Shown here: piece by piece, positions 1 through 64,000 of the stretch | Position numbering within the stretch: position 1 is the stretch's first letter | How the letters are laid out: every line of letters begins with the position of its first letter | Source of the DNA: Thermoanaerobaculia bacterium | Lineage (GTDB): Bacteria; Acidobacteriota; Thermoanaerobaculia; Gp7-AA8 | Assembly (NCBI GenBank): GCA_036261885.1 | Contig: DATAJY010000005.1 | Location: forward strand, 152,720 to 216,719 | Direction: 5' to 3' | DNA length: 64,000 nucleotides | Notes under the pieces: model-generated | Databases searched by the model: none | Told to the model about the DNA's origin: nothing | Seen by the model: only the letters and a program-made list of their open reading frames with translations | Position numbers and translations under genes: made by a program

Positions 1-2
1 GC

Positions 3-107
3 GCGTTTCACGAAGTCCATCTGCCGCAGCGCATCGCCAACCTGCGCGCGCGGCTCGAGGACTCGACCCCCGCCGGAATGGAGACCGGAATCATCTTCGC
101 CGATTAG
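3..107 (+). CDS. 3' end of an upstream gene (partial CDS, C-terminus '...LEDSTPAGMETGIIFAD*')
   Basis: Open frame runs from the window edge to TAG at 105-107. Codon usage looks GC3-rich like neighbouring genes. No recognisable domain. Confidence 0.25.
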   Translation, partial: AFHEVHLPQRIANLRARLEDSTPAGMETGIIFAD

Positions 108-133
108 CGAATCACGATTGCAGGAGACCGATC

Positions 134-1480
134 ATGCATGGCGATTTTTCACGCAACCCTCTCTTCGCCCGCGGCGCGATGTCGCGCGTTCTGATGCAGC
201 AGGGACGCGTTCAGCTCGACTCCGACTGGAACGAGCAGACCGAACTGACGCTGCGCGCGCTGCGCACGGCCGTCCGCGATCTCATCGGCCCGCACGGCGG
301 CGCCGGAACCGCGTTCGAGATCAGCGTCGATCCGGGGCAGCAGTTCCGCTTCCGCATCGGACATGGGCATTACTACGTCGATGGTCTGCTCGCCGATAAC
401 GGCCAGGCCGTGCCCGTGCGCACGCGCGGCGGCGGTCCGGCCACCGGCGGAGGCGCGGGTACACCGCCTCCCCCCGCCACCGCGAATGGCATTCTCTATT
501 CGGAGCAGCCCTTCTTCCCCGGCGTCGCGCCGAATGCGCCGCACTTCGATACGACCGTCGATCAACTCGTCTATCTCGATGTGTGGGAGCGTCACGTCTC
601 CGCGGCCGAAGAGGACTCGCTGCGCGAAGTGGCGCTGCTCGGTCCGGATACCGCCAGCCGCGCGGAAATCGTCTGGCAGGTGCGCGTGCTCGACCTGACC
701 AATCGCGACGCGGTCTTTCAACAGAACGATCCGTACGATGCACTGCACGAGATTCTCGATGCGCGTGTGACGCTGCGCGCGCAGGCGGTGAAGAACACCG
801 ACACCGATCCCTGCATCATCTCGCCCGAGTCGCGCTATCGCGGCGACAACCGTCTCTATCGCGTCGAGATTCACGACGCGCAGAAGGGGACGTTCAAATG
901 GTCGTCCGACAACGCGTCGATCTCGTATCCCGTCCGCAACATCGAGGGCACCACCATCGAGCTCGACTCCCTCGGACGCGACAATCGCACCGCGATCTCG
1001 ATCGGCGACTGGGTCGAAGTGGTCGATGAAGAATCGTCGCTGCTCTCCCGCGCGTACGAGCTCGCGCAGGTCGTCGCCGTCGATCGCTCGCGTCTCGAGA
1101 TCACCGTCGACGCGCCGCTGCAGAATCCGGTCGAGCCGGCCACGTCGCGGCGGACCATTCTCCGCCGCTGGGCCACGAAGCCGATCGAGATCGATCTGGC
1201 CACCGATCCGACGCAGGAGTGGTTCGATCTCTCCGACGGCGTGAGCGTGCAGTTCTCGGCGCCGAAAGATACGCCGCGCTATCGCACCGGCGACTACTGG
1301 CTCATCCCGGCGCGCTCGGCCACGGGCGACGTGGTCTGGCCGAAGGAAGGCAACGTCCCGGCCCAACTACCGCCGCACGGCATCGAACATCACTACGCAC
1401 CGCTGGCATTGTGGAAGGCGGCGTCGCAGTCCTTCGATGGAACGCTCCGCAAGACGTACAAGTATTTGACGGAAGGGTGA
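134..1480 (+). CDS. conserved hypothetical protein (448 aa), N-terminus 'MHGDFSRNPLF...VLMQQGRVQLDSDWNEQ'
   Basis: ATG at 134 with AGGAG 8 nt upstream. Long GC3-biased ORF. The N-terminal motif looks like a recurring conserved-hypothetical family, but I cannot name it with certainty. Confidence 0.6.
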   Translation: MHGDFSRNPLFARGAMSRVLMQQGRVQLDSDWNEQTELTLRALRTAVRDLIGPHGGAGTAFEISVDPGQQFRFRIGHGHYYVDGLLADNGQAVPVRTRGGGPATGGGAGTPPPPATANGILYSEQPFFPGVAPNAPHFDTTVDQLVYLDVWERHVSAAEEDSLREVALLGPDTASRAEIVWQVRVLDLTNRDAVFQQNDPYDALHEILDARVTLRAQAVKNTDTDPCIISPESRYRGDNRLYRVEIHDAQKGTFKWSSDNASISYPVRNIEGTTIELDSLGRDNRTAISIGDWVEVVDEESSLLSRAYELAQVVAVDRSRLEITVDAPLQNPVEPATSRRTILRRWATKPIEIDLATDPTQEWFDLSDGVSVQFSAPKDTPRYRTGDYWLIPARSATGDVVWPKEGNVPAQLPPHGIEHHYAPLALWKAASQSFDGTLRKTYKYLTEG

Positions 1481-1580
1481 GAGGAGGGAGAGGCGTTCCG
1501 ACGGCGAGGCACCTTTCGGCTTGGGTGGTTGGACGGACGGGTGGACCTGGTCCGTAAAATGAACCCAAGGAGAAACTCGC

Positions 1581-1841
1581 ATGAAGAAGGTTCGACTTGG
1601 TTTCCTCGGAGCCTTGGTTCTCGGTGCTCTTCCCCTGCTTGCTGATCCCGAATGCCGTACGTGCCGCTATGAGAATCAAGGCGGAGATGGCATCGAGCTT
1701 TACTGCAAAGTGGCGGAGAACGGCGAATTCGGCGGTCTGCAATGTGAAGTCATTACGCGCCAGACGCCGCGAGGTGGAACGATCGTCGACTGCAACACCA
1801 GCGACTTCTGCACGGTTCTGGTGGTGGAAGTCAATCCGTGA
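1581..1841 (+). CDS. small secreted cysteine-rich protein (86 aa)
   Basis: AAGGAG RBS, then signal peptide 'MKKVRLGFLGALVLGALPLLA', then 6 Cys ('PECRTCRYEN...CKV...CEV...DCNTSDFC'). The stop overlaps the GTG start of the next gene (GTGA). Confidence 0.55.
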   Translation: MKKVRLGFLGALVLGALPLLADPECRTCRYENQGGDGIELYCKVAENGEFGGLQCEVITRQTPRGGTIVDCNTSDFCTVLVVEVNP

Positions 1842-3940
1842 TTTCCCGGTCGCTCCTGGCGCTCCTGCTCCTCACCGGCGCGGCTCACGCCGCGCCGGTT
1901 CGTTTGGTCGACGCAGAAGGAACGCGCGTCGTCATCGATGGCCAGCTCGTGACGACTTCCGGCGTCATCGAAGTTCGCGCGGGCGAGGCGGACGTGCCGG
2001 TTGATGGACCGCCGGTGGACGTGCGGCTCGTGGCGAAAGGATGGTGGGCCCTCCCCGCGTCCGTGAGCGTGGCCGGCACGGAGTTGCGGGTCTGGAAAAG
2101 CGGCACGCTGACCGGACGGGCCGTCGTGGCGACGGGTGCGCAGCGACCGGCGACGTTTCAGGCAGTCGTCGAAGTGCCGCCGCATGCCGGGACGACGTCT
2201 TCGTTGCCGCGGGGGACGAAGTTCGATTGCGCGATGACGGCGGACGATCACTTCTCGTGCGAACTGCCGGCGACGACGCTCGATCTCGTCTTTCGTTCGA
2301 AGGGCCTGACGCCGCAGTATCGGTGGAAGGTCGAGATTCCTTCCGGCGCCACGCGCGACGTCGGAACCGTGCGCTGGCAGCCGGGCGCTTCGATCGTCGT
2401 CTGGCTCGAACGCGATTCGGCGAAGGCCGCGGCGGAAAAAGGAGCCAGGGCGATTCTCACGCGCATGACGAGCGGCGATCCTTCGGCGACGAGTGCGAAT
2501 CTGGCCGTGCCGGTCGCGGAAGCGGCTTTCGATGTGCGTGGCCACGCGCAACTCGCACCGCTCAGCGCCGGACTCTATCGCCTCGAAGTGGCGGCGCCCG
2601 GGTTCGCGCGCGCGAGCATTTCGCCGATCGAAGTGTTCGAGGGAAGCGAGAGCGTGCTGCGCAAGCCGATCGTGCTCGAACCGCCGGTTCGCATCACGCT
2701 CGCGCTGCATCCCGCGTTGGATTTTCAGGGCGAACGCTGGCGCGTCTCGTTCCGGAGATTGCCCGATGCGGCGTCTCCGATGTCCGGCAACAGGCGCGAA
2801 TTGCGCGCCGACGAAAGCGGCGAGGTCGCGATCGAAGGGGAGTCACCGGGACGATTTCGGGCCACGGTTTCGGACGCTGACGGGAACCGGCTGGTGTCGC
2901 ATGAGTTCCAGGTCACGAGCGCGATCGATGCGCGCCAGGAGCTCACGCTCGAACGACATCCCGTCGAAGGGACGGTGATGCTCGGCGAGCGGCCACTCGC
3001 CGCGGAGGTCATTTTCGGCACCGCCGACGGTGCCGAAAGGCTCACGCTCACCTCCGACGACGAAGGCAAATTCACCGGCGCGATCAGCCGCCTCGGCAGG
3101 TGGATGGTGGAGATTCGTGCGCCCGACCGCGCGATTCGCACCATTCGTACCGTCACACTCGTCAAAGACGAGCCGGTGATGCTTCGACTCGAAGACGGAC
3201 AGATCGCCGGACACGTCGTCGACGAAGAGGGCAAGCCCGTCAGGGCGACGATCGTCGTGTCGAACGGACCAATTGCCGAGACGCACCAGACTGATGCCGG
3301 GGGTGCGTTTCGCATCGGCGGTCTCGCAGGAAGCGTGCGTTTGAAAGCGAATGCCTCACGCGATCGGGAGAGCGCGGCGCTGATCGTCGACGTCACCGGC
3401 AACAAGCACGTCGACGACCTGACGTTGCGTCTCGACGGACGTCGTGACGTGCAGGGGCGTGTCGTCGTCGACGGTCAATCGCTTCCCGGCGCCGCCGTAT
3501 CGGTTTATCCCGAGAGTGGTGGTGCGGTGATGCGCGCGACGACCGATCTCGAAGGACGCTTCCGCGTGACCGTGCGCGATCAGGAGTCGTTCGTCACGTA
3601 CGTCGTGGCCGCGGCCGGACGAACGATCGCCGCGTTCCGGCGTCCCGCGGGTGAAGAGGCGACGCTCGCGCTCGACGCCGCCGGCGGTGAAGTCCTCGTG
3701 CTCCCCGGCGAATCCGATCAGATCACGCTGTTGCACAACGGCGCCCGGATTCCGCTGCAGGAAGTGTTGCGATGGAATCGCGCGAACGGCCGCGATCTCT
3801 TTGATCGCGATGGCAATCTCACGATTGCGAACGTCGCACGCGGAACGATTCGCGCGTGTGCACCGACGAAAGCGCGCGGCGAAGTCTGCAGGGACGCATT
3901 GCTGGTGCCTCGTGGTTCCGTGACACTCGATCTGCGCTGA
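1838..3940 (+). CDS. secreted protein with multiple carboxypeptidase-regulatory-like / Ig-like beta-sandwich repeats (700 aa)
   Basis: GTG start overlapping the upstream stop. Signal peptide 'MISRSLLALLLLTGAAHA'. Reiterated 'G(H/R)VVD..GKPV..A.V' and 'VRAPGF'-like motifs typical of the CarbopepD_reg fold. Confidence 0.7.
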   Translation: MISRSLLALLLLTGAAHAAPVRLVDAEGTRVVIDGQLVTTSGVIEVRAGEADVPVDGPPVDVRLVAKGWWALPASVSVAGTELRVWKSGTLTGRAVVATGAQRPATFQAVVEVPPHAGTTSSLPRGTKFDCAMTADDHFSCELPATTLDLVFRSKGLTPQYRWKVEIPSGATRDVGTVRWQPGASIVVWLERDSAKAAAEKGARAILTRMTSGDPSATSANLAVPVAEAAFDVRGHAQLAPLSAGLYRLEVAAPGFARASISPIEVFEGSESVLRKPIVLEPPVRITLALHPALDFQGERWRVSFRRLPDAASPMSGNRRELRADESGEVAIEGESPGRFRATVSDADGNRLVSHEFQVTSAIDARQELTLERHPVEGTVMLGERPLAAEVIFGTADGAERLTLTSDDEGKFTGAISRLGRWMVEIRAPDRAIRTIRTVTLVKDEPVMLRLEDGQIAGHVVDEEGKPVRATIVVSNGPIAETHQTDAGGAFRIGGLAGSVRLKANASRDRESAALIVDVTGNKHVDDLTLRLDGRRDVQGRVVVDGQSLPGAAVSVYPESGGAVMRATTDLEGRFRVTVRDQESFVTYVVAAAGRTIAAFRRPAGEEATLALDAAGGEVLVLPGESDQITLLHNGARIPLQEVLRWNRANGRDLFDRDGNLTIANVARGTIRACAPTKARGEVCRDALLVPRGSVTLDLR

Positions 3941-3962
3941 GCGACTCCAACCGAAACAATAA

Positions 3963-3987
3963 GAGGCTGCCCGAAACGGGCAGCCTC
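3963..3987. terminator. bidirectional intrinsic terminator hairpin between convergent genes
   Basis: Perfect 10-bp stem GAGGCTGCCC / GGGCAGCCTC with loop GAAAC. T-rich stretch on the minus-strand side (ttattgtttcgg) and tctctattcg on the plus side. Confidence 0.5.
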
Positions 3988-4005
3988 AGTTCGAACGATT
4001 CGTCT

Positions 4006-4332
4006 CTATTCGAACTCGATGGCCACTTCGTCTTCGCAGAAATCGAATTCCTGCGGTTCCGACTCTTCGCCGTTCGCGAAGACGGCCTTGAAGAACTGGT
4101 CGCAGCTTTCGCCGTTCGTCGACGAGTCCCACACGAGCTTGACCGTCTTGCCCGGCGCGATGCCGGCGCCGATGTCGAAGAAGCCGTACTTGTTGCCGTC
4201 TTCCGAGACGAGGATCTTCTTGATCGGGGTGTCGGTGTTGTTCGTGACGGTGAACGAATACTCCTCGGCCGAGGCGGTGGCGCTCAGCAGGAGCGTGGCG
4301 GCGGCGGCGAGAACGAGACCTTTGATTTTCAT
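4006..4332 (-). CDS. small secreted protein (108 aa)
   Basis: ATG at 4332 with GAAAGGA RBS. Signal peptide 'MKIKGLVLAAAATLLLSATASA'. Mature part is acidic with 2 Cys. Confidence 0.6.
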   Translation of the reverse strand: MKIKGLVLAAAATLLLSATASAEEYSFTVTNNTDTPIKKILVSEDGNKYGFFDIGAGIAPGKTVKLVWDSSTNGESCDQFFKAVFANGEESEPQEFDFCEDEVAIEFE

Positions 4333-4360
4333 TTGATTTTCCTTTCTCTCTGTACAGCAT

Positions 4361-4383
4361 TCGTCGCGGTCGCGCCGCGACGA
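4361..4383. terminator. GC hairpin (tcgtcgcgg-tcgcg-ccgcgacga) just downstream of the channel gene's stop
   Basis: 9-bp perfect inverted repeat immediately after the stop of the 4400..6379 minus-strand gene. It also lies in the 5' UTR of the 4006..4332 gene. Confidence 0.35.
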
Positions 4384-4399
4384 AATCTCATGGATTGCT

Positions 4400-6379
4400 T
4401 CAGTCTTCCGCGACGACGATGACGCGGTCTTCCGCTCCGAACGACACCGTGTCGCTCTTGCGCGGATTCACGCGCACGCCGTCGGTGCTGCCGTTGTTCC
4501 CGCTGGCCACGCGGTAGCCGATGGCCACTTCGCCGCGGCGGCGGGCCGCTTCCACGACGTGCCAGTACGACACCGGTTTGCCGAGGACGACGTAGTCCGA
4601 CATCGGCCGCAGGTAGATCTCCGAACCGTCGGAGTCGAAGATGTCGTCGAACACCGCGCGCAGATCACGGTTCTCGGTGACCTGGGCGACGAGAAGGCTG
4701 GTGAGGTTCTCGCTGACGATGAAGTCGTCGGCCTGCGTGACTTCGGCGAGCTCGCGATTGCGGGCATCGAGCATTTCGCTGACGATCGAATAGCGGTTCG
4801 TGCCGCTCTTCGCTTCGATGTCGCGCAGGTGCAGCAGCGTCACGAGCGTGCGCGCGTCCGCTTTCTGCACCGGCAGGTCGTCGGCGTAGCAGAGCACGAC
4901 GATGTGCTGATACTGCTCCGGATCGACGCTCTCGATCGTCTCGCGATCGCTGGAGTCGCCGCGGCGGAAGTCGAGCGACTGCCGCGACAGGCGCGGCCGC
5001 AGCGCCTCGATTCCTTCCTCGATTCCGGGCGCATCGGCCACCACGGTCATGAGCGAGCCGGGGGCGACGTAGTTGTCGAGCTCCCGAATGATGATCGGTG
5101 CGCGTGCGCTCCAGCCGAGGAGCAGAGTCTTCTCCGGCGTCTCGACGGAGTTGCGTTTCTCGACCATGAGCGATGCGTCGATCGACGGGGTGTGTCTGGT
5201 GATCTGAATCGCGGCCGCGTCGGCGGCGATGACGATCGCCTCGTCGCCCGGCGCGAAGCGACGATCCATCGGCGGATTGAGCTGCACGATGCCGTCGGCC
5301 GTCTTCACGCCGATGATCGAGCAGCTGTCGAAGGCGAACAGTGAATCGGCGAACGAGAGGTTGTCGAGCGCGGCGTCGCGCTTGAAGTAGATCTCGTCGC
5401 CGCCGTAATCGAGGAGCTCCGTGTAGACGCCCGACAAACCGGTCTGGCGGCAGGTCTGGGCCACGACGCGGGCGATGGTCTCGCCGGTCTCGATGAGCTG
5501 CGCTTCGTCGCGGCCGACCAGGCGGGCCGGCTCCATGTTGCGGCGCTCGCGGATCTCCGCGACGATGTGGAACTTCTCTTCGCGCCGTTCCGGATGATTC
5601 GTCACGGCGAGGATGGTCTTGATCACTTCGGCATCGGGGTCGTCGCCGTCCGGGGAGAGCACGACGATGGCGCGCGCGGCGTTGAAGTTGACGATCTTCA
5701 GATCGCCGAGATCGATCGGCGTGCCGCGGCGGCAGACGATGCGCGTCGTCTTCGTGTCGGCGATGCGCTCGCGCACTTCATCGTCCATCGACACCTTGTC
5801 GCGGTCGGCCATGATCACGATCACGTTCCGCTTGCGATGTTCATTGCCGAGAATCAGCTCCCCGACGATCGAGAAGATGCGGTCGTTCCAGCCGAGGATG
5901 ACCACGTGATCGGTTTCTGCGACGACGGAGCGCCCTTTGCGCAGCTCTTCGATCTGATTGCCGACGCCGTTCGAGATGAGACCGATCAGCGTGCCGACGA
6001 TGAACACACCGCCGAGCGTGACGAGCAGCATCATCACCAGATACGCCGCCGAACCGGTGTCACCGCCCATCGTCCCCGCGTCGAGCGTGCGCATCAGGTT
6101 GTGCCACATCAGATCGGGGAACGAGAGAGCCGCGCCGTTTTCGCCGGCCGGCACCGCGCCGATCAGCGTCAGGAGAATCGACGCGAGCGCGAGAAAGGCG
6201 ATGGTGAGAATGGCCAGCCAGGCGATGAGCGCCGGCGTGCCTTTGGACAACGTGTTGTCGAATGCGTAGCGCAAACGCTGACGCAGCGTGAAGGTTTTCA
6301 CCGGGCACCTCTCGAATTGTGTTTTCGGACCGCGCCGGCACGGTAACAGAAAAGGTTCAGCCGCGTAACAGGAGAACAC
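4400..6379 (-). CDS. CASTOR/POLLUX (DMI1)-like cation channel with tandem RCK/TrkA-N domains (659 aa)
   Basis: N-terminal TM helices and a pore-like segment 'LDAGTMGGDTG', followed by 'VVILGWNDRIFSIVGELI' and a second 'LLLGWSARAPIIIREL' Rossmann/RCK unit. The start here is GTG; the true start is uncertain. Confidence 0.65.
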   Translation of the reverse strand: MFSCYAAEPFLLPCRRGPKTQFERCPVKTFTLRQRLRYAFDNTLSKGTPALIAWLAILTIAFLALASILLTLIGAVPAGENGAALSFPDLMWHNLMRTLDAGTMGGDTGSAAYLVMMLLVTLGGVFIVGTLIGLISNGVGNQIEELRKGRSVVAETDHVVILGWNDRIFSIVGELILGNEHRKRNVIVIMADRDKVSMDDEVRERIADTKTTRIVCRRGTPIDLGDLKIVNFNAARAIVVLSPDGDDPDAEVIKTILAVTNHPERREEKFHIVAEIRERRNMEPARLVGRDEAQLIETGETIARVVAQTCRQTGLSGVYTELLDYGGDEIYFKRDAALDNLSFADSLFAFDSCSIIGVKTADGIVQLNPPMDRRFAPGDEAIVIAADAAAIQITRHTPSIDASLMVEKRNSVETPEKTLLLGWSARAPIIIRELDNYVAPGSLMTVVADAPGIEEGIEALRPRLSRQSLDFRRGDSSDRETIESVDPEQYQHIVVLCYADDLPVQKADARTLVTLLHLRDIEAKSGTNRYSIVSEMLDARNRELAEVTQADDFIVSENLTSLLVAQVTENRDLRAVFDDIFDSDGSEIYLRPMSDYVVLGKPVSYWHVVEAARRRGEVAIGYRVASGNNGSTDGVRVNPRKSDTVSFGAEDRVIVVAED

Positions 6380-6688
6380 CTACGCCCGCGCGCGCGTGAG
6401 CGCACCTGTTCTTCCAGACCACGAATCGCGCGCTCATCGATCGTTACTTCGAGGGATGCCGTCGCGGCTGACGCGGTGGTGGGCATCGCAGTAACGCGCG
6501 CGTCGACGCGAAGCGGTGCTCCGGCGAAAGGGGTGTGTTACCGTTTCGCCGGTTCGCACCGATCCCCACAATTCGAGTTTTGCCCGCGACGAAAGGAGAT
6601 CGTCCATGTCCGTTCGCATCTGCGCGCGCCCGCTCGAGAGATGGAACGACGTGACTGATTACGTGAAGCCGGAATGGAGGAGTACAGG

Positions 6689-7234
6689 ATGTCTGCAATT
6701 CGTCTGGTGAATGAAGTTCCCGCGTCGGCCGCGGCCTCCGCGGAGTTTCGCGTGTCGCAGGGGAGCAATCAGATCGCGCGCATCGGTGTGCACAGCGGAG
6801 GGATGGCCTCGCTCCCGACGACGAGCTCGTGGCAGGTGCAAGCCTCGACCACGATGGGAGATTTCGCGCTGACCTCGAACGTGCTGGTGTTCACCGGCCC
6901 GTCGGCGGGCATCCTCGCGCAGGTGTTGAGCCAGGAAGGGTATTACGACTTTCAGATCGTCCAGTCGCCCGGCACGCACCCGTCGGCCATCGTGCTCGAG
7001 AACACGTGGCGGAATCCGGTGCAGTTCCAGCTCACGCAGCCGGGCACGCCGACGCAGATCGTGCAGGTCGTCGACGAACACAACAACACGATCGTCATCA
7101 CGGCGCAGGAGTGGTCGGTCTATGCGATCGTCAACGGCATCACCACGCCGAACGTCACGATCACCGATCCGAATGCGACCGTGACCGTGCGTCAGGACGA
7201 CAACGACGCCGGCTTCACGCTGGTCGTTTCGTAG
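6689..7234 (+). CDS. hypothetical protein (181 aa)
   Basis: ATG at 6689 preceded by GGAGG. GC3-rich frame. No recognisable motif. Confidence 0.5.
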   Translation: MSAIRLVNEVPASAAASAEFRVSQGSNQIARIGVHSGGMASLPTTSSWQVQASTTMGDFALTSNVLVFTGPSAGILAQVLSQEGYYDFQIVQSPGTHPSAIVLENTWRNPVQFQLTQPGTPTQIVQVVDEHNNTIVITAQEWSVYAIVNGITTPNVTITDPNATVTVRQDDNDAGFTLVVS

Positions 7235-7243
7235 CGGACTGCG

Positions 7244-8614
7244 TCACGGCGCCTGCCACCGCCCGTTCACCAGCGCCCTGGCGTGCAGATCGACTTCGGC
7301 CAGCCACGCGCCGCGCGTACCGACGCGGCTCAGCGGGCCGAATGAGATCGGCGGCGTCAGGGCCGTCGGGACGTTGTAGAAACCCTCCAGCGTCTCGACG
7401 AGTTTCTCGCGCGAGAGATCGCGGCCGGCGCGGCGCAATGCCTCGGCCAGAACTTTCGCGGCCGTCAGCGCCGCCGCGGCGGTCTGCGGATTCGCATCGG
7501 CGCGCGGCGTGAGCGTCTGCAACTCGCGAATGCCGGCGGCGGTGAGATGCGACGGCGCGGAAGGAAGCGCGACGACGAGCCGTCGATCGAGCGCGGCGGG
7601 AGCGGAGAAGAGCGCCTCGCCGGCGAATGACGACGGCACGAGGATGCGCGGCGGATCCGGAAACGTGGCCGCGGCGCGCAGCACTTCGTCGAGACGATTG
7701 GACGCGAGCAGCACGTTCTTCGCGTTGCGCATCGCATCGAGCGGCGTGGTGCTCTGCACTTCGAGCACGTCGTTTTCCGCGAACGCGCGCAAGGCCGCGA
7801 GCTCCTGCGCGGAACTGCCGAGGAGACGAAAGAGATATCGCTGCTCTGCCGCGTCGCCGGAGAAGGCGGCGATCGTCGGAAGCTCGCGCGATTCGAGCCA
7901 CGGCGCGAGCGACTCTTCCGCGCCGAGGAGCGAGCTGGCCGTGAGTGCGAACGGCTGCTCGGTGTCGAGAAACGTCTGCGCGGCGTCGCGGCGCTGAGTC
8001 GTCGCTGCGGGAAGCTCCGTGAAGCAGAGGTCGATGCGGCGGCCGTACAGGCCGCCCGCGCGATTGATGCTTTCGAAGAAACCGGAGACGACGTCGCGCA
8101 CGACGGCGGCGCGCGTGCGGTCGGGGGAGAGCAGCACGCCGATGCGGATCGCGTCGTCGGACAAACCGGGATCGCTGACGATGCCGAGCGTCTGCAGGTA
8201 GGCGACGAGATCGTCGGCATCGCGCGCCGACATCCGATAGCGCGGCATGACGCGATCGAGCTCGTTGCCGGCCGGATCGATGCCCATGGTGATGGCGCGC
8301 TTCAGGGTCGACGGCGTGTACGGCGGGTGCGTGCGCGACCCGATCGCATACGTTTTCGTCAGCTCGCTCCACTGCAGATTCGAAGGCTTCACGCCTCCTT
8401 CCGCGTTTCCGCGTCCGTCGTAGTCGTGGCAGTTCACGCAGCGCAGGACCGTCGCCGGAATGACCATCGTTCCTTCCGCGTCGGTGACCGCGTCGATGGC
8501 CGAGGAGCCTTCGCCGCGCACGTAGATCTTCTTGCCGTTCCGCGCATCGGCAGCGGTGGCCGTCAGCGCCAGCGCCAGCGTCGACGTCAGCAGCACGGCC
8601 GCAAGGCGCTTCAT
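7244..8614 (-). CDS. secreted cytochrome c domain fused to a periplasmic solute-binding (Peripla_BP_6/LivJ-like) domain (456 aa)
   Basis: Internal ATG at 8614 gives signal peptide 'MKRLAAVLLTSTLALALTATAADA' then haem motif 'CVNCH'. The remainder resembles type-I periplasmic binding proteins. The ATG overlaps the upstream SCO1 stop (ATGA). The 717-aa upstream extension in the ORF track is Arg-rich junk. Confidence 0.65.
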   Translation of the reverse strand: MKRLAAVLLTSTLALALTATAADARNGKKIYVRGEGSSAIDAVTDAEGTMVIPATVLRCVNCHDYDGRGNAEGGVKPSNLQWSELTKTYAIGSRTHPPYTPSTLKRAITMGIDPAGNELDRVMPRYRMSARDADDLVAYLQTLGIVSDPGLSDDAIRIGVLLSPDRTRAAVVRDVVSGFFESINRAGGLYGRRIDLCFTELPAATTQRRDAAQTFLDTEQPFALTASSLLGAEESLAPWLESRELPTIAAFSGDAAEQRYLFRLLGSSAQELAALRAFAENDVLEVQSTTPLDAMRNAKNVLLASNRLDEVLRAAATFPDPPRILVPSSFAGEALFSAPAALDRRLVVALPSAPSHLTAAGIRELQTLTPRADANPQTAAAALTAAKVLAEALRRAGRDLSREKLVETLEGFYNVPTALTPPISFGPLSRVGTRGAWLAEVDLHARALVNGRWQAP

Positions 8615-9723
8615 GGCGAGGCCGGAACGGCCGGTGCAGGCGCGGGATCGTCGACCACCGATTTCACGACGTCGATCACGGCATCGATGCCGGCCACGCC
8701 GAGGGCTTTTTTCCAGAGACCGGTGCGATCGTTGCCGATGAGGAAGAGATTCGAGTGGCCGTCGCGATTTTCGGCGAAGAGGCCGACGCGGCGGAGTGCG
8801 GCGTTCACCTGGTCGGGCGTTCCGCTGAGGAAATACCAGCCGTTCTTCGCTTCGAGCTGCGTGGCCAGCGCTTTGAGTTTCGGCGGGGTGTCGTTCTCGG
8901 GATCGACGGTGATGGAGATCAGCACGAGGTCGCGGCCGAGGCGATCGGCGAAGCGGTTCTGCATCGCGCGATAGGCGCTGGCCATGATCGGGCAGGTGGC
9001 TTTGCATTCGGCGAAGAACGCGTTCATCACCACCGTGCGTCCGTGCAGGAGATCGCGATAGAGATCGACCGTCTTGCCGTTTTGATCGACGAGCGGCAAC
9101 GTGCCGAAGTACTGCGCGGCGGGACTCTGCGCGTTGCTCGACGCGGCGGTCGCCGCAACACTCGAGGCGGTGCGTTCCTTTTCGAGCGACTGCAGCGCCT
9201 CCGCGATTTTCGCCGGCGCGGTGAAGCCGTCCATCCGCTGCCAGCGGCCGGTGCGATCGTCGCCGATGACGATGAGCGGCCCGTGATCGGTCTTGTCGGG
9301 AGTGAACGCGCCGACCGATTTGAGCAGCGTGTCGATCTCGTTCGGCTCGCCGGTGACGAGCGTCCAGCCGGGTTGGCCGCCGAGACGCGTGCGCCACGCT
9401 TCGAGCCGCGCCGGCGTGTCGTTCGGTGCGTCGAGCGTGATCGAGAGCAGCGTGATGTCTTTCGCGGAGTCGCCGAGGAGAGACTGCACCTTCGCGAACG
9501 TCGCACCGAGGGTCGGGCAGATCGTCGTGCAGCTGGTGAAGATGAAGTTGATGGCGACGATGCGATCCTTCACCAGCTCGGTGTAGAAACGCTTCGAGGC
9601 TCCGCCCTGATCGACGACGGAGACGTCGGCGATGCGCATCGGCGAATCGACGGAATCGCCGAAGGCGAGCGGTGCGCAGGCGAGCAGCGTGGCAGCGAGC
9701 AGCGATCGTTTGAAGTGGCGCAT
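8611..9723 (-). CDS. tandem SCO1/SenC-family copper chaperone / thiol-disulfide oxidoreductase (two thioredoxin-like domains, 370 aa)
   Basis: Signal peptide 'MRHFKRSLLAATLLACAPLAFG'. Two CxxxC copper-binding motifs ('FTSCTTICP' and 'FAECKATCP'), each with downstream His. Characteristic 'DH..L.LIG.DG' segments appear twice. Confidence 0.75.
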   Translation of the reverse strand: MRHFKRSLLAATLLACAPLAFGDSVDSPMRIADVSVVDQGGASKRFYTELVKDRIVAINFIFTSCTTICPTLGATFAKVQSLLGDSAKDITLLSITLDAPNDTPARLEAWRTRLGGQPGWTLVTGEPNEIDTLLKSVGAFTPDKTDHGPLIVIGDDRTGRWQRMDGFTAPAKIAEALQSLEKERTASSVAATAASSNAQSPAAQYFGTLPLVDQNGKTVDLYRDLLHGRTVVMNAFFAECKATCPIMASAYRAMQNRFADRLGRDLVLISITVDPENDTPPKLKALATQLEAKNGWYFLSGTPDQVNAALRRVGLFAENRDGHSNLFLIGNDRTGLWKKALGVAGIDAVIDVVKSVVDDPAPAPAVPASP

Positions 9724-9801
9724 GATCCCTTACCGGAAAGACGATCGAAGATGGAGAGTCGTGAAATTCACGAGGCGCGGTTTCTGCTTCCCGTGTCCAT
9801 C

Positions 9802-10128
9802 ATGCAGAAAAAATCGTTGTACGCGATGGTGGTGATTCTCGCCCTGACGTTTGCCGCGACTCTTTCGGCACAGCAGCCGCCCGTGGCCGAGCCGACGATG
9901 GCCGATGTCTGGAAGCACGCCGTCGGCAAACGCGGCACGATCCAGCACACCGACGGTTCGTGCGAGTACGTCTACACGGTCGAAGACAAAGGCGAGATGG
10001 TGATCGTGTTCGTCGGCCAGGACTACGTCGACTTCGCGCGCTTCACCACCGAGAAAGGCGAGCGCCTCACGCATCGTCTGATTCCGATGTCGAAACTGGT
10101 GATGCGGCGCTCGCGGCTGACGCAGTAG
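9802..10128 (+). CDS. small secreted hypothetical protein (108 aa)
   Basis: ATG at 9802 and signal peptide 'MQKKSLYAMVVILALTFAATLSA'. It is the only coding-like part of a longer antisense ORF. Confidence 0.45.
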   Translation: MQKKSLYAMVVILALTFAATLSAQQPPVAEPTMADVWKHAVGKRGTIQHTDGSCEYVYTVEDKGEMVIVFVGQDYVDFARFTTEKGERLTHRLIPMSKLVMRRSRLTQ

Positions 10129-10179
10129 GCATCGCCCTTCACGCGGTGCGTCCGCCGTTCGTCTTCCCTGCAGATCGAC

Positions 10180-11310
10180 ATGCGCAGGATGTTCGTCATC
10201 TCGTCGATGACGGGCGGGGGAGCGGCACGCACCACGGCGAACCTCGCCAATCACCAGGCTGCCTGCGGCGAATCGGTGCAGATCCTCACTCTGCATCAGC
10301 CGCAGCGGCCCGACGTCTATCCGCTCCATCCTTCCATCGAACGCCGTGACCTCGGCGAAGAAGCACCGAGCGCCGCGTCGATGTCGGCGGTGCTCGCGCG
10401 ATTCATGCAGCACTACCCTTCGCCGGCGGTGATCGCGCATGCGCCGGTGATCGCGCGGTTGCGCGATGCATTGCTCGAACGCACCTGCGACGTCGCCATC
10501 GGCATCGGTGATGTCACGAACATCCGCCTGCTCGTCGCCGCGCGCCACCTGCCGGTTCGCGTGATCGTCGCCGAGATGGCCGATCCCGGCGGGTATTCGA
10601 TTCTCGATTGGGAACTGCTGCGGAGACGCACCTATCCTCACGCCGAGGCGGTGGTCTGTCTGGCCGCGGAGTTCACGGAGTACTTCCGCCGGCGAGGCAT
10701 CGAGCGCGTGCATGCGATCGCCAGCCCGGTGCTGCCCGCGCCGCCGCGCCACGAAAAACGGCGCGAGCAGCTGATCGTTTCGATCGGACGGCTCGCGTGG
10801 GAGAAGAACCTCCCTCTTCTGCTGCAGGCGTTCTCCGACGTCGCGCCGCGGCATCCGGAGTGGCGGCTCGAACTGTGGGGCAACGGTCCGATGCGACGCG
10901 AGCTCGAAGGACTCGTGGCGTCGTTGCAGTTGCAGGACCGCGTTCGTCTGCCCGGCGTGACGCACGACGTTTATGAGCTGCTCGAACGCGCGGCGTTGTT
11001 CGCGATGACCTCGCGCACCGAGGGGCTGCCGAACGCGTTGTGTGAAGCGATGGCCGCGGGAGTTCCGGCGGTGGTCGCCGATTGTGGCGCGGGCGTGCGC
11101 ACCATCGTTCGCGATGGCATCGACGGCGTGCTGGTGGCACCTCGTCGCGTGGCCGTCGCCGGCGCCCTCGACGCGCTGATGCGGGACGACGAACGACGCG
11201 CGCGTCTGGCGAGCCGCGCGCCGGAAGTAGTCGAACGCTTCGCGATCGATCGCATTGCAGCAGAGTGGGACGAGCTTCTCATCTCCGGAAAGGTGGCCTA
11301 CGCATGTTGA
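10180..11310 (+). CDS. glycosyltransferase family 4 (376 aa)
   Basis: N-terminus 'MFVISSMTGGGAARTTANLAN' is GT4-like. C-terminal 'EGLPNALCEAMAAGVPAVVAD...GIDGVLV' matches the GT-B E-x7-E region. Confidence 0.8.
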   Translation: MRRMFVISSMTGGGAARTTANLANHQAACGESVQILTLHQPQRPDVYPLHPSIERRDLGEEAPSAASMSAVLARFMQHYPSPAVIAHAPVIARLRDALLERTCDVAIGIGDVTNIRLLVAARHLPVRVIVAEMADPGGYSILDWELLRRRTYPHAEAVVCLAAEFTEYFRRRGIERVHAIASPVLPAPPRHEKRREQLIVSIGRLAWEKNLPLLLQAFSDVAPRHPEWRLELWGNGPMRRELEGLVASLQLQDRVRLPGVTHDVYELLERAALFAMTSRTEGLPNALCEAMAAGVPAVVADCGAGVRTIVRDGIDGVLVAPRRVAVAGALDALMRDDERRARLASRAPEVVERFAIDRIAAEWDELLISGKVAYAC

Positions 11311-11972
11311 CCTCAGCAGAGAAAGCGGCTTACACGCAGGACGGTGTGCTTTTCCCGATTCACGTGTTGCGCGAGGGAGAGATCGCGCGCTATCGGGCCA
11401 AGGTCGAGCAGTCGCTCGCCAGCGATCCCGAGAACGCGAAGCTGCCGCACCTCAAATACGACTGGGCGCTCGAGCTGGCCACGCATCCCTTCGTCGTCGC
11501 GGCCGCGGAATCAGTGCTCGGCAGAACCGCCATCTGGGGCGCGATGGTGTTGCGCAAGGAGCCGCACAGCCGCAGCTTCGTCTCGTGGCATCAGGACGGC
11601 GCGTATCGCGAGTTCAAGCCGGGCGACTGCGTGACCGCGTGGATCGCGCTGGCCGACAGCGTGCCGGAGAACGGCTGCATGCAGGTCATCCGCGGCTCGC
11701 ATCACGCGCGCCTGCCGCACTTCGATCAGCCGGAGCCGGACAACATGATCCGCCTCGGCAAGCACATCGAATCGGAGATCGATCCGGCGATGATTACCGA
11801 CGTCGTGTTGCGCGCCGGCGAGATGTCGCTGCATCACAACGACATCGTGCACGGCTCGCAGCCGAACACCTCCGACCGCGCGCGCATCGGCTTCATCGTC
11901 CGCTTCATGAAGTACGGCCTGACGTGGACCGAGTGCCCGCTCGTGATTCCCGGAACGGTCACCGCCGCATGA
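11304..11972 (+). CDS. phytanoyl-CoA dioxygenase (PhyH) family Fe(II)/2-oxoglutarate oxygenase (222 aa)
   Basis: 'WHQDGAY...TAWIALADSVPENGCMQVIRGSH' and 'HHNDIVHGSQPN' His-Asp...His facial-triad pattern. The start overlaps the GT4 stop and the stop overlaps the next ATG (ATGA). Confidence 0.7.
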   Translation: MLTSAEKAAYTQDGVLFPIHVLREGEIARYRAKVEQSLASDPENAKLPHLKYDWALELATHPFVVAAAESVLGRTAIWGAMVLRKEPHSRSFVSWHQDGAYREFKPGDCVTAWIALADSVPENGCMQVIRGSHHARLPHFDQPEPDNMIRLGKHIESEIDPAMITDVVLRAGEMSLHHNDIVHGSQPNTSDRARIGFIVRFMKYGLTWTECPLVIPGTVTAA

Positions 11973-12967
11973 AGGTGTTGCTGACCGGCAATCACGTCTA
12001 TCCCGCCGCCGCGCAGAAGAGCGCCGGGCGCAGGGTGACGGAGCTGCCGTCCGGCTCCGCGCAGCGGCTGCAGGATCTGACCGCGCGCGGGCTGGTCGAG
12101 GCCGGACACGAAGTGGTCTACTACTTGACCAAACCGCCGGCGGGCCGTCCGCCGCGCGGCGTGACCGTCGTCGATCGCTGGATCACGAACGTCGACGTCG
12201 TGCACACGCACGTGCAGCGCGAAGAGTTCGAAGACGAAGCGCGCGCGCTGCAACTGCCGTTCATCTCCGTGCTGCATCTCCACCCGAGCTCGCGTCCGGC
12301 GGCGATGCCGGAGCCGCGCGAGGAGTGGGTGTATGTCTCCCGTTTTCTCGCCGAAGCGCTCGGCGGCACGCGTTTCGTGCACAACGGCGTCGATCCGGCC
12401 GACTACGCGTACTCCGAGGCGAAGGACGACTACGTGCTCTTCCTCTCGTCGATGGACTGGTGCGTGGAGAAAGGGCTCGACGTCGCCATCGCGCTCTCGA
12501 AGCGGATCGGCTTCCGCCTCGTCGTCGCCGGCAGCGCGCGAACCGAAGAGCGGCTCGCTGCGGCGATGGCGTTGTGTGCCGAGGGGGGAGCCGAGTACGT
12601 CGGCGACGTGCAGGGAAACGAAAAGGCGGAACTGCTCGCGGGTGCACGGGCGTTACTCCACCCTTCGCGCTATCAGGAAGCGTGTCCGCTCTCGATCATC
12701 GAGGCCCTGATGTCGGGCACGCCGGTGATCACGACGCCGTGGGGCGCATCGGCCGAGTTGATGACGCGTGACGCCGGCTTTCTCTGCCGCGACGAGAGCG
12801 ATTATGTCGATGCATTCGCGCGTCTCGGCGAGATCGCGCCGCGCGCGTGCCGCGACCACGCGCTGGCCCGATTTCACTACCGGCGCATGGTGGCCGGATA
12901 CCTGCGCGAGTACGAAACCGCCATCGGCGCGTTCACAACTGCGGGCGCTCATCCGTCAACTGAGTAA
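11969..12967 (+). CDS. glycosyltransferase, GT-B/GT4-like (332 aa)
   Basis: 'EACPLSIIEALMSGTPVITTPWGASAELM' is a GT4 C-terminal sugar-donor motif. The ORF track fuses this frame with junk upstream; the ATG at 11969 is coupled to the PhyH stop. Confidence 0.7.
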   Translation: MKVLLTGNHVYPAAAQKSAGRRVTELPSGSAQRLQDLTARGLVEAGHEVVYYLTKPPAGRPPRGVTVVDRWITNVDVVHTHVQREEFEDEARALQLPFISVLHLHPSSRPAAMPEPREEWVYVSRFLAEALGGTRFVHNGVDPADYAYSEAKDDYVLFLSSMDWCVEKGLDVAIALSKRIGFRLVVAGSARTEERLAAAMALCAEGGAEYVGDVQGNEKAELLAGARALLHPSRYQEACPLSIIEALMSGTPVITTPWGASAELMTRDAGFLCRDESDYVDAFARLGEIAPRACRDHALARFHYRRMVAGYLREYETAIGAFTTAGAHPSTE

Positions 12968-13056
12968 CAGCCTTTTTTCCTGACCAATCGTCGCGGCGCG
13001 CCTTCGTTCGTGCGTACGCGAGGACTTCGTCCCGTTCGATTTTCGAGGAGGAAACG

Positions 13057-16000
13057 ATGCTCCGTCGCCCGGCCTTGTTCCTGTTGATCCTCGGCGCGCT
13101 CGTGCCGCTGGTGGCGCAGGCAGACAATCCCTGCACGCCCCAGAACACCACGCGAGCCGACGTGGTCGCGCTCGATCAGGCGTTCTACAACAATCGCCTC
13201 GGTGCCTTCCAATCGGGAGGCACGATCTACGCGCTGCGCCGCGACGTGGTCAGCAACGCCGGTGGAGCGAGCGCGCTCACGGCCGGCAAGGTGATGCTGC
13301 GTCCGGACAAGCGTCCGCGCCCGATCGTGCTGCGCGTCAACGAAGGGAGCTGCCTCGAGATCGCGTTCCAGAACCTCCTCGCTCCCGTGCCGCAGGTCTC
13401 GGTCTTTCCCGCCGCCTCACCGTGGGAAAACCAGAGCACGATGTCGAACGCCTACACCTCGACCGGCGGCGCGTCGACCGATCTGCAGAAATGGGGAACG
13501 CAGACCACCCAGGGACCGACGCGCTACGCCGGCGTGCACGTGATGGGCTTGAACCTCGTCAGTGCGAAAGACGGCAGCGGCGCGCCGATCGAGGCGATCG
13601 CCGCCGACGGCTCCTGGACCGGTGCGAACGACATCACCGCGAACGCGCGCGGCCCGCGGGCCAGCGGTCTCGTCGCACCAGGCGAGAAGATCACGTATAC
13701 GCTGTTCGCCCGCGAGAACTCCGAAGGCTCGTATCTGCTCTACAGCACCGGCGCGACGAATGGTGCGTCGCAGGATTTCGGCGGGCAGTTGATGCAGGGC
13801 CTCTTCGGCTCCGTCACCGTGCAGCCGGGAAGATCGGAGTGGTATCGCAGCCAGGTCACGCGCGATGAACTGCTCAAGGCGACGTACACCGCGGCGGGAC
13901 AGACGCTCACGCCGAGCAGCAAAGCGCCGGTGAAGATCAACGGCAAGAGCGCGAAAGTGTGGAACTGGAAGGTGTCGGCCACCGACACGCGGGAAGCGGT
14001 CCTGCTGAATGCGGACGGCGATCCGGTTTCCGGCAGCAGCAGCGCCTACCTCCACACCACGAAAGGACAGCCATACATCAACTACGGCGCCACCGATTCG
14101 ACGCGGCAATGCGGCGGCGAGCCGCTGCCGGTGCTGAAGATGACGAACGGAAAGGGCGAGATCTGCCACAGCGATCTCACCGCGATCATCACCGGCCCGA
14201 ACGCGGGTCTGGTGATCGATCCGCCGTACGCGGGCGTGCCGTCGACGCCGAATCCACGCGAGCCGTGGCGCGAGTTCGCCATCCACTATCACGACGATTT
14301 CCTCGTCACGCAGGCGTTCCCGCAACAGCAGCCGGGCAACAGTCTGGCCGGCACGCTGAACGCCGGCCGCGATTACTTCGCGATCAACTACGGCATCGGC
14401 GGCATCGCCGCGGAGGTGCTGGCCAATCGGCTCGGCGTCGGCCCGATGTATCAGTGCGCGACGTGCAAGTTCGAAGAGTTCTTTCTCAGCTCCTGGACCG
14501 TCGGCGACCCGGCCATGGTGGTCGACGTCCCGGCCAACAACGGCACCGGCACCGGACCGAAAGCGACCAAGGCGCTCTTTCCGGATGATCCGTCGAACGT
14601 CTACCACAGCTACGTCGGCGATCACGTGATCTTCCAGATCCTGCACGCCGGCACGAACATCACCCACGTGCATCACCTGCACGCGCAGCAGTGGCTGCAT
14701 TCGCCGCGCAATGCGAACAGCGCGTATCGCGACAGCCAGATGATCAGCCCGGGCGCGTCGTACACGCTCAACCACGTGTACAACGGCAGCGGCAACGTCA
14801 ACAAAACGGTCGGCGACTCGATCTTCCACTGCCACTTCTATCCGCACTTCGCGCAGGGCATGTGGTCGATGTGGCGCGTGCACGATGCGTTCGAAGCCGG
14901 CACGATCCTCAATGCCGACGGCACGGTGCGCAAGGGATGGAACCGCGCACTTCCGGACGGCGAGATCGCCAGCGGAACGCCGACGCCGGGCCTCGTGCCG
15001 CTGCCGACGATTCCGATGGCGCTGCCGCCGGCGCGCACGCAGATCGTCGACGTCACGATTCCGGGGCAGACCAAGCCGGTCGGTTACACGGTGCAGGTCC
15101 ATCCCGACGACAAGACCGCGACTCCGGGCTATCCGTTCTTCATTCCCGGCGTGGCCGGACAGCGCGCGCCGCATCCGCCGCTCGATCTCGCCTGGGACGA
15201 AGACGGCAACGGCAAGCCGCGCAAGGATTCGAAGGGCAACACGATTTATCTCGACGGCGGATTGCCGCGGCACATCTCGCTCTTCGATACCGACATCACC
15301 GAGAAGCACACGCGCTGGGACTTCACCAAAGACAACGGCGCGATCACGGCCGTGCAGCTGCCGGAGGATGGCACCGCGAGCGAGCGGCAGGCCATGACCG
15401 TGCACGAGCAGCGCAACCATCCGTCGTTCACGCCGGAAGGGAAGCCCGCCTCGTTCGTGCTCAACGGCATGAAGCGCAAGCACGGCGCGCCGTACGCGAA
15501 CCCGAACGTCAATCTCGACGGCACGCCGCACTGCAATGACGACGTGCCGCCGGCGATGGTGCTCGATCCGAAGGACGGCGAGCAGCCATGCCTGATCCGC
15601 TACAAGGCGGCGGCCATTCAGATCGACGCGGTCTTCAACAAGAAAGGATGGCATTACCCGCAGTCGCGCATCCTCTCGCTGTGGGGCGACGTGAAGGACA
15701 CGATGGCCAACAAGCGGATTCCGCAGCCATTCTTCTTCCGCGCGAACAGCGATCAGATCATCGAGTACTGGCACGCCAATCTCGTTCCGAACTACTACGA
15801 GCTCGACGACTTCCAGGTGCGTACGCCGACCGACGTCATCGGCCAGCACATTCACCTCGTGAAGTTCGACGTGACGTCGTCCGACGGCGCGGGCAACGGC
15901 TACAACTACGAAGACGGCACGTTCAGCCCCGATGAAGTGCGGGAGACCATCGAGGCCATCAATCAGTGTCCGGACCATCAGCCGTGCGCACAGTGCCCGG

Positions 16001-19000
16001 CCGGTCTGTTCCCGATGCTCTCGATCACCGGCAGCGGCGCGAAGCCGGGCGGCACGCGCACCTGCCTGAAACCGAAGGCGATTCCGTATTTCGGCGACGG
16101 TCCGGATGGACGCTGGGTCGGGGCGCAGGCGACGATTCAGCGCTGGGCCGCCGATCCGGTGTTCGGCGAGAAGCAGGCCGACAGTCTCATCGAATATCCG
16201 AAAGGCGAGCGCCGCATCGATCGCACGCTGCGCACGGTCTTCACGCACGATCACTTCGGTCCGTCGACGCATCAGCAGGTCGGGCTCTACGCCGGCCTGG
16301 TGGTCGAGCCGAAGCACACCTACTGGCTCGACGGCGAAACCGGCGAGCATTACGGCTCGAACCAGAATCGCCCCATCGGTGCAAACGGACTGGCGCCGTT
16401 CGACGGCGGTCCGACCGGATGGCACGCGACGATCCTGCATCCCAACAAGCCGAGCGATGACTATCGCGAGTTCGTGCTCGAGTTCCAGGACCGGCAGCTC
16501 GCCTACACCTCGAGCAGCATCGGCAAGGCCGTGCCGTACGACGGAGGCACCTCGGCGTACACCGGCTGGTCCGATCCGCAGTTCGCGATCTCGCCGCCGG
16601 CCACCGGCACCGGGCCGCGTCCGCCGTGGCCGGTGCTGGTCACGAACTCCTTCGCCACCGGCTCGTACTCGGTCAACTATCGCAACGAGCCGCTGACGTT
16701 CCGCGCGTTCGGCGGCACGCCGAACCAGACGCCGAACGCCGCCGGCTCGGATCTCTCGAATGCCTTTGCCTCGATTCCGCGGCTCGATCCGCAACTGAAC
16801 ACGCAACCGGCCGCCGGCTCACCGATCACCACGACCGGCGCGAATGCGTTCACGTTCCCGCCGCCGTTCCGCGGCGCCGGTGCGAACGATCCGTACACGC
16901 CGCTGCTGCGCGCGTATGACGGAGACAACGTACAGCTGCGCACGCTCGTCGGCGCGCACATGTCGCCGCACTTCTTCAACGTGCACGGCGTGAACTGGCT
17001 CTTCGAGCCGGCCGAGGAGGACTCGGGGTGGAGATCGGCGCAGGGGATGGGCATCTCCGAGCACTACGAAATGATCTTCACCATGCCGCGCACCGGCGGC
17101 CCGACGTCGGACTATCTCTATGAAGCGAGCTCCGACACCACCGGCCGGAAGAACGGCAACTGGGGTCTGCTGCGCGCGTACAGCCAGGATCAGACCGACC
17201 TGCAGCGCCTGCCGAACAATCCGGCCACCGCACCGGCCACGGCCGGACCGCCGGCGGGATGTCCGGGGCCCGACGTCGCTCCGGCGCGCGAGTACCGCGT
17301 GCGGGCGATGACCATCCAGCAGGCCACCGGCGCGAACTGGCTCACGTACAACGCGCGTGGTGCGGCCGGCAAGAACGGCGGCGAACAGCTCGTCGATCCG
17401 AACGCGATCATCTATGTCGATGAAGCGGATCTCGTGGACGGGAAGCTGAAGAACCCGAACCGCGTCGAGCCGCTGATTCTCCGCGCGAAAGCGGGCGAGT
17501 GTGTTTCGGTGACGCTCACGAACTCACTGCCGGGCGATACCGTCGGTGCAACGGTGACGACGACGCCGCCGTGGCCGACGCAGTTCACGCTCACCGCGAC
17601 GCAGAACGCCATCGACGACATGCTGGTCTTCTTCGTCGGCGCCGGTTCGACCACGCCGCGCCAGAGCTCGTACAGCACCGAGTTCCAGCTGCTCTTCAAC
17701 ACCAACACGTTCGGCTATCAGCTTCCGCCCTCGGGTGTCGGCAGCAGCACCACGAACAACGGCAACAACACCTACACCATCGTCTCCGGCAACACGTACA
17801 TCGTTTCGCGCACGAGCAACACCACGCTCAACGTCACGGTGGCGCAGCCGGTCGCGATCAGCACGTCGAAAAACGTCGGCCTGCATGCATCGCTGCTCGC
17901 GTATGACGTGCGCAGCAACGACGGCATGAACGTTGGCGCGAATCCGACGCAGACGCTCACGCCCGGCCAGTCGCGCACCTACAAGTGGTACGCGGGGCAG
18001 TACTTCCTCGAAAACGACGTCTGGACGCCGCGGCCGGTTGAGTACGGCTCGGTCAATCTCAACCCCTCCGATCCGCTGATGCAGCATCCGAAGGGACTCA
18101 TCGGCGCGCTGATCATCGAGCCGCGGACCACGACGAAGTGGACCGTCGACGAGAACTCGAACGCCTCCGCGCGCGTCGAGTACACCGAAGACGGCGCGGC
18201 GAAGTCGTTCCGCGAATTCGTGGCCATCATCTCCGACGACATCATCGGCATGCAGAAGACCGGCGGCCAGCCGGTGCAGGCCGCGCCGGCGGTGACCGTC
18301 GACGATGGCAGTGGCGGTGTGGACAATCCGGTCGACAGCGGCAGCAGCGGCACGGCCGATGCCGGCAAGACCATCACCATCTCCGGCGTGGTCATCAACG
18401 GCACGATCGCCTGGGCGCTCGACGGCACGCAGAAGCCGAACAACACCACGTACGACGTTTCGCCCGGCGACACCGTCGTCTTCAACGTGACGAACGGGAA
18501 GCACGGCGTGGCGTTCCTGCCGGGACAGCCGGCGTTCGACGCCTTCTTCGATGTCGTCTCCGGCGGCAATCTCCTGAAGGCCAGCCCGAACGGCATCACC
18601 GGTTCATGGGGCACCGACGCGTTCAACGGACCGGCGTCTCTGGTCACGCTGCGCGTGAAATCGACCGCCACCGGCAACCTGCCGTTCGAATGCACGCAGC
18701 ACAAGACGAACATGGCCGGCACGCTGCGCGTCGTTTCGAGCAGCGGCAGCACGCTCGCCGGCGACATCGTCAACAGCCAGGTGGTGTGGGCGTTCAACGG
18801 CGTTCCGAAGGCGAACAACTCGACGTACAACGTGAAGGCGGGCGACATCATCACGGTGACGTCGCAGAACGGTCTGCACGGCATCGCCTTCCTGCAGGGG
18901 CAGACCGCATTCGAAGCATTCTTCGACGTGCTGTCGGGCGGGAGCCTGCTGATCCCGAATCCGAACGGCATCACCGGCTCGTGGGGCACGCTGCCGCAGA

Positions 19001-20826
19001 ACGGTCCGGTCACGCTGCTCACGCTGCAGGTGAAGGCGACGGCCACCGGCAAGCTGCCGTTCGAATGCTCGCAGCACAAGCAGAACATGGCCGGCACGTT
19101 CCAGATCAGCGGGGCGCCCACGCCGACGCACACCATCACCGGCGATCTCGTCAACGGCACGCCGACCTGGCTGCTCGACGGGAAGGCGATGCCGAACAAC
19201 AGCTCCTATCCGATGAAGCCGGGCGACATCATCCTGTTCGACGTGAAGAGCGGCACGCACGGCGTGACGTTCACGCAGGGACAGACGGCCTTCAACAACT
19301 TCTTCAACGTCCTCGACGGCGCGAGCAAGTTGATCGCGAATCCGAACGGCATCACCGGCGGCTGGGGCACGCCCGCGGTCGCGGGACCGGCCACGCTGAT
19401 CACCATTCAGGTGAAAGCGAGCGCCAAGGGGACGCTCATCTTCTGGTGCACGCAGCACAAGCAGAACATGGCCGGCACGTTCTCGGCCGGTCCGCAGACG
19501 TGGAACGTCACCGGCGACAACGCGCCCGGTCCGGTGTGGAAGCTCAATGATGCAGTGCAGTCCAACAACGCCTCGTATCCGATCAGCTCCGGCGACACGG
19601 TGGTCTTCTCCGTCGCCACCGGCCGTCACGGCGTGGCGTTCATCACCGGCCGTGCGGCGTTCGACAACGTCTTCGACGTCGTCTCGAGCACCGCGCCGCT
19701 GAAAGACAACCCGAACGGCATCGCCGGCTCTTACGGCACCGATGCCTTCAACGGACCGCAGGCGCTGATCACGGTGAAAGTGAAGCCGAATGTCGCGCCG
19801 ACGAACCTGCCGTTCTGGTGCACGCAGCACAAGGCGAACATGGCCGGTACGTTCAAGGTGAACGGCGGCGTGCCGACGCTCACCGCGGTGCCGACGCAGT
19901 TCACGCGCGCGTTCAACTACAAGACCGAGCCGCTGCAGTATCGCTACGTCGATCAGAACGCGTTCCTCAACCCCGCCTCGTATCCGCTCGGCATCATGCG
20001 CGCGGTCTCGAACCAGCTCGTGCTGGCCGATCCGCAGACTCCGGTGTTCGCGGCCGCGGCAGGGGAGCCGGTGCGCATTCGCATGCTCCATCCGGCCGGC
20101 CTCGACGAACAGGTGCTGACGCTGCACGGTCACGCGTGGCAGGAAGAGCCGTACGAGAACGGTACGCAGTCTTCCGTCATCGGGCACAACAAGTTCTCGC
20201 AATACCTCGGCTCGCGCGATGCGTTCGGTCCGAACGTCTCGTGGGACCTCGTGATCGACGAGGCGGGCGGGCGCGCGCAGACGAAGGGCGATTACATCTT
20301 CCGCACCTTCATCGGCACCGACTTCCTCTTCGGCCTCTGGGGCATCCTGCGGGTCGGCCATGCGAATCGCGACGTCGTCACCGTGAACTACTTCCCGCCG
20401 CCGAGCGCCGGCTCGAATTTCCCGGCCGGCCTGCGCGGCACGACCACCGTCAACACGTCGACCGGCCGCATGGCCGATCGCATCGAGATCTACGCCGGCT
20501 CTTCGGCCAGCGGCACGCCGTTCGACACGGTGCGCATCGACAAGTCGACCGGCTTCTGGTCGTCGACGAAGACGATGCCGAATCCGCCGCTCTTCGTGCA
20601 GTCGGTGTCGTGCTCCGATGCGAACTGCACGTCGAAGACGCCGTGGGGCTCGCGCGTGATGGAGACGTACATCCCGACCACGACCATTCCGGCCGGCAGC
20701 ATTGCGCAGCCGATGATCCAGCTGCCGCCGTCACCGATCGATCTGTTCAAGCCGGCGCGTCCTGACACGATCGTGCAGCCGCAGCCGACGACCACTCCGA
20801 CGCACGAGCATCCGCCCGAACACTGA
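13057..20826 (+). CDS. giant secreted multicopper-oxidase-like protein carrying four tandem cupredoxin (type-1 copper) domains (2589 aa)
   Basis: GAGGAGG RBS and signal peptide 'MLRRPALFLLILGALVPLVAQA'. MCO copper motifs: 'IHYHDD' (HxH), 'HVHHLH' (HxxHxH) and 'HCHFYPHFAQGM' (HCHxxxHxxxxM), with a second set 'GQHIHLVKFD', 'THDHF' and 'LTLHGHAW'. Residues ~1770-2270 hold four ~125-aa repeats, each with 'G.HGV.F', 'NPNGI.G.WGT' and 'F(E/W)C(T/S)QHK.NMAGT', the His/Cys/His/Met ligand set of a blue-copper site. Confidence 0.8.
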   Translation: MLRRPALFLLILGALVPLVAQADNPCTPQNTTRADVVALDQAFYNNRLGAFQSGGTIYALRRDVVSNAGGASALTAGKVMLRPDKRPRPIVLRVNEGSCLEIAFQNLLAPVPQVSVFPAASPWENQSTMSNAYTSTGGASTDLQKWGTQTTQGPTRYAGVHVMGLNLVSAKDGSGAPIEAIAADGSWTGANDITANARGPRASGLVAPGEKITYTLFARENSEGSYLLYSTGATNGASQDFGGQLMQGLFGSVTVQPGRSEWYRSQVTRDELLKATYTAAGQTLTPSSKAPVKINGKSAKVWNWKVSATDTREAVLLNADGDPVSGSSSAYLHTTKGQPYINYGATDSTRQCGGEPLPVLKMTNGKGEICHSDLTAIITGPNAGLVIDPPYAGVPSTPNPREPWREFAIHYHDDFLVTQAFPQQQPGNSLAGTLNAGRDYFAINYGIGGIAAEVLANRLGVGPMYQCATCKFEEFFLSSWTVGDPAMVVDVPANNGTGTGPKATKALFPDDPSNVYHSYVGDHVIFQILHAGTNITHVHHLHAQQWLHSPRNANSAYRDSQMISPGASYTLNHVYNGSGNVNKTVGDSIFHCHFYPHFAQGMWSMWRVHDAFEAGTILNADGTVRKGWNRALPDGEIASGTPTPGLVPLPTIPMALPPARTQIVDVTIPGQTKPVGYTVQVHPDDKTATPGYPFFIPGVAGQRAPHPPLDLAWDEDGNGKPRKDSKGNTIYLDGGLPRHISLFDTDITEKHTRWDFTKDNGAITAVQLPEDGTASERQAMTVHEQRNHPSFTPEGKPASFVLNGMKRKHGAPYANPNVNLDGTPHCNDDVPPAMVLDPKDGEQPCLIRYKAAAIQIDAVFNKKGWHYPQSRILSLWGDVKDTMANKRIPQPFFFRANSDQIIEYWHANLVPNYYELDDFQVRTPTDVIGQHIHLVKFDVTSSDGAGNGYNYEDGTFSPDEVRETIEAINQCPDHQPCAQCPAGLFPMLSITGSGAKPGGTRTCLKPKAIPYFGDGPDGRWVGAQATIQRWAADPVFGEKQADSLIEYPKGERRIDRTLRTVFTHDHFGPSTHQQVGLYAGLVVEPKHTYWLDGETGEHYGSNQNRPIGANGLAPFDGGPTGWHATILHPNKPSDDYREFVLEFQDRQLAYTSSSIGKAVPYDGGTSAYTGWSDPQFAISPPATGTGPRPPWPVLVTNSFATGSYSVNYRNEPLTFRAFGGTPNQTPNAAGSDLSNAFASIPRLDPQLNTQPAAGSPITTTGANAFTFPPPFRGAGANDPYTPLLRAYDGDNVQLRTLVGAHMSPHFFNVHGVNWLFEPAEEDSGWRSAQGMGISEHYEMIFTMPRTGGPTSDYLYEASSDTTGRKNGNWGLLRAYSQDQTDLQRLPNNPATAPATAGPPAGCPGPDVAPAREYRVRAMTIQQATGANWLTYNARGAAGKNGGEQLVDPNAIIYVDEADLVDGKLKNPNRVEPLILRAKAGECVSVTLTNSLPGDTVGATVTTTPPWPTQFTLTATQNAIDDMLVFFVGAGSTTPRQSSYSTEFQLLFNTNTFGYQLPPSGVGSSTTNNGNNTYTIVSGNTYIVSRTSNTTLNVTVAQPVAISTSKNVGLHASLLAYDVRSNDGMNVGANPTQTLTPGQSRTYKWYAGQYFLENDVWTPRPVEYGSVNLNPSDPLMQHPKGLIGALIIEPRTTTKWTVDENSNASARVEYTEDGAAKSFREFVAIISDDIIGMQKTGGQPVQAAPAVTVDDGSGGVDNPVDSGSSGTADAGKTITISGVVINGTIAWALDGTQKPNNTTYDVSPGDTVVFNVTNGKHGVAFLPGQPAFDAFFDVVSGGNLLKASPNGITGSWGTDAFNGPASLVTLRVKSTATGNLPFECTQHKTNMAGTLRVVSSSGSTLAGDIVNSQVVWAFNGVPKANNSTYNVKAGDIITVTSQNGLHGIAFLQGQTAFEAFFDVLSGGSLLIPNPNGITGSWGTLPQNGPVTLLTLQVKATATGKLPFECSQHKQNMAGTFQISGAPTPTHTITGDLVNGTPTWLLDGKAMPNNSSYPMKPGDIILFDVKSGTHGVTFTQGQTAFNNFFNVLDGASKLIANPNGITGGWGTPAVAGPATLITIQVKASAKGTLIFWCTQHKQNMAGTFSAGPQTWNVTGDNAPGPVWKLNDAVQSNNASYPISSGDTVVFSVATGRHGVAFITGRAAFDNVFDVVSSTAPLKDNPNGIAGSYGTDAFNGPQALITVKVKPNVAPTNLPFWCTQHKANMAGTFKVNGGVPTLTAVPTQFTRAFNYKTEPLQYRYVDQNAFLNPASYPLGIMRAVSNQLVLADPQTPVFAAAAGEPVRIRMLHPAGLDEQVLTLHGHAWQEEPYENGTQSSVIGHNKFSQYLGSRDAFGPNVSWDLVIDEAGGRAQTKGDYIFRTFIGTDFLFGLWGILRVGHANRDVVTVNYFPPPSAGSNFPAGLRGTTTVNTSTGRMADRIEIYAGSSASGTPFDTVRIDKSTGFWSSTKTMPNPPLFVQSVSCSDANCTSKTPWGSRVMETYIPTTTIPAGSIAQPMIQLPPSPIDLFKPARPDTIVQPQPTTTPTHEHPPEH
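18370..19870 (+). repeat. four in-frame tandem repeats (~375 bp each) encoding cupredoxin-like domains inside the giant MCO gene
   Basis: Peptide repeats starting 'TITISGVVINGT', 'SGSTLAGDIVNS', 'APTPTHTITGDL' and 'PQTWNVTGDNAP', each ending in '...LPFxCTQHKxNMAGTF'. The DNA-level similarity is visible, e.g. recurring 'aatccgaacggcatcaccgg' and 'cagcacaag..gaacatggccggcacg'. Confidence 0.7.
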
Positions 20827-20832
20827 ACCCGC

Positions 20833-22671
20833 ATGAGGCACAAAGCACTCGCTGCCACGTTTCTGCTCCTCGCCGCCGCGACCTTCGCGCGCGGCGAGGA
20901 GTCCGTCGAGACCGCGCCGGTCGTGCGCAAAGCCGTGCACGACGGCGTCGCGGTGAAGATGACCATCGATCACGCCGCGGCCGCCGAGGCGCAACCGTTG
21001 CGCGGGGGGGATGACGTGGTGGTGCGTTTCGAGATCACCGACGCCGCCACCGGCGCGCCGTTGCGCGGCGCGAAACCGGCGGCGTGGATGGACGGCGGTC
21101 ACGATCGCCCGTCCGGCTGCCGCGACCGCATCAACATCTACGCGGGCGGCGGTTTTCTCGGGCGCGCCGATGTGAATCTCAATACGTTTCACGTGCTGGC
21201 GATGAATGACGACGCGACGTTGACGGTCGTCGATCCGCTGTTCGGATTCGGCGGCACGAAACTGCTCGCACTGGTGGAGCTGCCGAGTCCCGCCAACGAC
21301 TGGGTGCTCACCGATGACAGCAACCAGTTGTTCGTGTCGATGGCGAAAGCGAAGCAGGTCGCGCTCGTCGATACCGCGGCCTGGCGGGTGGCGAAGAGCG
21401 TTTCGTTCCGCACTTCTCCGGGCCGCATCGTGCTGCAACGCGATGAAGGGTATCTCTGGGTCGCAACCGAAGACGCGCTCGTGGCGTTGCGCACGAAAGA
21501 CCTCGGCATCGCCGCATCGCTGCCGCTGCCGAGCGGCGCGCACGACGTCGTCGTCTCGCACGACAATCGTTTCGTCTTCGCCACCAGCGCCGAGGGCGAT
21601 CGCGTGACGGTGGTCGACGTCGCGAAGCTCGCGGTCGTACGGGAGGTGAAGGTTGCGCGGCCGGTCTCGATCGCCTGGTCCTCGCTCGCGAACACCGCGT
21701 ACGTCGCGAGCGAGAAAGGGGCGATCGTCGCGGTGGGGACGCGCGGTGTGCTCGCGACCATCGACGTCGGCGCGGGCGTCTCGATGGTTCGCGTCACTCC
21801 CGACGCGCGGCTGGCGCTGGCCATCAATCCGCTCGAGAGCTCGATCGATGTGATCGACGTCTCCACGAATCGTTTGATGCAGAGCGGCGAGCTGCCTGGC
21901 GTTCCGGATCAGATCGCGTTCTCGCGCACGATCGCGTACGTCCTGCTGCGCGATTCCGAACAGGTACAGATGATCGTGCTCTCCGAGCTCGGTCACAAAG
22001 ACGCGCCGATCGCGATCGCCGACGTCGGCGGCGGACGGCGCGCGTTCGAGACCGATGCCACCTCTTTCGCACCGTCGGTCGTGCAGGCCGTCGGCGGAGA
22101 CTCGGTGCTCTTCGCGAACGGTCCCGACCGGGTCATCTACTACTACCAGGAAGGGATGGCCGCGCCGATGGGAAACTTCAACAACTACGGCCGGCGGCCG
22201 CGTGCGGTGATGGTCGTCGATCGCAGCCTGCGCGAGCGGCGTCCCGGCGTGTATGAAACGTCGGCGCGTCTGGCCGATGCCGGCCGCTATGACGTCGCGT
22301 TCCTCCTGGACGTGCCGCGCGCCGTCGATTGTTTCAATGTCGCCGTGGCCGAAGCACCGCGTACGAAATCGACGCGGCCGGTCGTGCATGCGGCGCTCGT
22401 CGATGATGGTGCCCGCAGGAGCGGCGCGAAATCGTCTCTGCGATTCCGTCTGACCAACGAAGCAGGCGCGCCGATCGAAACGCTCGGCGATTCGCTCGTG
22501 CTCATCTTCGCGCCCGGCATCTGGCAGGGGAGAGAACAACCGCGCCCCTTGGGCGACGGTACGTTCGCCGTCGACTTCACGCCCCCCGCACCCGGCAACT
22601 ACGCGATGTATCTCAACGCCGCCTCGCAGGGACTCTCCTACACGTTCGTCGGCTCGGTCTCCGTGCAGTGA
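20833..22671 (+). CDS. secreted YVTN-type beta-propeller repeat protein (612 aa)
   Basis: Starts 6 bp after the MCO stop. Signal peptide 'MRHKALAATFLLLAAATFARG'. Reiterated ~40-aa units such as 'QLFVSMAKAKQVALVD', 'YLWVATEDALVALR', 'FVFATSAEGDRVTVVD', 'AYVASEKGAIVAVG' and 'LALAINPLESSIDVIDV', typical of YVTN/NHL-like propellers. Confidence 0.65.
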   Translation: MRHKALAATFLLLAAATFARGEESVETAPVVRKAVHDGVAVKMTIDHAAAAEAQPLRGGDDVVVRFEITDAATGAPLRGAKPAAWMDGGHDRPSGCRDRINIYAGGGFLGRADVNLNTFHVLAMNDDATLTVVDPLFGFGGTKLLALVELPSPANDWVLTDDSNQLFVSMAKAKQVALVDTAAWRVAKSVSFRTSPGRIVLQRDEGYLWVATEDALVALRTKDLGIAASLPLPSGAHDVVVSHDNRFVFATSAEGDRVTVVDVAKLAVVREVKVARPVSIAWSSLANTAYVASEKGAIVAVGTRGVLATIDVGAGVSMVRVTPDARLALAINPLESSIDVIDVSTNRLMQSGELPGVPDQIAFSRTIAYVLLRDSEQVQMIVLSELGHKDAPIAIADVGGGRRAFETDATSFAPSVVQAVGGDSVLFANGPDRVIYYYQEGMAAPMGNFNNYGRRPRAVMVVDRSLRERRPGVYETSARLADAGRYDVAFLLDVPRAVDCFNVAVAEAPRTKSTRPVVHAALVDDGARRSGAKSSLRFRLTNEAGAPIETLGDSLVLIFAPGIWQGREQPRPLGDGTFAVDFTPPAPGNYAMYLNAASQGLSYTFVGSVSVQ

Positions 22672-22690
22672 CGCTCGTTCGCGTGGCGTG

Positions 22691-23437
22691 ATGAACGACA
22701 CGATTCAATCGCTCTGGATCGGCGGCGCGCTCTCGCCGATGGAGCAGCTCGCGCTCGCGTCGTTTCTTCATCACGGCCATCGCGTCGATCTCTACGTGTA
22801 CGACGAAGTGCGGCACGTCCCGGCCGGGACGACGCTGCGCGATGCGAACGAGATCCTTCCGCGCGAGCGGATCTTTCGCTATCGCGAGCACGACACCGTC
22901 TCCGGCTTTTCGAACTTCTTCCGCTATCGCCTGCTGCTCGAGCGCGGCGGGTGGTGGGTCGATACGGATGTCGTCTGTCTGCGCGCGTTCGATTTCGCGG
23001 ATGACCATGTGTTCGCGAGCGAGCCGACGCGCGACGGCAGCACGCCGGCATCGTGTGTGATCCGCGCGCCGGCCGGCGGCGCCGCCATGCAACTCGCCTG
23101 GGAACGCTGCGATGCGCGCGATGCCTCATCGTTGCGCTGGGGCGAAACCGGACCGCGGCTGGTGAAGGAGATCGTCGCGGAATGCGGGCTCGAATCGTTC
23201 GTGCAGCCGCCGGAGGTTTTCTGTCCGCTGCCGTTCTTCGCCTGGCGCACGATCGTCGAAGGTCCGCCGCCGTCATTCGACGCGCCGACGCGGGCGGTGC
23301 ATCTCTGGAACGACATGTGGCGGCGCGGCGGAGCGAGCAAGGACGACGTTCCGGAAGGAACGTTGTACGCGCAGCTCATCGAACGAGTTCTGGGCGGGAG
23401 AGCAGCGCGTAGCGCTCCACATCGTCCACGTGATTGA
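22691..23437 (+). CDS. glycosyltransferase with DXD motif (Gly_transf_sug-like, 248 aa)
   Basis: 'LLLERGGWWVDTDVVCLR' resembles the conserved DXD region of the alpha-1,4/1,6 sugar transferase family. The 3' end overlaps the convergent 712-aa gene by ~60 bp. Confidence 0.55.
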   Translation: MNDTIQSLWIGGALSPMEQLALASFLHHGHRVDLYVYDEVRHVPAGTTLRDANEILPRERIFRYREHDTVSGFSNFFRYRLLLERGGWWVDTDVVCLRAFDFADDHVFASEPTRDGSTPASCVIRAPAGGAAMQLAWERCDARDASSLRWGETGPRLVKEIVAECGLESFVQPPEVFCPLPFFAWRTIVEGPPPSFDAPTRAVHLWNDMWRRGGASKDDVPEGTLYAQLIERVLGGRAARSAPHRPRD

Positions 23438-25514
23438 GCACGCTCACGATGAGCAGCTCGATCCGTTCGTCCTTGTAGCCGCGTGCGCGCAACATCGTCG
23501 CCGCTTCCGCGCGCCACCGCGCGATCTCCGCATCTCCCTCCGGACGCTTCTCCATCCATGCGCGCACGAGCTCATCCCAGTCGCGCAGTTCGCGTACGTA
23601 GCCGCGCGTGACCATCTTGCGGAGCGCTTCGTTTTTCTCGACCGCGTCGTGGGCCTGAAAGTACGCCTCGCGATAGGACTGCCGGAACGCCCGCATTCCC
23701 TCTTCCGCCGTTTCGTCGCTGACGCGATAGATGCTGCGCAGCGCGGCGACTTCGCCGGGCACGCGGCGACGGCCGGCCGTGCCGCCGAGGACGTGCACGA
23801 GATCGTGACGCATGCCGCGGAAGCCGTGATTGGCGGTCCATTGATCGTAGTCGCGCCCTGGAATCGAGACCGAGTCGTGATCGACGAAGTGCACGCGCAC
23901 GCACCAGTCGCCGTTGCGAAAGACATTGCGCAGGCCGACGTTGCGCGTGACGAACGATTCCCCTTCGCTCCACATCCGCAGCGCGGTGTAGAACGCGAAG
24001 TAGTGGCCGATCTGGGAGAGCACATCGCAGAACGTCGCGTCGAGCTCCGGGCGATTGAGCGCATAGGCCTCATCGAGATACTGCGCGTACGTCGCGCCGG
24101 AAGAGGTGCGCGGCGGGAGATAGTGCGGGACGATCTCACCGAAAAGCGCATCCGCGAAACGGCGGCGGTCGTCATCCGTTGCTTCGAGCTGTAATCCCTT
24201 CGTGAAGTACTGCTCGTCGCCGTCGGGCGCCAGGTACGCGGCCAGCCGATCGAAGCGAAACGAGCTCGATCCGATCACGAACGCCTGCTCGGGTGAAGTG
24301 ACGGCCAGCCAGCGGCCGAGCGTTTCGTAGCCGCCGTGATCTCCGGCCGTGGCGTGCAGGCGATCGCTTTCGAGACGCGGCAGCGCCTTCTTCATCGCCT
24401 CGCGCATCGCGCCGAAGCCCGGGCCGTACGTCTGCGCGTTTCCGAAATACGAGACCAGCGACACGTCGCCGCGCGGTGTCGGGATCTCGAGAATCGCGGA
24501 GAGCCCGACGATGCGCGAGCCCGGTCCTTCCACTCCGTACGCGAGGCGATGCAGGCGCGCGAGAAAGCTCGCCGACGACAGCTCCCAGCGCACGAGGCGT
24601 CCGGTCGAGCCGCCCCAGAAGTGATGGTGCACCGGCACCGGATGCTTCTGGTTCTCATGCTGATAAACGCAGTCGATGACGCGGTCCCCGCGCGCGCCGG
24701 CGCGCTTGAGCTCGAGCTCGACGTCGCTGCCTGGCGGCTTGATCACCAGCGCCACGGTGCCGAGCGGATATTCGACGAGCGAATGAATGGTTGACGGTGT
24801 TTCGTCCGCGACCCAGTAGATCACCGGCTCGCTCATCAGCAGTTCGAGTATCTCGCGCTCGTACGGCGGCAGGCCCTGCTTCGCGCGGCGTGCCTCATCG
24901 AGATTGTAGGGATCGGTCTTCGGCATCTCCGGCATTCCGGAGCTCGTGCGCACGACTTGCATGATCCGGGCGACGACGTCTTCGGGCGAAAGCAGATAGC
25001 GCGAGAAAACGAGACGGCACTCGTGCCGCGAGTGATCCACGAAATCGGGTGCGCCGCGAAGAGTGTCGCGTTCGAGCGCCGCATGCACGTGATCGAATCG
25101 TCCGATGCGGCGGCGCAGTTCGCCGGCGAAGTGCAGCACGGCCACCGACGAGTAGCCTTCCTGCAGTACGACGCGCCGCACCTGCTCGAGCGAGTCGGTG
25201 AGGAGTTGCAGGCCGTGGAGAAAGGCGAGCAGATCGTCGGGGCGGGCGATGCGCAGGAACTCGTGTTCGAGCGCGAGACAGGCCAGGCGCCGCACGCCCC
25301 ACTCGTCGCCGCGTGTGCCGCGGGCGACCTCCATCAGCTCCGCCGCGTAGGCGCGATCGTGCGTGTTGCGCACGAGAAACGGCGCGAGCAGCTCCGCACC
25401 GCGGTCCGCGCACTCCGCGCCGAGGGATGCGCGCACGATCCGTCGCAGGCGCTCCGAGCCCGTACTAACGAGGAACGGCGCCGAACGGCGCCGCTCCTTT
25501 TTCACCGCGTTCAC
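23376..25514 (-). CDS. large conserved hypothetical protein (712 aa), function unknown
   Basis: Long GC3-biased frame. No motif I can assign with confidence. GTG start here, so the start is uncertain. It lies 3 bp downstream of the Lys-rich gene. Confidence 0.5.
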   Translation of the reverse strand: MNAVKKERRRSAPFLVSTGSERLRRIVRASLGAECADRGAELLAPFLVRNTHDRAYAAELMEVARGTRGDEWGVRRLACLALEHEFLRIARPDDLLAFLHGLQLLTDSLEQVRRVVLQEGYSSVAVLHFAGELRRRIGRFDHVHAALERDTLRGAPDFVDHSRHECRLVFSRYLLSPEDVVARIMQVVRTSSGMPEMPKTDPYNLDEARRAKQGLPPYEREILELLMSEPVIYWVADETPSTIHSLVEYPLGTVALVIKPPGSDVELELKRAGARGDRVIDCVYQHENQKHPVPVHHHFWGGSTGRLVRWELSSASFLARLHRLAYGVEGPGSRIVGLSAILEIPTPRGDVSLVSYFGNAQTYGPGFGAMREAMKKALPRLESDRLHATAGDHGGYETLGRWLAVTSPEQAFVIGSSSFRFDRLAAYLAPDGDEQYFTKGLQLEATDDDRRRFADALFGEIVPHYLPPRTSSGATYAQYLDEAYALNRPELDATFCDVLSQIGHYFAFYTALRMWSEGESFVTRNVGLRNVFRNGDWCVRVHFVDHDSVSIPGRDYDQWTANHGFRGMRHDLVHVLGGTAGRRRVPGEVAALRSIYRVSDETAEEGMRAFRQSYREAYFQAHDAVEKNEALRKMVTRGYVRELRDWDELVRAWMEKRPEGDAEIARWRAEAATMLRARGYKDERIELLIVSVLNHVDDVERYALLSRPELVR

Positions 25515-25517
25515 GGC

Positions 25518-25775
25518 TCAGCGCTTGCCGCCCTTGCGACCGCTCGTGCTCTTGCCACCCTTGCTGCTCTTCCCGCCTTTGCTGCTCTTGCCGCCGCCCG
25601 CGGTCTTGCCGGTGGTCTTCTTCGCGCCTTTTTTCTTCTTCTTCCCGCCGCCGCCGGCGAGTGCTTTCGAGAGCGCAAGAAACATCTGCTCAGCGACCGT
25701 TCGCGAGACGATGACCGTCACGTTGTCGACCGCTTTTCCTTTGGTACTGCCTGTCGTCGATTTTCCAGTAGCCAT
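25518..25775 (-). CDS. small lysine/glycine-rich basic protein, histone H1-like low-complexity tail (85 aa)
   Basis: ATG at 25775 with 'gaaaggggaag' RBS. 'MATGKSTTGSTKGKAVDNVTVIVSRTVAEQMFLALSKALAGGGGKKKKKGAKKTTGK...GGKSSKGGKSSKGGKS'. An alternative GTG start at 25817 would overlap the GT2 stop. Confidence 0.5.
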   Translation of the reverse strand: MATGKSTTGSTKGKAVDNVTVIVSRTVAEQMFLALSKALAGGGGKKKKKGAKKTTGKTAGGGKSSKGGKSSKGGKSTSGRKGGKR

Positions 25776-25813
25776 GTTTTCTTCCCCTTTCTTCGGGACG
25801 ATGGTTGGTCGGT

Positions 25814-26590
25814 TCACGCGACGGAGACGCCGCGACGGAGAGAGCGTTCATCGATGGGTGGATACGGCCGCCGCGCGCGGATGCGCAGCGTCGTGTCGCG
25901 CATCTCCTCGTGCATCAGCCGTCCCACGGAATGTGGATTGGCGCGGTTGTAGATCATCAGGACGTCGGCGATGTGCCGGGCGCGGCGCGTCGTGGCCATC
26001 TCCAGCATCGGGATCATGCAGGCCTGGTCTTCGACGATGCGGAAATAGCGGCCGTCGTCGTCGCGAAGGTCGCTGTCGTCGATCAGATCCCACAGCCACT
26101 TCCTGAACGTGCGCACGGCGGTGCCGAGCCAGAAGCCGCTGCGGAAATCGGTGGTGTCGTCGGGATACGCCGGCCACCTCCCTTGCGCGTGTGGAGGATC
26201 GTCTTCATTCAGTCCTTCGGCGATCCACGAGCCGTACGTCATCCAGCAGTCGAAGCGGCGATACGACTGGTCGATGATCTCCAGCGCGTGCGGCGTGGCG
26301 AAGCGGTCGTCCCCGTCGAGCACCACGATCACATCCTCCGGATCGGCGCTTCCGCGCTCGATCGCGTCGACGAGGTTGTGCATCGCCCACCGACGCTCGT
26401 CGTTCTGCCGCACGTGAAAGCGCGAGTCTCCGGCGATCGCCGCGAGCGCCCGCTCGTACGTCGCGTCGCCGCACGGATCGATCGTCAGCGTGCAGGTCCA
26501 GTCGCGCACCGTCTGGCGGCGCAACGAGGCGATGCATCCGTCGATGTACGCTTCCGCCGCGCCGCAATTCGTGATCACGCGGAACGTCAT
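25814..26590 (-). CDS. glycosyltransferase family 2 (258 aa)
   Basis: Internal ATG at 26590 ('MTFRVITNCGAAEAYIDGCIASLRRQT...') overlaps the LLM stop (ATGA). 'VIVVLDGDDRF' is a GT2 DxD motif. Confidence 0.65.
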   Translation of the reverse strand: MTFRVITNCGAAEAYIDGCIASLRRQTVRDWTCTLTIDPCGDATYERALAAIAGDSRFHVRQNDERRWAMHNLVDAIERGSADPEDVIVVLDGDDRFATPHALEIIDQSYRRFDCWMTYGSWIAEGLNEDDPPHAQGRWPAYPDDTTDFRSGFWLGTAVRTFRKWLWDLIDDSDLRDDDGRYFRIVEDQACMIPMLEMATTRRARHIADVLMIYNRANPHSVGRLMHEEMRDTTLRIRARRPYPPIDERSLRRGVSVA

Positions 26591-27630
26591 GCCACCGCCT
26601 CCCGCTGCAGCACGCGGCCCATCACTTCGCTGCCGAAGATGTGCATCTCTTCGCGCTTCGGCCAGCCGGAGAGAATGAACTGCGTGATGCCGGCGGCCTG
26701 ATATTCGAGGATCGCGGTCGCCACTTCGTCGTACGAGCCGACGATGGCCGTGGCCATCATTCCCTGCGTCGCCACCGCGCCGGTCCAGAGCCACGGCGTC
26801 AGCCATTCGCGCGCGCTGTTCTCCATCGCGCTCTGCACCATCTGCGAATCGCTGCGCGACGCGAACGATCCGAACGAGCCGTGCACGCGGGCCGGGCCGA
26901 AATCGCGAAACGCGTGCGCCGCCTCCACTGCTTCGTGGTGCGTGCGCCGCGCGATGACCATCACGCGCAAGCCGGCTTCGACGCCGCGCGCGACGATCGG
27001 TGCGATGCGCGGCGCGATCTTCGACGGGACGTCGGCCGGCAGGAGCAGGCAGTTCGCATGCTTGCCCGCCACCATGCGCGCTCCTTCCGACGCGCCGCCG
27101 ACGTAGATCTGCGGCGCACGACTGCCATCGCTGGCGACGTACGCGGTGCGCACGCGCGCCTGTTCGACGCGGTAGTACGCGCCGTCGAAATCGACCACGC
27201 CGTCGCGCCAGATGCCGCGCGCGATGGTGAGGAATTCATCGGTGCGCGCCCAGCGGTCGTCGTGCTCGAGGTAATCGCCGTACGCGCGCTGTTCGTCAGG
27301 CGTGCTGCCGGCGACGATGTTCAGCGAGATCCGCCCGTCGATGAGCGAGGAGAGCGTGTTCAGCTGCTGCACGAACGAGGTCGGAGCGAGCAGCCCGGAA
27401 CGATAGGCGATGAGGAAACGGATCTTCGACGTGGCCATGCCGAGGGCGGTCGAGAGGACGATCGAGTCGGCTTTGTCGATGCCGAAGTCGACGAGCAGTG
27501 AGTCGAAGCCGAGCCGCTCTGCATCGCGGCAGAACGGGATCTGTTCTTCGAGATGAGGTGCGGAACAGTCGCGCATGTCGCCCGGCCGGTCGTCGCCCTG
27601 CGGTAAACGCCAGTGAAAGCGCGGTTGCAT
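26587..27630 (-). CDS. luciferase-like (LLM class) flavin-dependent monooxygenase (347 aa)
   Basis: TIM-barrel LLM features 'FDSLLVDFG...', 'RISLNIVAGSTPDEQRAYGD' and 'DEFLTIARGIW'. Paralogous to the next gene. Confidence 0.75.
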   Translation of the reverse strand: MQPRFHWRLPQGDDRPGDMRDCSAPHLEEQIPFCRDAERLGFDSLLVDFGIDKADSIVLSTALGMATSKIRFLIAYRSGLLAPTSFVQQLNTLSSLIDGRISLNIVAGSTPDEQRAYGDYLEHDDRWARTDEFLTIARGIWRDGVVDFDGAYYRVEQARVRTAYVASDGSRAPQIYVGGASEGARMVAGKHANCLLLPADVPSKIAPRIAPIVARGVEAGLRVMVIARRTHHEAVEAAHAFRDFGPARVHGSFGSFASRSDSQMVQSAMENSAREWLTPWLWTGAVATQGMMATAIVGSYDEVATAILEYQAAGITQFILSGWPKREEMHIFGSEVMGRVLQREAVA

Positions 27631-27631
27631 G

Positions 27632-28729
27632 TCAGCTCGCTTTCACCGTCATCGCGGCGGCGGAGGCTTCGCGATCGCGCACGCGCGGTGCGACTTCACG
27701 CGCGAAGATCTGCATCTCCTCGATGTCCGGCCAGCCGAGGAGGAGGAATTGGGAGACGCCGGCCGCTTTGTAATCGAGGAAGGAGTCGGCGATCTCGTCG
27801 TACGAGCCGACGAAGGCCACCGAGGCCGGTCCCATGAACGGCACCGCGCCGGTCCAGAGCGTCGGCGTCAGCCACTCGGCCTGTCGCGCCAGTCCGTACA
27901 CATTGCGGCTGGCCACCGAATCGGTGCGCGCGAGAGCCTGTTCATGCACCTTGCGCGCGCTGTCGTCGAACGACGCCGTCAGCGCCTCCGCTTCGGCGAT
28001 CGCTTCCTCGCGCGTGGCGCGCGCGATCACGGAGGCGATCAGCCCGGTCTCTTTTCCGGCCGCCGCCAGGCGCGAGGCCGTTCCTCCGACCACCGAAAGG
28101 ACGTCGGGGAAACGCCAGAGACAATCGGCGTGACGGATCACCGTCTCTTCGGCCGTGCGTGAATTGCCGCCGACGAAAATCTCCGGCGCGACGCGTCCGT
28201 CCGGGGCGATGTACCGGCTGCCCAGCCGTCCGTTCGCGACGCGGAAGTGCTGCCCTTCGAAGTTGACCGTGTTCTCGCCGCGATGCCAGAACGCGTTGCA
28301 GACGGCGAGGAACTCGTCGGTGCGGCCGTAGCGTCCTTCGTGGTCGAGGAAGTCTCCGAAGCTGGCCAGCTCTTCGGGAGTGTGTCCGTTGACGATGTTC
28401 AGGCAGACGCGCCCGTTCGTCAGCGCGGAGACGGTGTTGATCTGCTGCACGAACTGCGCGGGCACGTTCACGCCCGAGCGGATGGCGATCATGAATTTGA
28501 TCTTCGACGTCATCACGCCGAGAGAGGCCGCCATCGCGATCGGGTCGGGACGATACGAGCCATACGCGGTGAGCAGCGAGTCGATTCCGCACTCCTCGGC
28601 CATCAGACAGAAGTTCAGCAGCACTTTGAAATCGGGTACGGCCGACATCGCCGCGCGCGCCTGCGTGCGACGCTTCGGATCGGCCGCCGACGACATGCTC
28701 CAGTGAAAGCGCAGGGGTGCGTCGTTCAT
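27632..28729 (-). CDS. luciferase-like (LLM class) flavin-dependent monooxygenase, paralog (366 aa)
   Basis: Internal ATG at 28729 ('MNDAPLRFHWSM...'). 'RVCLNIVNGHTPEELASFGDFLDHEGRYGRTDEFLAVCNAFW' parallels the upstream LLM. The 624-aa extension in the ORF track is spurious. Confidence 0.75.
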   Translation of the reverse strand: MNDAPLRFHWSMSSAADPKRRTQARAAMSAVPDFKVLLNFCLMAEECGIDSLLTAYGSYRPDPIAMAASLGVMTSKIKFMIAIRSGVNVPAQFVQQINTVSALTNGRVCLNIVNGHTPEELASFGDFLDHEGRYGRTDEFLAVCNAFWHRGENTVNFEGQHFRVANGRLGSRYIAPDGRVAPEIFVGGNSRTAEETVIRHADCLWRFPDVLSVVGGTASRLAAAGKETGLIASVIARATREEAIAEAEALTASFDDSARKVHEQALARTDSVASRNVYGLARQAEWLTPTLWTGAVPFMGPASVAFVGSYDEIADSFLDYKAAGVSQFLLLGWPDIEEMQIFAREVAPRVRDREASAAAMTVKAS

Positions 28730-29678
28730 GGCAAGAGCTCCTTGTTCCTCGCCGCGCGCGCGATCCGCGCGAAGAAGGTCTCGGGAAGGTGATGGACGGG
28801 AGAGAGGAACAGCAGCGCGCCGATCACCAGCGAGGCGCCGGCGAGATCGGATGCTCGCAAGGTGCCCCCGATGGCGATCGTCGCCACGATGCCGGCGAGC
28901 AGGCTCGCGCCGCGATTCAGCGGGACGCAGAACGTGTTCTCGCGACGATCGAGATAGACGCTCGTGCCGAAGAAATAGAGGAAGCCGTACATCACGCCGA
29001 CGAGCAGCCCGGCCGGCCGCAGCGAGACGATGCCGCCGCGGATCGCTGCACCCGCCGGAGTGAGCGCCGCCAGCAGCGGCAGCAGCAACTGCACCGCCAG
29101 CGCGATGATCATCTCGCCGAGGAACCAGCGGCGGGTGAGCTCGGGATCCGAAACCTTCGCCGATTTCGTCATGCGCGGCAGACGCACCGCGTACGCCGCG
29201 AGATACGCGGATGTGTTCAACACGGCCACGAACGTCATGCGCGTGTCGCCCGCATTGGCGAGTGCGATGAAGAGACCGCTCATGCTCGCCAGCAGCGCGG
29301 CCCAGCAGAACCAGCGCACGCCGCGGCCGGTCAGCGTGTCGACGACCGGCGCGAGGATCAATACGCCGCCGCGCAACAGCAGCAGCGCGAACACGATCGA
29401 CACGCCGTCGAACGTGTAGGCGAGCGTGGTGGTCACGATGATCACGCCGGTGGCGAGGCCGGCGATGATGGTGTCGGCATCGAAGCGCGGTGCGACGCGC
29501 CACCATCCGAGCGAGGCTACGAGCAGCGGCAGCGTGATGGCGGTTCCGAGCGTGACCGCCGGCAATAACGACAGCCCCGGTACCTGCGCGCCGTCCGTGA
29601 CCTGCTTCACCAGCGCGGAGTAGAACGCGTAACAGACGAAGTAGCCGAACGCGAAAAACCAGACGATGCGATTCGTCC
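28726..29678 (-). CDS. polytopic inner-membrane protein (~10 TM; possibly DMT/EamA-like, 317 aa)
   Basis: ATG at 29678 ('MVPRTNRIVWFFAFGYFVCYAFY...'). Hydrophobic segments throughout. The stop overlaps the LLM start. Confidence 0.5.
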
Positions 29679-29698
29679 GCGGCACCATGGTCGTTTCC

Positions 29699-30940
29699 TC
29701 ACGGTTTGTAGAAAGACGCGTCGAAGGGCTTGCCGAGAGCGGCGCGTCCGATGGTCGCCAGAACCTGGTCGTCGTTGTCGTGACGGATGTAGAGCGCGAG
29801 ATCGCGAAGGATTCGTTCGATCGGGCTGGGACGATTGAGACAGCGCGCCCCGCACGCGCGAACGCAGTGCTGCACCGTTTCCTCGGCCGCATGCTCCGCG
29901 ACATGACGCACGCGGCTGCCGGCCACCTGCGCCTCCGCGTACCGTCCCGTCTCCCACAACGTCGCGACGTGACGCAGCCAGAGATGCGCGGTCGAGACAT
30001 TCACCGTCATCTTCGCGACGTGATGCTGCACGTACGGATCGTCGGACTTGTTCTGCACGCGGATGCAATCGAGCGCGTAGTCGAGCGCCGCCTCCGCCGC
30101 GCCGGTGAACGACGCCGCGTAATGCGGTGCGAAACAGGTCTGCCATCCTTCGCGGAGGTACTGGCCGGGATAGCCGATGAGATTCGCGTCCGGGATGAAC
30201 GTGCCGTCGAACTTCACGGCGTGGCTCACCGTGCCGCGCATGCCGATCGGATCCCACCACGAGCCGTCGACCGATACCGACGGATCGCGCAGATCGCACG
30301 CCATCAGCAACAGGTCGTCGACGTTGCCGCCCGCATGACGCGCACCGCCGGGGCCGGAGGTGTTGACGAGCAGGATGGCCCAGTCGGCGCCGCCGGCGCT
30401 GGTGGCGAATGCCTTCACGCCGGTCAGACGCCAGCCGCCTTCGATGCGTTCGGCATAGGTGCCGAAACGCGTCTTTTCTTCCGGTGCGCGCGATTGCGGC
30501 TCACCGCTCCACGCCACCCACGTTTCGCCGCGTTCGATCACGCCGCGGAACCAGCGATCTTTCTGTTCGTCGTTGCCCGCGCCGTCGATCAGCACGAGCG
30601 AGTTCATGTGCCCTTCCCAGCAGCGGGCGAGGGAGAGATCGGCTTTGGCGATCTCCTTGGTCAGCATCCAGAGCGTGAAGACGTCGCCGCGATACGGACC
30701 GAGCCCGTAGCCGCCGTGCGTGCGCGGGACGCAGGCGCCGAGGAGCCCGGCCGCGAAGAGGTCGTCGACGCTCTCGCGCGGAAACGTGGCCGTGGCGTCG
30801 TAGTGTGCGGCGCGGGGCGCGAGCTTTTCCTTCGCCAGACGCCGCGTCTGCGCGACGAGCTCCTGCTGCGCGCGATCGAGATAGACCGCCGCGATGCCGA
30901 GGTCTTCACCGGTGGCCGTGAGCGGATCGAGCGCGGTCAT
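29699..30940 (-). CDS. acyl-CoA dehydrogenase family protein (414 aa)
   Basis: Internal ATG at 30940 ('MTALDPLTATGEDLGIAAVYLDRAQQ...'), overlapping the upstream stop (ATGA). ACAD-like middle beta-domain and C-terminal helical domain ('GGYGL...', 'MRGTVSHAVKFDG'). Confidence 0.7.
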   Translation of the reverse strand: MTALDPLTATGEDLGIAAVYLDRAQQELVAQTRRLAKEKLAPRAAHYDATATFPRESVDDLFAAGLLGACVPRTHGGYGLGPYRGDVFTLWMLTKEIAKADLSLARCWEGHMNSLVLIDGAGNDEQKDRWFRGVIERGETWVAWSGEPQSRAPEEKTRFGTYAERIEGGWRLTGVKAFATSAGGADWAILLVNTSGPGGARHAGGNVDDLLLMACDLRDPSVSVDGSWWDPIGMRGTVSHAVKFDGTFIPDANLIGYPGQYLREGWQTCFAPHYAASFTGAAEAALDYALDCIRVQNKSDDPYVQHHVAKMTVNVSTAHLWLRHVATLWETGRYAEAQVAGSRVRHVAEHAAEETVQHCVRACGARCLNRPSPIERILRDLALYIRHDNDDQVLATIGRAALGKPFDASFYKP

Positions 30941-31344
30941 GGCCGCTCCCGATAGAAGAACTCGCGGACGAAGGCGCCGATGCGGCCGCTGTCGTCGGTG
31001 AACTCGCTCTGCGTGCCGAACACCATCACGCCGCGTCGCGGCATGGCCTGCACGTGCACGCGCTGGAATCCGAAATCGTAGTCGGCGGTGAAGGCGAAGA
31101 TCTCGCGTGACTCGAACGTCGTCGCGTAGGGCGTGGCCGCGGTCTCGCCCCATTCGAATTCGCCGCCGTCGCGGCGCGAGAAGACGTTCAGCAGCAGTTT
31201 GCCGTCCGCGGCGCGAAGCGTGAATCGCGGAATGCCGGTGGAATTGCGATTCGTGCAGCGCCACGTGCCGGTCAGGCCCGAGGCATCGAGCTCCGTCGCG
31301 CTGCCGTGCGTGACTACCTGTTCGTGTGTTGCCGCCGTCGTCAT
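30937..31344 (-). CDS. small beta-barrel (lipocalin/calycin-like) hypothetical protein, paralog A (135 aa)
   Basis: 'GTWRCTNRN...REFFYR'. Paralogous to the adjacent gene. The 'GxW' start is typical of lipocalin-type barrels. Confidence 0.5.
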   Translation of the reverse strand: MTTAATHEQVVTHGSATELDASGLTGTWRCTNRNSTGIPRFTLRAADGKLLLNVFSRRDGGEFEWGETAATPYATTFESREIFAFTADYDFGFQRVHVQAMPRRGVMVFGTQSEFTDDSGRIGAFVREFFYRERP

Positions 31345-31353
31345 CGCCTCACC

Positions 31354-31758
31354 TCACACCTGATGGAAAAACTCACGCACCGCGCGGTCGGCGCGACTGC
31401 TGCCGTCTTTCATCCGCACGAACGACACGACCACGAGCAAACCCTGATTGAGATTCGCCTCGAGGTCGGTCACGCAGAAGCCGAGATCGAACGACGCGCG
31501 CCAGGCACCGCCGGCGGCGGAATCGAGCGACGCGCCGTAAAGGAAGGTCGACCGCGTGATTCCCCATTCGTCGGGCGAGCCGTGCACGCCGCCGCTAACG
31601 CTGACGGCGAGCGCGCCATCGAGTTCGTCGACGCGAACGGAGGTGACCCAGAACGGCCGCTCGTTCGTGTTGCGCCACGTCCCGACGAACGGCGCGAGGT
31701 CGATCGGCGGCCGGGGCATCGGAAACGTGCGGTTCTCGTTGTCGCGCAGATACTCCAT
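31354..31758 (-). CDS. small beta-barrel (lipocalin/calycin-like) hypothetical protein, paralog B (134 aa)
   Basis: 'GTWRNTNER...REFFHQ'. Shares its motif pattern with paralog A. Confidence 0.5.
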   Translation of the reverse strand: MEYLRDNENRTFPMPRPPIDLAPFVGTWRNTNERPFWVTSVRVDELDGALAVSVSGGVHGSPDEWGITRSTFLYGASLDSAAGGAWRASFDLGFCVTDLEANLNQGLLVVVSFVRMKDGSSRADRAVREFFHQV

Positions 31759-31780
31759 CTCGTCTGCTCTCCTTCACGCA

Positions 31781-33227
31781 CTACGCACTGAGGGCCACGT
31801 CCGCGACCGGCTCGCGGCCGAGAATTCGTTTTGTCACCGCGGCCGGCATCTCCTGGCCGGTCATGAGGCGGAACTGCGTCATCGCCTGCGTCATCAGCAC
31901 GTCGCGGCCGTCGATGGTCAGCTGTCCGCGCTCGCGCATCGAGGCCACCAGAGGCGTGGCGCTCTCGCCGTACGCGAAGTCGATGACCACCGCGTTCGAG
32001 CTGAGGCTGTCGACGTTGAACGGCGTGGCCGTTCCATCGCGGCCCACCGGCGTGGCGTTGACGATCACCGAGTAGCCGCCGGCGGAGAAGCCGGCGAGCG
32101 GACGGAATGGCAGTTTCAGAAGATGCAGCGCGAACGACGCCCGATCGAAGCCGCGATTGACCATGGTCACGTCGGCGCCCGCCTGATGCAGCGCCGCCGC
32201 GACCGCCCGTCCCGAGCCGCCGCATCCGATCACGGCGATGCGCTGCTGTCCCGGATCGATGCCGCGCTCGCGCAGCGTGACCAGCACCCCTTCGGGATCG
32301 GTTGTGTCGGCGGTCCACTGATCGCCTTCCTTGATGAAGAAGTTGCTCGACCACGCGCGCTCGACGATTCGCGAGCGCACCTTCGTCGCCGCGAGCGCCA
32401 CCTCTTTGTGCGGCGAGACGATGCAGAACGCGCCGGCGTCGAAGCCGAGCTTCTCGATGGCGTTCTGCTCGACCACGTTCTGCCAGAAGAGATCGAACCG
32501 ATCGACGTGGAAGGGGAGATAGAGCGCCGGCCGGCCGATCGCTTCGAAGGCGGCGTTGTGGAGGCGCGGCGAAAGCGACTGCAGCACCGGACTGCCGACG
32601 ATGCCGAACAGCTCCCGGATCTCGCGCCGGTGCGGAAAGCCGTAGTCGGTGACGAGCTGCTCGACGGTCGGCAGGCCGGGCTCTTCGCTCCTGGTGAGCG
32701 TGGCCGTAATGAATGGTGCACCAACGAATGGCGAGACGAGGCGCGTCCAGAAGCCGATCGCGCCGGTGGCATACGCGGCCACGTCATTGCGGCCGCACTC
32801 GCGCATCAGCTGCAGCGGGAACAGCTCTTCTCCCGAATTGCGGACCTCCGCCTCGAGGCGGTACCAGCGCGCCGGAGTGAAAGTGATCTGATAAAGACGC
32901 TCGCGCAATTCGTCGAGCGAGTACGCGCGGCCGCGCCAGGTGATGATGCGGCGCTCGGCCGGAATCGCGCGCAGCACCGCGGCGGTGAGGTCGCTCTTTT
33001 CCAGCAGTACGAAATCGAAGCGCGCCGCGGCCTCGAGCAGGCAGGCGCGGCGTGCCGGCCCCCGTTCCCGCGTCGAATAGACGAGCGGACCATCGAATCG
33101 CGAGCGCACCAGCTCCGGATCGATGCCCTCCGGTACTTCCAGCAGCCCGGTTTCCGGCGGCAGAGCGGACAACTCCTCCATGAGGCGGTCGCGCGAGAGC
33201 GCCGCCATGATCAGCGAGGTGAACATG
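31781..33227 (-). CDS. bifunctional-looking 3-dehydroquinate dehydratase-like N-domain fused to shikimate/quinate dehydrogenase (AroE-like, 482 aa)
   Basis: Internal ATG at 33227. C-terminal half has the SDH signature 'GIVGSPVLQSLSPRLHNAAFEAIG' and NAD(P) Rossmann 'VIGCGGSGRAVAAALHQAGADVTMVNR'. The N-terminal ~230 aa resemble type-I DHQase; that call is weaker. Confidence 0.6.
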
Positions 33228-33270
33228 GTTGTATCTCGTAGACGACCGGCGCGTGCCGCGTGTGAAACGG

Positions 33271-33921
33271 CTACGGCGTGGAGTTGCGTTTCGTTCGCGG
33301 CGGCAGGTTGCGGCGCAGAATTTCCCGCGCCAGCTGCACGCGCTTGCGCACGTTGGCCTGCGTGATCGAGAGCTTCTGCGAAATGCTTTCGTACGGCGCC
33401 TCGGCGAGGAAATGGAGTTGCGCCACGTCCCGCAGCCGCGGCGGCAGTTCCGTGATCGCGCGCACGATGCACGCGTACCCCTCATGCGTCAGCGTCACGT
33501 CTTCCGGCGAGAGCGGCTGTTCCTGCGGATGTTCCTGCTCGATCTGCACGAGCTCCTCCGCCATCCCCACGCCGATGGCCATCCGCCGCTGCTCGCGCTG
33601 GATGTCGGTGCAGACGTTCAGCACGATCCGCGTGAGCCACGCCTGCACGTTGTTGATGCCGTTCGCGTACTGCGGCATCTTCGAGCAGGCCACCATCATC
33701 GACCGGCTCATCGCATCGGCCGCATCGCACGACAGCCCGTTCATGCGCCGCAGACAAACGTTGTAGAGATGGCGGTGATGGCGCAGCCAGAGCTGCCAGA
33801 AGGCATCGGCGTCGCCGCCGTCCAGCGCCTCCAGCAGCGTGCGTTCGGGGGTCTCGACATCGGCGACGGCCCGCGAGCCGGCGCCCCAATCCTCCTCCCT
33901 GCGGGAGATTCGAGCAGACAT
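33271..33921 (-). CDS. ECF-type RNA polymerase sigma-70 factor (216 aa)
   Basis: Region-2-like 'FWQLWLRHHRHLYNVCLRRM' and region-4 HTH 'YESISQKLSITQANVRKRVQLAREIL'. It heads the minus-strand operon. Confidence 0.75.
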   Translation of the reverse strand: MSARISRREEDWGAGSRAVADVETPERTLLEALDGGDADAFWQLWLRHHRHLYNVCLRRMNGLSCDAADAMSRSMMVACSKMPQYANGINNVQAWLTRIVLNVCTDIQREQRRMAIGVGMAEELVQIEQEHPQEQPLSPEDVTLTHEGYACIVRAITELPPRLRDVAQLHFLAEAPYESISQKLSITQANVRKRVQLAREILRRNLPPRTKRNSTP

Positions 33922-34083
33922 GTCCTCATCCTTTCTCTCGAAGGCAAGACCGAGGCGAAAACTGAAGCTATGTCTTAGGAGTGCAGTCCCGAAATAAATC
34001 CCTACCCATCCGAATAGGTAAATTTTTAGCGACTGCCGTTTTTGAGGGTTGGCAGGGGAGAAGGAAGCGCGAACGGTCCGCGT
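33922..34083 (-). promoter_or_regulatory. relatively AT-rich intergenic region upstream of the ECF sigma operon (putative promoter)
   Basis: ~50% GC stretch ('ccgaaataaatccctacccatccgaataggtaaatttttagcg') in a ~70% GC background. It lies between the stop of the upstream gene and the sigma ATG. Confidence 0.3.
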
Positions 34084-35460
34084 TCAGCGAGCCTGGAACC
34101 GGATCGTGGCGATGTTTTCGCCGGTCAGCACGCGCACCGAGATCGGCGCCGCGAACTCCGAGGCGATCTCGTAGAGCATCTGTCCCTCCGCCGCGGTGCG
34201 GTACGGCCAGAACTCGTAGGTTCCGGGCGGCACGTGCTGCAGGGAGATGTTTCCCTCGGCGTTGGTCATGAGCGAGAACCCGCGGCTGCTGAGCAGGCGC
34301 GCGATCTCCGGCGGCACGACCATGCCGTCGATGCGCATCAGCAGCCGCAGATCGGAGAACGCCTCACCGGCATCGGTCTTCAACGCCAACTGCAGCGACG
34401 ATGTCCCTTCCGGGACACGAACGGTCAGCGGGCCGGCGCCTTCCGCGCGTACCAGCGCGATCGACCCGCCCTGCGGCACGACGTAGATCGCGCAGACCGC
34501 ATCCGCCGGCAGCGCCACGTCGGCACGTCCTTCGGCATTCGAGGTCGCCGTCGATTTCACGTGGCCGTTGCACGAGGTGAGCAGTGTGGCGCCGGCGATC
34601 GCCGCTCCGCGCGCATCGACGACCCGGACGACGCGCGGCTCTCCGTGCGTGAGCGTCAGGTCGACGGAATGCTCTCCGCTCGGTCCGTTGAGCTCGAAGC
34701 GCGCCGCGTCGCTGTCGACATACGAAGGCATGCGCGCGGTCAGCGTCTGTGCGCCCTCGCGCACGCCGAAGAATTCGAAGGCGCCGTCGGGTCCGGAGCG
34801 CGCGCGCACCGTCAGCGCCGACTGGCTCGCTTCGGAGCGGAGATTCACCACCGCGCCGGCGATCGGCACTCGGTCGCGATCGACGACGTGGCCGCGCACA
34901 TGGCGGTCGGGCACATCGATCGTCACCAGTTGCGGAGCGACATACACGTCCGCGCGATGCGGCGCGGAGAGAGGATTGCGACTGACGCTCGCGGTGTAGA
35001 CGGCCGGCTCCCACAGCTCACCCGCGAACTGTCCGTCTTCGCCGGTCTCGACTCTCGTGTCCCAGCGCAGCTCGTCGTGCGTCAGGGCGATGGCCGCGTG
35101 CGGGATCGGCGCGCCTGCCAGCGTCGCGCGCAGGATGGTCTTCCCTTTCGGGATGTCGAGACGAACGCTGTTGCCGCTCGGGCCGAGGTTTGCTTTTGCG
35201 CTGAGACGTTGCAGCGGACGCGGTCCGCTCACCAGCACGACATACAACCCTTCGGACAAGCCGTCGAAGCGGACGGACGACTGTCGCGCGGCCAGCGTTT
35301 TCGCCGACGACCACTCCGGCGGCCGGCCCTCGACGCGAGAGGCGACGGCCACGTCGATCGGGCCGGTGAACCCGTGACGATTCACCTCCACGTTCAGCGT
35401 GGCGGCCGATGCGGTCTGAGCGAAGAGCAGGATGAACGCGAAAACGAACGACGCACGCAT
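34084..35460 (-). CDS. secreted protein with carboxypeptidase-regulatory-like beta-sandwich repeats (458 aa)
   Basis: Signal peptide 'MRASFVFAFILLFAQTASA'. Repeats such as 'GHVVDRDRVPIAGAVVNL', 'RVVDARGAAIAGATLL' and 'GLYVVLVSG'. Confidence 0.65.
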   Translation of the reverse strand: MRASFVFAFILLFAQTASAATLNVEVNRHGFTGPIDVAVASRVEGRPPEWSSAKTLAARQSSVRFDGLSEGLYVVLVSGPRPLQRLSAKANLGPSGNSVRLDIPKGKTILRATLAGAPIPHAAIALTHDELRWDTRVETGEDGQFAGELWEPAVYTASVSRNPLSAPHRADVYVAPQLVTIDVPDRHVRGHVVDRDRVPIAGAVVNLRSEASQSALTVRARSGPDGAFEFFGVREGAQTLTARMPSYVDSDAARFELNGPSGEHSVDLTLTHGEPRVVRVVDARGAAIAGATLLTSCNGHVKSTATSNAEGRADVALPADAVCAIYVVPQGGSIALVRAEGAGPLTVRVPEGTSSLQLALKTDAGEAFSDLRLLMRIDGMVVPPEIARLLSSRGFSLMTNAEGNISLQHVPPGTYEFWPYRTAAEGQMLYEIASEFAAPISVRVLTGENIATIRFQAR

Positions 35461-35514
35461 CTCACGACCTCCGGAAGGGGCGATCTCTCCCGCATTCGTG
35501 ATGGGCGGAGTGAG

Positions 35515-35835
35515 TTATTTCAGTTCGGCCGGCTGAGGCGTCCGGACTTCGGCCACCTGGGCCGGAGCGGTGACCGTCTTCGAGTCGAGCGACGGACGGC
35601 TGATCTCGATCGAGGAGACCTTCCATTCCGACAGCACAGGCGCCTGCGCGCGGCCGATGCAGTAGCCGTAGTATTCCTCGCATCCCGTCTCGGTGTATCG
35701 GCAACGGAATCCGCTGTACGGTTCGTTGTAGCACTCGTTCCAGTAGTAATCACACGCTTCACACTGCGGCGCGGCAAACGTCGGGGCCGCCGCGAGCAGC
35801 AACAGCGTACAGACCAGGATGATTCGGACTTTCAT
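35515..35835 (-). CDS. small secreted cysteine-rich protein (106 aa)
   Basis: ATG at 35835 preceded by AAGGAG. Signal peptide 'MKVRIILVCTLLLLAAAPTFA', then 'APQCEACDYYWNECYNEPYSGFRCRYTETGCEEYYGYC' (8 Cys, Tyr-rich). Confidence 0.5.
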   Translation of the reverse strand: MKVRIILVCTLLLLAAAPTFAAPQCEACDYYWNECYNEPYSGFRCRYTETGCEEYYGYCIGRAQAPVLSEWKVSSIEISRPSLDSKTVTAPAQVAEVRTPQPAELK

Positions 35836-35911
35836 CGTCTTCTCCTTCATTCGAGAAAGATCGCCTGAAAGCATTCTGCAACAATGGAGGGGCGTAAAAG
35901 AGTGAGGTAGC

Positions 35912-38431
35912 TCACGCCGTCCCTCCGCAGTTCCGGAGCGCATCGCGCATCGCGGCCGCGCTGGCGAAGCGGTCGCGCGGCGCGCGCCGCAGCGAGGTGA
36001 GGAGCACGTCCGCGAGTGCGGCGGGAACGAGTGGCTGCAGCGTCCGCGGATCGGCGACGTCTTCGCCGAGGATGCGATTCATGGTCAGGACGGCAGTGCC
36101 GGCCGCGAACGGATTCGCGCCGGTCAGCGCTTCGTAGAGCGTCACGCCGATGCTCCAGACGTCCGCCGCCGGGCTCGCCACCTCTCCGATCGCCACCTCC
36201 GGCGCGAGATAACGCGGCGTGCCGGCGATGTTCGTCGTGCCTGTCTCGCGTGCGAACGCGGCCAGCCCGAAGTCGAGCAGCTTCGGGGTGTCGTTTCGAT
36301 CGAAGCCGATGTTCGACGGCTTCACGTCGCGATGCAGCACGCCCGCCGCGTGCGCATGCGCCAGCGCATCGCAGAGCGCGATGCCGATGCGCAGCACTTC
36401 GCCGGCCGCGAGCGGGCCGCGCTCCAGGCGTTCCGCCAGCGTGCCTCCGTCGAGCAGTTCGAAGAGCAGCAGCGGTTGTCCGCGCCAGCTGTCGGCCGCG
36501 TGGATCGTGGCGATCGATGGATGCGACAGCGCCGCTGCCGCGTGAGCCTCCCGTTCGAAGCGCGCGATCGCATCGGCTCCGACGGCCGGCAGCATCTTGA
36601 CGGCGATGTCGCGGCCGAGGGCGAGATCGCGCACCTGATAGACGACGCCCATCGCACCGCTGCCGATACGGCGCTCGAAGCGGAACTTCGCATGCAGCAC
36701 GTGCGGGACGTTCGCCGCAACGAGCGGCATGTCGTCCTGCGCGCAGCGTGTGGCGGCGAGCGGGTCGGTCACCCGCGCGCACGCGGGACAGATCCGCGCG
36801 AGCTCGGGATCGTCGAGGACGACGGGCGCCGGTCTCGCCTCGCGCAATCGAATGGTCTCGAGCGCGAGGGCGGTCGCGCTGCCGATCGTGCCCGCCAGCA
36901 GGCGATCGTTCTCATCGAACGGCAGGCCGCTCATCTTCTCTCCCGCCGCGAGCACCGCGGAGCCGGCCGGCACGAGCAGCCGGATCTGACGCTGTTCGAG
37001 CCACTGGCGTTCGATCGTCGAGAGTGTGGCCAGGAACCGCGCATCGACGTCGGCGATCGCGTCGATCGTGCTCATGCGCCACGAGGGTTCAGGCGTGACC
37101 AGCGTCGCCGATTCGAGTCGCAGCGCCGCGGTCAGCGTTTCGGCGACGTCGCGGGCGAGTGCCTCCGTGGTGGTCACGGAGTGCACGCGCTGTGTGAAGT
37201 CGTGCAGTACGCGCCGCGCGTCGGCCGTGTCGCGGAGAAACGTGCGCTCCAGCGATCTGCGCGCGAGGCGTGCGAGCGCGATCAGCGCGATCGCGAGCAG
37301 CGCGAGGAAGCTGCGCGTCACGAGCAGCACTGCCACGACGACCAGCATCACCGCCAGCAGCGTGCGATCGGCGACGGCGAAGACGACCGCGCGGCGGGTG
37401 AGAACGCCGGCACGTTCGACGCGGCGTGCCAGCAGCGCGTAGGCGAGGGAGAGCGGAACGAGCAGCAGCGGCAACAGCAGCAACGCCATGAGCTCGCGCG
37501 GCATCGCCAGCCGTGACGTGACGGCGAGCGAGAGGAACTGCACGAGCATGCCGGCCAGCGGAATGCCGATGCCGAGGAGCAGGCCGAGGGCGACGAGGCG
37601 CGCGCGGTCGCGCATCTCGGCGGCCCCCCGCGTGCGCAGTTGCCGTACGACGAGCAGCAGCGCGGCCACGACGGTCGCGAGATACGGCACGCTCTGCAGC
37701 AGCGCACCTTCGACGAGCGAGGCGATCGCGGTGGCGCCGGGAACGCGATCGAACAGCACACCGATCTGCGACCACGCGAAAAGAATCGACCGCGCGATGG
37801 CGAGGAACGATACGGCGCCGAGAATCGCGCGCATCACGCGGCCGATCGGCAGCGCGTGCGGCAGATCGGCCGCGAGGAGCAGCAGGTAGCGGCACCAGAG
37901 CGCGGCCGGCACGAGCGCGTAGAGCACGATGATCGCGTCGCGCAGTGCGCGCGAGTCGATGAGCACGAGGTTCGGCTCGAGAAACCCGAAGCCGAGCGTC
38001 GCGCCGGCGCCGGCGAGAAAGCCTCCCGCGTGCAGCGCCGCGCGATTCTGTCCCGCGAGGCCGAGGGCCAGGCCGGCCACGAGCGAGACGAGCGCGAGCA
38101 ACGCGAGCACCGCGCGACGCACGAGCGTGGCGCGGTCGGCGGCGACGTTGCGCACCGGGCCGCGCACGATGCGTCCGTCGCGCAGCCGATAGGCGATCTC
38201 GCTTCCTACCGGCGCATTGCGAAATCGCCGTCGGGCCTCCGGCGACGCCGCCGCGACGAACGGCGCATTGCCGAAACGAATGGCCACGACGCCCGCGTCG
38301 CGCGCGGGAAACGGCAGCGGATGCACGCGCATCGTGGCGATCGTGCCGATGGCCATCGGTGCGAGCGGCAGCACCACGAGCGCACAGCAGATGCAGAACA
38401 GCCGAATGACTGCAGGCCGCAGGGAAGTCAT
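35912..38431 (-). CDS. membrane-anchored Ser/Thr protein kinase with large N-terminal multi-TM sensor region (840 aa)
   Basis: Internal ATG at 38431 ('MTSLRPAVIRLFCICCALVVLPLA...'), then ~8 TM helices. C-terminal Hanks kinase 'GSGAMGVVYQV', 'AVKML', 'HRDVKPSNIGF', 'DFGLA' and 'GTPRYLAPE'. The upstream 218 codons in the ORF track are Ser/Arg-rich junk. Confidence 0.7.
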   Translation of the reverse strand: MTSLRPAVIRLFCICCALVVLPLAPMAIGTIATMRVHPLPFPARDAGVVAIRFGNAPFVAAASPEARRRFRNAPVGSEIAYRLRDGRIVRGPVRNVAADRATLVRRAVLALLALVSLVAGLALGLAGQNRAALHAGGFLAGAGATLGFGFLEPNLVLIDSRALRDAIIVLYALVPAALWCRYLLLLAADLPHALPIGRVMRAILGAVSFLAIARSILFAWSQIGVLFDRVPGATAIASLVEGALLQSVPYLATVVAALLLVVRQLRTRGAAEMRDRARLVALGLLLGIGIPLAGMLVQFLSLAVTSRLAMPRELMALLLLPLLLVPLSLAYALLARRVERAGVLTRRAVVFAVADRTLLAVMLVVVAVLLVTRSFLALLAIALIALARLARRSLERTFLRDTADARRVLHDFTQRVHSVTTTEALARDVAETLTAALRLESATLVTPEPSWRMSTIDAIADVDARFLATLSTIERQWLEQRQIRLLVPAGSAVLAAGEKMSGLPFDENDRLLAGTIGSATALALETIRLREARPAPVVLDDPELARICPACARVTDPLAATRCAQDDMPLVAANVPHVLHAKFRFERRIGSGAMGVVYQVRDLALGRDIAVKMLPAVGADAIARFEREAHAAAALSHPSIATIHAADSWRGQPLLLFELLDGGTLAERLERGPLAAGEVLRIGIALCDALAHAHAAGVLHRDVKPSNIGFDRNDTPKLLDFGLAAFARETGTTNIAGTPRYLAPEVAIGEVASPAADVWSIGVTLYEALTGANPFAAGTAVLTMNRILGEDVADPRTLQPLVPAALADVLLTSLRRAPRDRFASAAAMRDALRNCGGTA

Positions 38432-38475
38432 TTGTGCTGGAATTGAAATGCTGCTTTCTATACTAGCTGCCTTCA
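38432..38475. promoter_or_regulatory. AT-rich divergent promoter region between the kinase and LuxR genes
   Basis: 'tttgtgctggaattgaaatgctgctttctatactagctgcct' is ~40% GC, sharply below background, and is flanked by two divergent start codons. Confidence 0.35.
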
Positions 38476-39194
38476 TGAGATTGGACGCGCTCCGTCGTTT
38501 GTGGGAACGGCTTCGTGCGAGCGGCGGCAGCGCGCACGTGCTCGACAGTGACTCATTCACCGAAAGCGAGCGCGCCGTCGGGCGGATGGTGCTGCCGCTC
38601 ATCGCCGATCTCGAGAGCGCGCGGCAGACCATCGCCGATCTCACGGAGAAGGCGCTGGCCATCGATGCGCTGCTGCGTCTCGTCCCTTCCGCCGCGCTCG
38701 TCGTCGACGAACAGGGACGGCTGTTCTCCTCCAACGATGCGGCCAAGGCGCTCTTCGGCGGTCCGGCCATTCCGCTGTCGATCGTCGAGGTCGCGTCGCG
38801 CGCGTTGCGTTCCGGAGAAGAACGCGAATGCGATGCTGTCGCGCACCCGCGCCGCTCCGGCAGTTCGCTGCGCGTCGTGCCGGCGGACGTGGAACGGCGC
38901 GAGTCCGGACCCGGCGTCGTGTTTCTGGTCGCACCGGAAGGAGACGGCGGCGTCGATGAAGACGAAGTGGCGCAGCGTCTGCGGCTGACTCCGATGCAGG
39001 CCCGCGTGGTCTCGCTCGTCGCGCGCGGACTCTCGAATCGCGAAGTGGGCGAGCGCCTCGGTCTGTCGATCGAGACCGTGCGCAAACATCTCGCCGCCGC
39101 GTATCAGAAGACCGGCGTTCCCAATCGCGCCGGTGTCGTTGCGCTCGCCTATGGCGCGCGCTTCGGCGCGCGTCCGCCGCTCGATCTGATGTAA
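38476..39194 (+). CDS. LuxR-family transcriptional regulator (239 aa)
   Basis: C-terminal HTH 'LTPMQARVVSLVARGLSNREVGERLGLSIETVRKHLAAAYQKTGV'. ATG at 38476 ('MRLDALRRLWERL...'). Confidence 0.7.
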
Positions 39195-39262
39195 CCCGCT
39201 CGGGTGATGTCGCACGCTCGCGCGAACGCGACACTCCTCGCATCAACAAAACGGAGGCAGAG
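39189..39262 (+). promoter_or_regulatory. conserved intergenic element, copy 1 (palindrome ACCCGCTCGGGT plus conserved RBS-proximal block)
   Basis: 'taacccgctcgggtgatgt...gcatcaacaaaacggagg' sits immediately after the LuxR stop. A near-identical element follows the next gene. Confidence 0.5.
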
Positions 39263-39877
39263 ATGAGAAGACCGAATACGACCAGTCTGGAGTTTTTACG
39301 AAGCGAAGCCGGAGCACGGCTCACCCGTGCACTCGTCGGGCAATACATCGATTCCGCGAGCCTGTCCGCCGACACCTGGTGCAAGGAGGCGTCGGCGCAG
39401 CAGCGATTCGACTGGCTGCTCAACGATTTTCTGGCCGTGCTCGAGACGAGAGGCGTTCCGTATCCGCTCACGTTCCGCGGCGATCTGGAAGGCGTCTACT
39501 CCGAGCGCTACTTCGATCTCTATCCGCCGGACGAGAAGGATGCGTGTCCGTACTACCTGATCCTCATCGCCGTCAGCCGCATCCTCGCGGAGCTGACCAT
39601 CAACGTCTGGAAGCTCGAGCGGGGAGAGCTGGGGGAGTACCCGAAGCCGAAGCCCGATCGCGTCTTCTCGTTTCTGCATCTGCAGTGGGCGCGCGAAGCC
39701 TTCGGCTGGTGGGCCGCGAACCTCGCGCATCTCGTGTACGACCTGAAGTATCCGCCTCCCTGCGCGGAACAGAATCCGATCCGGCTGGCCATGCTCGAAA
39801 ACCTCGACGACGCCACGAAACGCGAGCTGGTGGTGCTCAAGCCGGTGGAACTGGAGAGCGGTTGCCCGGTCTGCTAA
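39263..39877 (+). CDS. hypothetical protein (204 aa)
   Basis: ATG at 39263 with GGAGG RBS. No recognisable motif. Ends '...ESGCPVC'. Confidence 0.5.
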   Translation: MRRPNTTSLEFLRSEAGARLTRALVGQYIDSASLSADTWCKEASAQQRFDWLLNDFLAVLETRGVPYPLTFRGDLEGVYSERYFDLYPPDEKDACPYYLILIAVSRILAELTINVWKLERGELGEYPKPKPDRVFSFLHLQWAREAFGWWAANLAHLVYDLKYPPPCAEQNPIRLAMLENLDDATKRELVVLKPVELESGCPVC

Positions 39878-39950
39878 CCCGATCGGGTGATGTGGCCCGC
39901 CTCCCTGCGGCGCACATTGCGCGCATCACCAACGACGAAGGAGATGCGTA
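39873..39950 (+). promoter_or_regulatory. conserved intergenic element, copy 2 (perfect palindrome ACCCGATCGGGT)
   Basis: 'taacccgatcgggtgatgt...gcatcaccaacgacgaaggag' matches copy 1 at both ends, with the same placement relative to the flanking stop and start codons. Confidence 0.5.
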
Positions 39951-40751
39951 ATGACGACACTGAGTGAGTTCCAGGAACAGATTCTCATGCACCCCGACGT
40001 GACGCTGTACGGCCCGAGCCACGAGAAGTACGCGCACTTCGCGCTCAAGCACAACTGGGCGACGTTCGGCATCTCGAACGAAGTCTTTCCCGGCGTGCGC
40101 GCCGGCGAACCGCTGCCGGCGCGCAGCGACAACGACGTGCAGTGGGTCTGGCCGCACGAGATCGTTTCGTTCCTCTGGAACGTGCCGGGAGGATTTCTCC
40201 CGGTGCTGGCCAGCGCGCCGAAAGCGGTCTACGAGTTCTTCCGCGCCGTGATCGACAACGGCGGGCTGTCGCAGGAGACGGCGCGGCAGTTCGTCCGCAA
40301 CGACATCGGTTCGTGGCGGCAGTTCTTCGCCACCCTCGGCAGCGACCACCGCTTCATCGACCTGCGGCCGGACTGGGCGAAATGGTGCCGCTACTTCGGC
40401 GGCGTCGGTCCGATGCCGTCCACCGCGCAGCGGATGGATGTCGCCGAGCTCGACGATCCGCGCATTCGCGAGCTCGTCGCGCTCATCGCCCTCGGCCTCG
40501 GCATCGTCGTCGCCGCGACCGTCAGTGCCATCGGAATGATCATCACCGTCATCGGCACGGCCGTGACCATCGCGGTCGCGTTCCCGCCCGCCGCACCGGC
40601 GATGATCGTGATCAGCGTCTGCCTGATCGTGCTGGCCGGCATCGGCTGGGCGCTGTCGGTGGCACTGGCCATCATCTACATGGCCGTGCAGGGATCGCTG
40701 ATCTTCAATCCGGGAACGGAGCTCGCCGAGGTGCAGGCCCTGGCGTCGTGA
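39951..40751 (+). CDS. hypothetical protein with C-terminal small-residue-rich TM helices (266 aa)
   Basis: ATG at 39951. Soluble N-domain, then 'LVALIALGLGIVVAATVSAIGMIITVIGTAVTIAVAF...VISVCLIVLAGIGWALSVALAIIYMAV'. Confidence 0.5.
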   Translation: MTTLSEFQEQILMHPDVTLYGPSHEKYAHFALKHNWATFGISNEVFPGVRAGEPLPARSDNDVQWVWPHEIVSFLWNVPGGFLPVLASAPKAVYEFFRAVIDNGGLSQETARQFVRNDIGSWRQFFATLGSDHRFIDLRPDWAKWCRYFGGVGPMPSTAQRMDVAELDDPRIRELVALIALGLGIVVAATVSAIGMIITVIGTAVTIAVAFPPAAPAMIVISVCLIVLAGIGWALSVALAIIYMAVQGSLIFNPGTELAEVQALAS

Positions 40752-40806
40752 TGATCCGGAACGCGTGGAGTGGTGGGCCGCTCCACGCGTTTCCTTTCGC
40801 TCGCGG

Positions 40807-41460
40807 TCACCGCGCCGAGATCTCCTCCATCACCCGCGCCACGACGCGATCGCAGCGCGACGCACCGAAACTGAAGATGCTGTGCAGTCCTGCGCCGGCG
40901 CGCCGATCGACCGCGTCGCGCAGCATCGTGCGTGCGCGATGCAGGCGCGTCTTCACGACGTCGGCGCTCACCTCGAGACACGCCGCCGTCTCCTCGGTGC
41001 TCAACCCTTCCACCTCGCGAAGCAGCAGCACGGAACGGTAAGCCTCCGGAAGCGCCGCCACTTCTGCTTCGACGTGATGCATCAGATCGGCGGCAACCGC
41101 GCGCGTTTCCGGATCGGGACCGGGCTCTGGAAAGTTGGTCATCTCTTCCTCGATGGGGGAATGCGCGGATTTCCTGTTTCTCGCGGAAGCTTCGCGCAAC
41201 GCGATCTTCGTCAGCCACGTGGCGAAGCTCGCGCGTCCTTCGAATTGATGGAGGTGGCGATACGCATTCACGTACGCCTGCTGCATGACATCCTCCGCAT
41301 CGGCGTCATTGCGGAGCACGGCCCGCACCGCGCGGTAGATGCGCTGGTTGTAGCGCCGCAGCAGCAGCTCGAACAACTCGCGCTCGCCCGCCACCACCCG
41401 CCGGACCACTTCGTCATCGGTGAGCTCCATCGGGCGCGCGGCAACCTCGGCAATGGTCAT
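40807..41460 (-). CDS. ECF-type sigma-70 factor with short C-terminal extension (217 aa)
   Basis: 'ELFELLLRRYNQRIYRAVRAVL', 'FATWLTKIALREA' (region 2) and 'GLSTEETAACLEVSADVVKTRLHRARTML' (region 4). ATG at 41460 with AAGGA upstream. Confidence 0.7.
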   Translation of the reverse strand: MTIAEVAARPMELTDDEVVRRVVAGERELFELLLRRYNQRIYRAVRAVLRNDADAEDVMQQAYVNAYRHLHQFEGRASFATWLTKIALREASARNRKSAHSPIEEEMTNFPEPGPDPETRAVAADLMHHVEAEVAALPEAYRSVLLLREVEGLSTEETAACLEVSADVVKTRLHRARTMLRDAVDRRAGAGLHSIFSFGASRCDRVVARVMEEISAR

Positions 41461-41576
41461 GAGTGATTCTCGTCCTTTCTGCATTAGAGGGCCCGGACCG
41501 CGCCGGGGTGACAACGAAATTGCGGTGTCACCGATTGCCGGTGCGCTCGCTCTAATCGGGAAAGGAGACAGCACAC

Positions 41577-41978
41577 ATGAATCCACAACTCGAACTTCCG
41601 TTCCGTGCCCTGCGCATCGGCCTCGGCGCGGGCGCCTTTCTCGCCGGCCTCGACAAATTCTTCAACCTTCTGACGCAGTGGGAGTCGTACCTCAGTCCGC
41701 TGGTCACGAACCTGATTCCACTCACGCCCGCCACGTTCATGCGCATCGTCGGCGTGATCGAAATGATCGCCGGCCTCGTCGTGCTGGCCGGTCTCACGCG
41801 CCTCGGCGGCTACGTCATCGCCGCCTGGCTCGTCCTCATCGCTCTCAGCCTCGTGACCACCGGCAGGTTCTTCGACGTTGCCGTCCGCGACGTCGAGATG
41901 GCCATCGCCGCCTTCACTCTGGCCCGCCTCAGCGAGGCGCGCGAACGCGTTCCGCAGAGAGTCGCGGCTCCGGCGTAA
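41577..41978 (+). CDS. DoxX-family membrane protein (133 aa)
   Basis: AAAGGAG RBS. Four hydrophobic helices ('RIGLGAGAFLAGLDKFFN', 'MRIVGVIEMIAGLVVLAG') typical of DoxX. Confidence 0.65.
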   Translation: MNPQLELPFRALRIGLGAGAFLAGLDKFFNLLTQWESYLSPLVTNLIPLTPATFMRIVGVIEMIAGLVVLAGLTRLGGYVIAAWLVLIALSLVTTGRFFDVAVRDVEMAIAAFTLARLSEARERVPQRVAAPA

Positions 41979-42026
41979 TCGGGACGGCTGCATCGACTTT
42001 CGCTTGACCGAGGTACACCATTTCGC

Positions 42027-43574
42027 ATGACAGAGCCGAACAGCACTCGCGATCTGCAGGAAGGCGTGCCCGTGAATGAGCTCGCCGATGGCGGCATGCT
42101 CGCCGGCCGCGTTGGTGAGGACGACGTTCTCCTTGCACGGCGCGGCGACGAGTTCTTCGCGCTCGATGCATTCTGCACGCACTATCACGGGCCACTCGCG
42201 GAGGGAGCGCTGGTCGGCGAGGCGGTTCATTGCCCATGGCATCACGCCTGTTTCGATCTTCGCTCCGGAAGTGCGATTGGTGCGCCGGCGATGCGTCCCC
42301 TGCGCACCTGGCGCACCGAGAGAACGGATGGTGTGGTGCGCGTGCTTCCGAACCCGGTGGTCGTGCATGCGCCCGCGGCGGCATCCGATCCGACGCATGT
42401 CGTGATCGTCGGCGCGGGCGCCGCAGGATCGTTTGCCGCATCGGAGTTGCGCCGGATCGGTTTCGGCGGGCGAGTGACGCTTCTCACGCGTGAGGATCGT
42501 CTGCCGTACGACAAGCCGAATCTTTCGAAGGACTATCTCGCCGGGCGTGCGCCGCAGGAGTGGATTCCTCTCCGGTCGGAGGGGGAGTACGCGGAAGATC
42601 GCGTCGAACTGCGGCTGCGCGCGAATGTCGAACGGATCGATCGTGCTCGGCACGTCGTCGCGTTGTCGGGCGGCGAGACGATCCGATACGACCGGCTCAT
42701 TCTCGCCACCGGTGCGCAGCCACGACGGCTCGAACTCCCGACGGCGCCGGAGGCGCGCGTCTCTTATCTGCGGACGTGGGGTGATGCGGATGCGGTGCTC
42801 GCGATCGCCGGATCGGTTCGACGCGTCGTCGTCATCGGCACGAGCTTCATCGGTCTCGAGGTTGCGGCCTCTCTGCGCGAACGTGGGCTGGAGGTGACGG
42901 TGGTCGGTCCCGCCGAACGGCCGCTCGCGGCGATGGGACAGGAGGTGGGTGACTTCGTGCGCAGCGTTCACGAATCGCGCGGCGTCCGATTCCGTCTCGG
43001 CCGCCGTCCCACCGCGGTGCGCGGCGATGGCGTCGTTCTCGACGACGGCAGCGTCGAACCTTGCGATTTCGTCGTCGCAGGGATCGGCGTCACCCCCGAC
43101 CTCGCACTGGCCGAGCGCGCAGGCCTGACGATCGATCGCGGCATCGTCGTCGATGCACACCTGCAAACCGACGATGCCGACATCTTCGCCTGCGGCGACG
43201 CCGCCCGATTTCCACTCGCGCGTACCGGCCAGTCGATTCGCGTGGAGCACTGGGCCGCCGCCGCGAAGCAGGGACAACTCGCCGCGCGCAACGCCGCCGG
43301 CCGTCGCGACCGCTTCACGACGGTGCCGTTCTTCTGGAGTCAGCATTACGACCTCGTGCTCTCCTACGTCGGCTACACGGAGCACGTCGACGACGTCGAA
43401 ATTTTCGGCTCACTCGCCAAGCACGACGCCGCGATCCTCTACCGCGATGCAAACCGCATCGCCGCCGTCGCCACACTCTTCCGCGACGACATCAGCCTCG
43501 CCGTCGAAACGGCAATGGAGCAAAACGCCGCCGACACCACGATTCTCGACATCGTGCGTCGCGGTTTTCGGTAA
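42027..43574 (+). CDS. Rieske [2Fe-2S] domain fused to FAD/NAD(P)H-dependent ferredoxin-reductase-type oxidoreductase (515 aa)
   Basis: Rieske ligands 'CTHYHGPL' and 'CPWHHACF'. FAD Rossmann 'VVIVGAGAAGSFAAS' and NAD 'VVVIGTSFIGLEVAAS'. Confidence 0.75.
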   Translation: MTEPNSTRDLQEGVPVNELADGGMLAGRVGEDDVLLARRGDEFFALDAFCTHYHGPLAEGALVGEAVHCPWHHACFDLRSGSAIGAPAMRPLRTWRTERTDGVVRVLPNPVVVHAPAAASDPTHVVIVGAGAAGSFAASELRRIGFGGRVTLLTREDRLPYDKPNLSKDYLAGRAPQEWIPLRSEGEYAEDRVELRLRANVERIDRARHVVALSGGETIRYDRLILATGAQPRRLELPTAPEARVSYLRTWGDADAVLAIAGSVRRVVVIGTSFIGLEVAASLRERGLEVTVVGPAERPLAAMGQEVGDFVRSVHESRGVRFRLGRRPTAVRGDGVVLDDGSVEPCDFVVAGIGVTPDLALAERAGLTIDRGIVVDAHLQTDDADIFACGDAARFPLARTGQSIRVEHWAAAAKQGQLAARNAAGRRDRFTTVPFFWSQHYDLVLSYVGYTEHVDDVEIFGSLAKHDAAILYRDANRIAAVATLFRDDISLAVETAMEQNAADTTILDIVRRGFR

Positions 43575-43644
43575 AGGGCGCAGGTGAAGCGCGGTCATTG
43601 AGCGGCTGCGTGGACCGAACCCCCTTCGGCCGTGATCGTGGAGC

Positions 43645-43666
43645 GCCGAAGCGGGCTTCGGTTTTT
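43645..43666 (+). terminator. rho-independent terminator downstream of the Rieske-reductase gene
   Basis: Hairpin 'gccgaagcgggcttcgg' directly followed by TTTTT. Confidence 0.6.
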
Positions 43667-43783
43667 CCCGATGTGCTGCTTTGATTCCCTCCCGCCCGGT
43701 GCTCGTTGCTTTCTTCCTTCCATCCGTGCTTTAGTGCGTTCCGGTCCCGCTCACAATTCAAGAATCGAAAAAGGGAGGCATCC

Positions 43784-45373
43784 ATGAGACCTCGGTTGAG
43801 GACGATCGTCCTGGCGATCCTCGTCACGGCCATTTCCGTTCCGTTGTTCGCGCAGCAGCAGGGTGTGCGCATGAACTGGCAGACGTTCATCCAGGATCCG
43901 GCGCGCGTGCAGAGTCTGCGCAACGCCGTTGCGGTGATGAAATCGCGCAACAGCGCCGATCCGAAGAGCGCCGTGTATCGGACCAGCTGGGAGTACTGGG
44001 GGGCCATGCACGGCTACTTCGGTCCCGGCTCGGTCTTCGGCACCGTCGAGCAGGCCATCGCGCAGTACAACTCCAGCGGCGGCGATCCGCTGCTCCTTCC
44101 GCTGTACAACGGCATCAAGGACACGGCGCCGCCCGACGCGATCGCGCAGCAGGTATGGGGCCAGTGCCAGCACGGCACGCCTTGGTTCTTCGCGTGGCAT
44201 CGCCTCTACCTCTACTACTTCGAACAGGTGCTGCAGAAGGCGGCCAACGATCCGAATCTCCGCCTGCCGTACTGGGACTACACCGATCCGGCCAATCTGG
44301 CGATGCCGGCGCCGTACAGCACGCCGACGTATTTCGACGGCCAGGGCCACATCGAGGCCAATGCGCTCAACGAGCCGCGGCGCACGCCCGGCTGGAACCC
44401 GCCCGGCGGCAACCTGCTCGACGCGACGTCGACGAACATCAATGACGCGCTGAAGGACAAGACCTTCTTCGACACTCCGACCGGCACCGGCTACCAGAGC
44501 GACATCGAAGGGAATGTACACGGATATGTGCACTGCACCGTGGTGCCGTGTCCCGGGCCGGACATGGGCGCGGTCGGCTACTCCGCGAACGATCCGATCT
44601 TCTGGGCGCATCACGCGAACATCGATCGCATGTGGGACTGCTGGACGAGTCTCGGCAACAAGAACCCGACCGATGCGTCGTATCTGAACAAGACCTTCTC
44701 GTTCGTCGACGCCGACGGCAACCTGGTCACGAATGCGGTGGCCGATCTGTTCAACGGCAAGATCAAGTTCACCTACGTCTACCAGCAGGCCAGCAACTGC
44801 GCGCGTCCGGTCACGACGCTCGAAGCGGTGCCGGCGCCGTCGGCGAATCTCTCGCCGAGCGCGCTGGAAGCGGCGCGCACGAAACTCGCCGAGCCGGCCG
44901 TGCTCGCGGCGGTGAAGAATCACGTGATCAACGCGGAAGTGACGCGCAGGAAGCTGACGCTCGCGGGCGGGCAGCTGGAATCGGTCCGCTCGGTGGCGGT
45001 GCGCGGCAACGACGCCCTGCCGGTCGAGACCGAGCTCGTGCTGCGCAACATCCAGTTCGACTCGCATCCCGGCTCGCAGTTCAACGTCATTCTCGAACGG
45101 CGCGACGATGCGACGAAACGCGTTCGCGTCGGCACGCTGAGCTTCTTCGTTTCGACGAACCCGCACGAAGGGCACAGCGGCGCGATCAACCGCACGTTCG
45201 ACGTCACGGATGAGCTGCGCCAGATCGGCGCGTCGTCCGCCGATCTCAAGGACCTCAACGTCGTCTTCGAGGCGACGACCGGACGCGCGGGCGCGACCGA
45301 GTCGTCCTTCGACGCGAACGACGCGAAGGTCACGATCGGCGAGATCGAGCTGCGCGTGAAGGCAACGGAGTAA
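43784..45373 (+). CDS. secreted tyrosinase / type-3 copper polyphenol oxidase with C-terminal lid-like domain (529 aa)
   Basis: AAGGGAGG RBS and signal peptide 'MRPRLRTIVLAILVTAISVPLFAQQ'. CuA 'HGTPWFFAWHRLYLYYFEQV'. CuB 'HGYVH' with 'FWAHHANIDRMW'. Confidence 0.8.
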   Translation: MRPRLRTIVLAILVTAISVPLFAQQQGVRMNWQTFIQDPARVQSLRNAVAVMKSRNSADPKSAVYRTSWEYWGAMHGYFGPGSVFGTVEQAIAQYNSSGGDPLLLPLYNGIKDTAPPDAIAQQVWGQCQHGTPWFFAWHRLYLYYFEQVLQKAANDPNLRLPYWDYTDPANLAMPAPYSTPTYFDGQGHIEANALNEPRRTPGWNPPGGNLLDATSTNINDALKDKTFFDTPTGTGYQSDIEGNVHGYVHCTVVPCPGPDMGAVGYSANDPIFWAHHANIDRMWDCWTSLGNKNPTDASYLNKTFSFVDADGNLVTNAVADLFNGKIKFTYVYQQASNCARPVTTLEAVPAPSANLSPSALEAARTKLAEPAVLAAVKNHVINAEVTRRKLTLAGGQLESVRSVAVRGNDALPVETELVLRNIQFDSHPGSQFNVILERRDDATKRVRVGTLSFFVSTNPHEGHSGAINRTFDVTDELRQIGASSADLKDLNVVFEATTGRAGATESSFDANDAKVTIGEIELRVKATE

Positions 45374-45380
45374 CGGCTGA

Positions 45381-45436
45381 GTGTGGCGCGCCCCTTGGGC
45401 GCGCCACACTTGCGGAACGCGCCACACTTGCGGAAG
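45381..45436 (+). terminator. 13-bp perfect GC hairpin followed by an 18-bp tandem direct repeat after the tyrosinase stop
   Basis: GTGTGGCGCGCCC-ctt-GGGCGCGCCACAC, then 'gcgccacacttgcggaa' twice. Confidence 0.45.
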
Positions 45437-45468
45437 AACGGGTGCAAGCCTTCCGTTGCATCGTTCGG

Positions 45469-45969
45469 ATGAACAAGCGCACCACGGTTCTCTCGATCGT
45501 CGCGGCCATCACCTGGTGTGCGTTCTCCGCCAGCGCCTGCGAGCCGCCGACCATTTCCGCCAGCGCGAAAGCGATCGTCATCGAGTCGGACGTCACACGC
45601 GCGCACCTGCCGATCGCGAAGAGCGCGCTCGACGCGAACACGGAGCTCGTCCTGCGCGACATTCATTTCGAGAACCATCCGGGAACGCAGTTTCACGTTC
45701 TTCTCGCGCGGCGCGATCAGCCCGCCCGACGCGTGCGCGTCGGAACGCTCAGCTTCTACCTGCAGTCGAATACGAAACAGACGACGACGCGCACGTTCGA
45801 TGTCACCGATGAGCTGCGCCAACTCGCACGCACGCCGGCCGATCTCGAACAGATCGACGTCGTCTTCGAGGCGACCTCCGGACGCGGCGGCGCGAACGCG
45901 CGCGCGCACTTCGACGCCGATGCGAAGCTGACGATCGGCGAGGTGCTGCTGCGGGTGAAGGCGAAGTAG
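45469..45969 (+). CDS. free-standing paralog of the tyrosinase C-terminal domain, secreted (166 aa)
   Basis: Signal peptide 'MNKRTTVLSIVAAITWCAFSASA'. 'ELVLRDIHFENHPGTQFHVLLARRDQPARRVRVGTLSFY...RTFDVTDELRQLARTPADLEQIDVVFEATSGRGGA...AKLTIGEVLLRVKAK' is ~60-65% identical to tyrosinase residues ~400-529. Confidence 0.6.
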   Translation: MNKRTTVLSIVAAITWCAFSASACEPPTISASAKAIVIESDVTRAHLPIAKSALDANTELVLRDIHFENHPGTQFHVLLARRDQPARRVRVGTLSFYLQSNTKQTTTRTFDVTDELRQLARTPADLEQIDVVFEATSGRGGANARAHFDADAKLTIGEVLLRVKAK

Positions 45970-46027
45970 GCAGGGGACGACACGCACGACGCGGCGAATC
46001 GCGCAGCGATCCGCCGCGTCGGAAGCC

Positions 46028-47350
46028 TCACTGCTTTTCGAGACGCTCCATTCGTGCGCGCAGATCGGTGATCGTCTTCTGCTGCTCCTGCACGATCTTC
46101 GTCAGCACGGCCACCACGTCCATCGGCGCGAGTCCGGTGCGATCGGGAGTCGCCACGAGCTCCGGCACATCCTCGGCGATGAAGCCGACGTGCGTGTCGC
46201 TCGGATTCGCCTTGTACGCGAACGTGACCGGCTGCAGCGACTGCAGCGCATCGAACGCGGCGCCGGATTCGAGCTGGTGAATGTCCTGTTTGACCTTGCG
46301 GCTCGATGCATCGACCCACACACCGGCGTCGAGCCGGGCGCCGCTGCTGTGATGGATCTGGTACGACGGTGCGGCAACGCCGAGGCCGATGCGGCCGGTG
46401 CTGTCGATGACGAGCGAGTAGTAGGGAGCCGAGGGAAGGATGATGAACGGGTTCTGCTCGTGATTCACGTCGCGCACGTAGAAGTTGTTGTTGTTGGCGA
46501 CGATGTCCCACGTCTGGAACGGCGAGGCGCTCTGCTCCATGCGGATGGTCGGGGAGAGCGGCACGCTGATGGTCAGGTCTTTCGCGGGAGTGGAGGTGCG
46601 CAGCCCGATGCGGCCGGTGCTGTCGACGTAGAGCGCGTTGTTCGGTGTGCCTCCTTCGATCAGGAACGGCACCGTCGCGGCGGTGAGATCTTCGACGAAC
46701 AACTTGTTCGCGCCGCCGCTGAACGTGTCGTTCGCGCTGAGCTGCCAGTCGGTGGTCGCGAAGCCGGCGCTCGCCGACGTGTCCTCGAACTTGAGACGGG
46801 TGTTGTTCTCCTTCATCTTGATCGACGCGAAGCCGTAGGACTCGGCGTTCGTGCAATCGGAGCCGGCGCAGACGCCGCCCGCGGCGGCGACATCATCGGC
46901 GAAGAACGTATCGGTCGATGCTTTGAGTGAAGGGCGTGCGGTCTCACGAGCCGTCATCGGAACAACGGCGCCGTTCAGCACGGTGAACGATCCGGTCTGC
47001 ACGAGCAACGCATCGGCGGTGACGTCTTCCGAGACGCGTGAGATTTCGCGCGTCGCGCGCGCCGCGGTACGCAACTCGTACGAGTAGAGACCGTCGCTGA
47101 GATTCTCCACGCGCAGCAGCGGAGTGCGGCCGGGAGCGAACGTCTCGGTGGTCACCTGTCCATCGGGACGCTGCAGGGAGAGCACCGTGGCCGCGTGGTC
47201 GCCGGTGGGCTGCCACTCGACGGTCGTGGCCGTCGTGACGAGATGACCGACCGGCTCGTGCATCGCTGGAGCGGCGAGAACGGAGAGGGGCAGGAGTGAC
47301 GCGATGAACAGGGTGAAAAGCGAGATCGAGAACCGGGAGCGAATGCGCAT
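46028..47350 (-). CDS. secreted tail-fibre-like protein with C-terminal peptidase S74 / intramolecular chaperone autoprocessing domain (440 aa)
   Basis: Signal peptide 'MRIRSRFSISLFTLFIASLLPLSVLAAPA'. Repeated 'YVDSTGRIGLRTSTP' and 'VIDSTGRIGLGVAAP'. C-terminus 'DASSRKVKQDIHQLESGAAFDALQSLQPVTFAYKANPSDTHVGFIAEDV...TDLRARMERLEKQ' resembles the endosialidase/tail-spike chaperone domain with its Ser-Lys dyad. Confidence 0.65.
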   Translation of the reverse strand: MRIRSRFSISLFTLFIASLLPLSVLAAPAMHEPVGHLVTTATTVEWQPTGDHAATVLSLQRPDGQVTTETFAPGRTPLLRVENLSDGLYSYELRTAARATREISRVSEDVTADALLVQTGSFTVLNGAVVPMTARETARPSLKASTDTFFADDVAAAGGVCAGSDCTNAESYGFASIKMKENNTRLKFEDTSASAGFATTDWQLSANDTFSGGANKLFVEDLTAATVPFLIEGGTPNNALYVDSTGRIGLRTSTPAKDLTISVPLSPTIRMEQSASPFQTWDIVANNNNFYVRDVNHEQNPFIILPSAPYYSLVIDSTGRIGLGVAAPSYQIHHSSGARLDAGVWVDASSRKVKQDIHQLESGAAFDALQSLQPVTFAYKANPSDTHVGFIAEDVPELVATPDRTGLAPMDVVAVLTKIVQEQQKTITDLRARMERLEKQ

Positions 47351-47479
47351 GTTGCCTCCATTGGTCGAAGGAAGAGAGAGGTGATGCTTGCAGGCACCGT
47401 CGGATGCCCGCCCAGGGAGGTTTGATATTCGCGAGGAGGCAATTGTAGGAGGTGCGTGAACGCGCGAGCGTGACGATGC

Positions 47480-50400
47480 TCACTCGGAGGCGTCGGCGGT
47501 TGCGCGTTGCCGCGTGCCGCCCGTGCTGCGGTTCGCGCGCTCGGCCATCTTGCGGAGATAGAGCTCGCAGCCGATGGAGTGGAAGATCGTGCGCGCGCGC
47601 TCGCGGCAGTCGGCGCGCTCGCGCGGATCGACTGCGTGGCGCGTCAGCTCATACAACGCGATTCCTTCTTCCATCAGCAGCCCGAGCCGTGCCGCGGTGG
47701 CGGCGGCTTTGCGCAGCAGACTCGTGCCGCGGCGTTCGCTGCCGTCGAGGCATTGCGCGACGCCGGCCAGCCGCAGCGTGCTCGGCGCGAGGATCGGCGC
47801 GCGCGCCGCGTAATGGCGAAGCTTTCGCAGCAGCGCGCTCACCGTGCGGCGCATCCGCGCGGCCTCCAGCGGATCGCGATAGCGCGCGCGCACCCACACT
47901 TCGAGATACACCTCCGCGGGACTCGAGAAGCCGCGCAGCATTTCGAAAAATGTGGGACGGTTCTTCGATGCGCTGGCGTACGCCGTGTCTGCCGCTTCGA
48001 CCGCGGCGTCGAGTTGATTGAGATGCAGCAGCGTCAGCGCGCGCAACGCGTCCATCACCACCATCGAGAGCGCGTCGTTGATCCCGACGAGACGGCGCGA
48101 GGCGTCGAGGAGATCGAGCGCCGTTTCGAGATCGCCCATGAAGATGAGCGCCCGCGCGCGGTCGATGTGTCCCCACGCCTCGTGCTGCTGATTGTTGCGC
48201 TTGCGCGCGAACTCGGCGAGGCGGGCGAACCGGTCGGCGGATGCAGAGAGTTTTCCGGTGTAGAACTCCCAATGACCGAGATGCGTTTCGAGTAATTCGA
48301 GCGCCTGCGGATCGCCGCAACGATGTGAAAGCAGCGTCGCCTCCTCCGCGGCGGCAGGCGCTTCTTTCCAGTCGCAGCGCGCGGTGTGGAAGTGGAGGCG
48401 GGCCTGCGCGACATTGGCCAGCACGAAGAGATCGTTCTCCGTTGCGGCGGTGTCGCGGGCGATCGTCAGGTAGCGGTTCGAGAGCCGGTGCAGCCCCATC
48501 ATTCCGCAGGCAAAGCCGAGAATGAAGTAGCCGAAGGCGTTGGCCGGCGTGCCGGTCAGACGCTCGCCGATGTTCACGCCGATCAGTGCGCTCGCCACCA
48601 TCGCCGTTTCGTTGGTGAGGTAATACGACAGCTCCGCGACGACCACCGCCGAATCGGAGAGCTCTTTCAGCACCAGCGTCTTCGTGCTGCGCGCGCGATA
48701 GAACGCGCGCGGCAGGAGGAGATGCATGGCCTGTCTCGTGATCTCGAGCAGCATGAGCGCCTGCCAGGCCCGAGTGCCGCGCGGTAGTTTCACGCCGAGC
48801 AATTCGAGGCTGGTGTTCAGGTGTTCGGCGGTGCTGTCGAGATCGCCGAGGCCGATTCCGGCCCGGCCGAGCAGACGATGCCAGCGCGCGTGGCGGATGC
48901 GCCGTGCGAGCACCGGCTCCGCATCGGCGTTCCGTTTGTCGAGCGAGATGGCGCGCCGCAGAAGATCTCTCGCGTCGCGGCATGCACCTCTCGTGATGGC
49001 GAGCTCTCCGGCCGTCGAGTAGTAGTGAATCGCTTTGCCGTGCTGGCCGGCCACATCCCAGTGATGCGCGAGCGCGGCCGCATTCGCGCGAAGCGAATCG
49101 TCGTCCGTGCAGGCGCTCTCGATCGCCTGCGCGGCGCGCGCGTGCAACGTGGCCAGCCGTTCCGGCGCGATGCGGTCGTAGGCCGCTTCGCGAAGCTTGT
49201 CGTGGGCGAAGCGAATCCCGCGATCGGCCGGATCCATCACGTACAGCTCGAGCAGCTCGGCGATGGCGCTCTGCGCATCGCAGGCGTTTTCCCCGCAGGT
49301 GGCGATCAGCAGCGCTTCGTCGACCTCGCGGCCGAGCACCGCCGCCGCTTCGACGACGCGGCCCGCGCTCGCGGAGATGGAGCCGAGTCGCCGGGCGACG
49401 AGATTGCGCAGGGTGCGCGGCAGTCCGAGATCGCTGAAGGAATGCGACCGCGCGCTCTGCACGTGCCAGTGACCCCCTTCGCGGTAGAGCAGTCGCTCGG
49501 CGACGGCGGCGCGCAGATATTCGGCGACGAAGAACGGATTGCCTTCGCACTGATTCGCGACGAAGCGAAGAAAACTCTCCGGTGCACCGGGCGCCGCGAG
49601 CATCGAGCGGACGATGTCGTGCACGCAGGTCTCGGCCAGTCGTTTGAGAGGCATCTTCACGACGTGCGGCCGCGCCAGCAGCGCGCGCAGATCGGGACCT
49701 GCTTCGTCGGCGCGATACGTGCCGAGCAGCATCAGCGGCGTGTTTGCGAAGAAGTCGGCGTCGAGCGTGGAGAGGAAACGCAGCGTCACCTCGTCGGCCC
49801 ACTGCAGGTCGTCGATGACCAGCACGTGCGGTCGTTCGCGCGCGAACGCATGCAGCGTTTCGGCGACGTCGGAGAAGAGCCGGCGGCAGGCGATCTCGGG
49901 AGGGATGCGCGGCGTTTCTTCGCTGCGCAATTCGACGAGCGCTTCGAAGGCGGGGTCGTGATCGCGAAGGACTGCCAGGCGCGGACCGAGAATCGACTCG
50001 ACGGCGCGAGGCGCATCGCCGCGGCAATGATCGGCGATGGCGCGGAACAGCGGCCGCAGGGGATGCAGTGCCTGTCCGCCGATCACATCGCCGCTCGTCG
50101 CGAGAGCCATGCATTCTCCGGCGATGACGCCGAAGCCGGCGAGTGTGGCCTCGCGTCCGAACACCGAGGCGACGGAGGTCTTTCCGATCCCGCTCTCTCC
50201 GCCGATGACGACGAACGCACCGCTGCGTTTGCGTCGATCGGGGAGACATGCGCGAAGCGCTTCGACGGTCTCCCGTCTGCCGACGATTTCAGGCCGATAC
50301 AGATACGTGGCCGGCTCGCTGCCGAAGTCGGCGTCGTACTGCGCGCCTGCATCGACGAGCAGCGCCGCGACGTCGTCGGCGTATCCGAGCCGGTCGGCGC

Positions 50401-51268
50401 GCCGCTTCTCGAGCAGATGCATGATGAGGTTGTCGAGCGCCGGCGGCACGTTTCGCACGACCTCGGACGGGCGCTGCGCGTTGCGCGTCAGATGCTGGAA
50501 CAGCACGTCGCCCGCGGAGGTGCCGTCGAACGGCGGCACGCCGGTGACGATCTCGTAGAGCATCACACCGAAGGAATAGAGATCGGAGCGCGCGTCGACG
50601 AGCTCGCCGCTGGCCTGTTCGGGCGATGCGTACAACGCGGTGCCGAGCATCTGTCCGGCGATCTCGAGCACCTCGCGGCCGCTGTGATCGTGATGGCGGC
50701 CGACCAGACCGAAGTCGACGAGCACCGGTCGATCGCCCGCGCGCACGAGCACGTTCTCCGGCTTGATGTCGCGATGAATGATGCCGTGCGCGTGAATGTG
50801 CGCGAGCACGCGCGCGAGCCGGTACATGAGCGTCAGCACACGCGGCAGATCGCTGCGCACTTCCGTGCGCGCATGCACGGAGGACGGCAGCACGCCCGAC
50901 ACCGGAATGAACGGATGCACCTGCTCGGTGACCGCGCGGTCGTACTCGGCGAGGCCGAGCAGCTCGCCGAGGGAGTGCGCCTCGAGCAGTTCCATGACGT
51001 ACCACGGCACACCCTTTTCGGTGCCCTCGTCGAGAATCCGCACGACGCCGGGATGCTGCAGCCGGCGCAGCGTCTGAATCTCGCGGCGGATGAATCCGAA
51101 CAGATCGGCCATCTCCGCCGACGCGATCTTGAGCGCCACCGCCGCGCCGTCGTAAAGACGCAGCGCGCGATACACGACTCCCATTCCGCCGCGCCCGATC
51201 TCGTACTCGATCTCGTACGGACCGATTGCACGCGGCGGGACCGGATCGCTGTGCGCAGCGACGCTCAT
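47480..51268 (-). CDS. STAND-type multidomain Ser/Thr protein kinase: Hanks kinase, then AAA+/P-loop NTPase, then TPR-like C-terminal region (1262 aa)
   Basis: 'GRGGMGVVYRA', 'AVALK' and 'HRDIKPENVLV' for the kinase. P-loop 'VVIGGESGIGKTSVAS'. Long helical repeat C-terminus. Confidence 0.75.
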   Translation of the reverse strand: MSVAAHSDPVPPRAIGPYEIEYEIGRGGMGVVYRALRLYDGAAVALKIASAEMADLFGFIRREIQTLRRLQHPGVVRILDEGTEKGVPWYVMELLEAHSLGELLGLAEYDRAVTEQVHPFIPVSGVLPSSVHARTEVRSDLPRVLTLMYRLARVLAHIHAHGIIHRDIKPENVLVRAGDRPVLVDFGLVGRHHDHSGREVLEIAGQMLGTALYASPEQASGELVDARSDLYSFGVMLYEIVTGVPPFDGTSAGDVLFQHLTRNAQRPSEVVRNVPPALDNLIMHLLEKRRADRLGYADDVAALLVDAGAQYDADFGSEPATYLYRPEIVGRRETVEALRACLPDRRKRSGAFVVIGGESGIGKTSVASVFGREATLAGFGVIAGECMALATSGDVIGGQALHPLRPLFRAIADHCRGDAPRAVESILGPRLAVLRDHDPAFEALVELRSEETPRIPPEIACRRLFSDVAETLHAFARERPHVLVIDDLQWADEVTLRFLSTLDADFFANTPLMLLGTYRADEAGPDLRALLARPHVVKMPLKRLAETCVHDIVRSMLAAPGAPESFLRFVANQCEGNPFFVAEYLRAAVAERLLYREGGHWHVQSARSHSFSDLGLPRTLRNLVARRLGSISASAGRVVEAAAVLGREVDEALLIATCGENACDAQSAIAELLELYVMDPADRGIRFAHDKLREAAYDRIAPERLATLHARAAQAIESACTDDDSLRANAAALAHHWDVAGQHGKAIHYYSTAGELAITRGACRDARDLLRRAISLDKRNADAEPVLARRIRHARWHRLLGRAGIGLGDLDSTAEHLNTSLELLGVKLPRGTRAWQALMLLEITRQAMHLLLPRAFYRARSTKTLVLKELSDSAVVVAELSYYLTNETAMVASALIGVNIGERLTGTPANAFGYFILGFACGMMGLHRLSNRYLTIARDTAATENDLFVLANVAQARLHFHTARCDWKEAPAAAEEATLLSHRCGDPQALELLETHLGHWEFYTGKLSASADRFARLAEFARKRNNQQHEAWGHIDRARALIFMGDLETALDLLDASRRLVGINDALSMVVMDALRALTLLHLNQLDAAVEAADTAYASASKNRPTFFEMLRGFSSPAEVYLEVWVRARYRDPLEAARMRRTVSALLRKLRHYAARAPILAPSTLRLAGVAQCLDGSERRGTSLLRKAAATAARLGLLMEEGIALYELTRHAVDPRERADCRERARTIFHSIGCELYLRKMAERANRSTGGTRQRATADASE

Positions 51269-51373
51269 GACGCCCGACCGGACCGGCGCTCTCTCACATG
51301 AGGGTGTGACGCGAACCGCGGTTTTGAGACCGCCGGTCGATTTCGTGCGAGCTCATCCATCGGCGCCGCATCC

Positions 51374-52120
51374 TCACGGATAGTTCGAATCGGAGCAGCC
51401 GGAACCGAACGTCTCGTCCAGCACAACGGAAGCCTTCGGAATCTGAGGAGCGGGAGGGAAGACCGCGGCGAGGATGTAGTGAAGCAGAAAGTGACTGCCC
51501 GTGTGCTCGGTCTCGATGGTCTCGTTCGGATCGCGATTGCTGATCGTGATCGTCGCCGGCACGAGCACGCGCAGCGGCGAGGAAACCGGCGGCACCACCG
51601 GATTCGTGGCCCCGGGCAACGGCTCGATGTGCAGTCGGATGTGCGTCGGCGTCGGCGGGCCGATCACTTCGACGGCATCCATCTCCAGTTGCGACGCCAC
51701 CGCGCCATCTTCATCGATGAACGACGAGAGCACTCCCTGATCGGTGTCGAAGAACGCACCGATGGCCGGCCACGATCCGTCGAACACATTCGTCGATGGA
51801 ACTCCCAGCGTGAGGATCGGATTCATCAGCTGCGTGAGGTTCGGAGTGAGATTGATGAAGTCCTGCGTCAGATCCAGTCCCGTTCCCGGCGTCTCGACGC
51901 GAATCCGAACGCCCTGCAGCGTGAAGGTCTGCGGGCCGTCGTGATCGACCGTCGAGGAGACGCTCATCGTGGCGATGTGAGGCGGGATCAGAATGTCGTT
52001 GATGATGTTGAGACCACTCGCGTTCACCAGCACGACGCGATGGTTCACGTCGAGTCGCGAGTTGGCCTCCCTGGAGAAATGCGTGCAGATGCCCTGGAAT
52101 TGAACGGTCACGTTTCCCAT
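51374..52120 (-). CDS. hypothetical protein (248 aa), co-transcribed downstream of the anti-sigma/CHAT gene
   Basis: ATG at 52120, 16 bp after the upstream stop. 'MGNVTVQFQGICTHFSREANSRLDVNHRVVLVNASGL...' carries no assignable motif. Confidence 0.5.
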   Translation of the reverse strand: MGNVTVQFQGICTHFSREANSRLDVNHRVVLVNASGLNIINDILIPPHIATMSVSSTVDHDGPQTFTLQGVRIRVETPGTGLDLTQDFINLTPNLTQLMNPILTLGVPSTNVFDGSWPAIGAFFDTDQGVLSSFIDEDGAVASQLEMDAVEVIGPPTPTHIRLHIEPLPGATNPVVPPVSSPLRVLVPATITISNRDPNETIETEHTGSHFLLHYILAAVFPPAPQIPKASVVLDETFGSGCSDSNYP

Positions 52121-52136
52121 CGGTGTTGCTCCTTTC

Positions 52137-55100
52137 TCACAGCCGGCGAATGCGCGTGGTGAGTACAGCGACGGACCTCCACGCCGTGCGATGCGGATCG
52201 CGCATCGATTCGAGTTGCGCGCGGCGCACCGCCTCGGCCGCGCCCGCTCCCGCGGCGAGATGGCGATGAACGGTCAGAAAGAACAGCCGGGCATCGCTGT
52301 CCGCCACCGGCGTGAGCGTCCCGATCACGTCTCCCGCTCCGGCGGCGAGAAATGCGCCGCCGAGGCTGAGTGCGCGCGTCGGGCCCGCATGCGGCGCGCG
52401 CAACGTGTCGCACGCCGCGAGCACGACTACCGGCGCGTGCCGGAGTGAGGCACCGGAAAGCCGCCGCCACGAAACGCGATCGCGTCGTTCGGCCGGCCCG
52501 AGCAACAGCACCGTCTCCGCGATCGCATCGTTCGCGCTGTGACCGGACAGATGAATGACGTCCGCATTCCGCGCGCGCTCGAGGAAAACCGGCAGCGTGC
52601 TTCGCTCGCCGGCGAGGTCCGCTCCGCTCGCGTACAGACGGCGGATCTCCGCCAGCTCTTCGACACTGCCCGGAAGACCGACGTCCTCCGACGCCAGCTC
52701 GACGCCGAGCATCGAGCGCGGTGTGCGGCGCTGCGTCTCCGCGCGCAACGCGCTCGCCGACGGAGCGACGGAGAGCGGCATCTGTTCGACGAACATCCGC
52801 CGCGTCACCGAGTCGGTGAGCGCCGCGAACGGAACGCGCGCCAGTCGCGGATCGGCGATGACGATGACTTCGTTTGCGCGCGCCAGCAGCGGCGCCGCGG
52901 GGCGAATGAGAAGGTCGTAGAGCGACGTCGATGCGTTTCGATCGCCCTGAACCGCGGCGTCGGCAAGCGCGGGCAACGTCTCTTCCGCGACCGGCTGCCT
53001 GTGCACCTCCATCCGATCGGACGTGATGCAGAACGCGATCACCTCGTGCGGCAACACCACCAGTTCGAGCAGCGCGTTTCCGCTGTCCGCGAGGCGTTCT
53101 TGAAGGGCGAGCCGCGTGGCGGGCGGCGTCGCAGGACCGATCTGCGCGAGCGAACGATCGGCATACGCGAATGCAGCATCGTGATCGCCGCGCGCGAGCG
53201 CGAGCTCGATGGCCTCGCGATACAGCGCCGAGCCGGCGTCGAGCACGCCGGTGCCGCTGACCGCGTCGCTGAAACGGACCGGCTGTCGTTCGTACGCGGC
53301 AATGCCGTCGTCGAGATCCCGTCGCGCGCCGATTCGATCTTCGACACGCAATCGCGCGCGCGCTCGCAGAAGATGACATTCGGCGATGAACGGCGCGGCT
53401 TCGAGCGTGCGATAGCCGTCGATCGCTTTGCCGAGGAACTCGGCGGCACGCCGCGGATCGTCCGCGAGCAGCGCTGCACCGGTGGCGAAGTCGACATCGG
53501 TGAGCGCTCTGGCGCGCAGCCCGGCATCGGAGATCTTCGCCGCCCTTTGTGCCGCCTCGCGTGCGGCAACGGCCGCGGCGCGAGGGTCACCGAGTTGCGC
53601 GTCGAGCACGGCCGCGCGCACGAGCGTGTTGGTGCTCATCACGTCGTTCGCGGTGCGGCTCTGTGCCGCGCGTTCGAGTTGCGCGAGCGAGCGCGCCACC
53701 GCGAGCTGGCCGTTGCGCAATTCCACCTGCACCGCTCCGCCGAGGCTCACCGGCAGGCGGTCGCCGCGTCCGCTCGTGCTCAACATCGTGAACGAGCGGA
53801 TGCGCGCGGCCCACGCGTCATCGGGGCGGCCGAGCGCGTTGAGCACGTCGGCCTGCAGCGTTTCGAGGAAGCCGCAGTTGCTCGATTCGCCGAGATCGCA
53901 GAACGCGCGCGCCGCATCGCGCACCAGCGGCAGCGCGCCGCTCCAGTCGTCGTCGTTCATCAGACAGAGCGCGAGCTCCCAGCGTACGTGCGCGGCGAGA
54001 GCGGGGAAGCGGCGTTCGTGCAGCAGCGCTTCGAGCTCCGTGCGCGCGCCGCGGATGTCGCCGCGATCGAAGCGCGTGTTCGCGGCGTAGTAACGCGCCA
54101 CGAGCGCCATCGGATCGTTTGCGAAGAGCTGGGCCGCGCGGCGCAACTCGCTCTCCGCTTCCGCGGGAGCTTGCCGGCTGTAGGCGATGCGTCCGCGTCG
54201 ATAGGCGACGTGCGCCTCGGCGATCTCGCGTCGTCGTTCGGGCGCGGCGTCATCGATCGCGCGTACGGCGTCGCGCAACAGCGACTCGCCGGAGATGCGC
54301 AGGAGCGCGTCGCCGATGGCGCGTGCAATCGTCAACTGCCGCGAAGCCTCGGCCGCATCGGCGTGCAACGCGGCCTCGCCCCAGAAGCCGAGGTACTCGC
54401 CTTCGCCGAACGCGCGACTCTGCTGGCGGAACTGCTGCACGATCGAGGAGATCGTGGCGACGTCGCCTGCCGCGACCGCGCGTTCGAGCCGCGGCCGTTC
54501 CGAGCGGAACTGCGATTCTCCGGTCGTCGCCGGAAGCCGCGCGAGATGCTGACGCGCTTCTTCCGCCCACTTCGACGACGCGTCGAGCTCGAGGTACTGC
54601 TGCCACGCCTCCCGAGCGGCCTGCAGGAGGCCGAGGCGCTCGAGGATCAGCGCGCGATTGAAGCGCGCCTCGGGGAGACGCGGATCGATGCGCAAGGCGG
54701 CGTCGACGTCCGCCAGTGCCATCGGAATGAGCGAGGGCGCGCGCCCGCGTTCCGCCGCCGCCAGTCGTGCCGCGGCAAGATCGCTGCGCACCTTCGCATC
54801 GTTCGGCGACGCTTCCGCCGCGGCGCGAAGTTTTTCCACCGCATCCTTTGGCCGCCCCGTCAACAGGAGCGCGAGACCGGCGCCCTGTTGTGCGGATGCG
54901 GATGGATCGTGCGCGGCCTGATCGAGAATCTCGCCCGCCGCGCCGACGAGCTTCATCTGTTCCGGATCGATGGCGCCCTCGGTCGCGCGCATCGGACCGC
55001 GGAACGGCGTCCAGGGAAAACCGCCGGTTACGCGCGGCTCGATGAGCCGCTCGGATCGCGGCGACAGCGACACGAGTCGTCGAATCGGATCGCGCTGCGA

Positions 55101-55346
55101 CAGGCGATCGCGAAACAGCAGCAGACCGGCGATCGCAATCGCCAGCACCGCCGCCGCGGCGAGCAATTGCAGCGGCAAACGGCGCGACGCCGGCGAACGA
55201 ATGGCCTCGACGTCTGCCGTGCAGTCATTGCAGTGCCTCAGGTGCGCGAGCACCGGTGCGATCTCCTGCCGCGTCAACTTGCCCTCCGCGAACGCCGCCA
55301 GCGTTTCCGCATCGAGGCACGACCGCTGATTCCTGTCGCGACTCAT
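52137..55346 (-). CDS. membrane anti-sigma factor (zf-HC2) with periplasmic TPR repeats and C-terminal CHAT protease domain (1070 aa)
   Basis: Internal ATG at 55346 overlapping the sigma stop. Zinc-finger 'HLRHCNDC'. TM 'LPLQLLAAAAVLAIAIAGLLLF'. Long TPR-like helical region. CHAT dyad 'VIHLSGHSAND' and 'VVVLAACDT'. Confidence 0.7.
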   Translation of the reverse strand: MSRDRNQRSCLDAETLAAFAEGKLTRQEIAPVLAHLRHCNDCTADVEAIRSPASRRLPLQLLAAAAVLAIAIAGLLLFRDRLSQRDPIRRLVSLSPRSERLIEPRVTGGFPWTPFRGPMRATEGAIDPEQMKLVGAAGEILDQAAHDPSASAQQGAGLALLLTGRPKDAVEKLRAAAEASPNDAKVRSDLAAARLAAAERGRAPSLIPMALADVDAALRIDPRLPEARFNRALILERLGLLQAAREAWQQYLELDASSKWAEEARQHLARLPATTGESQFRSERPRLERAVAAGDVATISSIVQQFRQQSRAFGEGEYLGFWGEAALHADAAEASRQLTIARAIGDALLRISGESLLRDAVRAIDDAAPERRREIAEAHVAYRRGRIAYSRQAPAEAESELRRAAQLFANDPMALVARYYAANTRFDRGDIRGARTELEALLHERRFPALAAHVRWELALCLMNDDDWSGALPLVRDAARAFCDLGESSNCGFLETLQADVLNALGRPDDAWAARIRSFTMLSTSGRGDRLPVSLGGAVQVELRNGQLAVARSLAQLERAAQSRTANDVMSTNTLVRAAVLDAQLGDPRAAAVAAREAAQRAAKISDAGLRARALTDVDFATGAALLADDPRRAAEFLGKAIDGYRTLEAAPFIAECHLLRARARLRVEDRIGARRDLDDGIAAYERQPVRFSDAVSGTGVLDAGSALYREAIELALARGDHDAAFAYADRSLAQIGPATPPATRLALQERLADSGNALLELVVLPHEVIAFCITSDRMEVHRQPVAEETLPALADAAVQGDRNASTSLYDLLIRPAAPLLARANEVIVIADPRLARVPFAALTDSVTRRMFVEQMPLSVAPSASALRAETQRRTPRSMLGVELASEDVGLPGSVEELAEIRRLYASGADLAGERSTLPVFLERARNADVIHLSGHSANDAIAETVLLLGPAERRDRVSWRRLSGASLRHAPVVVLAACDTLRAPHAGPTRALSLGGAFLAAGAGDVIGTLTPVADSDARLFFLTVHRHLAAGAGAAEAVRRAQLESMRDPHRTAWRSVAVLTTRIRRL

Positions 55347-56197
55347 TGCCGATCCTCGGCCGGAGCGGTCCGGTCTTCTTCTACCGACTGCCGGAACGGC
55401 TCCGCTTTCCCGCTCTCGAGTCCGAAGTCCATCTCCTGCGATGCCTCGCCGATGACGCTCGAGAGTGCATTCGCGTCGAGCTCCGCGGCGATGAGCGCGG
55501 CGCGCAGTTTCGCGAGCAGCGTCTGAATGCGGCGATAGAGCGGACGCTGGGGGAGGCGCAGCATGCGCGAGATGTCGGCGATGCTCATGGACGAGCCGTA
55601 ATGGAAGCGAAGGATCATCGCGTCTTCGTCCGCCCACGTGTCGATGGTGCGCCGCACGATCTCGCTCGCACGCGCCGACAGCCGGCGCGCCTCGGCGGAT
55701 AGCGCGCGTCCATCGGCTCGCTCGCGGCTCGGCAGCGCTTGTTCATCGGTGTCCTCCAGTGCGACGGCGCGCAACCGGCCGGGCCGCTGCGGCAGTTGTC
55801 GCGCCATGGCCGCGATTTCCTCATGCGTCAGCGCGTAGCGGGCCTGAACGATCGGGATCACTCCCTCGAGCGGGCGGCCGTCGCGCACGAGCAGTTTCTC
55901 GAGCAGGACACCGCCGGGTCCGAATCGCGTCGCCTCCGCGGAGGGACGCCAACGCCCGAATTCCTCATTGCGTTGATCGGAGAGCAGCCGCCGGATGACG
56001 ACGCTCAGATAGCCGGCCAGTGAGGAGCGCCCTTCCCAGCGGCGAAGAACGACGTAGTCGTTCTCCATCAACGCCAGTCGCGCCGAAGAGGAGAAATCCT
56101 CCGCCTCGGCATCGCGCAGGCGAGCCGATCGACAGACCTCGCGGATGACGCGGTCGATGACCGTCAGGTTGTCCCTGAACAGGCGTTCCGGATCCAT
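55343..56197 (-). CDS. ECF-type sigma-70 factor with C-terminal extension (284 aa)
   Basis: Internal ATG at 56197 ('MDPERLFRDNLTVIDRVIREV...'). Region-4 HTH 'MSIADISRMLRLPQRPLYRRIQTLLAKLR'. Translationally coupled to the anti-sigma gene. Confidence 0.65.
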   Translation of the reverse strand: MDPERLFRDNLTVIDRVIREVCRSARLRDAEAEDFSSSARLALMENDYVVLRRWEGRSSLAGYLSVVIRRLLSDQRNEEFGRWRPSAEATRFGPGGVLLEKLLVRDGRPLEGVIPIVQARYALTHEEIAAMARQLPQRPGRLRAVALEDTDEQALPSRERADGRALSAEARRLSARASEIVRRTIDTWADEDAMILRFHYGSSMSIADISRMLRLPQRPLYRRIQTLLAKLRAALIAAELDANALSSVIGEASQEMDFGLESGKAEPFRQSVEEDRTAPAEDRQ

Positions 56198-56334
56198 TGC
56201 TGAAGGGAAGTACCGAGAAAATGATACGCCGCCTTCCACAAAAACGGCGTGGCGGAATCGTCTTGTACGGGAGCCGATGGAAAAACGCGGGCCTTCGTCA
56301 GTCGTGGTGATGGAGGAGAGAACAATGCCCGCTA

Positions 56335-57344
56335 AAACGTCCAATACGCCCATCACCCCCGCACCGATGATTTATGCGTCGTTGTTCGGCACCTGCAATC
56401 CCAACGATTCCACAATTGCGTCTTACATCGCCGCCGCGACCGATCTCGCGGAGTCGGGATTCGCAACCGTGAACGTGTGGCAGTTTCACGTCGACGGCTC
56501 CGGCAACCTGCTCGTCAATGCCGCCGCACCCGGCCCGGCGCTGATTTCCGGCGGCTCGCTGCAGAGCGGGTTTTCGTACGTTCCGGAAGTCATCGCCGCC
56601 CTCACTGCAGCCGGCGGCAAGGTGACGACCATCCGGGCCACGATCGGCGGCTGGGGACTCGACAACACGTTCAACAACATGGTGCAGCTGATCAATCAAT
56701 TCGGCACCGGACCCGCGAATCCGCTCTATCAGAACTTCGTGGCATTGAAGGCGCTCGGCATCAGCGGCATCGATCTCGATCTCGAGCCGGCCGGCGGAGA
56801 GGTGATTCACGACTATCCGTATTACATCGGCCCGCTCGCGCAATTGATCACCATGATTGCGGAGCTCGGCCTGAGCACGACGTTCTGTCCGTACCAGAAC
56901 GAGAATTTCTGGCTGGTGCTCCTCGCCGCCGTCTGTGCACAGAACGACGGCGCGCAGCCGGTGCAGTCGATGAACGTGCAGTGCTATTCCGGAGGCGCCG
57001 GCAATACACAGAGCGGATGGATCGAGGCGCTGAAACGCTTTCCCTCGCTCGGAATCGGAATGGCCGGAACGGTGGAAGAGACGTTCGGCATCAGCGATCC
57101 GGCCTCGTTCGTCGTTCCCGGATTCGGTGTGCTGTCGTCGGGGCAGCCACAATGCCCGAACGTCATTCAACAGGCATTGACGGCGCAAGGGTTCGCCCGG
57201 AAGGGCATCAGCGCCGCCTATCTGTTCAATTACGCCAACATCCAGACCATTCAGCAGGACGGGAGCTGCCCTGACGACAATGCGACCGCCGATTACGCGA
57301 ATGCACTCATCGCCGGCATCAACGCGGTGAACGGTGTGAGCTGA
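56335..57344 (+). CDS. glycoside hydrolase family 18-like (chitinase-like TIM barrel) protein, no signal peptide (336 aa)
   Basis: GGAGGAG RBS. GH18-like 'TIRATIGGWG' and DxDxE-like 'GISGIDLDLEP'. Ends 20 bp before the S8 protease gene. Confidence 0.5.
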
Positions 57345-57363
57345 GGCTCGCAGGCGATCGCTC

Positions 57364-59235
57364 ATGAATCCCTCAGAAACAACGGTCACGCATTCGGCGT
57401 GGCGTGCGGAGCTCGAACGAATCTCGGCCGGTGCGAGGGGCGACGCGCGCGTGCGTGTGGCGATGATCGACGGGCCGGTCGATCGGACCCATCCGGCATT
57501 ACAGGGCGCCACGCTCGAATTTCTCGAGTCTCCTGCACCGAACGCCTCCGCGTCGCACGGAACGTCGGTCGCCAGCGTGCTGTTCGGCCAGCCGGGAAGC
57601 GCGATTCACGGCATCGTTCCGCACTGTCACGGTCTGATCGTTCCGGTTCTTCGCGAGAGCAATGGAATGCTCGCCGCCTCCCAACTCGATCTGGCGCGCG
57701 GCATCGTGCTGGCGCTGGCTCATCGCGCGTCGATCATCAACATCAGCGCCGGACAATTCGACCCCGGCGGCGAAGCGCATCCTTATCTCGCCGACGCGCT
57801 TCGTCACGCGCGGGAACAGGGCGCGCTCGTGATCGCGGCGGCCGGAAACGACGGCTGCCATTGTCTGCACGTGCCGGCCGCGGATCCGTCGGTGCTGGCG
57901 GTCGGAGCGATCGACGACAGTGGACGTCCGCTGCCGATGAGCAACTGGGGCGCGGCCTATCGCGACCACGGCATCGTCGCACCGGGAAGCGTTCTCAGTG
58001 CCCAGACCGGCGGTGGAGCGGCTGTACACACCGGCACGAGCTGGGCCACCGCCGTCGTCTCCGGCTTCGCTGCGCTGCTCTTGTGCGAGCAACTGCAGTG
58101 CGGCGATGAGCCGGACGTGCGTCGCGTGCGCGAGGCCATTCTCGAGACCGCGGACCGCTGTCATGAAGAGACGGACCACGACTGTCAACGCTTGCTCGAG
58201 GGACGGCTCAATGCAGCCGCCGCCTGGAGACGAATCAGGGAGAGAAGGAGGACACCGATGATCGAGGAGATGCAGTCTGTCGTACCGGCCGCAATGGCCG
58301 TACCGATTTCCACTTTTGAGGTGGCCGCGGGCCCGGCGCCGCCGCCACGCGTCACGCCGAGCTGCGGATGCGGCGGAGGAAGTGCCGACTCCTGCAGTTG
58401 CCGCGACAAGGAAAAACCGGCGCCGGAGAGCAGCTGTGCGTCGAAGAAAGCTCCCCCTCCGCTCGTCTATGCGCTCGGCCAGCTCGGCTACGATTTCGCG
58501 AGCGAAGCGCGGCGCGACTCACTGATCCAGCAGGGGCTCCACAATCCCTACGATCCGGTGCAACTGCTCAATCATCTGGAGTCCAATCCCGCCGCGGCCG
58601 CCGCCGTCACCTGGACGCTCGTGCAGGATTCGACGCCGATTTACGCGATTCAACCGGTGGGACCGTTTGCGGCGGAGACGTATGCACTGCTGCGCAAATT
58701 TCTCGGACAGCAGCTGCACGAAGGCGTCGAACGGATTTCGGTGCCGGGGTGGGTCGGCGGAAAAGGCGCGCTGTCCAATGGGCAGATCCTGCCGGTAATC
58801 GTGCCGGACCCGCGCGGTATGTTCAGCTGGACGACGCGCGCGCTGCTCGAAGCGGTGCTCGGTTCGCGCGAAGACGAGGAGAGCTCGCGCGAGCGCGCCA
58901 GCGAACTGGCGAACTTTCTCGATCGCATCTACTTCGAAGTGCGCAACCTCGGCCTGCTGCCGCAGGAGCGGGCCATCAATTACGCCGCCACGAACGCGTT
59001 CCAGCTCGGCGAGGTCTACACCCGCAATGCGAAAGCGGGCCTCAAGCTCGACGTCATCGGCGCCGAGCGCAGCCCGATCTGCAGACCGGAGTCCGACTGC
59101 TGGGACGTGAAGCTGACGTTCTTCCATCCCGCGCGGCGGCTGGAACAGGCGAGAGAAGTGTTCCGCGTGACCGTCGATGTGAGCGACGTCGTTCCCGTGA
59201 CGGTCGGCCCCGTGCGGAGCTGGCACGTCTACTGA
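57364..59235 (+). CDS. cytoplasmic S8 (subtilisin-family) serine peptidase with Cys-rich linker and PatA/PatG-like C-terminal domain (623 aa)
   Basis: Catalytic triad contexts 'VAMIDGPVD' (Asp), 'SHGTSVASV' (His) and 'GTSWATAVVSG' (Ser). No signal peptide. Linker 'SCGCGGGSADSCSCRDKEK'. C-domain motif 'LVYALGQLGYDFASEARRDSL', which I recall as characteristic of the cyanobactin-protease PatA/PatG C-terminal domain (from memory, unverified). Confidence 0.75.
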   Translation: MNPSETTVTHSAWRAELERISAGARGDARVRVAMIDGPVDRTHPALQGATLEFLESPAPNASASHGTSVASVLFGQPGSAIHGIVPHCHGLIVPVLRESNGMLAASQLDLARGIVLALAHRASIINISAGQFDPGGEAHPYLADALRHAREQGALVIAAAGNDGCHCLHVPAADPSVLAVGAIDDSGRPLPMSNWGAAYRDHGIVAPGSVLSAQTGGGAAVHTGTSWATAVVSGFAALLLCEQLQCGDEPDVRRVREAILETADRCHEETDHDCQRLLEGRLNAAAAWRRIRERRRTPMIEEMQSVVPAAMAVPISTFEVAAGPAPPPRVTPSCGCGGGSADSCSCRDKEKPAPESSCASKKAPPPLVYALGQLGYDFASEARRDSLIQQGLHNPYDPVQLLNHLESNPAAAAAVTWTLVQDSTPIYAIQPVGPFAAETYALLRKFLGQQLHEGVERISVPGWVGGKGALSNGQILPVIVPDPRGMFSWTTRALLEAVLGSREDEESSRERASELANFLDRIYFEVRNLGLLPQERAINYAATNAFQLGEVYTRNAKAGLKLDVIGAERSPICRPESDCWDVKLTFFHPARRLEQAREVFRVTVDVSDVVPVTVGPVRSWHVY

Positions 59236-59265
59236 GAATTTTCCCGACAAACGAAAGGAGCGATC

Positions 59266-59589
59266 ATGGACATCCCGATTCAAGCGTCACCCGCGCGGCG
59301 CGGCACGATGCAGCGCATTCCTCTCCACGACGACGCGGCCGTTCTGGCCGCATGCAGTCTGTCCGAGCAGATCAGCTGTTGTGCGCTGGCGGCGGGTCTC
59401 GTCGCCGCGTGCGCCTCCGTCGGAACCGGCATCGGCATCATCGCCTGCGCGGCCGCCATCGGTGGCTACGTCGGCTCCGATTGCGAAGACTGCGCGTGTG
59501 GCGAGCCGCTGCGCGCGAGCGTCTGTGGCTGGGTCGACATCATCAACAGCATCGCGCCCAACACCATCCCGGTGCCGTCGTTCTGCTGA
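59266..59589 (+). CDS. small Cys-rich hydrophobic peptide, putative RiPP/bacteriocin precursor A (107 aa, 10 Cys)
   Basis: Strong RBS 'aaaggagcgatcATG'. Leader-like 'MDIPIQASPARRGTMQRIPLHDD', then Cys/Gly/Ala-rich core 'ISCCALAAGLVAACASVGTGIGIIACAAAIGGYVGSDCEDCACGE...SVCGW...SFC'. Confidence 0.55.
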   Translation: MDIPIQASPARRGTMQRIPLHDDAAVLAACSLSEQISCCALAAGLVAACASVGTGIGIIACAAAIGGYVGSDCEDCACGEPLRASVCGWVDIINSIAPNTIPVPSFC

Positions 59590-59600
59590 AGGAGGCAACG

Positions 59601-59822
59601 ATGAATCTTCCCAATCAAGTCCCCTCTGTCGCCAGGTCCGGCGCCGCAACGAGCATCCCGCCGGCCGTGCTCGCACAAGGCTGCTCCGTCGGCCAGGGCT
59701 TCCTCTGCGCCGGCACCATCCTCGCGTGCCTCGGCGCCTGCTGCTCCGGCCTCTGCCTCCTGTCTCCGCTCTGCATCGCCTGCATGGGCGGCGCATACAC
59801 GGAATGCAAAGACTGCTTCTAG
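59601..59822 (+). CDS. small Cys-rich hydrophobic peptide, putative RiPP/bacteriocin precursor B (73 aa, 10 Cys)
   Basis: RBS 'gaaggaggcaacgATG'. Leader 'MNLPNQVPSVARSG' is paralogous to peptide A's 'MDIPIQASPARRG'. Core 'GCSVGQGFLCAGTILACLGACCSGLCLLSPLCIACMGGAYTECKDCF'. Confidence 0.55.
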   Translation: MNLPNQVPSVARSGAATSIPPAVLAQGCSVGQGFLCAGTILACLGACCSGLCLLSPLCIACMGGAYTECKDCF

Positions 59823-59833
59823 AGACCGCATGC

Positions 59834-59866
59834 GTGACGACGGACGCGAATGACGGCCGTCGTCAC
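59834..59866. terminator. bidirectional terminator-like hairpin between convergent genes
   Basis: GTGACGACGG ... CCGTCGTCAC 10-bp stem, between the peptide B stop and the hydroxylase stop. Confidence 0.45.
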
Positions 59867-60708
59867 GCTGCATTCCGTCGCGTGCGACTCCTCCCGGTCA
59901 CGATCGCCGATGGCGCGGAGCGAAACGGCAGCGTGAGGAGCCAGCGCAGCGTTTGCCGCGTCTGATTTTGCAGATCCGGCAACCCGATTCCGGGATGCTC
60001 GCTGCTCGCTTCGACGCGATACGTGCCGAACAGCCGGTCCCACCACGGAATGCTGAAGCCGAAATTCGTATCGCGATCGCGGCGCTCCGCCGAATGGTGG
60101 ATCGAGTGCATGGCCGGCGTCACGATCAACCAGCGCAGCGCGCGATCGATGCGGCGGGGAAGGTGGACGTTCGCGTGATTGAACAGCGACGTCACCGCCA
60201 GCAGCGTTTCGAACACGATCACGGCCGGCACGCTGGCGCCGATCACCGAGACCGCGGCGAGCTTGATGCCCATCGATAACAGCAGTTCGAGCGGATGAAA
60301 ACGCGAGCCGAGGGTCACGTCGAAATCGATGTCGGTGTGGTGCACCTTGTGGATGGCGAAGAGGAGCGGAACGGAATGAAAGAGCACGTGCTGCGCGTAA
60401 ATCACGAGATCGAGCAACACGATCGCCAGTACGAATTCCATCGCCGCGGGCCAGTTCGCCACCTGCAGCAAACCGGCGCCGTTCGTCGCCGACCAGAGCG
60501 CCGCACTGACGGCGCCGATCGGGAAGAGCAAGCGCAGGACGGCCGTATTCAGCAGCGTCAGGCCAAGGTTGGAAACCCAGCGGCTGCGGCGTGCGACGCG
60601 GCGCGGCCGCTCCTCGAACACCGTTTCCGCGACGGCCATGACGACGAATACGGCGACGCACGATCCGGCGCGCAACATCGCGGCGTCGCCTTCGAGCCAG
60701 CCGTTCAT
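59863..60708 (-). CDS. fatty-acid hydroxylase / sterol desaturase superfamily membrane enzyme (281 aa)
   Basis: Internal ATG at 60708 overlapping the ArsR-rhodanese stop. His boxes 'HSVPLLFAIHKVHHTD' and 'HSIHHSAERRD'. Hydrophobic N-half. Confidence 0.7.
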   Translation of the reverse strand: MNGWLEGDAAMLRAGSCVAVFVVMAVAETVFEERPRRVARRSRWVSNLGLTLLNTAVLRLLFPIGAVSAALWSATNGAGLLQVANWPAAMEFVLAIVLLDLVIYAQHVLFHSVPLLFAIHKVHHTDIDFDVTLGSRFHPLELLLSMGIKLAAVSVIGASVPAVIVFETLLAVTSLFNHANVHLPRRIDRALRWLIVTPAMHSIHHSAERRDRDTNFGFSIPWWDRLFGTYRVEASSEHPGIGLPDLQNQTRQTLRWLLTLPFRSAPSAIVTGRSRTRRNAA

Positions 60709-61385
60709 CCGCGCCTCGCCGCCGGCTTGTCGCCGGCCACGACCTTCAATCCCGCCGCTCGCCATTCGAGCACGCCTTCTTCGAGCCGCTTTGCGCGGAA
60801 GCCGCGCCGCGACAGCAGCCGCACGGCGTCGGCCGAGAGCATGCAATACGGACCGCGGCAATACGCCACGACCTCCTGATCCTTCGGCAGCTCTTTGAGG
60901 CGCGCCGCAAGTTCCTCGAGCGGAATCGAAACCGCGCCGGAGAGGTGGCCGGCGATGTATTCCTCGCGCGGACGGACGTCGATGAGCATCGCTTCGCTCG
61001 AGCGCAGCCGGGAGACGAGCGCCTGCCGGTCGACGCTTTCGATCCCTTTCGTTTTCGCGAGCAGCGCCGCGCGCGCCTCCTGCAGTTCTTCGAGCTGGGA
61101 TTCGCCGAGCTCGCGCAATCGCACGAGCAGATCGCCAACGCCGTCATTGGCCAGGCGATACGTCACGAACAGTCCCTGCTTTTCGGAGACGACGAGTTGG
61201 GCCTGCCGGAGCAGCTGCAGATGTTGCGAGGCGTTGGCGACGGTCTGTCCCGTAGCCACGGCCAGCCGTTCCACCGTTCGCGGCCCCTGCGACAGCGCAT
61301 CGAGCATCTCCACCCGCTTCGGTGCGGCAAACGCTTTTCCGAGCCGGGCCAGCTGCGCGAAGAGTGTTTCCTTCGGTTCGGTCAC
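60705..61385 (-). CDS. ArsR/SmtB-family HTH regulator fused to a rhodanese (sulfurtransferase) domain (226 aa)
   Basis: Winged-helix 'VEMLDALSQGPRTVERLAVATGQTVANASQHLQLLRQAQLV'. Rhodanese 'LIDVRPREEYIAGHLSGAVSIP' with active-site loop 'VVAYCRGPYC'. GTG start. Confidence 0.7.
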   Translation of the reverse strand: MTEPKETLFAQLARLGKAFAAPKRVEMLDALSQGPRTVERLAVATGQTVANASQHLQLLRQAQLVVSEKQGLFVTYRLANDGVGDLLVRLRELGESQLEELQEARAALLAKTKGIESVDRQALVSRLRSSEAMLIDVRPREEYIAGHLSGAVSIPLEELAARLKELPKDQEVVAYCRGPYCMLSADAVRLLSRRGFRAKRLEEGVLEWRAAGLKVVAGDKPAARRG

Positions 61386-61440
61386 GGCGGTAATCTAGTC
61401 GTTGGTTGAATATTAATCAAGTAATGACTTGAGTAATGAC
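61386..61440. promoter_or_regulatory. AT-rich promoter/operator with inverted repeats upstream of the ArsR-rhodanese gene
   Basis: 'taatctagtcgttggttgaatattaatcaagtaatgacttgagtaatgac' holds a perfect palindrome TCAAGT-aatg-ACTTGA and an imperfect TTGAATATTAATCAA, at ~30% GC against a 70% GC background. Confidence 0.45.
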
Positions 61441-61475
61441 GAGGGCGCGACGAGCAACGTCCGGATGACCACGGT

Positions 61476-62318
61476 CTACGTGGTGCGGTCGAGGAACCGG
61501 CTGCGCGCGCGCTTGCTGATGGCGTTGATCCCCGTGACCAGTACGAAGAGCAGGAGGATGAGCGCCAGGGCCTCGCGGTATTCGAAGAGCTGGAACGCGC
61601 TCATGATCTCGAGGCCGATTCCGCCGGCGCCGATCACGCCCATGACCGTGGCCGCGCGCACGTTGTGTTCCCAGCGGTAGAGCGTGACGTCGACGGCGCG
61701 CGGAAGGATCTGCGGCAGCACGGCGAATCGCATCACGCCGAGACTCGAAACGCCCTGGCTCTTCAACGCATCGCCGGGCACGGGATCGACGTGTTCGAGA
61801 ATCTCGGCGTAGAACTCGCCGAGCATTCCGGTCGAATGAATGGCCAGCGCCAGCGCGCCGGGGAGCGCGCCGAATCCGACTGCCGCGACGCAGGCGATGC
61901 CCCAGACCACGAGCGGAATGGAGCGGAAGATGTTGAGGATCGTGCGGACGACGCCGGCGAGCGACGGCAGACCGGCACGGCCGGAGGCGAGCGCGCCGAG
62001 GGGAATCGCGGCGAGGGAGGCGATGACGGTTCCGGCCACGCTCATGGCCAGCGTATCGAGAAGCGGCTGGCCCCAGTTCCGCCAGCGGCTGAAATCGGGA
62101 GGGAGTGCATCGCGCAGCAGCGTGAAGATCGTGCGCGAGGCATCGCTGTAGCGCGCGAGATGAAAGAGATCGGCCACGTAGAGCGCCAGCGCGATTACGG
62201 CGAGGATGCTGATGGTCAGCGCGCGTTTTCCGAAACGGCCGCGACGACGCGAGACGAGGATCTCTCCAAGACCGATGGCGTCGGCCGAGCCGGGTCGTCG
62301 CAGCGGCACGGTGGTCAT
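61476..62318 (-). CDS. phnE: phosphonate/phosphite-type ABC transporter permease (PhnE-like, 280 aa)
   Basis: Internal ATG at 62318 overlapping the phnD stop. Six TM segments. Permease 'EAA-like' loop region 'LKSQGVSSLGVMRFAVLPQILP'. Confidence 0.7.
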   Translation of the reverse strand: MTTVPLRRPGSADAIGLGEILVSRRRGRFGKRALTISILAVIALALYVADLFHLARYSDASRTIFTLLRDALPPDFSRWRNWGQPLLDTLAMSVAGTVIASLAAIPLGALASGRAGLPSLAGVVRTILNIFRSIPLVVWGIACVAAVGFGALPGALALAIHSTGMLGEFYAEILEHVDPVPGDALKSQGVSSLGVMRFAVLPQILPRAVDVTLYRWEHNVRAATVMGVIGAGGIGLEIMSAFQLFEYREALALILLLFVLVTGINAISKRARSRFLDRTT

Positions 62319-63169
62319 CGCGTCGCCGCCTCCACCGCGGCCACCCAGCGGCGTACGACGTCGACGTCGCTGTCCGTGGCCGGCACGAATGCGTCGGCGC
62401 GGAAGACGTTCAGCGCCGCCGGATCGCGCACGTTGAGAAACGCATTGCGCACTTCGTCGCGGAACGCGGGATCGAGACCGTCGCGGAACGTCCACATGTA
62501 TTCGGGAATCGGCGGCGATTCGGCGAGCACGCGCACCGCGCCGGCAGCGATCTTCTTTTCGCGGATCAACCGCTGATAGATCGGCAGGCTCAGTCCACCC
62601 GCGGCGACGCGGTGATTCGCCACCGCGAGCGCGACCGCATCGTGCGCGCCGAGAATGCGCGGGGTGAAGTCGCGTCGCGGCATCAATCCGGCTGCGACCA
62701 GCTGATATTGCGGAACCCATGTGCCGGAGGTGGAAGCGGGATCGCCGAACGCGATCTCTTTTCCTTTCAGATCGGCCAACGTCTTCGCGGTGCTGTCCGC
62801 CGGCACGATGAGGACCGCCTGAAACGTGGCGCCGACACCGGCGTGCGTCGGCCGTGCGAACGGAACGAGCTTCACGTTGCGGCTTTGCTTGATGTAGGTG
62901 ACGGGCCCGAGGTACGCGATGTCGATTCGTCCGAAGCGGAGTGCTTCGCCGGTCGCCGCGTAGTTCGCGCCGACCATCAGCCGCACCGGAAGGCCGAGCC
63001 GCTTTTCCAGGTACGCGCGCATCGGTTCGTTCAGACGGATCACGGTCGGCGCCGACTCACCGGGCAGGAGCCCGATCGTCAACGCGGAGGGGCGTTTCGT
63101 CTGGCCGGACGTCGTGACGATCACGGTCAGCGCGGCGAAGAGGACCAGCTTTCGCGCGATCGCGTTCAT
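62315..63169 (-). CDS. phnD: phosphonate/phosphite-type ABC transporter substrate-binding protein (PhnD-like, 284 aa)
   Basis: Signal peptide 'MNAIARKLVLFAALTVIVTTSG'. 'LTIGLLPGESA...GRIDIAYLGPVTY...FGDPASTSGTWVPQ' is typical of the PhnD/SsuA fold. ATGA overlaps at both ends. Confidence 0.65.
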   Translation of the reverse strand: MNAIARKLVLFAALTVIVTTSGQTKRPSALTIGLLPGESAPTVIRLNEPMRAYLEKRLGLPVRLMVGANYAATGEALRFGRIDIAYLGPVTYIKQSRNVKLVPFARPTHAGVGATFQAVLIVPADSTAKTLADLKGKEIAFGDPASTSGTWVPQYQLVAAGLMPRRDFTPRILGAHDAVALAVANHRVAAGGLSLPIYQRLIREKKIAAGAVRVLAESPPIPEYMWTFRDGLDPAFRDEVRNAFLNVRDPAALNVFRADAFVPATDSDVDVVRRWVAAVEAATR

Positions 63170-63951
63170 CGAGTCCCCTCGCCGAAAACAGAGGCCTGCG
63201 CATCGTCGTCGAAGTCTTCTGCGAGACCGTCGAACGCCACGCCGCCGGAACAGAGACCGATGACGCGATCGGCCATCCGCAGCGCCGTTTCGATCTGATG
63301 CAGCACGATCACGACGGTCATGCCGGTGCGTGCCACGGCGCTCCGCAGCTCGTCGCTCAGTTGTCGCACGAGGGCGCGATCGACCGACGCGAACGGCTCG
63401 TCGGCGAGCAGCAGCCGGGGGCGGCGCACGAAGGCACGCGCGATTCCGACGCGCTGGCGCTCGCCGCCGCTGAGCTTCGACACGCGCGTGTTGGCGCGAT
63501 GCAGCAAGCCGACTTCATCGAGCGCCTCTGCGGCGCGGATCACCATCTCCTCCGGCCACGCGAGCGGCGAGAGCGGATGGCGCATGTCGGCGAGGCCGAG
63601 CAACACGTTGTCGATGGCAGGCAGCCGATCGATCAGCGCGTGCTCCTGAAAAACCGTTCCGATGCGCGAGCGATGCGCCCGCAGCGCGGCACTGTTGTCG
63701 AGCGCTCCGATGCCCTCGACGGAGATCGCGCCCGAGGCGGGACGGAGCAGGCCGTTGAGCAGACAGAGAAGCGTGGTCTTGCCGACGCCGGATCGTCCGA
63801 CCACGGCGGTGATTTGTCCGTCGTGGATGTCGAACGAAATGCCGCGCAGCACGTCGGCCGCGCCGCGGCGCGCGGTCACGTCGTGCAACGCGATCGCCGC
63901 GCGGGATGCCGGCGACGCGTGATTCTTCACCGCTGAGATGGAGGCAGACAT
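63166..63951 (-). CDS. phnC: phosphonate-type ABC transporter ATP-binding protein (PhnC-like, 261 aa)
   Basis: Walker A 'GRSGVGKTT', signature 'LSGGERQRVGIARA' and Walker B 'LLLADEP'. ATG at 63951 (the longer ORF begins at an upstream GTG). Confidence 0.75.
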   Translation of the reverse strand: MSASISAVKNHASPASRAAIALHDVTARRGAADVLRGISFDIHDGQITAVVGRSGVGKTTLLCLLNGLLRPASGAISVEGIGALDNSAALRAHRSRIGTVFQEHALIDRLPAIDNVLLGLADMRHPLSPLAWPEEMVIRAAEALDEVGLLHRANTRVSKLSGGERQRVGIARAFVRRPRLLLADEPFASVDRALVRQLSDELRSAVARTGMTVVIVLHQIETALRMADRVIGLCSGGVAFDGLAEDFDDDAQASVFGEGTR

Positions 63952-64000
63952 GTCTGTGGGACATCGCCTCACCGCCCGTTGCGTTGGCGCGAAGCGTTAC

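Follow-up and report, generated by a model that had tools for sequence, protein, structure and literature searches.

To our knowledge, the only anti-sigma factor with a TPR-CHAT sensor that has been studied so far is DdvA. Together with its sigma factor DdvS it forms the DdvS/DdvA pair of Myxococcus xanthus (MXAN_7289/7288; PDB 8ROT, 8RW5, 8RLZ). The DdvS regulon is characterized by GTAA-N16-CGT promoters, with CBASS or type III-B CRISPR-Cas genes adjacent, and its authors noted that just a subset of DdvA-like pairs adjoins defence systems (PMC6061681, PMC11506125). DdvA was reported to be nearly confined to Myxococcota, and Acidobacteriota are absent from the published distribution (PMC6061681, PMC11506125). 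In DdvA's cryo-EM structure, the TPR-CHAT part and the sigma-bound N-domain lie on opposite faces of the micelle, and RseP-dependent degradation was shown for DdvA lacking its ectodomain (PMC11506125). DdvA-type proteins are further characterized by a CHAT domain devoid of the three-alpha-helix motif and by an arrow-shaped dimer in which the active site points to the linker of the partner subunit. CHAT self-cleavage followed by RseP proteolysis is the proposed, unproven model. The dyad is found in a resting geometry and the active site is 'incomplete', the mutants H862A and C907A behave like the wild type in M. xanthus, proteolytic activity of a DdvA-type CHAT domain has not been demonstrated and no inducing signal has been reported (PMC11506125).

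Two other described systems connect CHAT proteins to ECF-type sigma factors. In the craspase system of type III-E CRISPR (Csx29/Csx30/Csx31/CASP-sigma), an ECF-type sigma factor is under the control of a TPR-CHAT protease that cleaves its inhibitor (PMC10028731). ECF54 sigma factors are also tied to CHAT-domain proteins, and proteolytic control was proposed for them; their genomic context includes CHAT, subtilase and carboxypeptidase genes, and they are described as having no anti-sigma factor (PMC8999054).

The locus reported here is a genuine three-gene signalling cassette consisting of a sigma factor, a membrane anti-sigma factor and a third protein. The three genes are all encoded by the minus strand of the window, the 64-kb stretch of DNA that was analysed as a whole. 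An ECF-type sigma factor of the sigma-70 family (284 aa) is encoded at 55343..56197, a transmembrane anti-sigma factor of the DdvA type (1069 aa, with the stop codon included in the coordinates) at 52137..55346, and a soluble 248-aa protein of an unnamed family at 51374..52120. The junction of the sigma stop and the anti-sigma start, CAATGAGT, forms an ATGA overlap. A 16-nt spacer, GAAAGGAGCAACACCG (52121..52136, minus strand), separates the anti-sigma stop codon TGA from the ATG of the third gene and holds a Shine-Dalgarno-like AAGGAG, read as the ribosome-binding site of that gene. Both the overlap and the 16-bp distance had been part of the original prediction, and direct reading of the sequence confirmed them, as well as the positions and strand of the three ORFs. 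Third-position GC is 0.80-0.81 in each gene, which fits the expectation for real genes in a genome of 65% GC. The arrangement is conserved: in 78/80 related loci the gene immediately upstream of the anti-sigma gene encodes a sigma homologue, and the start and stop codons of the two overlap as NTGA in 61/64. A second copy of the cassette was not found within the 64-kb window.

The STAND-type kinase gene that had been predicted downstream of the cassette is present at 47480-51268, 105 nt after the third gene, and its product carries Pkinase and AAA_16 domains. As a conserved partner it was ruled out, since it occurs in only 3 of the 80 related loci. The PatG protease of the divergent PatG/RiPP genes and a 399-aa neighbour were excluded as parts of the system on the same ground, both being found in 0/80. 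No fourth conserved cassette gene was found among the related loci, nor was any protease gene conserved beside the cassette.

The sigma factor matches TIGR02937 with 44.9 bits (cut-off 42.9). As a single sequence it gave no Pfam match at E ≤ 0.01. Of 55 family members, 45 matched Sigma70_r4_2 and 26 Sigma70_r2 at E<0.1, and all 55 matched TIGR02937. The family profile matches sigma4 of solved sigma factors (E ~3e-4), with nothing specific beyond a generic sigma4, and the single sequence gave no match against solved structures. ECF (group 4) sigma-70 factors contain the sigma2 and sigma4 domains only and typically have about 170-220 aa. The 284-aa protein is atypically long for this group: sigma2 covers about residues 15-85 and sigma4 about 178-237, the two being separated by a conserved insert (about 80 aa), and sigma4 is followed by a tail (about 45 aa). 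The start codon was placed at the ATG at 56197 since M1 of the family alignment supports it. The predicted identity of an ECF-type sigma factor held by an anti-sigma factor is thus supported by domain searches, family conservation, synteny and homology of its partner to DdvA, with the reservation that the protein is unusually long.

The anti-sigma factor had been predicted to combine a cytoplasmic zf-HC2-type motif, a single transmembrane (TM) helix, extracytoplasmic TPR repeats and a CHAT domain with a His/Cys dyad, and all four elements were recovered. The zinc anti-sigma (ZAS) domain comprises residues 10-49 (55200..55319, minus strand). In its motif C10/H35/C39/C42 the last three ligands are invariant (50/50 aligned homologues) and C10 is 74% conserved; the ligands align with the CHCC ligands of DdvA (PMC11506125). 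Pfam zf-HC2 scores 19.7 bits, slightly under its cut-off of 22.2. Helices are predicted at residues 13-20, 26-38 and 40-49 and form a three-helix bundle in the model. Residues 57-79 (55110..55178, minus strand) form the TM helix, with a mean Kyte-Doolittle hydropathy of 2.55, every other segment of the protein being at or below 1.75. The helix is present in 120/120 homologues (mean hydropathy 2.35, minimum 1.62).

It is followed by a juxtamembrane linker (residues 80-127; 54966..55109, minus strand), which aligns with DdvA 95-143. Residues R100, R105, G117 and R120 are invariant and E103 nearly so, and the motif R-x-x-E-x-R is found in DdvA as well (R109/E112/R114). Among the 30-aa segments of the anti-sigma factor, residues 91-120 rank fourth in conservation (0.77 vs a mean of 0.63), on a par with the active-site region. 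Little secondary structure is predicted for the linker, and pLDDT falls to 64 at residues 121-130. This segment is regarded, from its sequence conservation, as a candidate site for site-1 cleavage or docking.

The remaining part of the protein consists of an all-alpha scaffold with a TPR superhelix (residues 128-744; 53115..54965, minus strand) and the CHAT domain (residues 745-1069; 52140..53114, minus strand). Matches to TPR_9, TPR_11, TPR_16 and TPR_21 were obtained, the scaffold region aligns with that of DdvA, and the AF2 model (pLDDT 88.7) shows more than 30 helices in this region. PF12770 (CHAT) matches residues 805-1053 with an E-value of 2.6e-35. Of the two histidines in 'HLSGHSAND', the second, H936, is the predicted catalytic one (codon at 52539-52541, minus strand; aligned with DdvA H862), and the cysteine is C979 (codon at 52410-52412, minus strand; aligned with C907). 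Their spacing is 43 residues, compared with 45 in DdvA. The predicted caspase-like fold, with His preceding Cys, places the domain among CHAT proteins of clan CD. H35, C39, C42, H932, H936 and C979 show no variation among 50 aligned homologues, and in a set of 120 each is conserved to at least 95%. The two points on which the prediction had been made to depend thus came out in its favour, the dyad being invariant and a TM segment present in every homologue.

Sequence and modelled structure place the sigma/anti-sigma pair with DdvS/DdvA, a type described in 2018-2024, and its architecture was therefore already known. The anti-sigma family profile matches 8ROT_B (DdvA) in the PDB with an E-value of 5.6e-28. 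The matches are collinear, residues 12-276 (ZAS, TM, linker and scaffold) corresponding to DdvA 7-284 and residues 924-1069 (CHAT) to 839-985. With the model as query, the top Foldseek hit was 8ROT_A (E 1.9e-21, TM 0.58, alignment of about 1020 columns); separases (ranks 3-8) and Csx29 (ranks 9-30) came behind it. DdvA shows the same order of domains, from a CHCC zinc anti-sigma domain and a single TM helix through a long linker and a helical scaffold to TPR and a CHAT domain with the His/Cys dyad. Also shared are the translationally coupled sigma gene directly upstream and the occurrence of several paralogous pairs per genome. A further gene also follows the anti-sigma gene in M. xanthus (MXAN_7287), a similarity in position. 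The differences are an identity of only about 20% to DdvA, the host phylum (Acidobacteriota, class Thermoanaerobaculia, vs Myxococcota or Comamonas) and the length of the sigma factor, which has an insert and a tail and exceeds DdvS (182 aa) by about 100 aa. Moreover, no CBASS or CRISPR genes are present beside the cassette, and PADLOC reported nothing specific. That the locus is a DdvA-type sigma/anti-sigma module is very probable.

Csx29 acts in the cytoplasm as a monomer, is switched on by RNA through Cas7-11 and is a different protein from the inhibitor, whereas here protease and anti-sigma factor are one membrane protein; no cas genes were found in the window. Separases share the combination of helical repeats with a CHAT fold, and their Arg-specific P1 may be compared with the invariant arginines of the candidate cleavage segment. 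Their biology is unrelated, however, as they are inhibited by securin, and the ExxR of the separase site differs in spacing from the E-x-R found here. Compared by its description, ECF54 differs in that the CHAT domain here sits within a bona fide zinc anti-sigma factor.

These features suggest that the three genes form one operon for a regulated-proteolysis switch of the DdvS/DdvA type, a proposal that we consider reasonably probable as a whole. At rest, the anti-sigma factor would sit in the inner membrane, its zinc-bound three-helix N-domain sequestering the co-translated sigma factor in the cytoplasm. The sensor, about 990 residues that run from the linker through the helical scaffold and TPR superhelix to CHAT, would face the periplasm and by analogy with DdvA is probably dimeric. 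An extracytoplasmic, probably proteinaceous signal read by TPR/CHAT would turn on the resting His936/Cys979 dyad, and CHAT may then cut the conserved juxtamembrane linker of the partner subunit, with R100, R105 and R120 as candidate P1 residues. After loss of the bulky ectodomain, an RseP-type site-2 protease and cytoplasmic proteases would destroy the remainder, and the freed sigma factor would transcribe the operon that encodes it, together with a set of neighbouring genes specific to the locus. The proposal builds on the computed architecture, conservation, DdvA homology and operon structure; topology, dimerisation, self-cleavage, RseP involvement and autoregulation are drawn from DdvA and general knowledge of regulated intramembrane proteolysis (RIP). 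It resembles the RseA/DegS/RseP pathway in the single-pass anti-sigma factor with a cytoplasmic sigma-binding domain and, presumably, in the sequence of ectodomain removal, site-2 cleavage and cytoplasmic degradation. It differs in that the site-1 protease would be inside the anti-sigma factor itself, and in an ectodomain about ten times larger.

For self-cleavage by CHAT as the trigger, which is argued by analogy, the chances appear about even; the self-cleaving sensor of the original prediction corresponds to the model already published for DdvA (PMC11506125). The same architecture could work without CHAT as the site-1 protease, the ectodomain acting as ligand sensor and steric block, or cleaving an incoming foreign protein, while a separate periplasmic protease makes the cut before RseP. 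Canonical RIP employs separate site-1 proteases such as DegS, and the silent dyad mutants and resting, 'incomplete' active site of DdvA fit this explanation (PMC11506125). Yet hundreds of paralogues with only 45-50% identity elsewhere keep the His/Cys dyad without exception, which argues, from conservation, for an active protease rather than a pseudo-enzyme. A linker conserved as strongly as the active site and the lack of a conserved protease gene adjoining the cassette likewise stand against a separate protease, and we regard this alternative as rather unlikely.

The sigma factor might also be released mainly from the cytoplasmic side, oxidation or zinc loss at C10/H35/C39/C42 loosening the N-domain as in RsrA/ChrR-type ZAS proteins, with the ectodomain serving structure or localisation. 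Many ZAS domains are not redox sensors, however, and this mechanism would leave a conserved ectodomain of about 990 residues with an intact dyad unexplained. In its favour are the conserved CHCC residues and the finding for DdvA that impaired zinc binding weakens the interaction with DdvS and activates defence (PMC11506125). Such a route could act alongside proteolysis; in place of it, it is improbable.

The orientation assumed in the regulated-proteolysis proposal agrees with the single TM helix: since the sigma factor must be cytoplasmic, the C-terminal part has to lie opposite the sigma-binding N-domain. The positive-inside rule is uninformative because both TM flanks are Arg-rich (K+R 2.7 on the N side vs 3.3 on the C side, an ambiguous difference). 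In Gemmatirosa, a homologue of the TPR-CHAT part (hmmsearch E 2.8e-64, 1.7e-46) bears a lipoprotein signal peptide in place of ZAS and TM. From homology to DdvA and to this lipoprotein-anchored protein, we infer that the ectodomain is periplasmic. A cytoplasmic TPR-CHAT with the hydrophobic segment as mere anchor, whose target would be the 248-aa protein or the sigma complex, on the precedent of Csx29, which cuts Csx30 and thereby frees CASP-sigma (PMC10028731), would suit the nearly always co-encoded 248-aa family without export signal and the slightly greater positive charge on the C-terminal flank, but is most improbable given the single TM helix, the Gemmatirosa lipoprotein and the opposite-side arrangement of DdvA in cryo-EM (PMC11506125).

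The third gene had been predicted to be coupled to the sigma/anti-sigma(CHAT) pair, with a search for the same triad in other genomes as a suggested check. The gene is almost universal across the family loci, and its protein family comprises 784 representative clusters. Conserved motifs are an N-terminal FxGICTH, HRVVLxNA, DFLLHYL and, at the extreme C-terminus, GCS(D/N)SxYP. The predicted model is confident and shows no known fold. No family was matched in Pfam, NCBIfam or PADLOC, no fold in BFVD and no plasmid sequence by tblastn. An ORF downstream of the Gemmatirosa homologue has collinear motifs in common with the third protein; it was rejected as a relative (hmmsearch E 0.06, hhalign probability 1%). 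Neither a signal peptide nor a TM segment was found in the family. The third protein would therefore be expected across the membrane from CHAT, and the role of substrate, one of those originally suggested for it, becomes the least likely. From its sequence we infer an integral cytoplasmic component of the cassette, and our best guess is an accessory factor on the side of the sigma/anti-sigma N-domain, possibly acting via a Cys/His site.

A wider reading can be offered tentatively, and we think it somewhat unlikely in its full form. The third protein would be an obligate third component with a previously unseen fold: either a cytoplasmic Cys/His (metal) factor needed for release or activity of the long sigma factor, or a partner that leaves the cytoplasm by a non-classical route and presents its conserved C-terminal tail to the TPR domain for reading. 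Thermoanaerobaculia would have multiplied the module, to at least six copies per genome, so that different conflict loci, such as those for contractile injection systems, STAND NTPases or kinases, caspases, toxin-antitoxin pairs and RiPP clusters, each answer to an extracytoplasmic protein signal of their own.

What is new here is the paralogue expansion in Thermoanaerobaculia, the near-universal third gene and the sigma factor about 100 aa longer than DdvS. The anti-sigma family is large and paralogous in Thermoanaerobaculia, with at least six copies on one genome contig, and hundreds of full-length DdvA-type relatives occur in soil Acidobacteriota, several per genome. A genome scan with a DdvA fragment, aimed at ddvS-ddvA-MXAN_7287 of M. 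xanthus, gave no match. When metagenomes were scanned with a DdvA-first alignment, all loci recovered had just 23-38% identity to DdvA and had been picked up by the motif EALFNRAL[IV], which is of the Thermoanaerobaculia type; none was Myxococcota-like. The reservoir of DdvA-type proteins is much larger than reported and gives comparative leverage on the mechanism, for which the invariant juxtamembrane R-x-x-E-x-R...R segment provides a concrete candidate cleavage or docking site and the linked third protein a new handle. The varied neighbours of the cassettes (eCIS, STAND proteins, caspases, RiPP genes) suggest that the sensor may be a general front end of conflict systems, beyond CBASS and CRISPR.

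The DdvS promoter motif is not conserved. A GTAA-N16-CGT match lies just upstream of the sigma gene at 56404-56426, one of four in the window (1.6 expected); it was rejected as a chance occurrence because 72/74 sigma genes of the family lack the motif, only two having it upstream. A different element, [GC]TA[TA][CGA][CAG]T, was found in 39/75 loci in the 100 nt that directly precede the sigma ATG, mostly 19-35 nt upstream, with the consensus (G)GCGTATC[CA]T. Its counterpart here, GCGTATCAT (56221..56229, minus strand), is a candidate -10-like promoter element with its 3' end 24 nt upstream of the start codon of the sigma gene, and it occurs once only in the 64-kb window.

Three genes stand head-to-tail on the minus strand of the window and form a cassette: a sigma factor gene (55343-56197, 284 aa), an anti-sigma gene (52137-55346, 1069 aa) and a third gene (51374-52120, 248 aa). 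Two details of the original prediction were seen by direct reading of the sequence, namely the ATGA shared by the sigma stop and the anti-sigma start (...CAATGAGT...) and the start of the third gene, which is preceded by an AAGGAG ribosome-binding site, 16 nt past the anti-sigma stop. GC3 is 0.80-0.81 in the three genes, and their GC content by codon position is of the type found in real genes.

The anti-sigma factor had been predicted to combine a zf-HC2 motif, a single transmembrane (TM) helix, TPR repeats and a CHAT domain with a His/Cys dyad. Pfam matched the CHAT domain (PF12770, E 2.6e-35, residues 805-1053) and several TPRs, while the zf-HC2 score (19.7 bits) fell slightly under the threshold of 22.2. 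H35, C39 and C42 are invariant among 50 aligned members of the family, as are H932, H936 and C979, and all six are at least 95% conserved among 120 sequences, so the objection that the dyad (His936/Cys979) might not be conserved fails. R100, R105, G117 and R120 of the linker (residues 80-127) are likewise invariant in the 50, and the linker window 91-120 ranks fourth in conservation among windows of the protein. Residues 57-79 are the sole strongly hydrophobic segment, and a TM segment is present in every homologue (mean hydropathy 2.35, minimum 1.62). The AlphaFold2 model (pLDDT 88.7, pTM 0.83) shows, in order, a three-helix N-domain, the TM helix, a low-structure linker, about 30 helices and an alpha/beta CHAT domain.

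The CHAT-domain anti-sigma factor of the literature is DdvA of Myxococcus xanthus, the partner of sigma factor DdvS (PMC6061681, PMC11506125). DdvA has 991 aa, with a CHCC zinc anti-sigma domain (ZAS), one TM helix, a flexible linker, a scaffold, TPRs and a CHAT domain with H862/C907, and cryo-EM revealed an arrow-shaped dimer whose sigma-bound N-domains lie on the far face of the micelle (PMC11506125). As a single sequence, the window anti-sigma found DdvA as its best solved relative (8ROT_B, E 1.6e-10), and the family profile matched 8ROT_B at E 5.6e-28 in two collinear blocks (12-276 to DdvA 7-284 and 924-1069 to 839-985). The best PDB match of the model was 8ROT_A (E 1.9e-21, TM 0.58, about 1020 aligned columns), with separases and Csx29 ranking next. 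H862 and C907 of DdvA are aligned with H936 and C979, and the zinc ligands and an R-x-x-E-x-R linker motif do not vary between DdvA and the Thermoanaerobaculia family. The window anti-sigma is a homologue of the experimentally studied DdvA, and the pair is of a kind described first in 2018 and solved in 2024.

The positive-inside rule was uninformative on the anti-sigma topology because both TM flanks are Arg-rich. Three lines of evidence lead us to infer that residues 80-1069 lie outside the cytoplasm: the single TM helix puts the sigma-binding domain and the ectodomain on opposite sides, the DdvA structure has the same arrangement, and a homologous ectodomain in Gemmatirosa kalamazoonensis begins with a lipoprotein signal (...LTASGVSSVTGC) where the ZAS and TM helix would stand. 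This scaffold-TPR-CHAT homologue (hmmsearch E 2.8e-64 and 1.7e-46) is encoded at 4599-7705 of plasmid NZ_CP007129.1, without ZAS, TM helix or sigma factor. Its reading frame changes near 6900, possibly owing to a frameshift or to an error in sequencing.

Full-length relatives of the anti-sigma number more than 500 (about 1070 aa, 45-72% identity), from Thermoanaerobaculia or Acidobacteriota wherever the source was named. A scan of species-representative genomes recovered 212, and the best 80 of these all belong to the same lineage. Earlier reports of DdvA-like proteins had been limited to Myxococcota and a single Comamonas; the distribution is thus extended to Acidobacteriota/Thermoanaerobaculia, and the family's size and paralogy also go beyond the literature examined. 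Several copies occur per genome. In one genome, with at least six on a single 5.08-Mb contig, two complete cassettes lie on the same strand (CAVWUH010000002.1, 2.17-2.20 Mb; region L081, 1-2531), about 7.5 kb apart from third-gene end to next sigma start.

In the 80 related loci, a sigma homologue lies directly upstream of the anti-sigma in 78, the other two being cut by contig ends, and an NTGA overlap joins the two genes in 61/64. An ORF starts -10 to +124 nt from the anti-sigma stop in 73/76 loci; 49 of those 73 carry the N-terminal motif of the third protein under a strict filter, and BLAST clustering grouped the window protein with those of 51/79 loci. The third gene is thus an almost universally linked member of the cassette, and the predicted triad does recur in other genomes. 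No fourth conserved gene emerged from the clustering of 79 loci, the next best cluster being present in 10 only. The kinase gene noted downstream is indeed on the same strand, 105 nt from the cassette (47480-51268, Pkinase and AAA_16, 1262 aa), but relatives occur in 3/80 loci only; with 0/80 each for a divergent 399-aa protein and the PatG-type protease, all three were ruled out as conserved partners. Domains, conservation, synteny and DdvA homology agree that the original reading of the cassette was essentially right.

The sigma factor exceeds the cut-off of the NCBI sigma-70/ECF superfamily model (TIGR02937, 44.9 vs 42.9 bits), with no Pfam match at E<=0.01. TIGR02937 was found in all 55 family members scanned, and at E<0.1 Sigma70_r4_2 in 45 and Sigma70_r2 in 26; the match of the family profile to solved sigma factors is confined to sigma4. 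Members have 270-290 aa and, compared with DdvS (182 aa), add a conserved sigma2-sigma4 insert and a C-terminal tail, a longer form that likewise goes beyond the literature examined. A match to GTAA-N16-CGT, the DdvS promoter of the literature, lies at 56404-56426, but this motif precedes only 2/74 family sigma genes and is not a family feature. Within 100 nt upstream of the sigma ATG, 39/75 loci contain [GC]TA[TA][CGA][CAG]T (consensus (G)GCGTATC[CA]T), mostly at a distance of 19-35 nt. The window holds this element once, at 56221-56229, and no regulon was definable. TTTTCC(A) also precedes 36/75 family sigma genes vs 2.4 expected (window 56278-56290), often with GAAAA 8-13 nt later as an inverted-repeat-like site, and CTTCAGCA often stands directly before the sigma ATG (window 56198-56215). 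They may act as operator, promoter element or leader.

The third protein has no match in Pfam, NCBIfam, PADLOC or PHROGs, and this linked protein with no known fold match is a further feature beyond the literature examined. Its profile found 784 representative clusters at E<=1e-3, and the best 150 are all stand-alone proteins of about 200-330 aa. G10, H48, N195 and C242 are invariant and F8, H14, R28 and D125 nearly so in a 79-sequence alignment, while C12 reaches 90% only in a smaller, 58-sequence alignment. A CSxSxYP-like C-terminal tail is present in 188/217 members. Since the FxGICTH motif begins at residue 5-16 in 193/217 members and only 1/217 has a strongly hydrophobic window, the family is soluble, with no room for a signal peptide. 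The protein should be cytoplasmic, and the suggestion that it is a substrate of a periplasmic CHAT domain is therefore unlikely. On the Gemmatirosa plasmid, 22 nt after the ectodomain homologue, a 340-aa ORF (7727-8749) shows motifs collinear with the third protein (G..., PDA, PH, xVxN, DFxxLYHL), a likeness that is not statistically significant.

The architecture, the invariance of zinc ligands, dyad and linker, the translational coupling and the DdvA homology are established here; a mechanism may be proposed by analogy with DdvA and regulated intramembrane proteolysis. The N-domain would sequester the sigma factor, and the TPR-CHAT ectodomain would sense an extracytoplasmic, probably protein, signal. 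The CHAT domain, once switched on, would cut the linker of the partner subunit, and the site-2 protease RseP and cytoplasmic proteases would then free the sigma factor. A basic or acidic residue at P1 is a common requirement of clan CD proteases, and the candidate cleavage sites in the linker are its invariant arginines. The chief alternative assigns the cut to a separate site-1 protease and leaves the CHAT domain as a sensor only, or as the protease of another target. Even for DdvA self-cleavage is a proposal, and mutants of its dyad had no phenotype in the absence of a known inducer, a point against CHAT self-cleavage (PMC11506125).

The neighbours of the cassette vary among six loci, the window included. 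An extracellular contractile injection system lies directly downstream in a soil metagenome contig (L082, 13187-23174; sheath, gp19-like tube, baseplate, Pvc16_N, AAA ATPase, eCIS_core). LamG and LTD proteins are found at another locus; DUF6603 giants with a PIN toxin-antitoxin pair and an M61 peptidase at a third; a nuclease and an S8 protease along with a 3447-aa Ig-repeat protein at a fourth; and at a fifth a DUF4062-NPHP3_N STAND protein, a C14 caspase, a ParE toxin-antitoxin pair and a further CHAT protein. The neighbours in the window are the kinase-AAA_16 protein, a tail-fibre-like protein and a PatG-type protease accompanied by small Cys-rich ORFs. Anecdotally, these six loci fit the idea that each paralogue may be coupled to a variable, conflict-type locus of its own, in the way that DdvS/DdvA is to CBASS/CRISPR.

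A possible RiPP cluster (56145-59822, plus strand) diverges from the sigma gene; it was beside the cassette in 0/80 other loci. Its first ORF, from 56145 with a true start probably later, belongs to no family and has a GH18-like GIDLDLE motif. The second (57364-59235) encodes a PatA/PatG-family subtilisin maturation protease with PatG_C and PatG_D domains (TIGR03895, 610 bits vs a 421 cut-off), and two small Cys-rich hydrophobic ORFs downstream (59266-59589, 107 aa; about 59601-59822, 73 aa) resemble precursor peptides. The 1262-aa protein is STAND-like, with a Ser/Thr kinase domain, AAA_16 and a helical repeat, and its kinase domain partially matches TOMM kinase/cyclase and PD-T4-6/Mad6 kinase models. 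The tail-fibre-like protein (46028-47350, minus strand) has a C-terminal Peptidase_S74 intramolecular-chaperone domain and matches PHROG tail-fibre families; a tyrosinase-domain protein (43706-45373, plus strand) adjoins it. The window further encodes a second, conventional ECF sigma factor (33271-33921, minus strand, 216 aa, Sigma70_r2 and r4_2), a 1057-aa protein with a C-terminal Ser/Thr kinase domain (35912-39085, minus strand) and a very long ORF of 2589 aa with coding-type GC3 (13057-20826, plus strand).

What the first reader, a model, noticed from the sequence alone, without database searches (positions are those of the whole stretch)
57364..59822. Putative novel RiPP-like system: PatA/PatG-like cytoplasmic S8 protease plus two paralogous 10-Cys precursor-like peptides
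A signal-peptide-less subtilisin with an intact Asp/His/Ser triad carries a C-terminal domain with the motif 'LVYALGQLGYDFASEARRDSL', which I recall from cyanobactin PatA/PatG proteases. It is followed, 30 bp and then 11 bp downstream with strong RBSs, by two small ORFs. Their N-termini are clearly paralogous ('MDIPIQASPARRG' vs 'MNLPNQVPSVARSG', a leader-like segment). Their C-terminal cores are hydrophobic and Gly/Ala/Cys-rich, with exactly 10 Cys each. That leader-plus-core layout is the hallmark of ribosomally synthesised, post-translationally modified peptide (RiPP) precursors. No cyclodehydratase, radical-SAM or LanM gene is in the window, so the modification chemistry, if any, is not that of known cyanobactin, TOMM or lanthipeptide families. 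Possibilities include a disulfide-rich or otherwise Cys-tailored peptide processed by the protease. The protease also has a Cys-rich linker, 'SCGCGGGSADSCSCRD'. A GH18-like gene immediately upstream may belong to the same operon.
Basis: partly seen in the sequence, partly recalled or inferred. Interest (0 to 1): 0.85.

Follow-up and report, generated by a model that had tools for sequence, protein, structure and literature searches.

The report
Cyanobactin-type protease with cysteine-rich precursor peptides
A soil acidobacterium carries a leader-cutting protease of the cyanobactin (PatA) type followed by two small cysteine-rich peptide genes with cyanobactin-style leaders; the same protease-plus-peptide module, apparently undescribed, occurs with no other shared enzyme in many bacterial phyla and some archaea.

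Summary
ORF 57364-59235 is a PatA-type cyanobactin protease (TIGR03895, 610 bits against a cut-off of 421). It has an intact Asp/His/Ser triad and the PatA/PatG C-terminal DUF.

Two paralogous 10-Cys genes follow it, 30 nt and 11 nt apart, each with a strong ribosome-binding site. Both are under purifying selection (dN/dS 0.13-0.36) and keep all their Cys in orthologues.

Each peptide has three parts. It starts with the N-terminal box of cyanobactin precursor leaders (LPxQxxPVxR). A variable linker and a PatA-like cleavage site follow ([GA]-[VI]-x-A-[ASQ]; GVEAS in one orthologue). The rest is a hydrophobic Cys-rich core.

In 67 of 83 PatA-like loci from Acidobacteriota, Planctomycetota, Proteobacteria, Clostridia, cyanobacteria and archaea, leader-bearing ORFs lie just downstream of the protease. 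No other gene is shared. Cores are hypervariable, and 75 of 85 have an even Cys count.

Most likely this is a minimal, protease-only relative of cyanobactin pathways that makes leader-trimmed, disulfide-stapled peptides. No macrocyclase, heterocyclase or other tailoring enzyme is in the window. The upstream "GH18-like" gene is not a conserved part.

I found no description in the searchable literature. Processing, disulfides, export and function are inferred, not shown.

The parts
57364..59235 (+). PatA-type cyanobactin-family leader protease, 623 aa: S8 domain, Cys-rich linker, PatA/PatG C-terminal DUF. No signal peptide.
   Evidence: TIGR03895 at 610 bits against a cut-off of 421. Pfam S8, PatG_D and PatG_C. 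PDB matches: PatA 4H6V at 261 bits, PatG-DUF 4UVQ at 207 bits. 100% identical to an NCBI Thermoanaerobaculia MAG protein.
57430..58239 (+). Subtilisin (S8) catalytic domain, residues 23-292. Triad D36 (57469), H65 (57556), S226 (58039); oxyanion N162 (57847).
   Evidence: Aligns end to end with the PatA protease domain without a macrocyclase insertion. The catalytic residues are invariant in alignment A2.
58360..58407 (+). Cys-rich linker SCGCGGGSADSCSCRD, residues 333-348.
   Evidence: Read from the sequence. The family consensus has 'PSxCGCGxK' before the DUF, and C358 is nearly invariant. Its role is unknown.
58462..59226 (+). PatA/PatG domain of unknown function (DUF), residues 367-621. 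It begins with LVYALGQLGYDFASEARRDSL.
   Evidence: PatG_D and PatG_C. 207 bits to the PatG-DUF structure 4UVQ. The function of the DUF is unknown in the literature (PMC4259220).
59254..59260 (+). Ribosome-binding site of peptide A (AAAGGAG, 5 nt before the ATG).
   Evidence: Read from the sequence.
59266..59589 (+). Precursor peptide A, 107 aa. N-box MDIPIQASPARR (res 1-12), variable linker, predicted cleavage site AVLAA|C (after res 29, nt 59352/59353), then a 78-aa core with 10 Cys.
   Evidence: Orthologues P0003-5 and L003 7873-8196 keep all 10 Cys. The L003 orthologue has GVEAS|CS at the aligned position. dN/dS is 0.13-0.36. Predicted core: 7.58 kDa, GRAVY 0.98, pI 4.05.
59588..59595 (+). 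Ribosome-binding site of peptide B (GAAGGAGG). It overlaps the stop codon of A and lies 5 nt before the ATG.
   Evidence: Read from the sequence.
59601..59822 (+). Precursor peptide B, 73 aa. N-box MNLPNQVPSVAR (res 1-12), linker, predicted cleavage site AVLAQ|GC (after res 26, nt 59678/59679), then a 47-aa core with 10 Cys (8 family-conserved plus 2 extra).
   Evidence: Orthologues P0001, P0002 and L003 8210-8428. The B-family alignment has 8 conserved Cys and a conserved C-terminus CxDC[FL]. AF2 gives a disordered leader and a helix-loop-helix core at pLDDT 74-80. dN/dS is 0.16-0.30.
59832..59868 (.). Perfect 12-bp inverted repeat (59832-59843 and 59857-59868) after peptide B. It is a likely transcript end shared with the convergent gene.
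   Evidence: Read from the sequence. RNA fold -30.2 kcal/mol, z = -3.3, and none of 200 shuffles folded as well. There is no T-tract, so it is not a canonical intrinsic terminator.
56325..57344 (+). It ends 19 nt before the protease start and is probably co-transcribed here, but it is lineage-specific and not part of the conserved module.
   Evidence: Found only in L001 among 82 related loci. Pfam GH18 at E = 0.2, 11.7 bits against a cut-off of 29.6. AF2 pLDDT 44. Foldseek returns only generic TIM-barrel matches with E > 2e-3.

Best explanation
This is a minimal, protease-only relative of cyanobactin biosynthesis.

The two small genes encode precursor peptides built from three parts:
1. An N-terminal 12-residue box, M-x-[LI]-P-x-Q-x-x-[PS]-[VA]-x-R. 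It is homologous to the conserved N-terminal box of cyanobactin E-peptide leaders.
2. A poorly conserved linker that ends in a PatA-type recognition and cleavage site ([GA]-[VI]-x-A-[ASQ]).
3. A hydrophobic, acidic core with 10 Cys.

Proposed mechanism:
- The cytoplasmic PatA-type subtilase recognises the leader. I infer that the N-box is the docking element, possibly for the DUF.
- It cuts after A29 of peptide A and after Q26 of peptide B. This releases a 78-aa (7.6 kDa) core and a 47-aa (4.6 kDa) core.
- No macrocyclase, heterocyclase, prenyltransferase or other tailoring enzyme takes part.
- The Cys pair into disulfides, five per peptide. In B these staple a helix-loop-helix hairpin. Oxidation would occur once the peptide leaves the reducing cytoplasm.
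- The end products are probably secreted or membrane-active peptides of bacteriocin or toxin type.

Shown:
- Protease family and subtype.
- Gene order and conservation of the module.
- Homology of the leader N-box.
- The cleavage-site motif at the family level.
- Absence of any conserved partner enzyme.
- The even-Cys bias.

Inferred:
- Actual cleavage and its exact position.
- Disulfide formation.
- The export route.
- Biological activity.
For: Protease:
- TIGR03895 at 610 bits.
- PatA subtype: 261 bits to PatA against 106 bits to the PatG macrocyclase, with no insertion.
- Triad intact.

Module conservation:
- The order protease, then A, then B is found in the window, L001, L002 and L003, at 63-90% protease identity.
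- The flanking genes differ between these loci.

Leader motif across related loci:
- Among 83 PatA-like loci, a start-codon-anchored N-box regex gives 112 ORFs in 67 loci on the protease strand within 4 kb downstream.
- Only 11 hits fall elsewhere, although the downstream space is only 14% of what was searched.
- The strict PatA site G[ILVM]x[AP]S occurs at residues 13-45 in 33 of the 112, against 1.03 expected from shuffles.
- PatA cleaves after GLEAS (PMC4282754).

N-box homology:
- A profile of the N-box matches canonical E-peptide leaders ('LPNQGKPVIR', upstream of LAELSEEAL and G[AV][ED]AS) in L075, L077 and L079.
- TIGR03678 gives weak hits at the same position.

No other partner enzyme:
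- All-against-all clustering of neighbouring genes finds only the protease shared across loci.
- No tailoring enzyme and no second PatA/PatG homologue is in the window.

Evidence for disulfides:
- 75 of 85 Cys-rich cores have an even Cys count. After clustering, 28 of 33 clusters do (p = 3e-5).
- Counts of 6 and 10 are common, which fits pairs better than Cys4 metal sites.
- The 8-Cys B-type core also occurs as 7 tandem repeats in a 693-aa protein with a signal-peptide-like N-terminus (P0127).
- AF2 models a disordered leader and a helical-hairpin core.

Remote homologues:
- Remote A and B homologues found by profile search lie directly after PatA-like proteases in L083, L084, L087 and L089.
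Against: - There are no expression, processing or mass data.
- The window peptides do not carry the strict GxE[AP]S site. They have Ala at P5 and Ala or Gln at P1, so the cut site rests on alignment to orthologues.
- No exporter, immunity gene or thiol-disulfide oxidoreductase is linked in any locus. How a very hydrophobic, acidic peptide leaves the cell and what it does are therefore open.
- PatB proteins carry the same N-box, are not known to be substrates, and are non-essential (PMC4663559). The N-box alone therefore does not prove substrate status.
- PatG-DUF did not bind PatE' in vitro (PMC4259220). This weakens the idea that the DUF docks the leader.
- Only 64 kb of a 234-kb contig of a MAG was seen, so tailoring enzymes could act in trans.
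- The AF2 model is of only moderate confidence, and no solved-structure analogue was found.
Confidence: 0.62

Rival explanations
1. These are true tailored RiPPs. The protease only removes the leader, and the Cys are chemically modified (thioether, thiazoline, sactionine or a new chemistry) by enzymes encoded elsewhere in the genome.
For: Many Cys-rich precursors are substrates of radical-SAM, YcaO or Lan enzymes (general knowledge). Only 64 kb of the MAG was examined. L083 has unannotated 273-aa and 307-aa genes interleaved with the peptide genes.
Against: No tailoring enzyme is in the window. No gene other than the protease is shared across 83 loci from many phyla. The peptides lack the RSI heterocyclase recognition sequence (LAELSEEAL) that canonical E-peptides have. 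The strong even-Cys bias fits simple pairing.
Confidence: 0.15
2. The small proteins are PatB-like accessory, regulatory or inhibitory partners of the protease, not its substrates. The N-box is a protein-protein docking tag.
For: PatB/AcyB/McaB proteins (TIGR04220) sit in the same position directly after PatA. They start with the same M-R-L-P-x-L-S-x-P-V-K-R box. One Oscillatoria/Lyngbya peptide is intermediate, with a weak PatB hit (E = 5e-4) plus 4 C-terminal Cys.
Against: The window peptides show no TIGR04220 similarity even at E <= 10. Unlike PatB, the Cys-rich peptides carry a PatA-type cleavage motif between the N-box and the core. Their cores are hypervariable and multi-copy (1-5 per locus), which is the pattern of substrates and products rather than of a conserved accessory protein.
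Confidence: 0.1
3. After leader removal the peptides stay reduced in the cell and act as metal- or redox-buffering thiol peptides, like metallothioneins or metallophores.
For: Cys makes up about 13% of the cores on average across loci and 13-21% in the two window cores. A cytoplasmic protease and no exporter are consistent with an intracellular product. A metal-related role has been proposed for patellamides (PMC13266932, title and abstract listed).
Against: The window cores are extremely hydrophobic (GRAVY 0.98 and 1.21), unlike soluble metallothioneins. Counts of 6 and 10 Cys dominate alongside 8, which is not a Cys4-site pattern. The B-type core also occurs as repeats in a protein with a secretion signal.
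Confidence: 0.08
4. These are ordinary small membrane proteins that lie next to the protease by coincidence and have no functional link to it.
For: Each core has a 19-residue stretch with Kyte-Doolittle mean >= 2.0.
Against: Adjacency to a PatA-like protease holds in every informative context. These are 4 close loci, 4 of 6 remote loci, and 67 of 83 family loci. The shared N-box is homologous to cyanobactin leaders.
Confidence: 0.03

Closest known systems
Cyanobactin pathways (pat, tru, ten and related: PatA, PatB, PatC, PatD, PatE, PatF, PatG)
   Same: The N-terminal protease is of the same family and subtype (S8 + DUF, TIGR03895). The precursor carries the same N-terminal leader box (LPxQxxPVxR) and an RSII-like cleavage site (G[LVI]x[AP]S-type). 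The peptide genes are in the same operon as the protease. At the family level the leader is conserved and the cores are hypervariable, with several precursor genes per locus.
   Different: There is no PatG macrocyclase or oxidase, no PatD heterocyclase, no PatF prenyltransferase and no PatB or PatC. The leader lacks RSI (LAELSEEAL), and no RSIII (AYDG) follows the core. There is one long core of 47-78 aa with 10 Cys, instead of 6-20-aa cassettes. The host is an acidobacterium. In a rough NJ tree, canonical PatA (with PatB) forms one cyanobacterial clade nested inside the wider, Cys-rich-associated diversity.
Linear cyanobactins (aeruginosamide, viridisamide type)
   Same: The product is not macrocyclised, and a PatA-type cleavage defines the N-terminus (my own knowledge of the class).
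   Different: Those are 3-5-residue peptides with prenyl, methyl and thiazole modifications. Their clusters retain G-type protease, heterocyclase and prenyltransferase genes. None of these genes is present here.
PatB/AcyB/McaB family (TIGR04220)
   Same: The position is the same, the first gene after the A protease. The N-terminal box is the same.
   Different: PatB has a conserved, Cys-poor body (…VDLENG…DLVHIRMDLLHGANYNDP…) and no cleavage motif. The window peptides do not match TIGR04220.
Leader-cleaved, disulfide-stabilised unmodified peptides (class II bacteriocins; plant alpha-hairpinins; conopeptides)
   Same: The logic is an N-terminal leader removed by a dedicated protease, with a Cys-paired core as the product. 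The predicted fold of B is a helical hairpin stapled by Cys.
   Different: There is no double-glycine leader, no C39 peptidase-ABC exporter and no immunity gene. The protease is a cytoplasmic subtilase. The cores are acidic and very hydrophobic rather than cationic. There is no detectable sequence or fold match.

Membership tests
Cyanobactin biosynthetic system | A-type (PatA) N-terminal protease: subtilase domain plus C-terminal DUF | tested here: met
   TIGR03895 at 610 bits against a cut-off of 421. Pfam S8, PatG_D and PatG_C. PatA 4H6V at 261 bits and PatG-DUF 4UVQ at 207 bits.
Cyanobactin biosynthetic system | G-type (PatG) C-terminal protease/macrocyclase | tested here: not met
   tblastn of the protease against the whole window finds no second homologue (next best E = 0.008 over 51 aa). 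The one protease present is PatA-like and has no macrocyclase insertion. The rest of the MAG was not examined.
Cyanobactin biosynthetic system | E-type precursor peptide (leader with RSI, cores flanked by RSII and RSIII) | tested here: inconclusive
   The N-terminal leader box is homologous and an RSII-like site is present by alignment. The window peptides hit no precursor model (TIGR03678, TIGR04446, NF042906, PF19155) even at E <= 10. They lack LAELSEEAL and AYDG-type motifs.
Cyanobactin biosynthetic system | Conserved short B and C proteins | tested here: not met
   No TIGR04220 hit for the window peptides at E <= 10. There are no other small conserved ORFs between the protease and the convergent gene. 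No PatC model was searched for by name.
Cyanobactin biosynthetic system | Heterocyclase (PatD/YcaO) and/or prenyltransferase (PatF) | tested here: not met
   Pfam scans of all large ORFs of the window show neither. A PatD-like gene appears only in 6 cyanobacterial loci of the 83 compared.
Cyanobactin biosynthetic system | Product is an N-to-C macrocycle or a heterocyclised or prenylated short linear peptide | not testable with these tools
   This needs mass spectrometry of the product.
Subtilase (MEROPS S8) | Asp-His-Ser triad in subtilisin order plus oxyanion Asn | tested here: met
   D36, H65, S226 and N162 are present and invariant in alignment A2. They align to the PatA catalytic motifs.
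Class II bacteriocin / double-glycine leader system | GG-type leader and C39 peptidase-ABC exporter | tested here: not met
   There is no GG motif at the leader-core junction. The only ABC transporter genes found in the window are phosphonate-type, judged from the window ORFs by comparison with the Pfam-annotated genes of locus L001. No C39 peptidase or ABC exporter turned up among the ORFs scanned.
Lanthipeptide / sactipeptide-ranthipeptide / TOMM classes | Class-defining enzyme (LanB/C/M, radical SAM, or YcaO) next to the precursor | tested here: not met
   None was found among the window ORFs, and none is conserved in related loci.
Glycoside hydrolase family 18 (upstream 339-aa ORF) | Match to the GH18 profile, including the DxxDxDxE catalytic motif | tested here: inconclusive
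   PF00704 at E = 0.2, 11.7 bits against a cut-off of 29.6, over residues 102-173. No PDB sequence relative. AF2 pLDDT 44, with only generic TIM-barrel fold matches.

The most novel reading that the evidence does not exclude
The protease-only module (PatA-type protease plus N-box leader peptides with hypervariable disulfide-rich cores) is the general and possibly ancestral form of the cyanobactin machinery. It would be a large, unrecognised class of bacterial and archaeal disulfide-rich peptides.

On this reading, canonical cyanobactin clusters are one cyanobacterial offshoot that added a heterocyclase and a macrocyclase. PatB is a degenerate former precursor. The so-far functionless leader N-box and the PatA/PatG DUF form the conserved recognition pair.
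Probability: 0.3. Interest if true: 0.8.

Novelty: new variant of a known kind. Interest (0 to 1): 0.62.

Why it matters
- **A broader cyanobactin toolkit.** If confirmed, the best-studied diversity-generating RiPP toolkit is one branch of a much broader system. That system would be simpler: one protease plus genetically encoded, hypervariable, disulfide-rich peptides. It would be spread over at least eight bacterial phyla and two archaeal lineages. Genome-mining tools probably label such loci 'cyanobactin' with no product in mind; I infer this, since the mining papers I read list the class only as a category.
- **A testable role for three unexplained cyanobactin features.** These are the conserved N-terminal leader box, the PatA/PatG DUF and PatB.
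- **A practical route to products.** The module points to a large source of compact Cys-stapled scaffolds (4-10 Cys, 30-80 aa). Because one enzyme appears to suffice, they should be easy to produce heterologously.

Tried and rejected
**Family scans of the peptides.** Pfam and NCBIfam scans of the two peptides and of 12 diverse family members found no curated family. The only hits were weak ones to cyanobactin leader models.

**Word-indexed homologue search.** It found only 2-3 relatives per peptide. The exhaustive profile search found only 28 representatives at E <= 1e-3. The specific A and B core families are therefore rare even though the leader type is common.

**Are the neighbouring genes part of the system?** I tested the 339-aa ORF, the ECF-like sigma factor, the zf-HC2/TPR/CHAT protein, the 248-aa ORF, the fatty-acid hydroxylase and ArsR-rhodanese. 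This was rejected, because they recur only in the near-identical locus L001.

**GH18 assignment of the 339-aa ORF.** It remains unresolved.

**PatG-type macrocyclase reading of the protease.** Rejected.

**Fold search with the B model.** No meaningful match.

**Promoter and terminator scan.** It showed no sigma-70-like promoter and no canonical terminator around the operon.

**Literature.** They found no paper describing PatA-only, Cys-rich systems. Several searches were swamped by 'Patagonia' or ecology papers. Subscription-only literature was not searchable, so prior description cannot be excluded.


Full report
**1. What is in the sequence**

The region holds three co-directional genes on the + strand.

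ORF 57364-59235 (623 aa) is a subtilase:
- It matches Pfam Peptidase_S8 (res 30-264), PatG_D (368-453) and PatG_C (509-620).
- It matches NCBIfam TIGR03895, "PatA/PatG family cyanobactin maturation protease", at 610 bits against a cut-off of 421.
- Among solved structures, the catalytic half matches the PatA protease domain best (4H6V, 261 bits, residues 23-292 aligned end to end).
- It matches the PatG macrocyclase only weakly (4AKS, 106 bits). The C-terminal half matches the PatG DUF (4UVQ, 207 bits).
- It is therefore a PatA-type, leader-removing enzyme and not a macrocyclase.
- D36, H65, S226 and N162 are in place and invariant in the family.
- There is no signal peptide.
- It is 100% identical to a protein of a Thermoanaerobaculia (Acidobacteriota) MAG.

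Peptide A begins 30 nt after the protease stop (59266-59589, 107 aa). Peptide B begins 11 nt after A (59601-59822, 73 aa). Each has a strong Shine-Dalgarno sequence 5 nt upstream and exactly 10 Cys.

A perfect 12-bp inverted repeat follows B (-30.2 kcal/mol, z = -3.3). After it comes a convergent fatty-acid-hydroxylase gene.

**2. The small ORFs are real, conserved genes and are paralogues**

- A and B share 15 invariant columns, including 7 Cys, over about 73 aligned residues. A has a 27-residue C-terminal extension.
- Orthologues of both exist in two metagenome contigs (L001, L002) and in a Pyrinomonadaceae MAG (L003). Identity is 51-92% and every Cys is kept.
- The order is always protease, then A, then B.
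- dN/dS is 0.13-0.36 for A and 0.16-0.30 for B, against 0.13-0.24 for the protease.
- Between distant orthologues the core is better conserved (0.50-0.74) than the linker after residue 12 (0.24-0.53).
- NCBI calls both genes "hypothetical protein".

**3. Only the three-gene module is conserved**

- The upstream 339-aa ORF, the ECF-type sigma factor, the zf-HC2/TPR/CHAT protein and the 248-aa ORF recur only in the near-identical L001. They are absent from L002, L003 and 79 further loci.
It gives only a sub-threshold GH18 hit (E = 0.2) and a low-confidence alpha/beta model with generic TIM-barrel matches.
- It may be co-transcribed here, with a 19-nt gap to the protease, but it is not part of the system.
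- Pfam scans of all large ORFs in the 64-kb window found no YcaO, radical-SAM, Lan or prenyltransferase enzyme and no C39-ABC exporter.
- tblastn finds no second PatA/PatG homologue in the window.

**4. The wider family**

PatA-like proteases are abundant outside cyanobacteria. More than 2,352 clusters reach E <= 1e-20.

A scan of one genome per species confirmed at least 535 loci. I kept the best 80, at 40-60% identity to the window protease. They come from:
- Acidobacteriota, Planctomycetota and Alpha-, Beta- and Gammaproteobacteria (including Mesorhizobium, Iodobacter and Janthinobacterium)
- Clostridia, Saprospiraceae, Rokubacteria, Poribacteria and Nitrospinaceae
- Actinomadura, two archaeal lineages and cyanobacteria

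I searched six frames of all 83 loci for a start codon followed by x-[LIFVM]-P-x-[QL]-x5-R:
- This gave 127 hits in 73 loci.
- Of these, 112 (in 67 loci) are 35-160 aa ORFs on the protease strand within 4 kb downstream. The median gap to the first one is 112 nt.
- Eleven hits lie elsewhere, although the downstream strand is only 14% of the searched space.
- Several loci that the regex missed have obvious variants, for example L051 "LMPTQSAPVSR" and L052 "MRIPNLSYGSQM".
- Loci carry 1-5 such genes.

All-against-all clustering of neighbouring genes finds nothing shared besides the protease. A PatD-type heterocyclase and canonical E-peptides occur only in a handful of cyanobacterial loci.

**5. 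Anatomy of the peptides**

The conserved N-terminal box has the profile consensus LPnQspPVaRg.
- It matches the leaders of canonical patellamide-type E-peptides present in the fetched cyanobacterial loci. An example is MNKKNILPAQGKPVIRMTAGQLPSHLAELSEEALGGNGAEAS|ITVCACAYDG….
- TIGR03678 gives weak hits at the same leader positions.

About 8-20 residues after the box, many peptides carry G-[ILVM]-x-[AP]-S directly before the Cys-rich part.
- This occurs in 33 of 112 peptides, against 1.03 expected from shuffles.
- Relaxed forms with P1 = Q or A are common.
- This is the RSII-type site. PatA "cleaves after the GLEAS motif" (PMC4282754).

By alignment, the sites in the window lineage are as follows:

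| Locus | Site in peptide A | Site in peptide B |
|---|---|---|
| Window | AVLAA\|CS | AVLAQ\|GCS |
| L002 | GITAA\|CS | GVVAQ\|GCS |
| L003 | GVEAS\|CS (canonical) | EVTAQ\|GCS |

The peptides lack the heterocyclase recognition sequence (LAELSEEAL) and any macrocyclase signal (AYDG).

Predicted products:

| Peptide | Core length | Mass | GRAVY | pI |
|---|---|---|---|---|
| A | 78 aa | 7.58 kDa | 0.98 | 4.05 |
| B | 47 aa | 4.63 kDa | 1.21 | 4.4 |

**6. The cores**

- Of the 112 downstream peptides, 85 (in 53 loci) have at least 4 Cys after residue 18. Nine are PatB-like and 18 are other Cys-poor types.
- Cores are hypervariable. They fall into 33 BLAST clusters, and Cys makes up about 13% of residues.
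- The Cys count is even in 75 of 85 cores. The counts are 4:9, 5:4, 6:30, 7:5, 8:23, 9:1 and 10:13.
- After de-replication, 28 of 33 clusters have an even majority (binomial p = 3e-5).
- This is what all-paired disulfides predict. The many 6- and 10-Cys cores fit Cys4 metal sites less well.

A profile of A and B against 1.84 billion representatives found only 28 hits. They split into A-type (about 105 aa) and B-type (about 72 aa) peptides with the same leader.

B-type cores share 8 Cys in the pattern C-x7-C-x6-C-x3-C-x10-C-x2-C-x7-C-x2-C and a fixed C-terminus CxDC[FL].
- They also occur in Mesorhizobium, Aquibium, Phreatobacter, Phenylobacterium and Calothrix loci.
- One hit, P0127, is a 693-aa protein with a signal-peptide-like N-terminus and seven tandem B-type 8-Cys repeats. 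This argues that the core is an autonomous extracellular disulfide domain.

AF2 on the 20-sequence B alignment gives a disordered leader (pLDDT < 55). The core is a helix(30-48)-loop-helix(56-69) hairpin at pLDDT 74-80. No solved structure resembles it.

Remote A and B homologues whose contigs could be read lie directly after a PatA-like protease (L083, L084, L087, L089). The exception is a short contig with an array of leader peptides (L085/L086).

**7. Mechanism I consider most likely (confidence about 0.6)**

- The cytoplasmic PatA-type protease recognises the cyanobactin-type leader and removes it at the RSII-like site.
- No further enzyme acts on the peptide.
- The released hydrophobic, acidic cores become disulfide-stapled, five bonds each, once outside the reducing cytoplasm.
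- They act as secreted or membrane-active peptides.

Shown:
- Enzyme family and subtype.
- Conserved adjacency of protease and peptides.
- Leader homology.
- Enrichment of the cleavage motif.
- Lack of partner enzymes.
- Cys parity.

Inferred:
- Cleavage and its position in this lineage.
- Disulfides.
- Export. No exporter is linked in any locus.
- Activity.

**8. Rivals**

- (a) Trans-encoded tailoring of Cys, about 0.15.
- (b) PatB-like accessory or inhibitor proteins rather than substrates, about 0.10.
  - This deserves attention because the gene right after PatA in canonical clusters is PatB (TIGR04220, 123 bits), and it starts with the same box, MRLPLLSPPVKRP.
  - PatB is conserved, non-essential and of unknown function (PMC4663559).
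  - Against this rival, the window peptides carry a cleavage motif and belong to a hypervariable, multi-copy class, unlike PatB.
- (c) Intracellular thiol or metal peptides, about 0.08.
- (d) Unrelated small membrane proteins, about 0.03.

**9. Comparison with what is known**

The system works like the first proteolytic step of cyanobactin biosynthesis.

Membership in the cyanobactin class as usually defined fails on tested features:
- There is no G-type macrocyclase in the window.
- There is no B or C protein.
- There is no heterocyclase or prenyltransferase.
- No precursor model reaches its threshold.

I therefore file it as a new variant: a protease-only, long-core, disulfide-rich relative.

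A rough NJ tree of 82 proteases places canonical PatA (with PatB) as one cyanobacterial clade nested within the broader Cys-rich-associated diversity. The window forms its own clade with L001-L003. The caveats are NJ, midpoint rooting and sampling biased towards the query.

The DUF has no known function. PatG-DUF did not bind PatE' in vitro (PMC4259220). Linking the DUF to the N-box is therefore speculation.

**10. Novelty and limits**

- Ten literature searches found no description of such systems. Metagenome-mining papers merely list "cyanobactins" as a class label.
- NCBIfam (June 2026) and Pfam have no model for these peptides.
- Subscription literature was not searchable.
- All functional statements are computational.

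Noticed in passing
L071-L082 (e.g. L077 8083-8334; L080 2238-2447): PatB/AcyB/McaB proteins (TIGR04220) are the conserved but functionless gene right after patA in canonical cyanobactin clusters. They begin with the same N-terminal box (M-R/K-L-P-x-L/Q-S-x-P-V-K-R) as cyanobactin leaders and the Cys-rich peptides. PatB may be a degenerate precursor or a competitor for the same docking site.
   Followed up: partly
P0127 (JGI metagenome protein, 693 aa): This protein has a signal-peptide-like N-terminus and seven tandem repeats of the B-type 8-Cys core (CSFGDWAQCAxxVAECxxTCS…CISCFGSSYNQCxxCL), interspersed with a second Cys-rich repeat. The same core fold is apparently used as a domain in a large secreted protein. 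Its organism is unknown.
   Followed up: partly
window 52137-56356 (-): An ECF-like sigma factor (55343-56356) overlaps the start of a 1166-aa protein. That protein has an N-terminal zf-HC2 anti-sigma motif, TPR repeats and a C-terminal CHAT protease domain. A 248-aa ORF with no family follows (51374-52120). The same set is present in L001.
   Followed up: partly
window 13057-20826 (+): A 2589-aa ORF with high GC3 (0.88) has no Pfam match at E <= 1e-4.
   Followed up: no
window 35912-39085 (-), 43706-45373 (+), 46028-47350 (-), 47480-51268 (-): Two large Ser/Thr protein kinases (one fused to an AAA_16 STAND-type ATPase), a tyrosinase-domain protein and a protein with a Peptidase_S74 intramolecular-chaperone domain lie upstream of the module. 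No link to the module was seen.
   Followed up: no
window 59863-61385 (-): A fatty-acid hydroxylase (OlsE-like) gene and an ArsR-rhodanese fusion gene lie between the peptide operon and the phosphonate ABC transporter genes. In L001 they are absent and the transporter follows the peptides directly. This is an insertion or deletion between close relatives, right at the end of the module.
   Followed up: partly
L059 8368-8800 and L065 3071-3503 (Oscillatoria PCC 10802, Lyngbya): These leader-bearing peptides have a canonical GVEAS site followed by Cys-free, amphipathic 20-25-residue cores (AWYDTLLEVAKKVAPIATTVLGSL). They give a weak hit to the anacyclamide/piricyclamide precursor model. This is a second, non-Cys product type of the same machinery.
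   Followed up: no
L036, L040, L043, L050, L069 (Mesorhizobium and relatives), about 8000-9150: These culturable rhizobia carry three different Cys-rich precursor classes in a row after the protease: 8-Cys B-type, 6-Cys '…CxxCxxxC…CxxxCxxxxC', and 8-Cys 'DCCGAGKCCVGAC…'. They would be convenient experimental models.
   Followed up: no
L083 2785-3606 and 4513-5436: In one metagenomic locus, unannotated 273-aa and 307-aa genes are interleaved with three leader-bearing Cys-rich peptides after the protease. They could be lineage-specific tailoring enzymes.
   Followed up: no
L032 5258-5467 (-) (Thermoproteota archaeon): In this archaeal locus the leader-bearing 8-Cys peptide lies upstream of the protease on the opposite strand. 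This is an exception to the usual downstream, same-strand arrangement.
   Followed up: no
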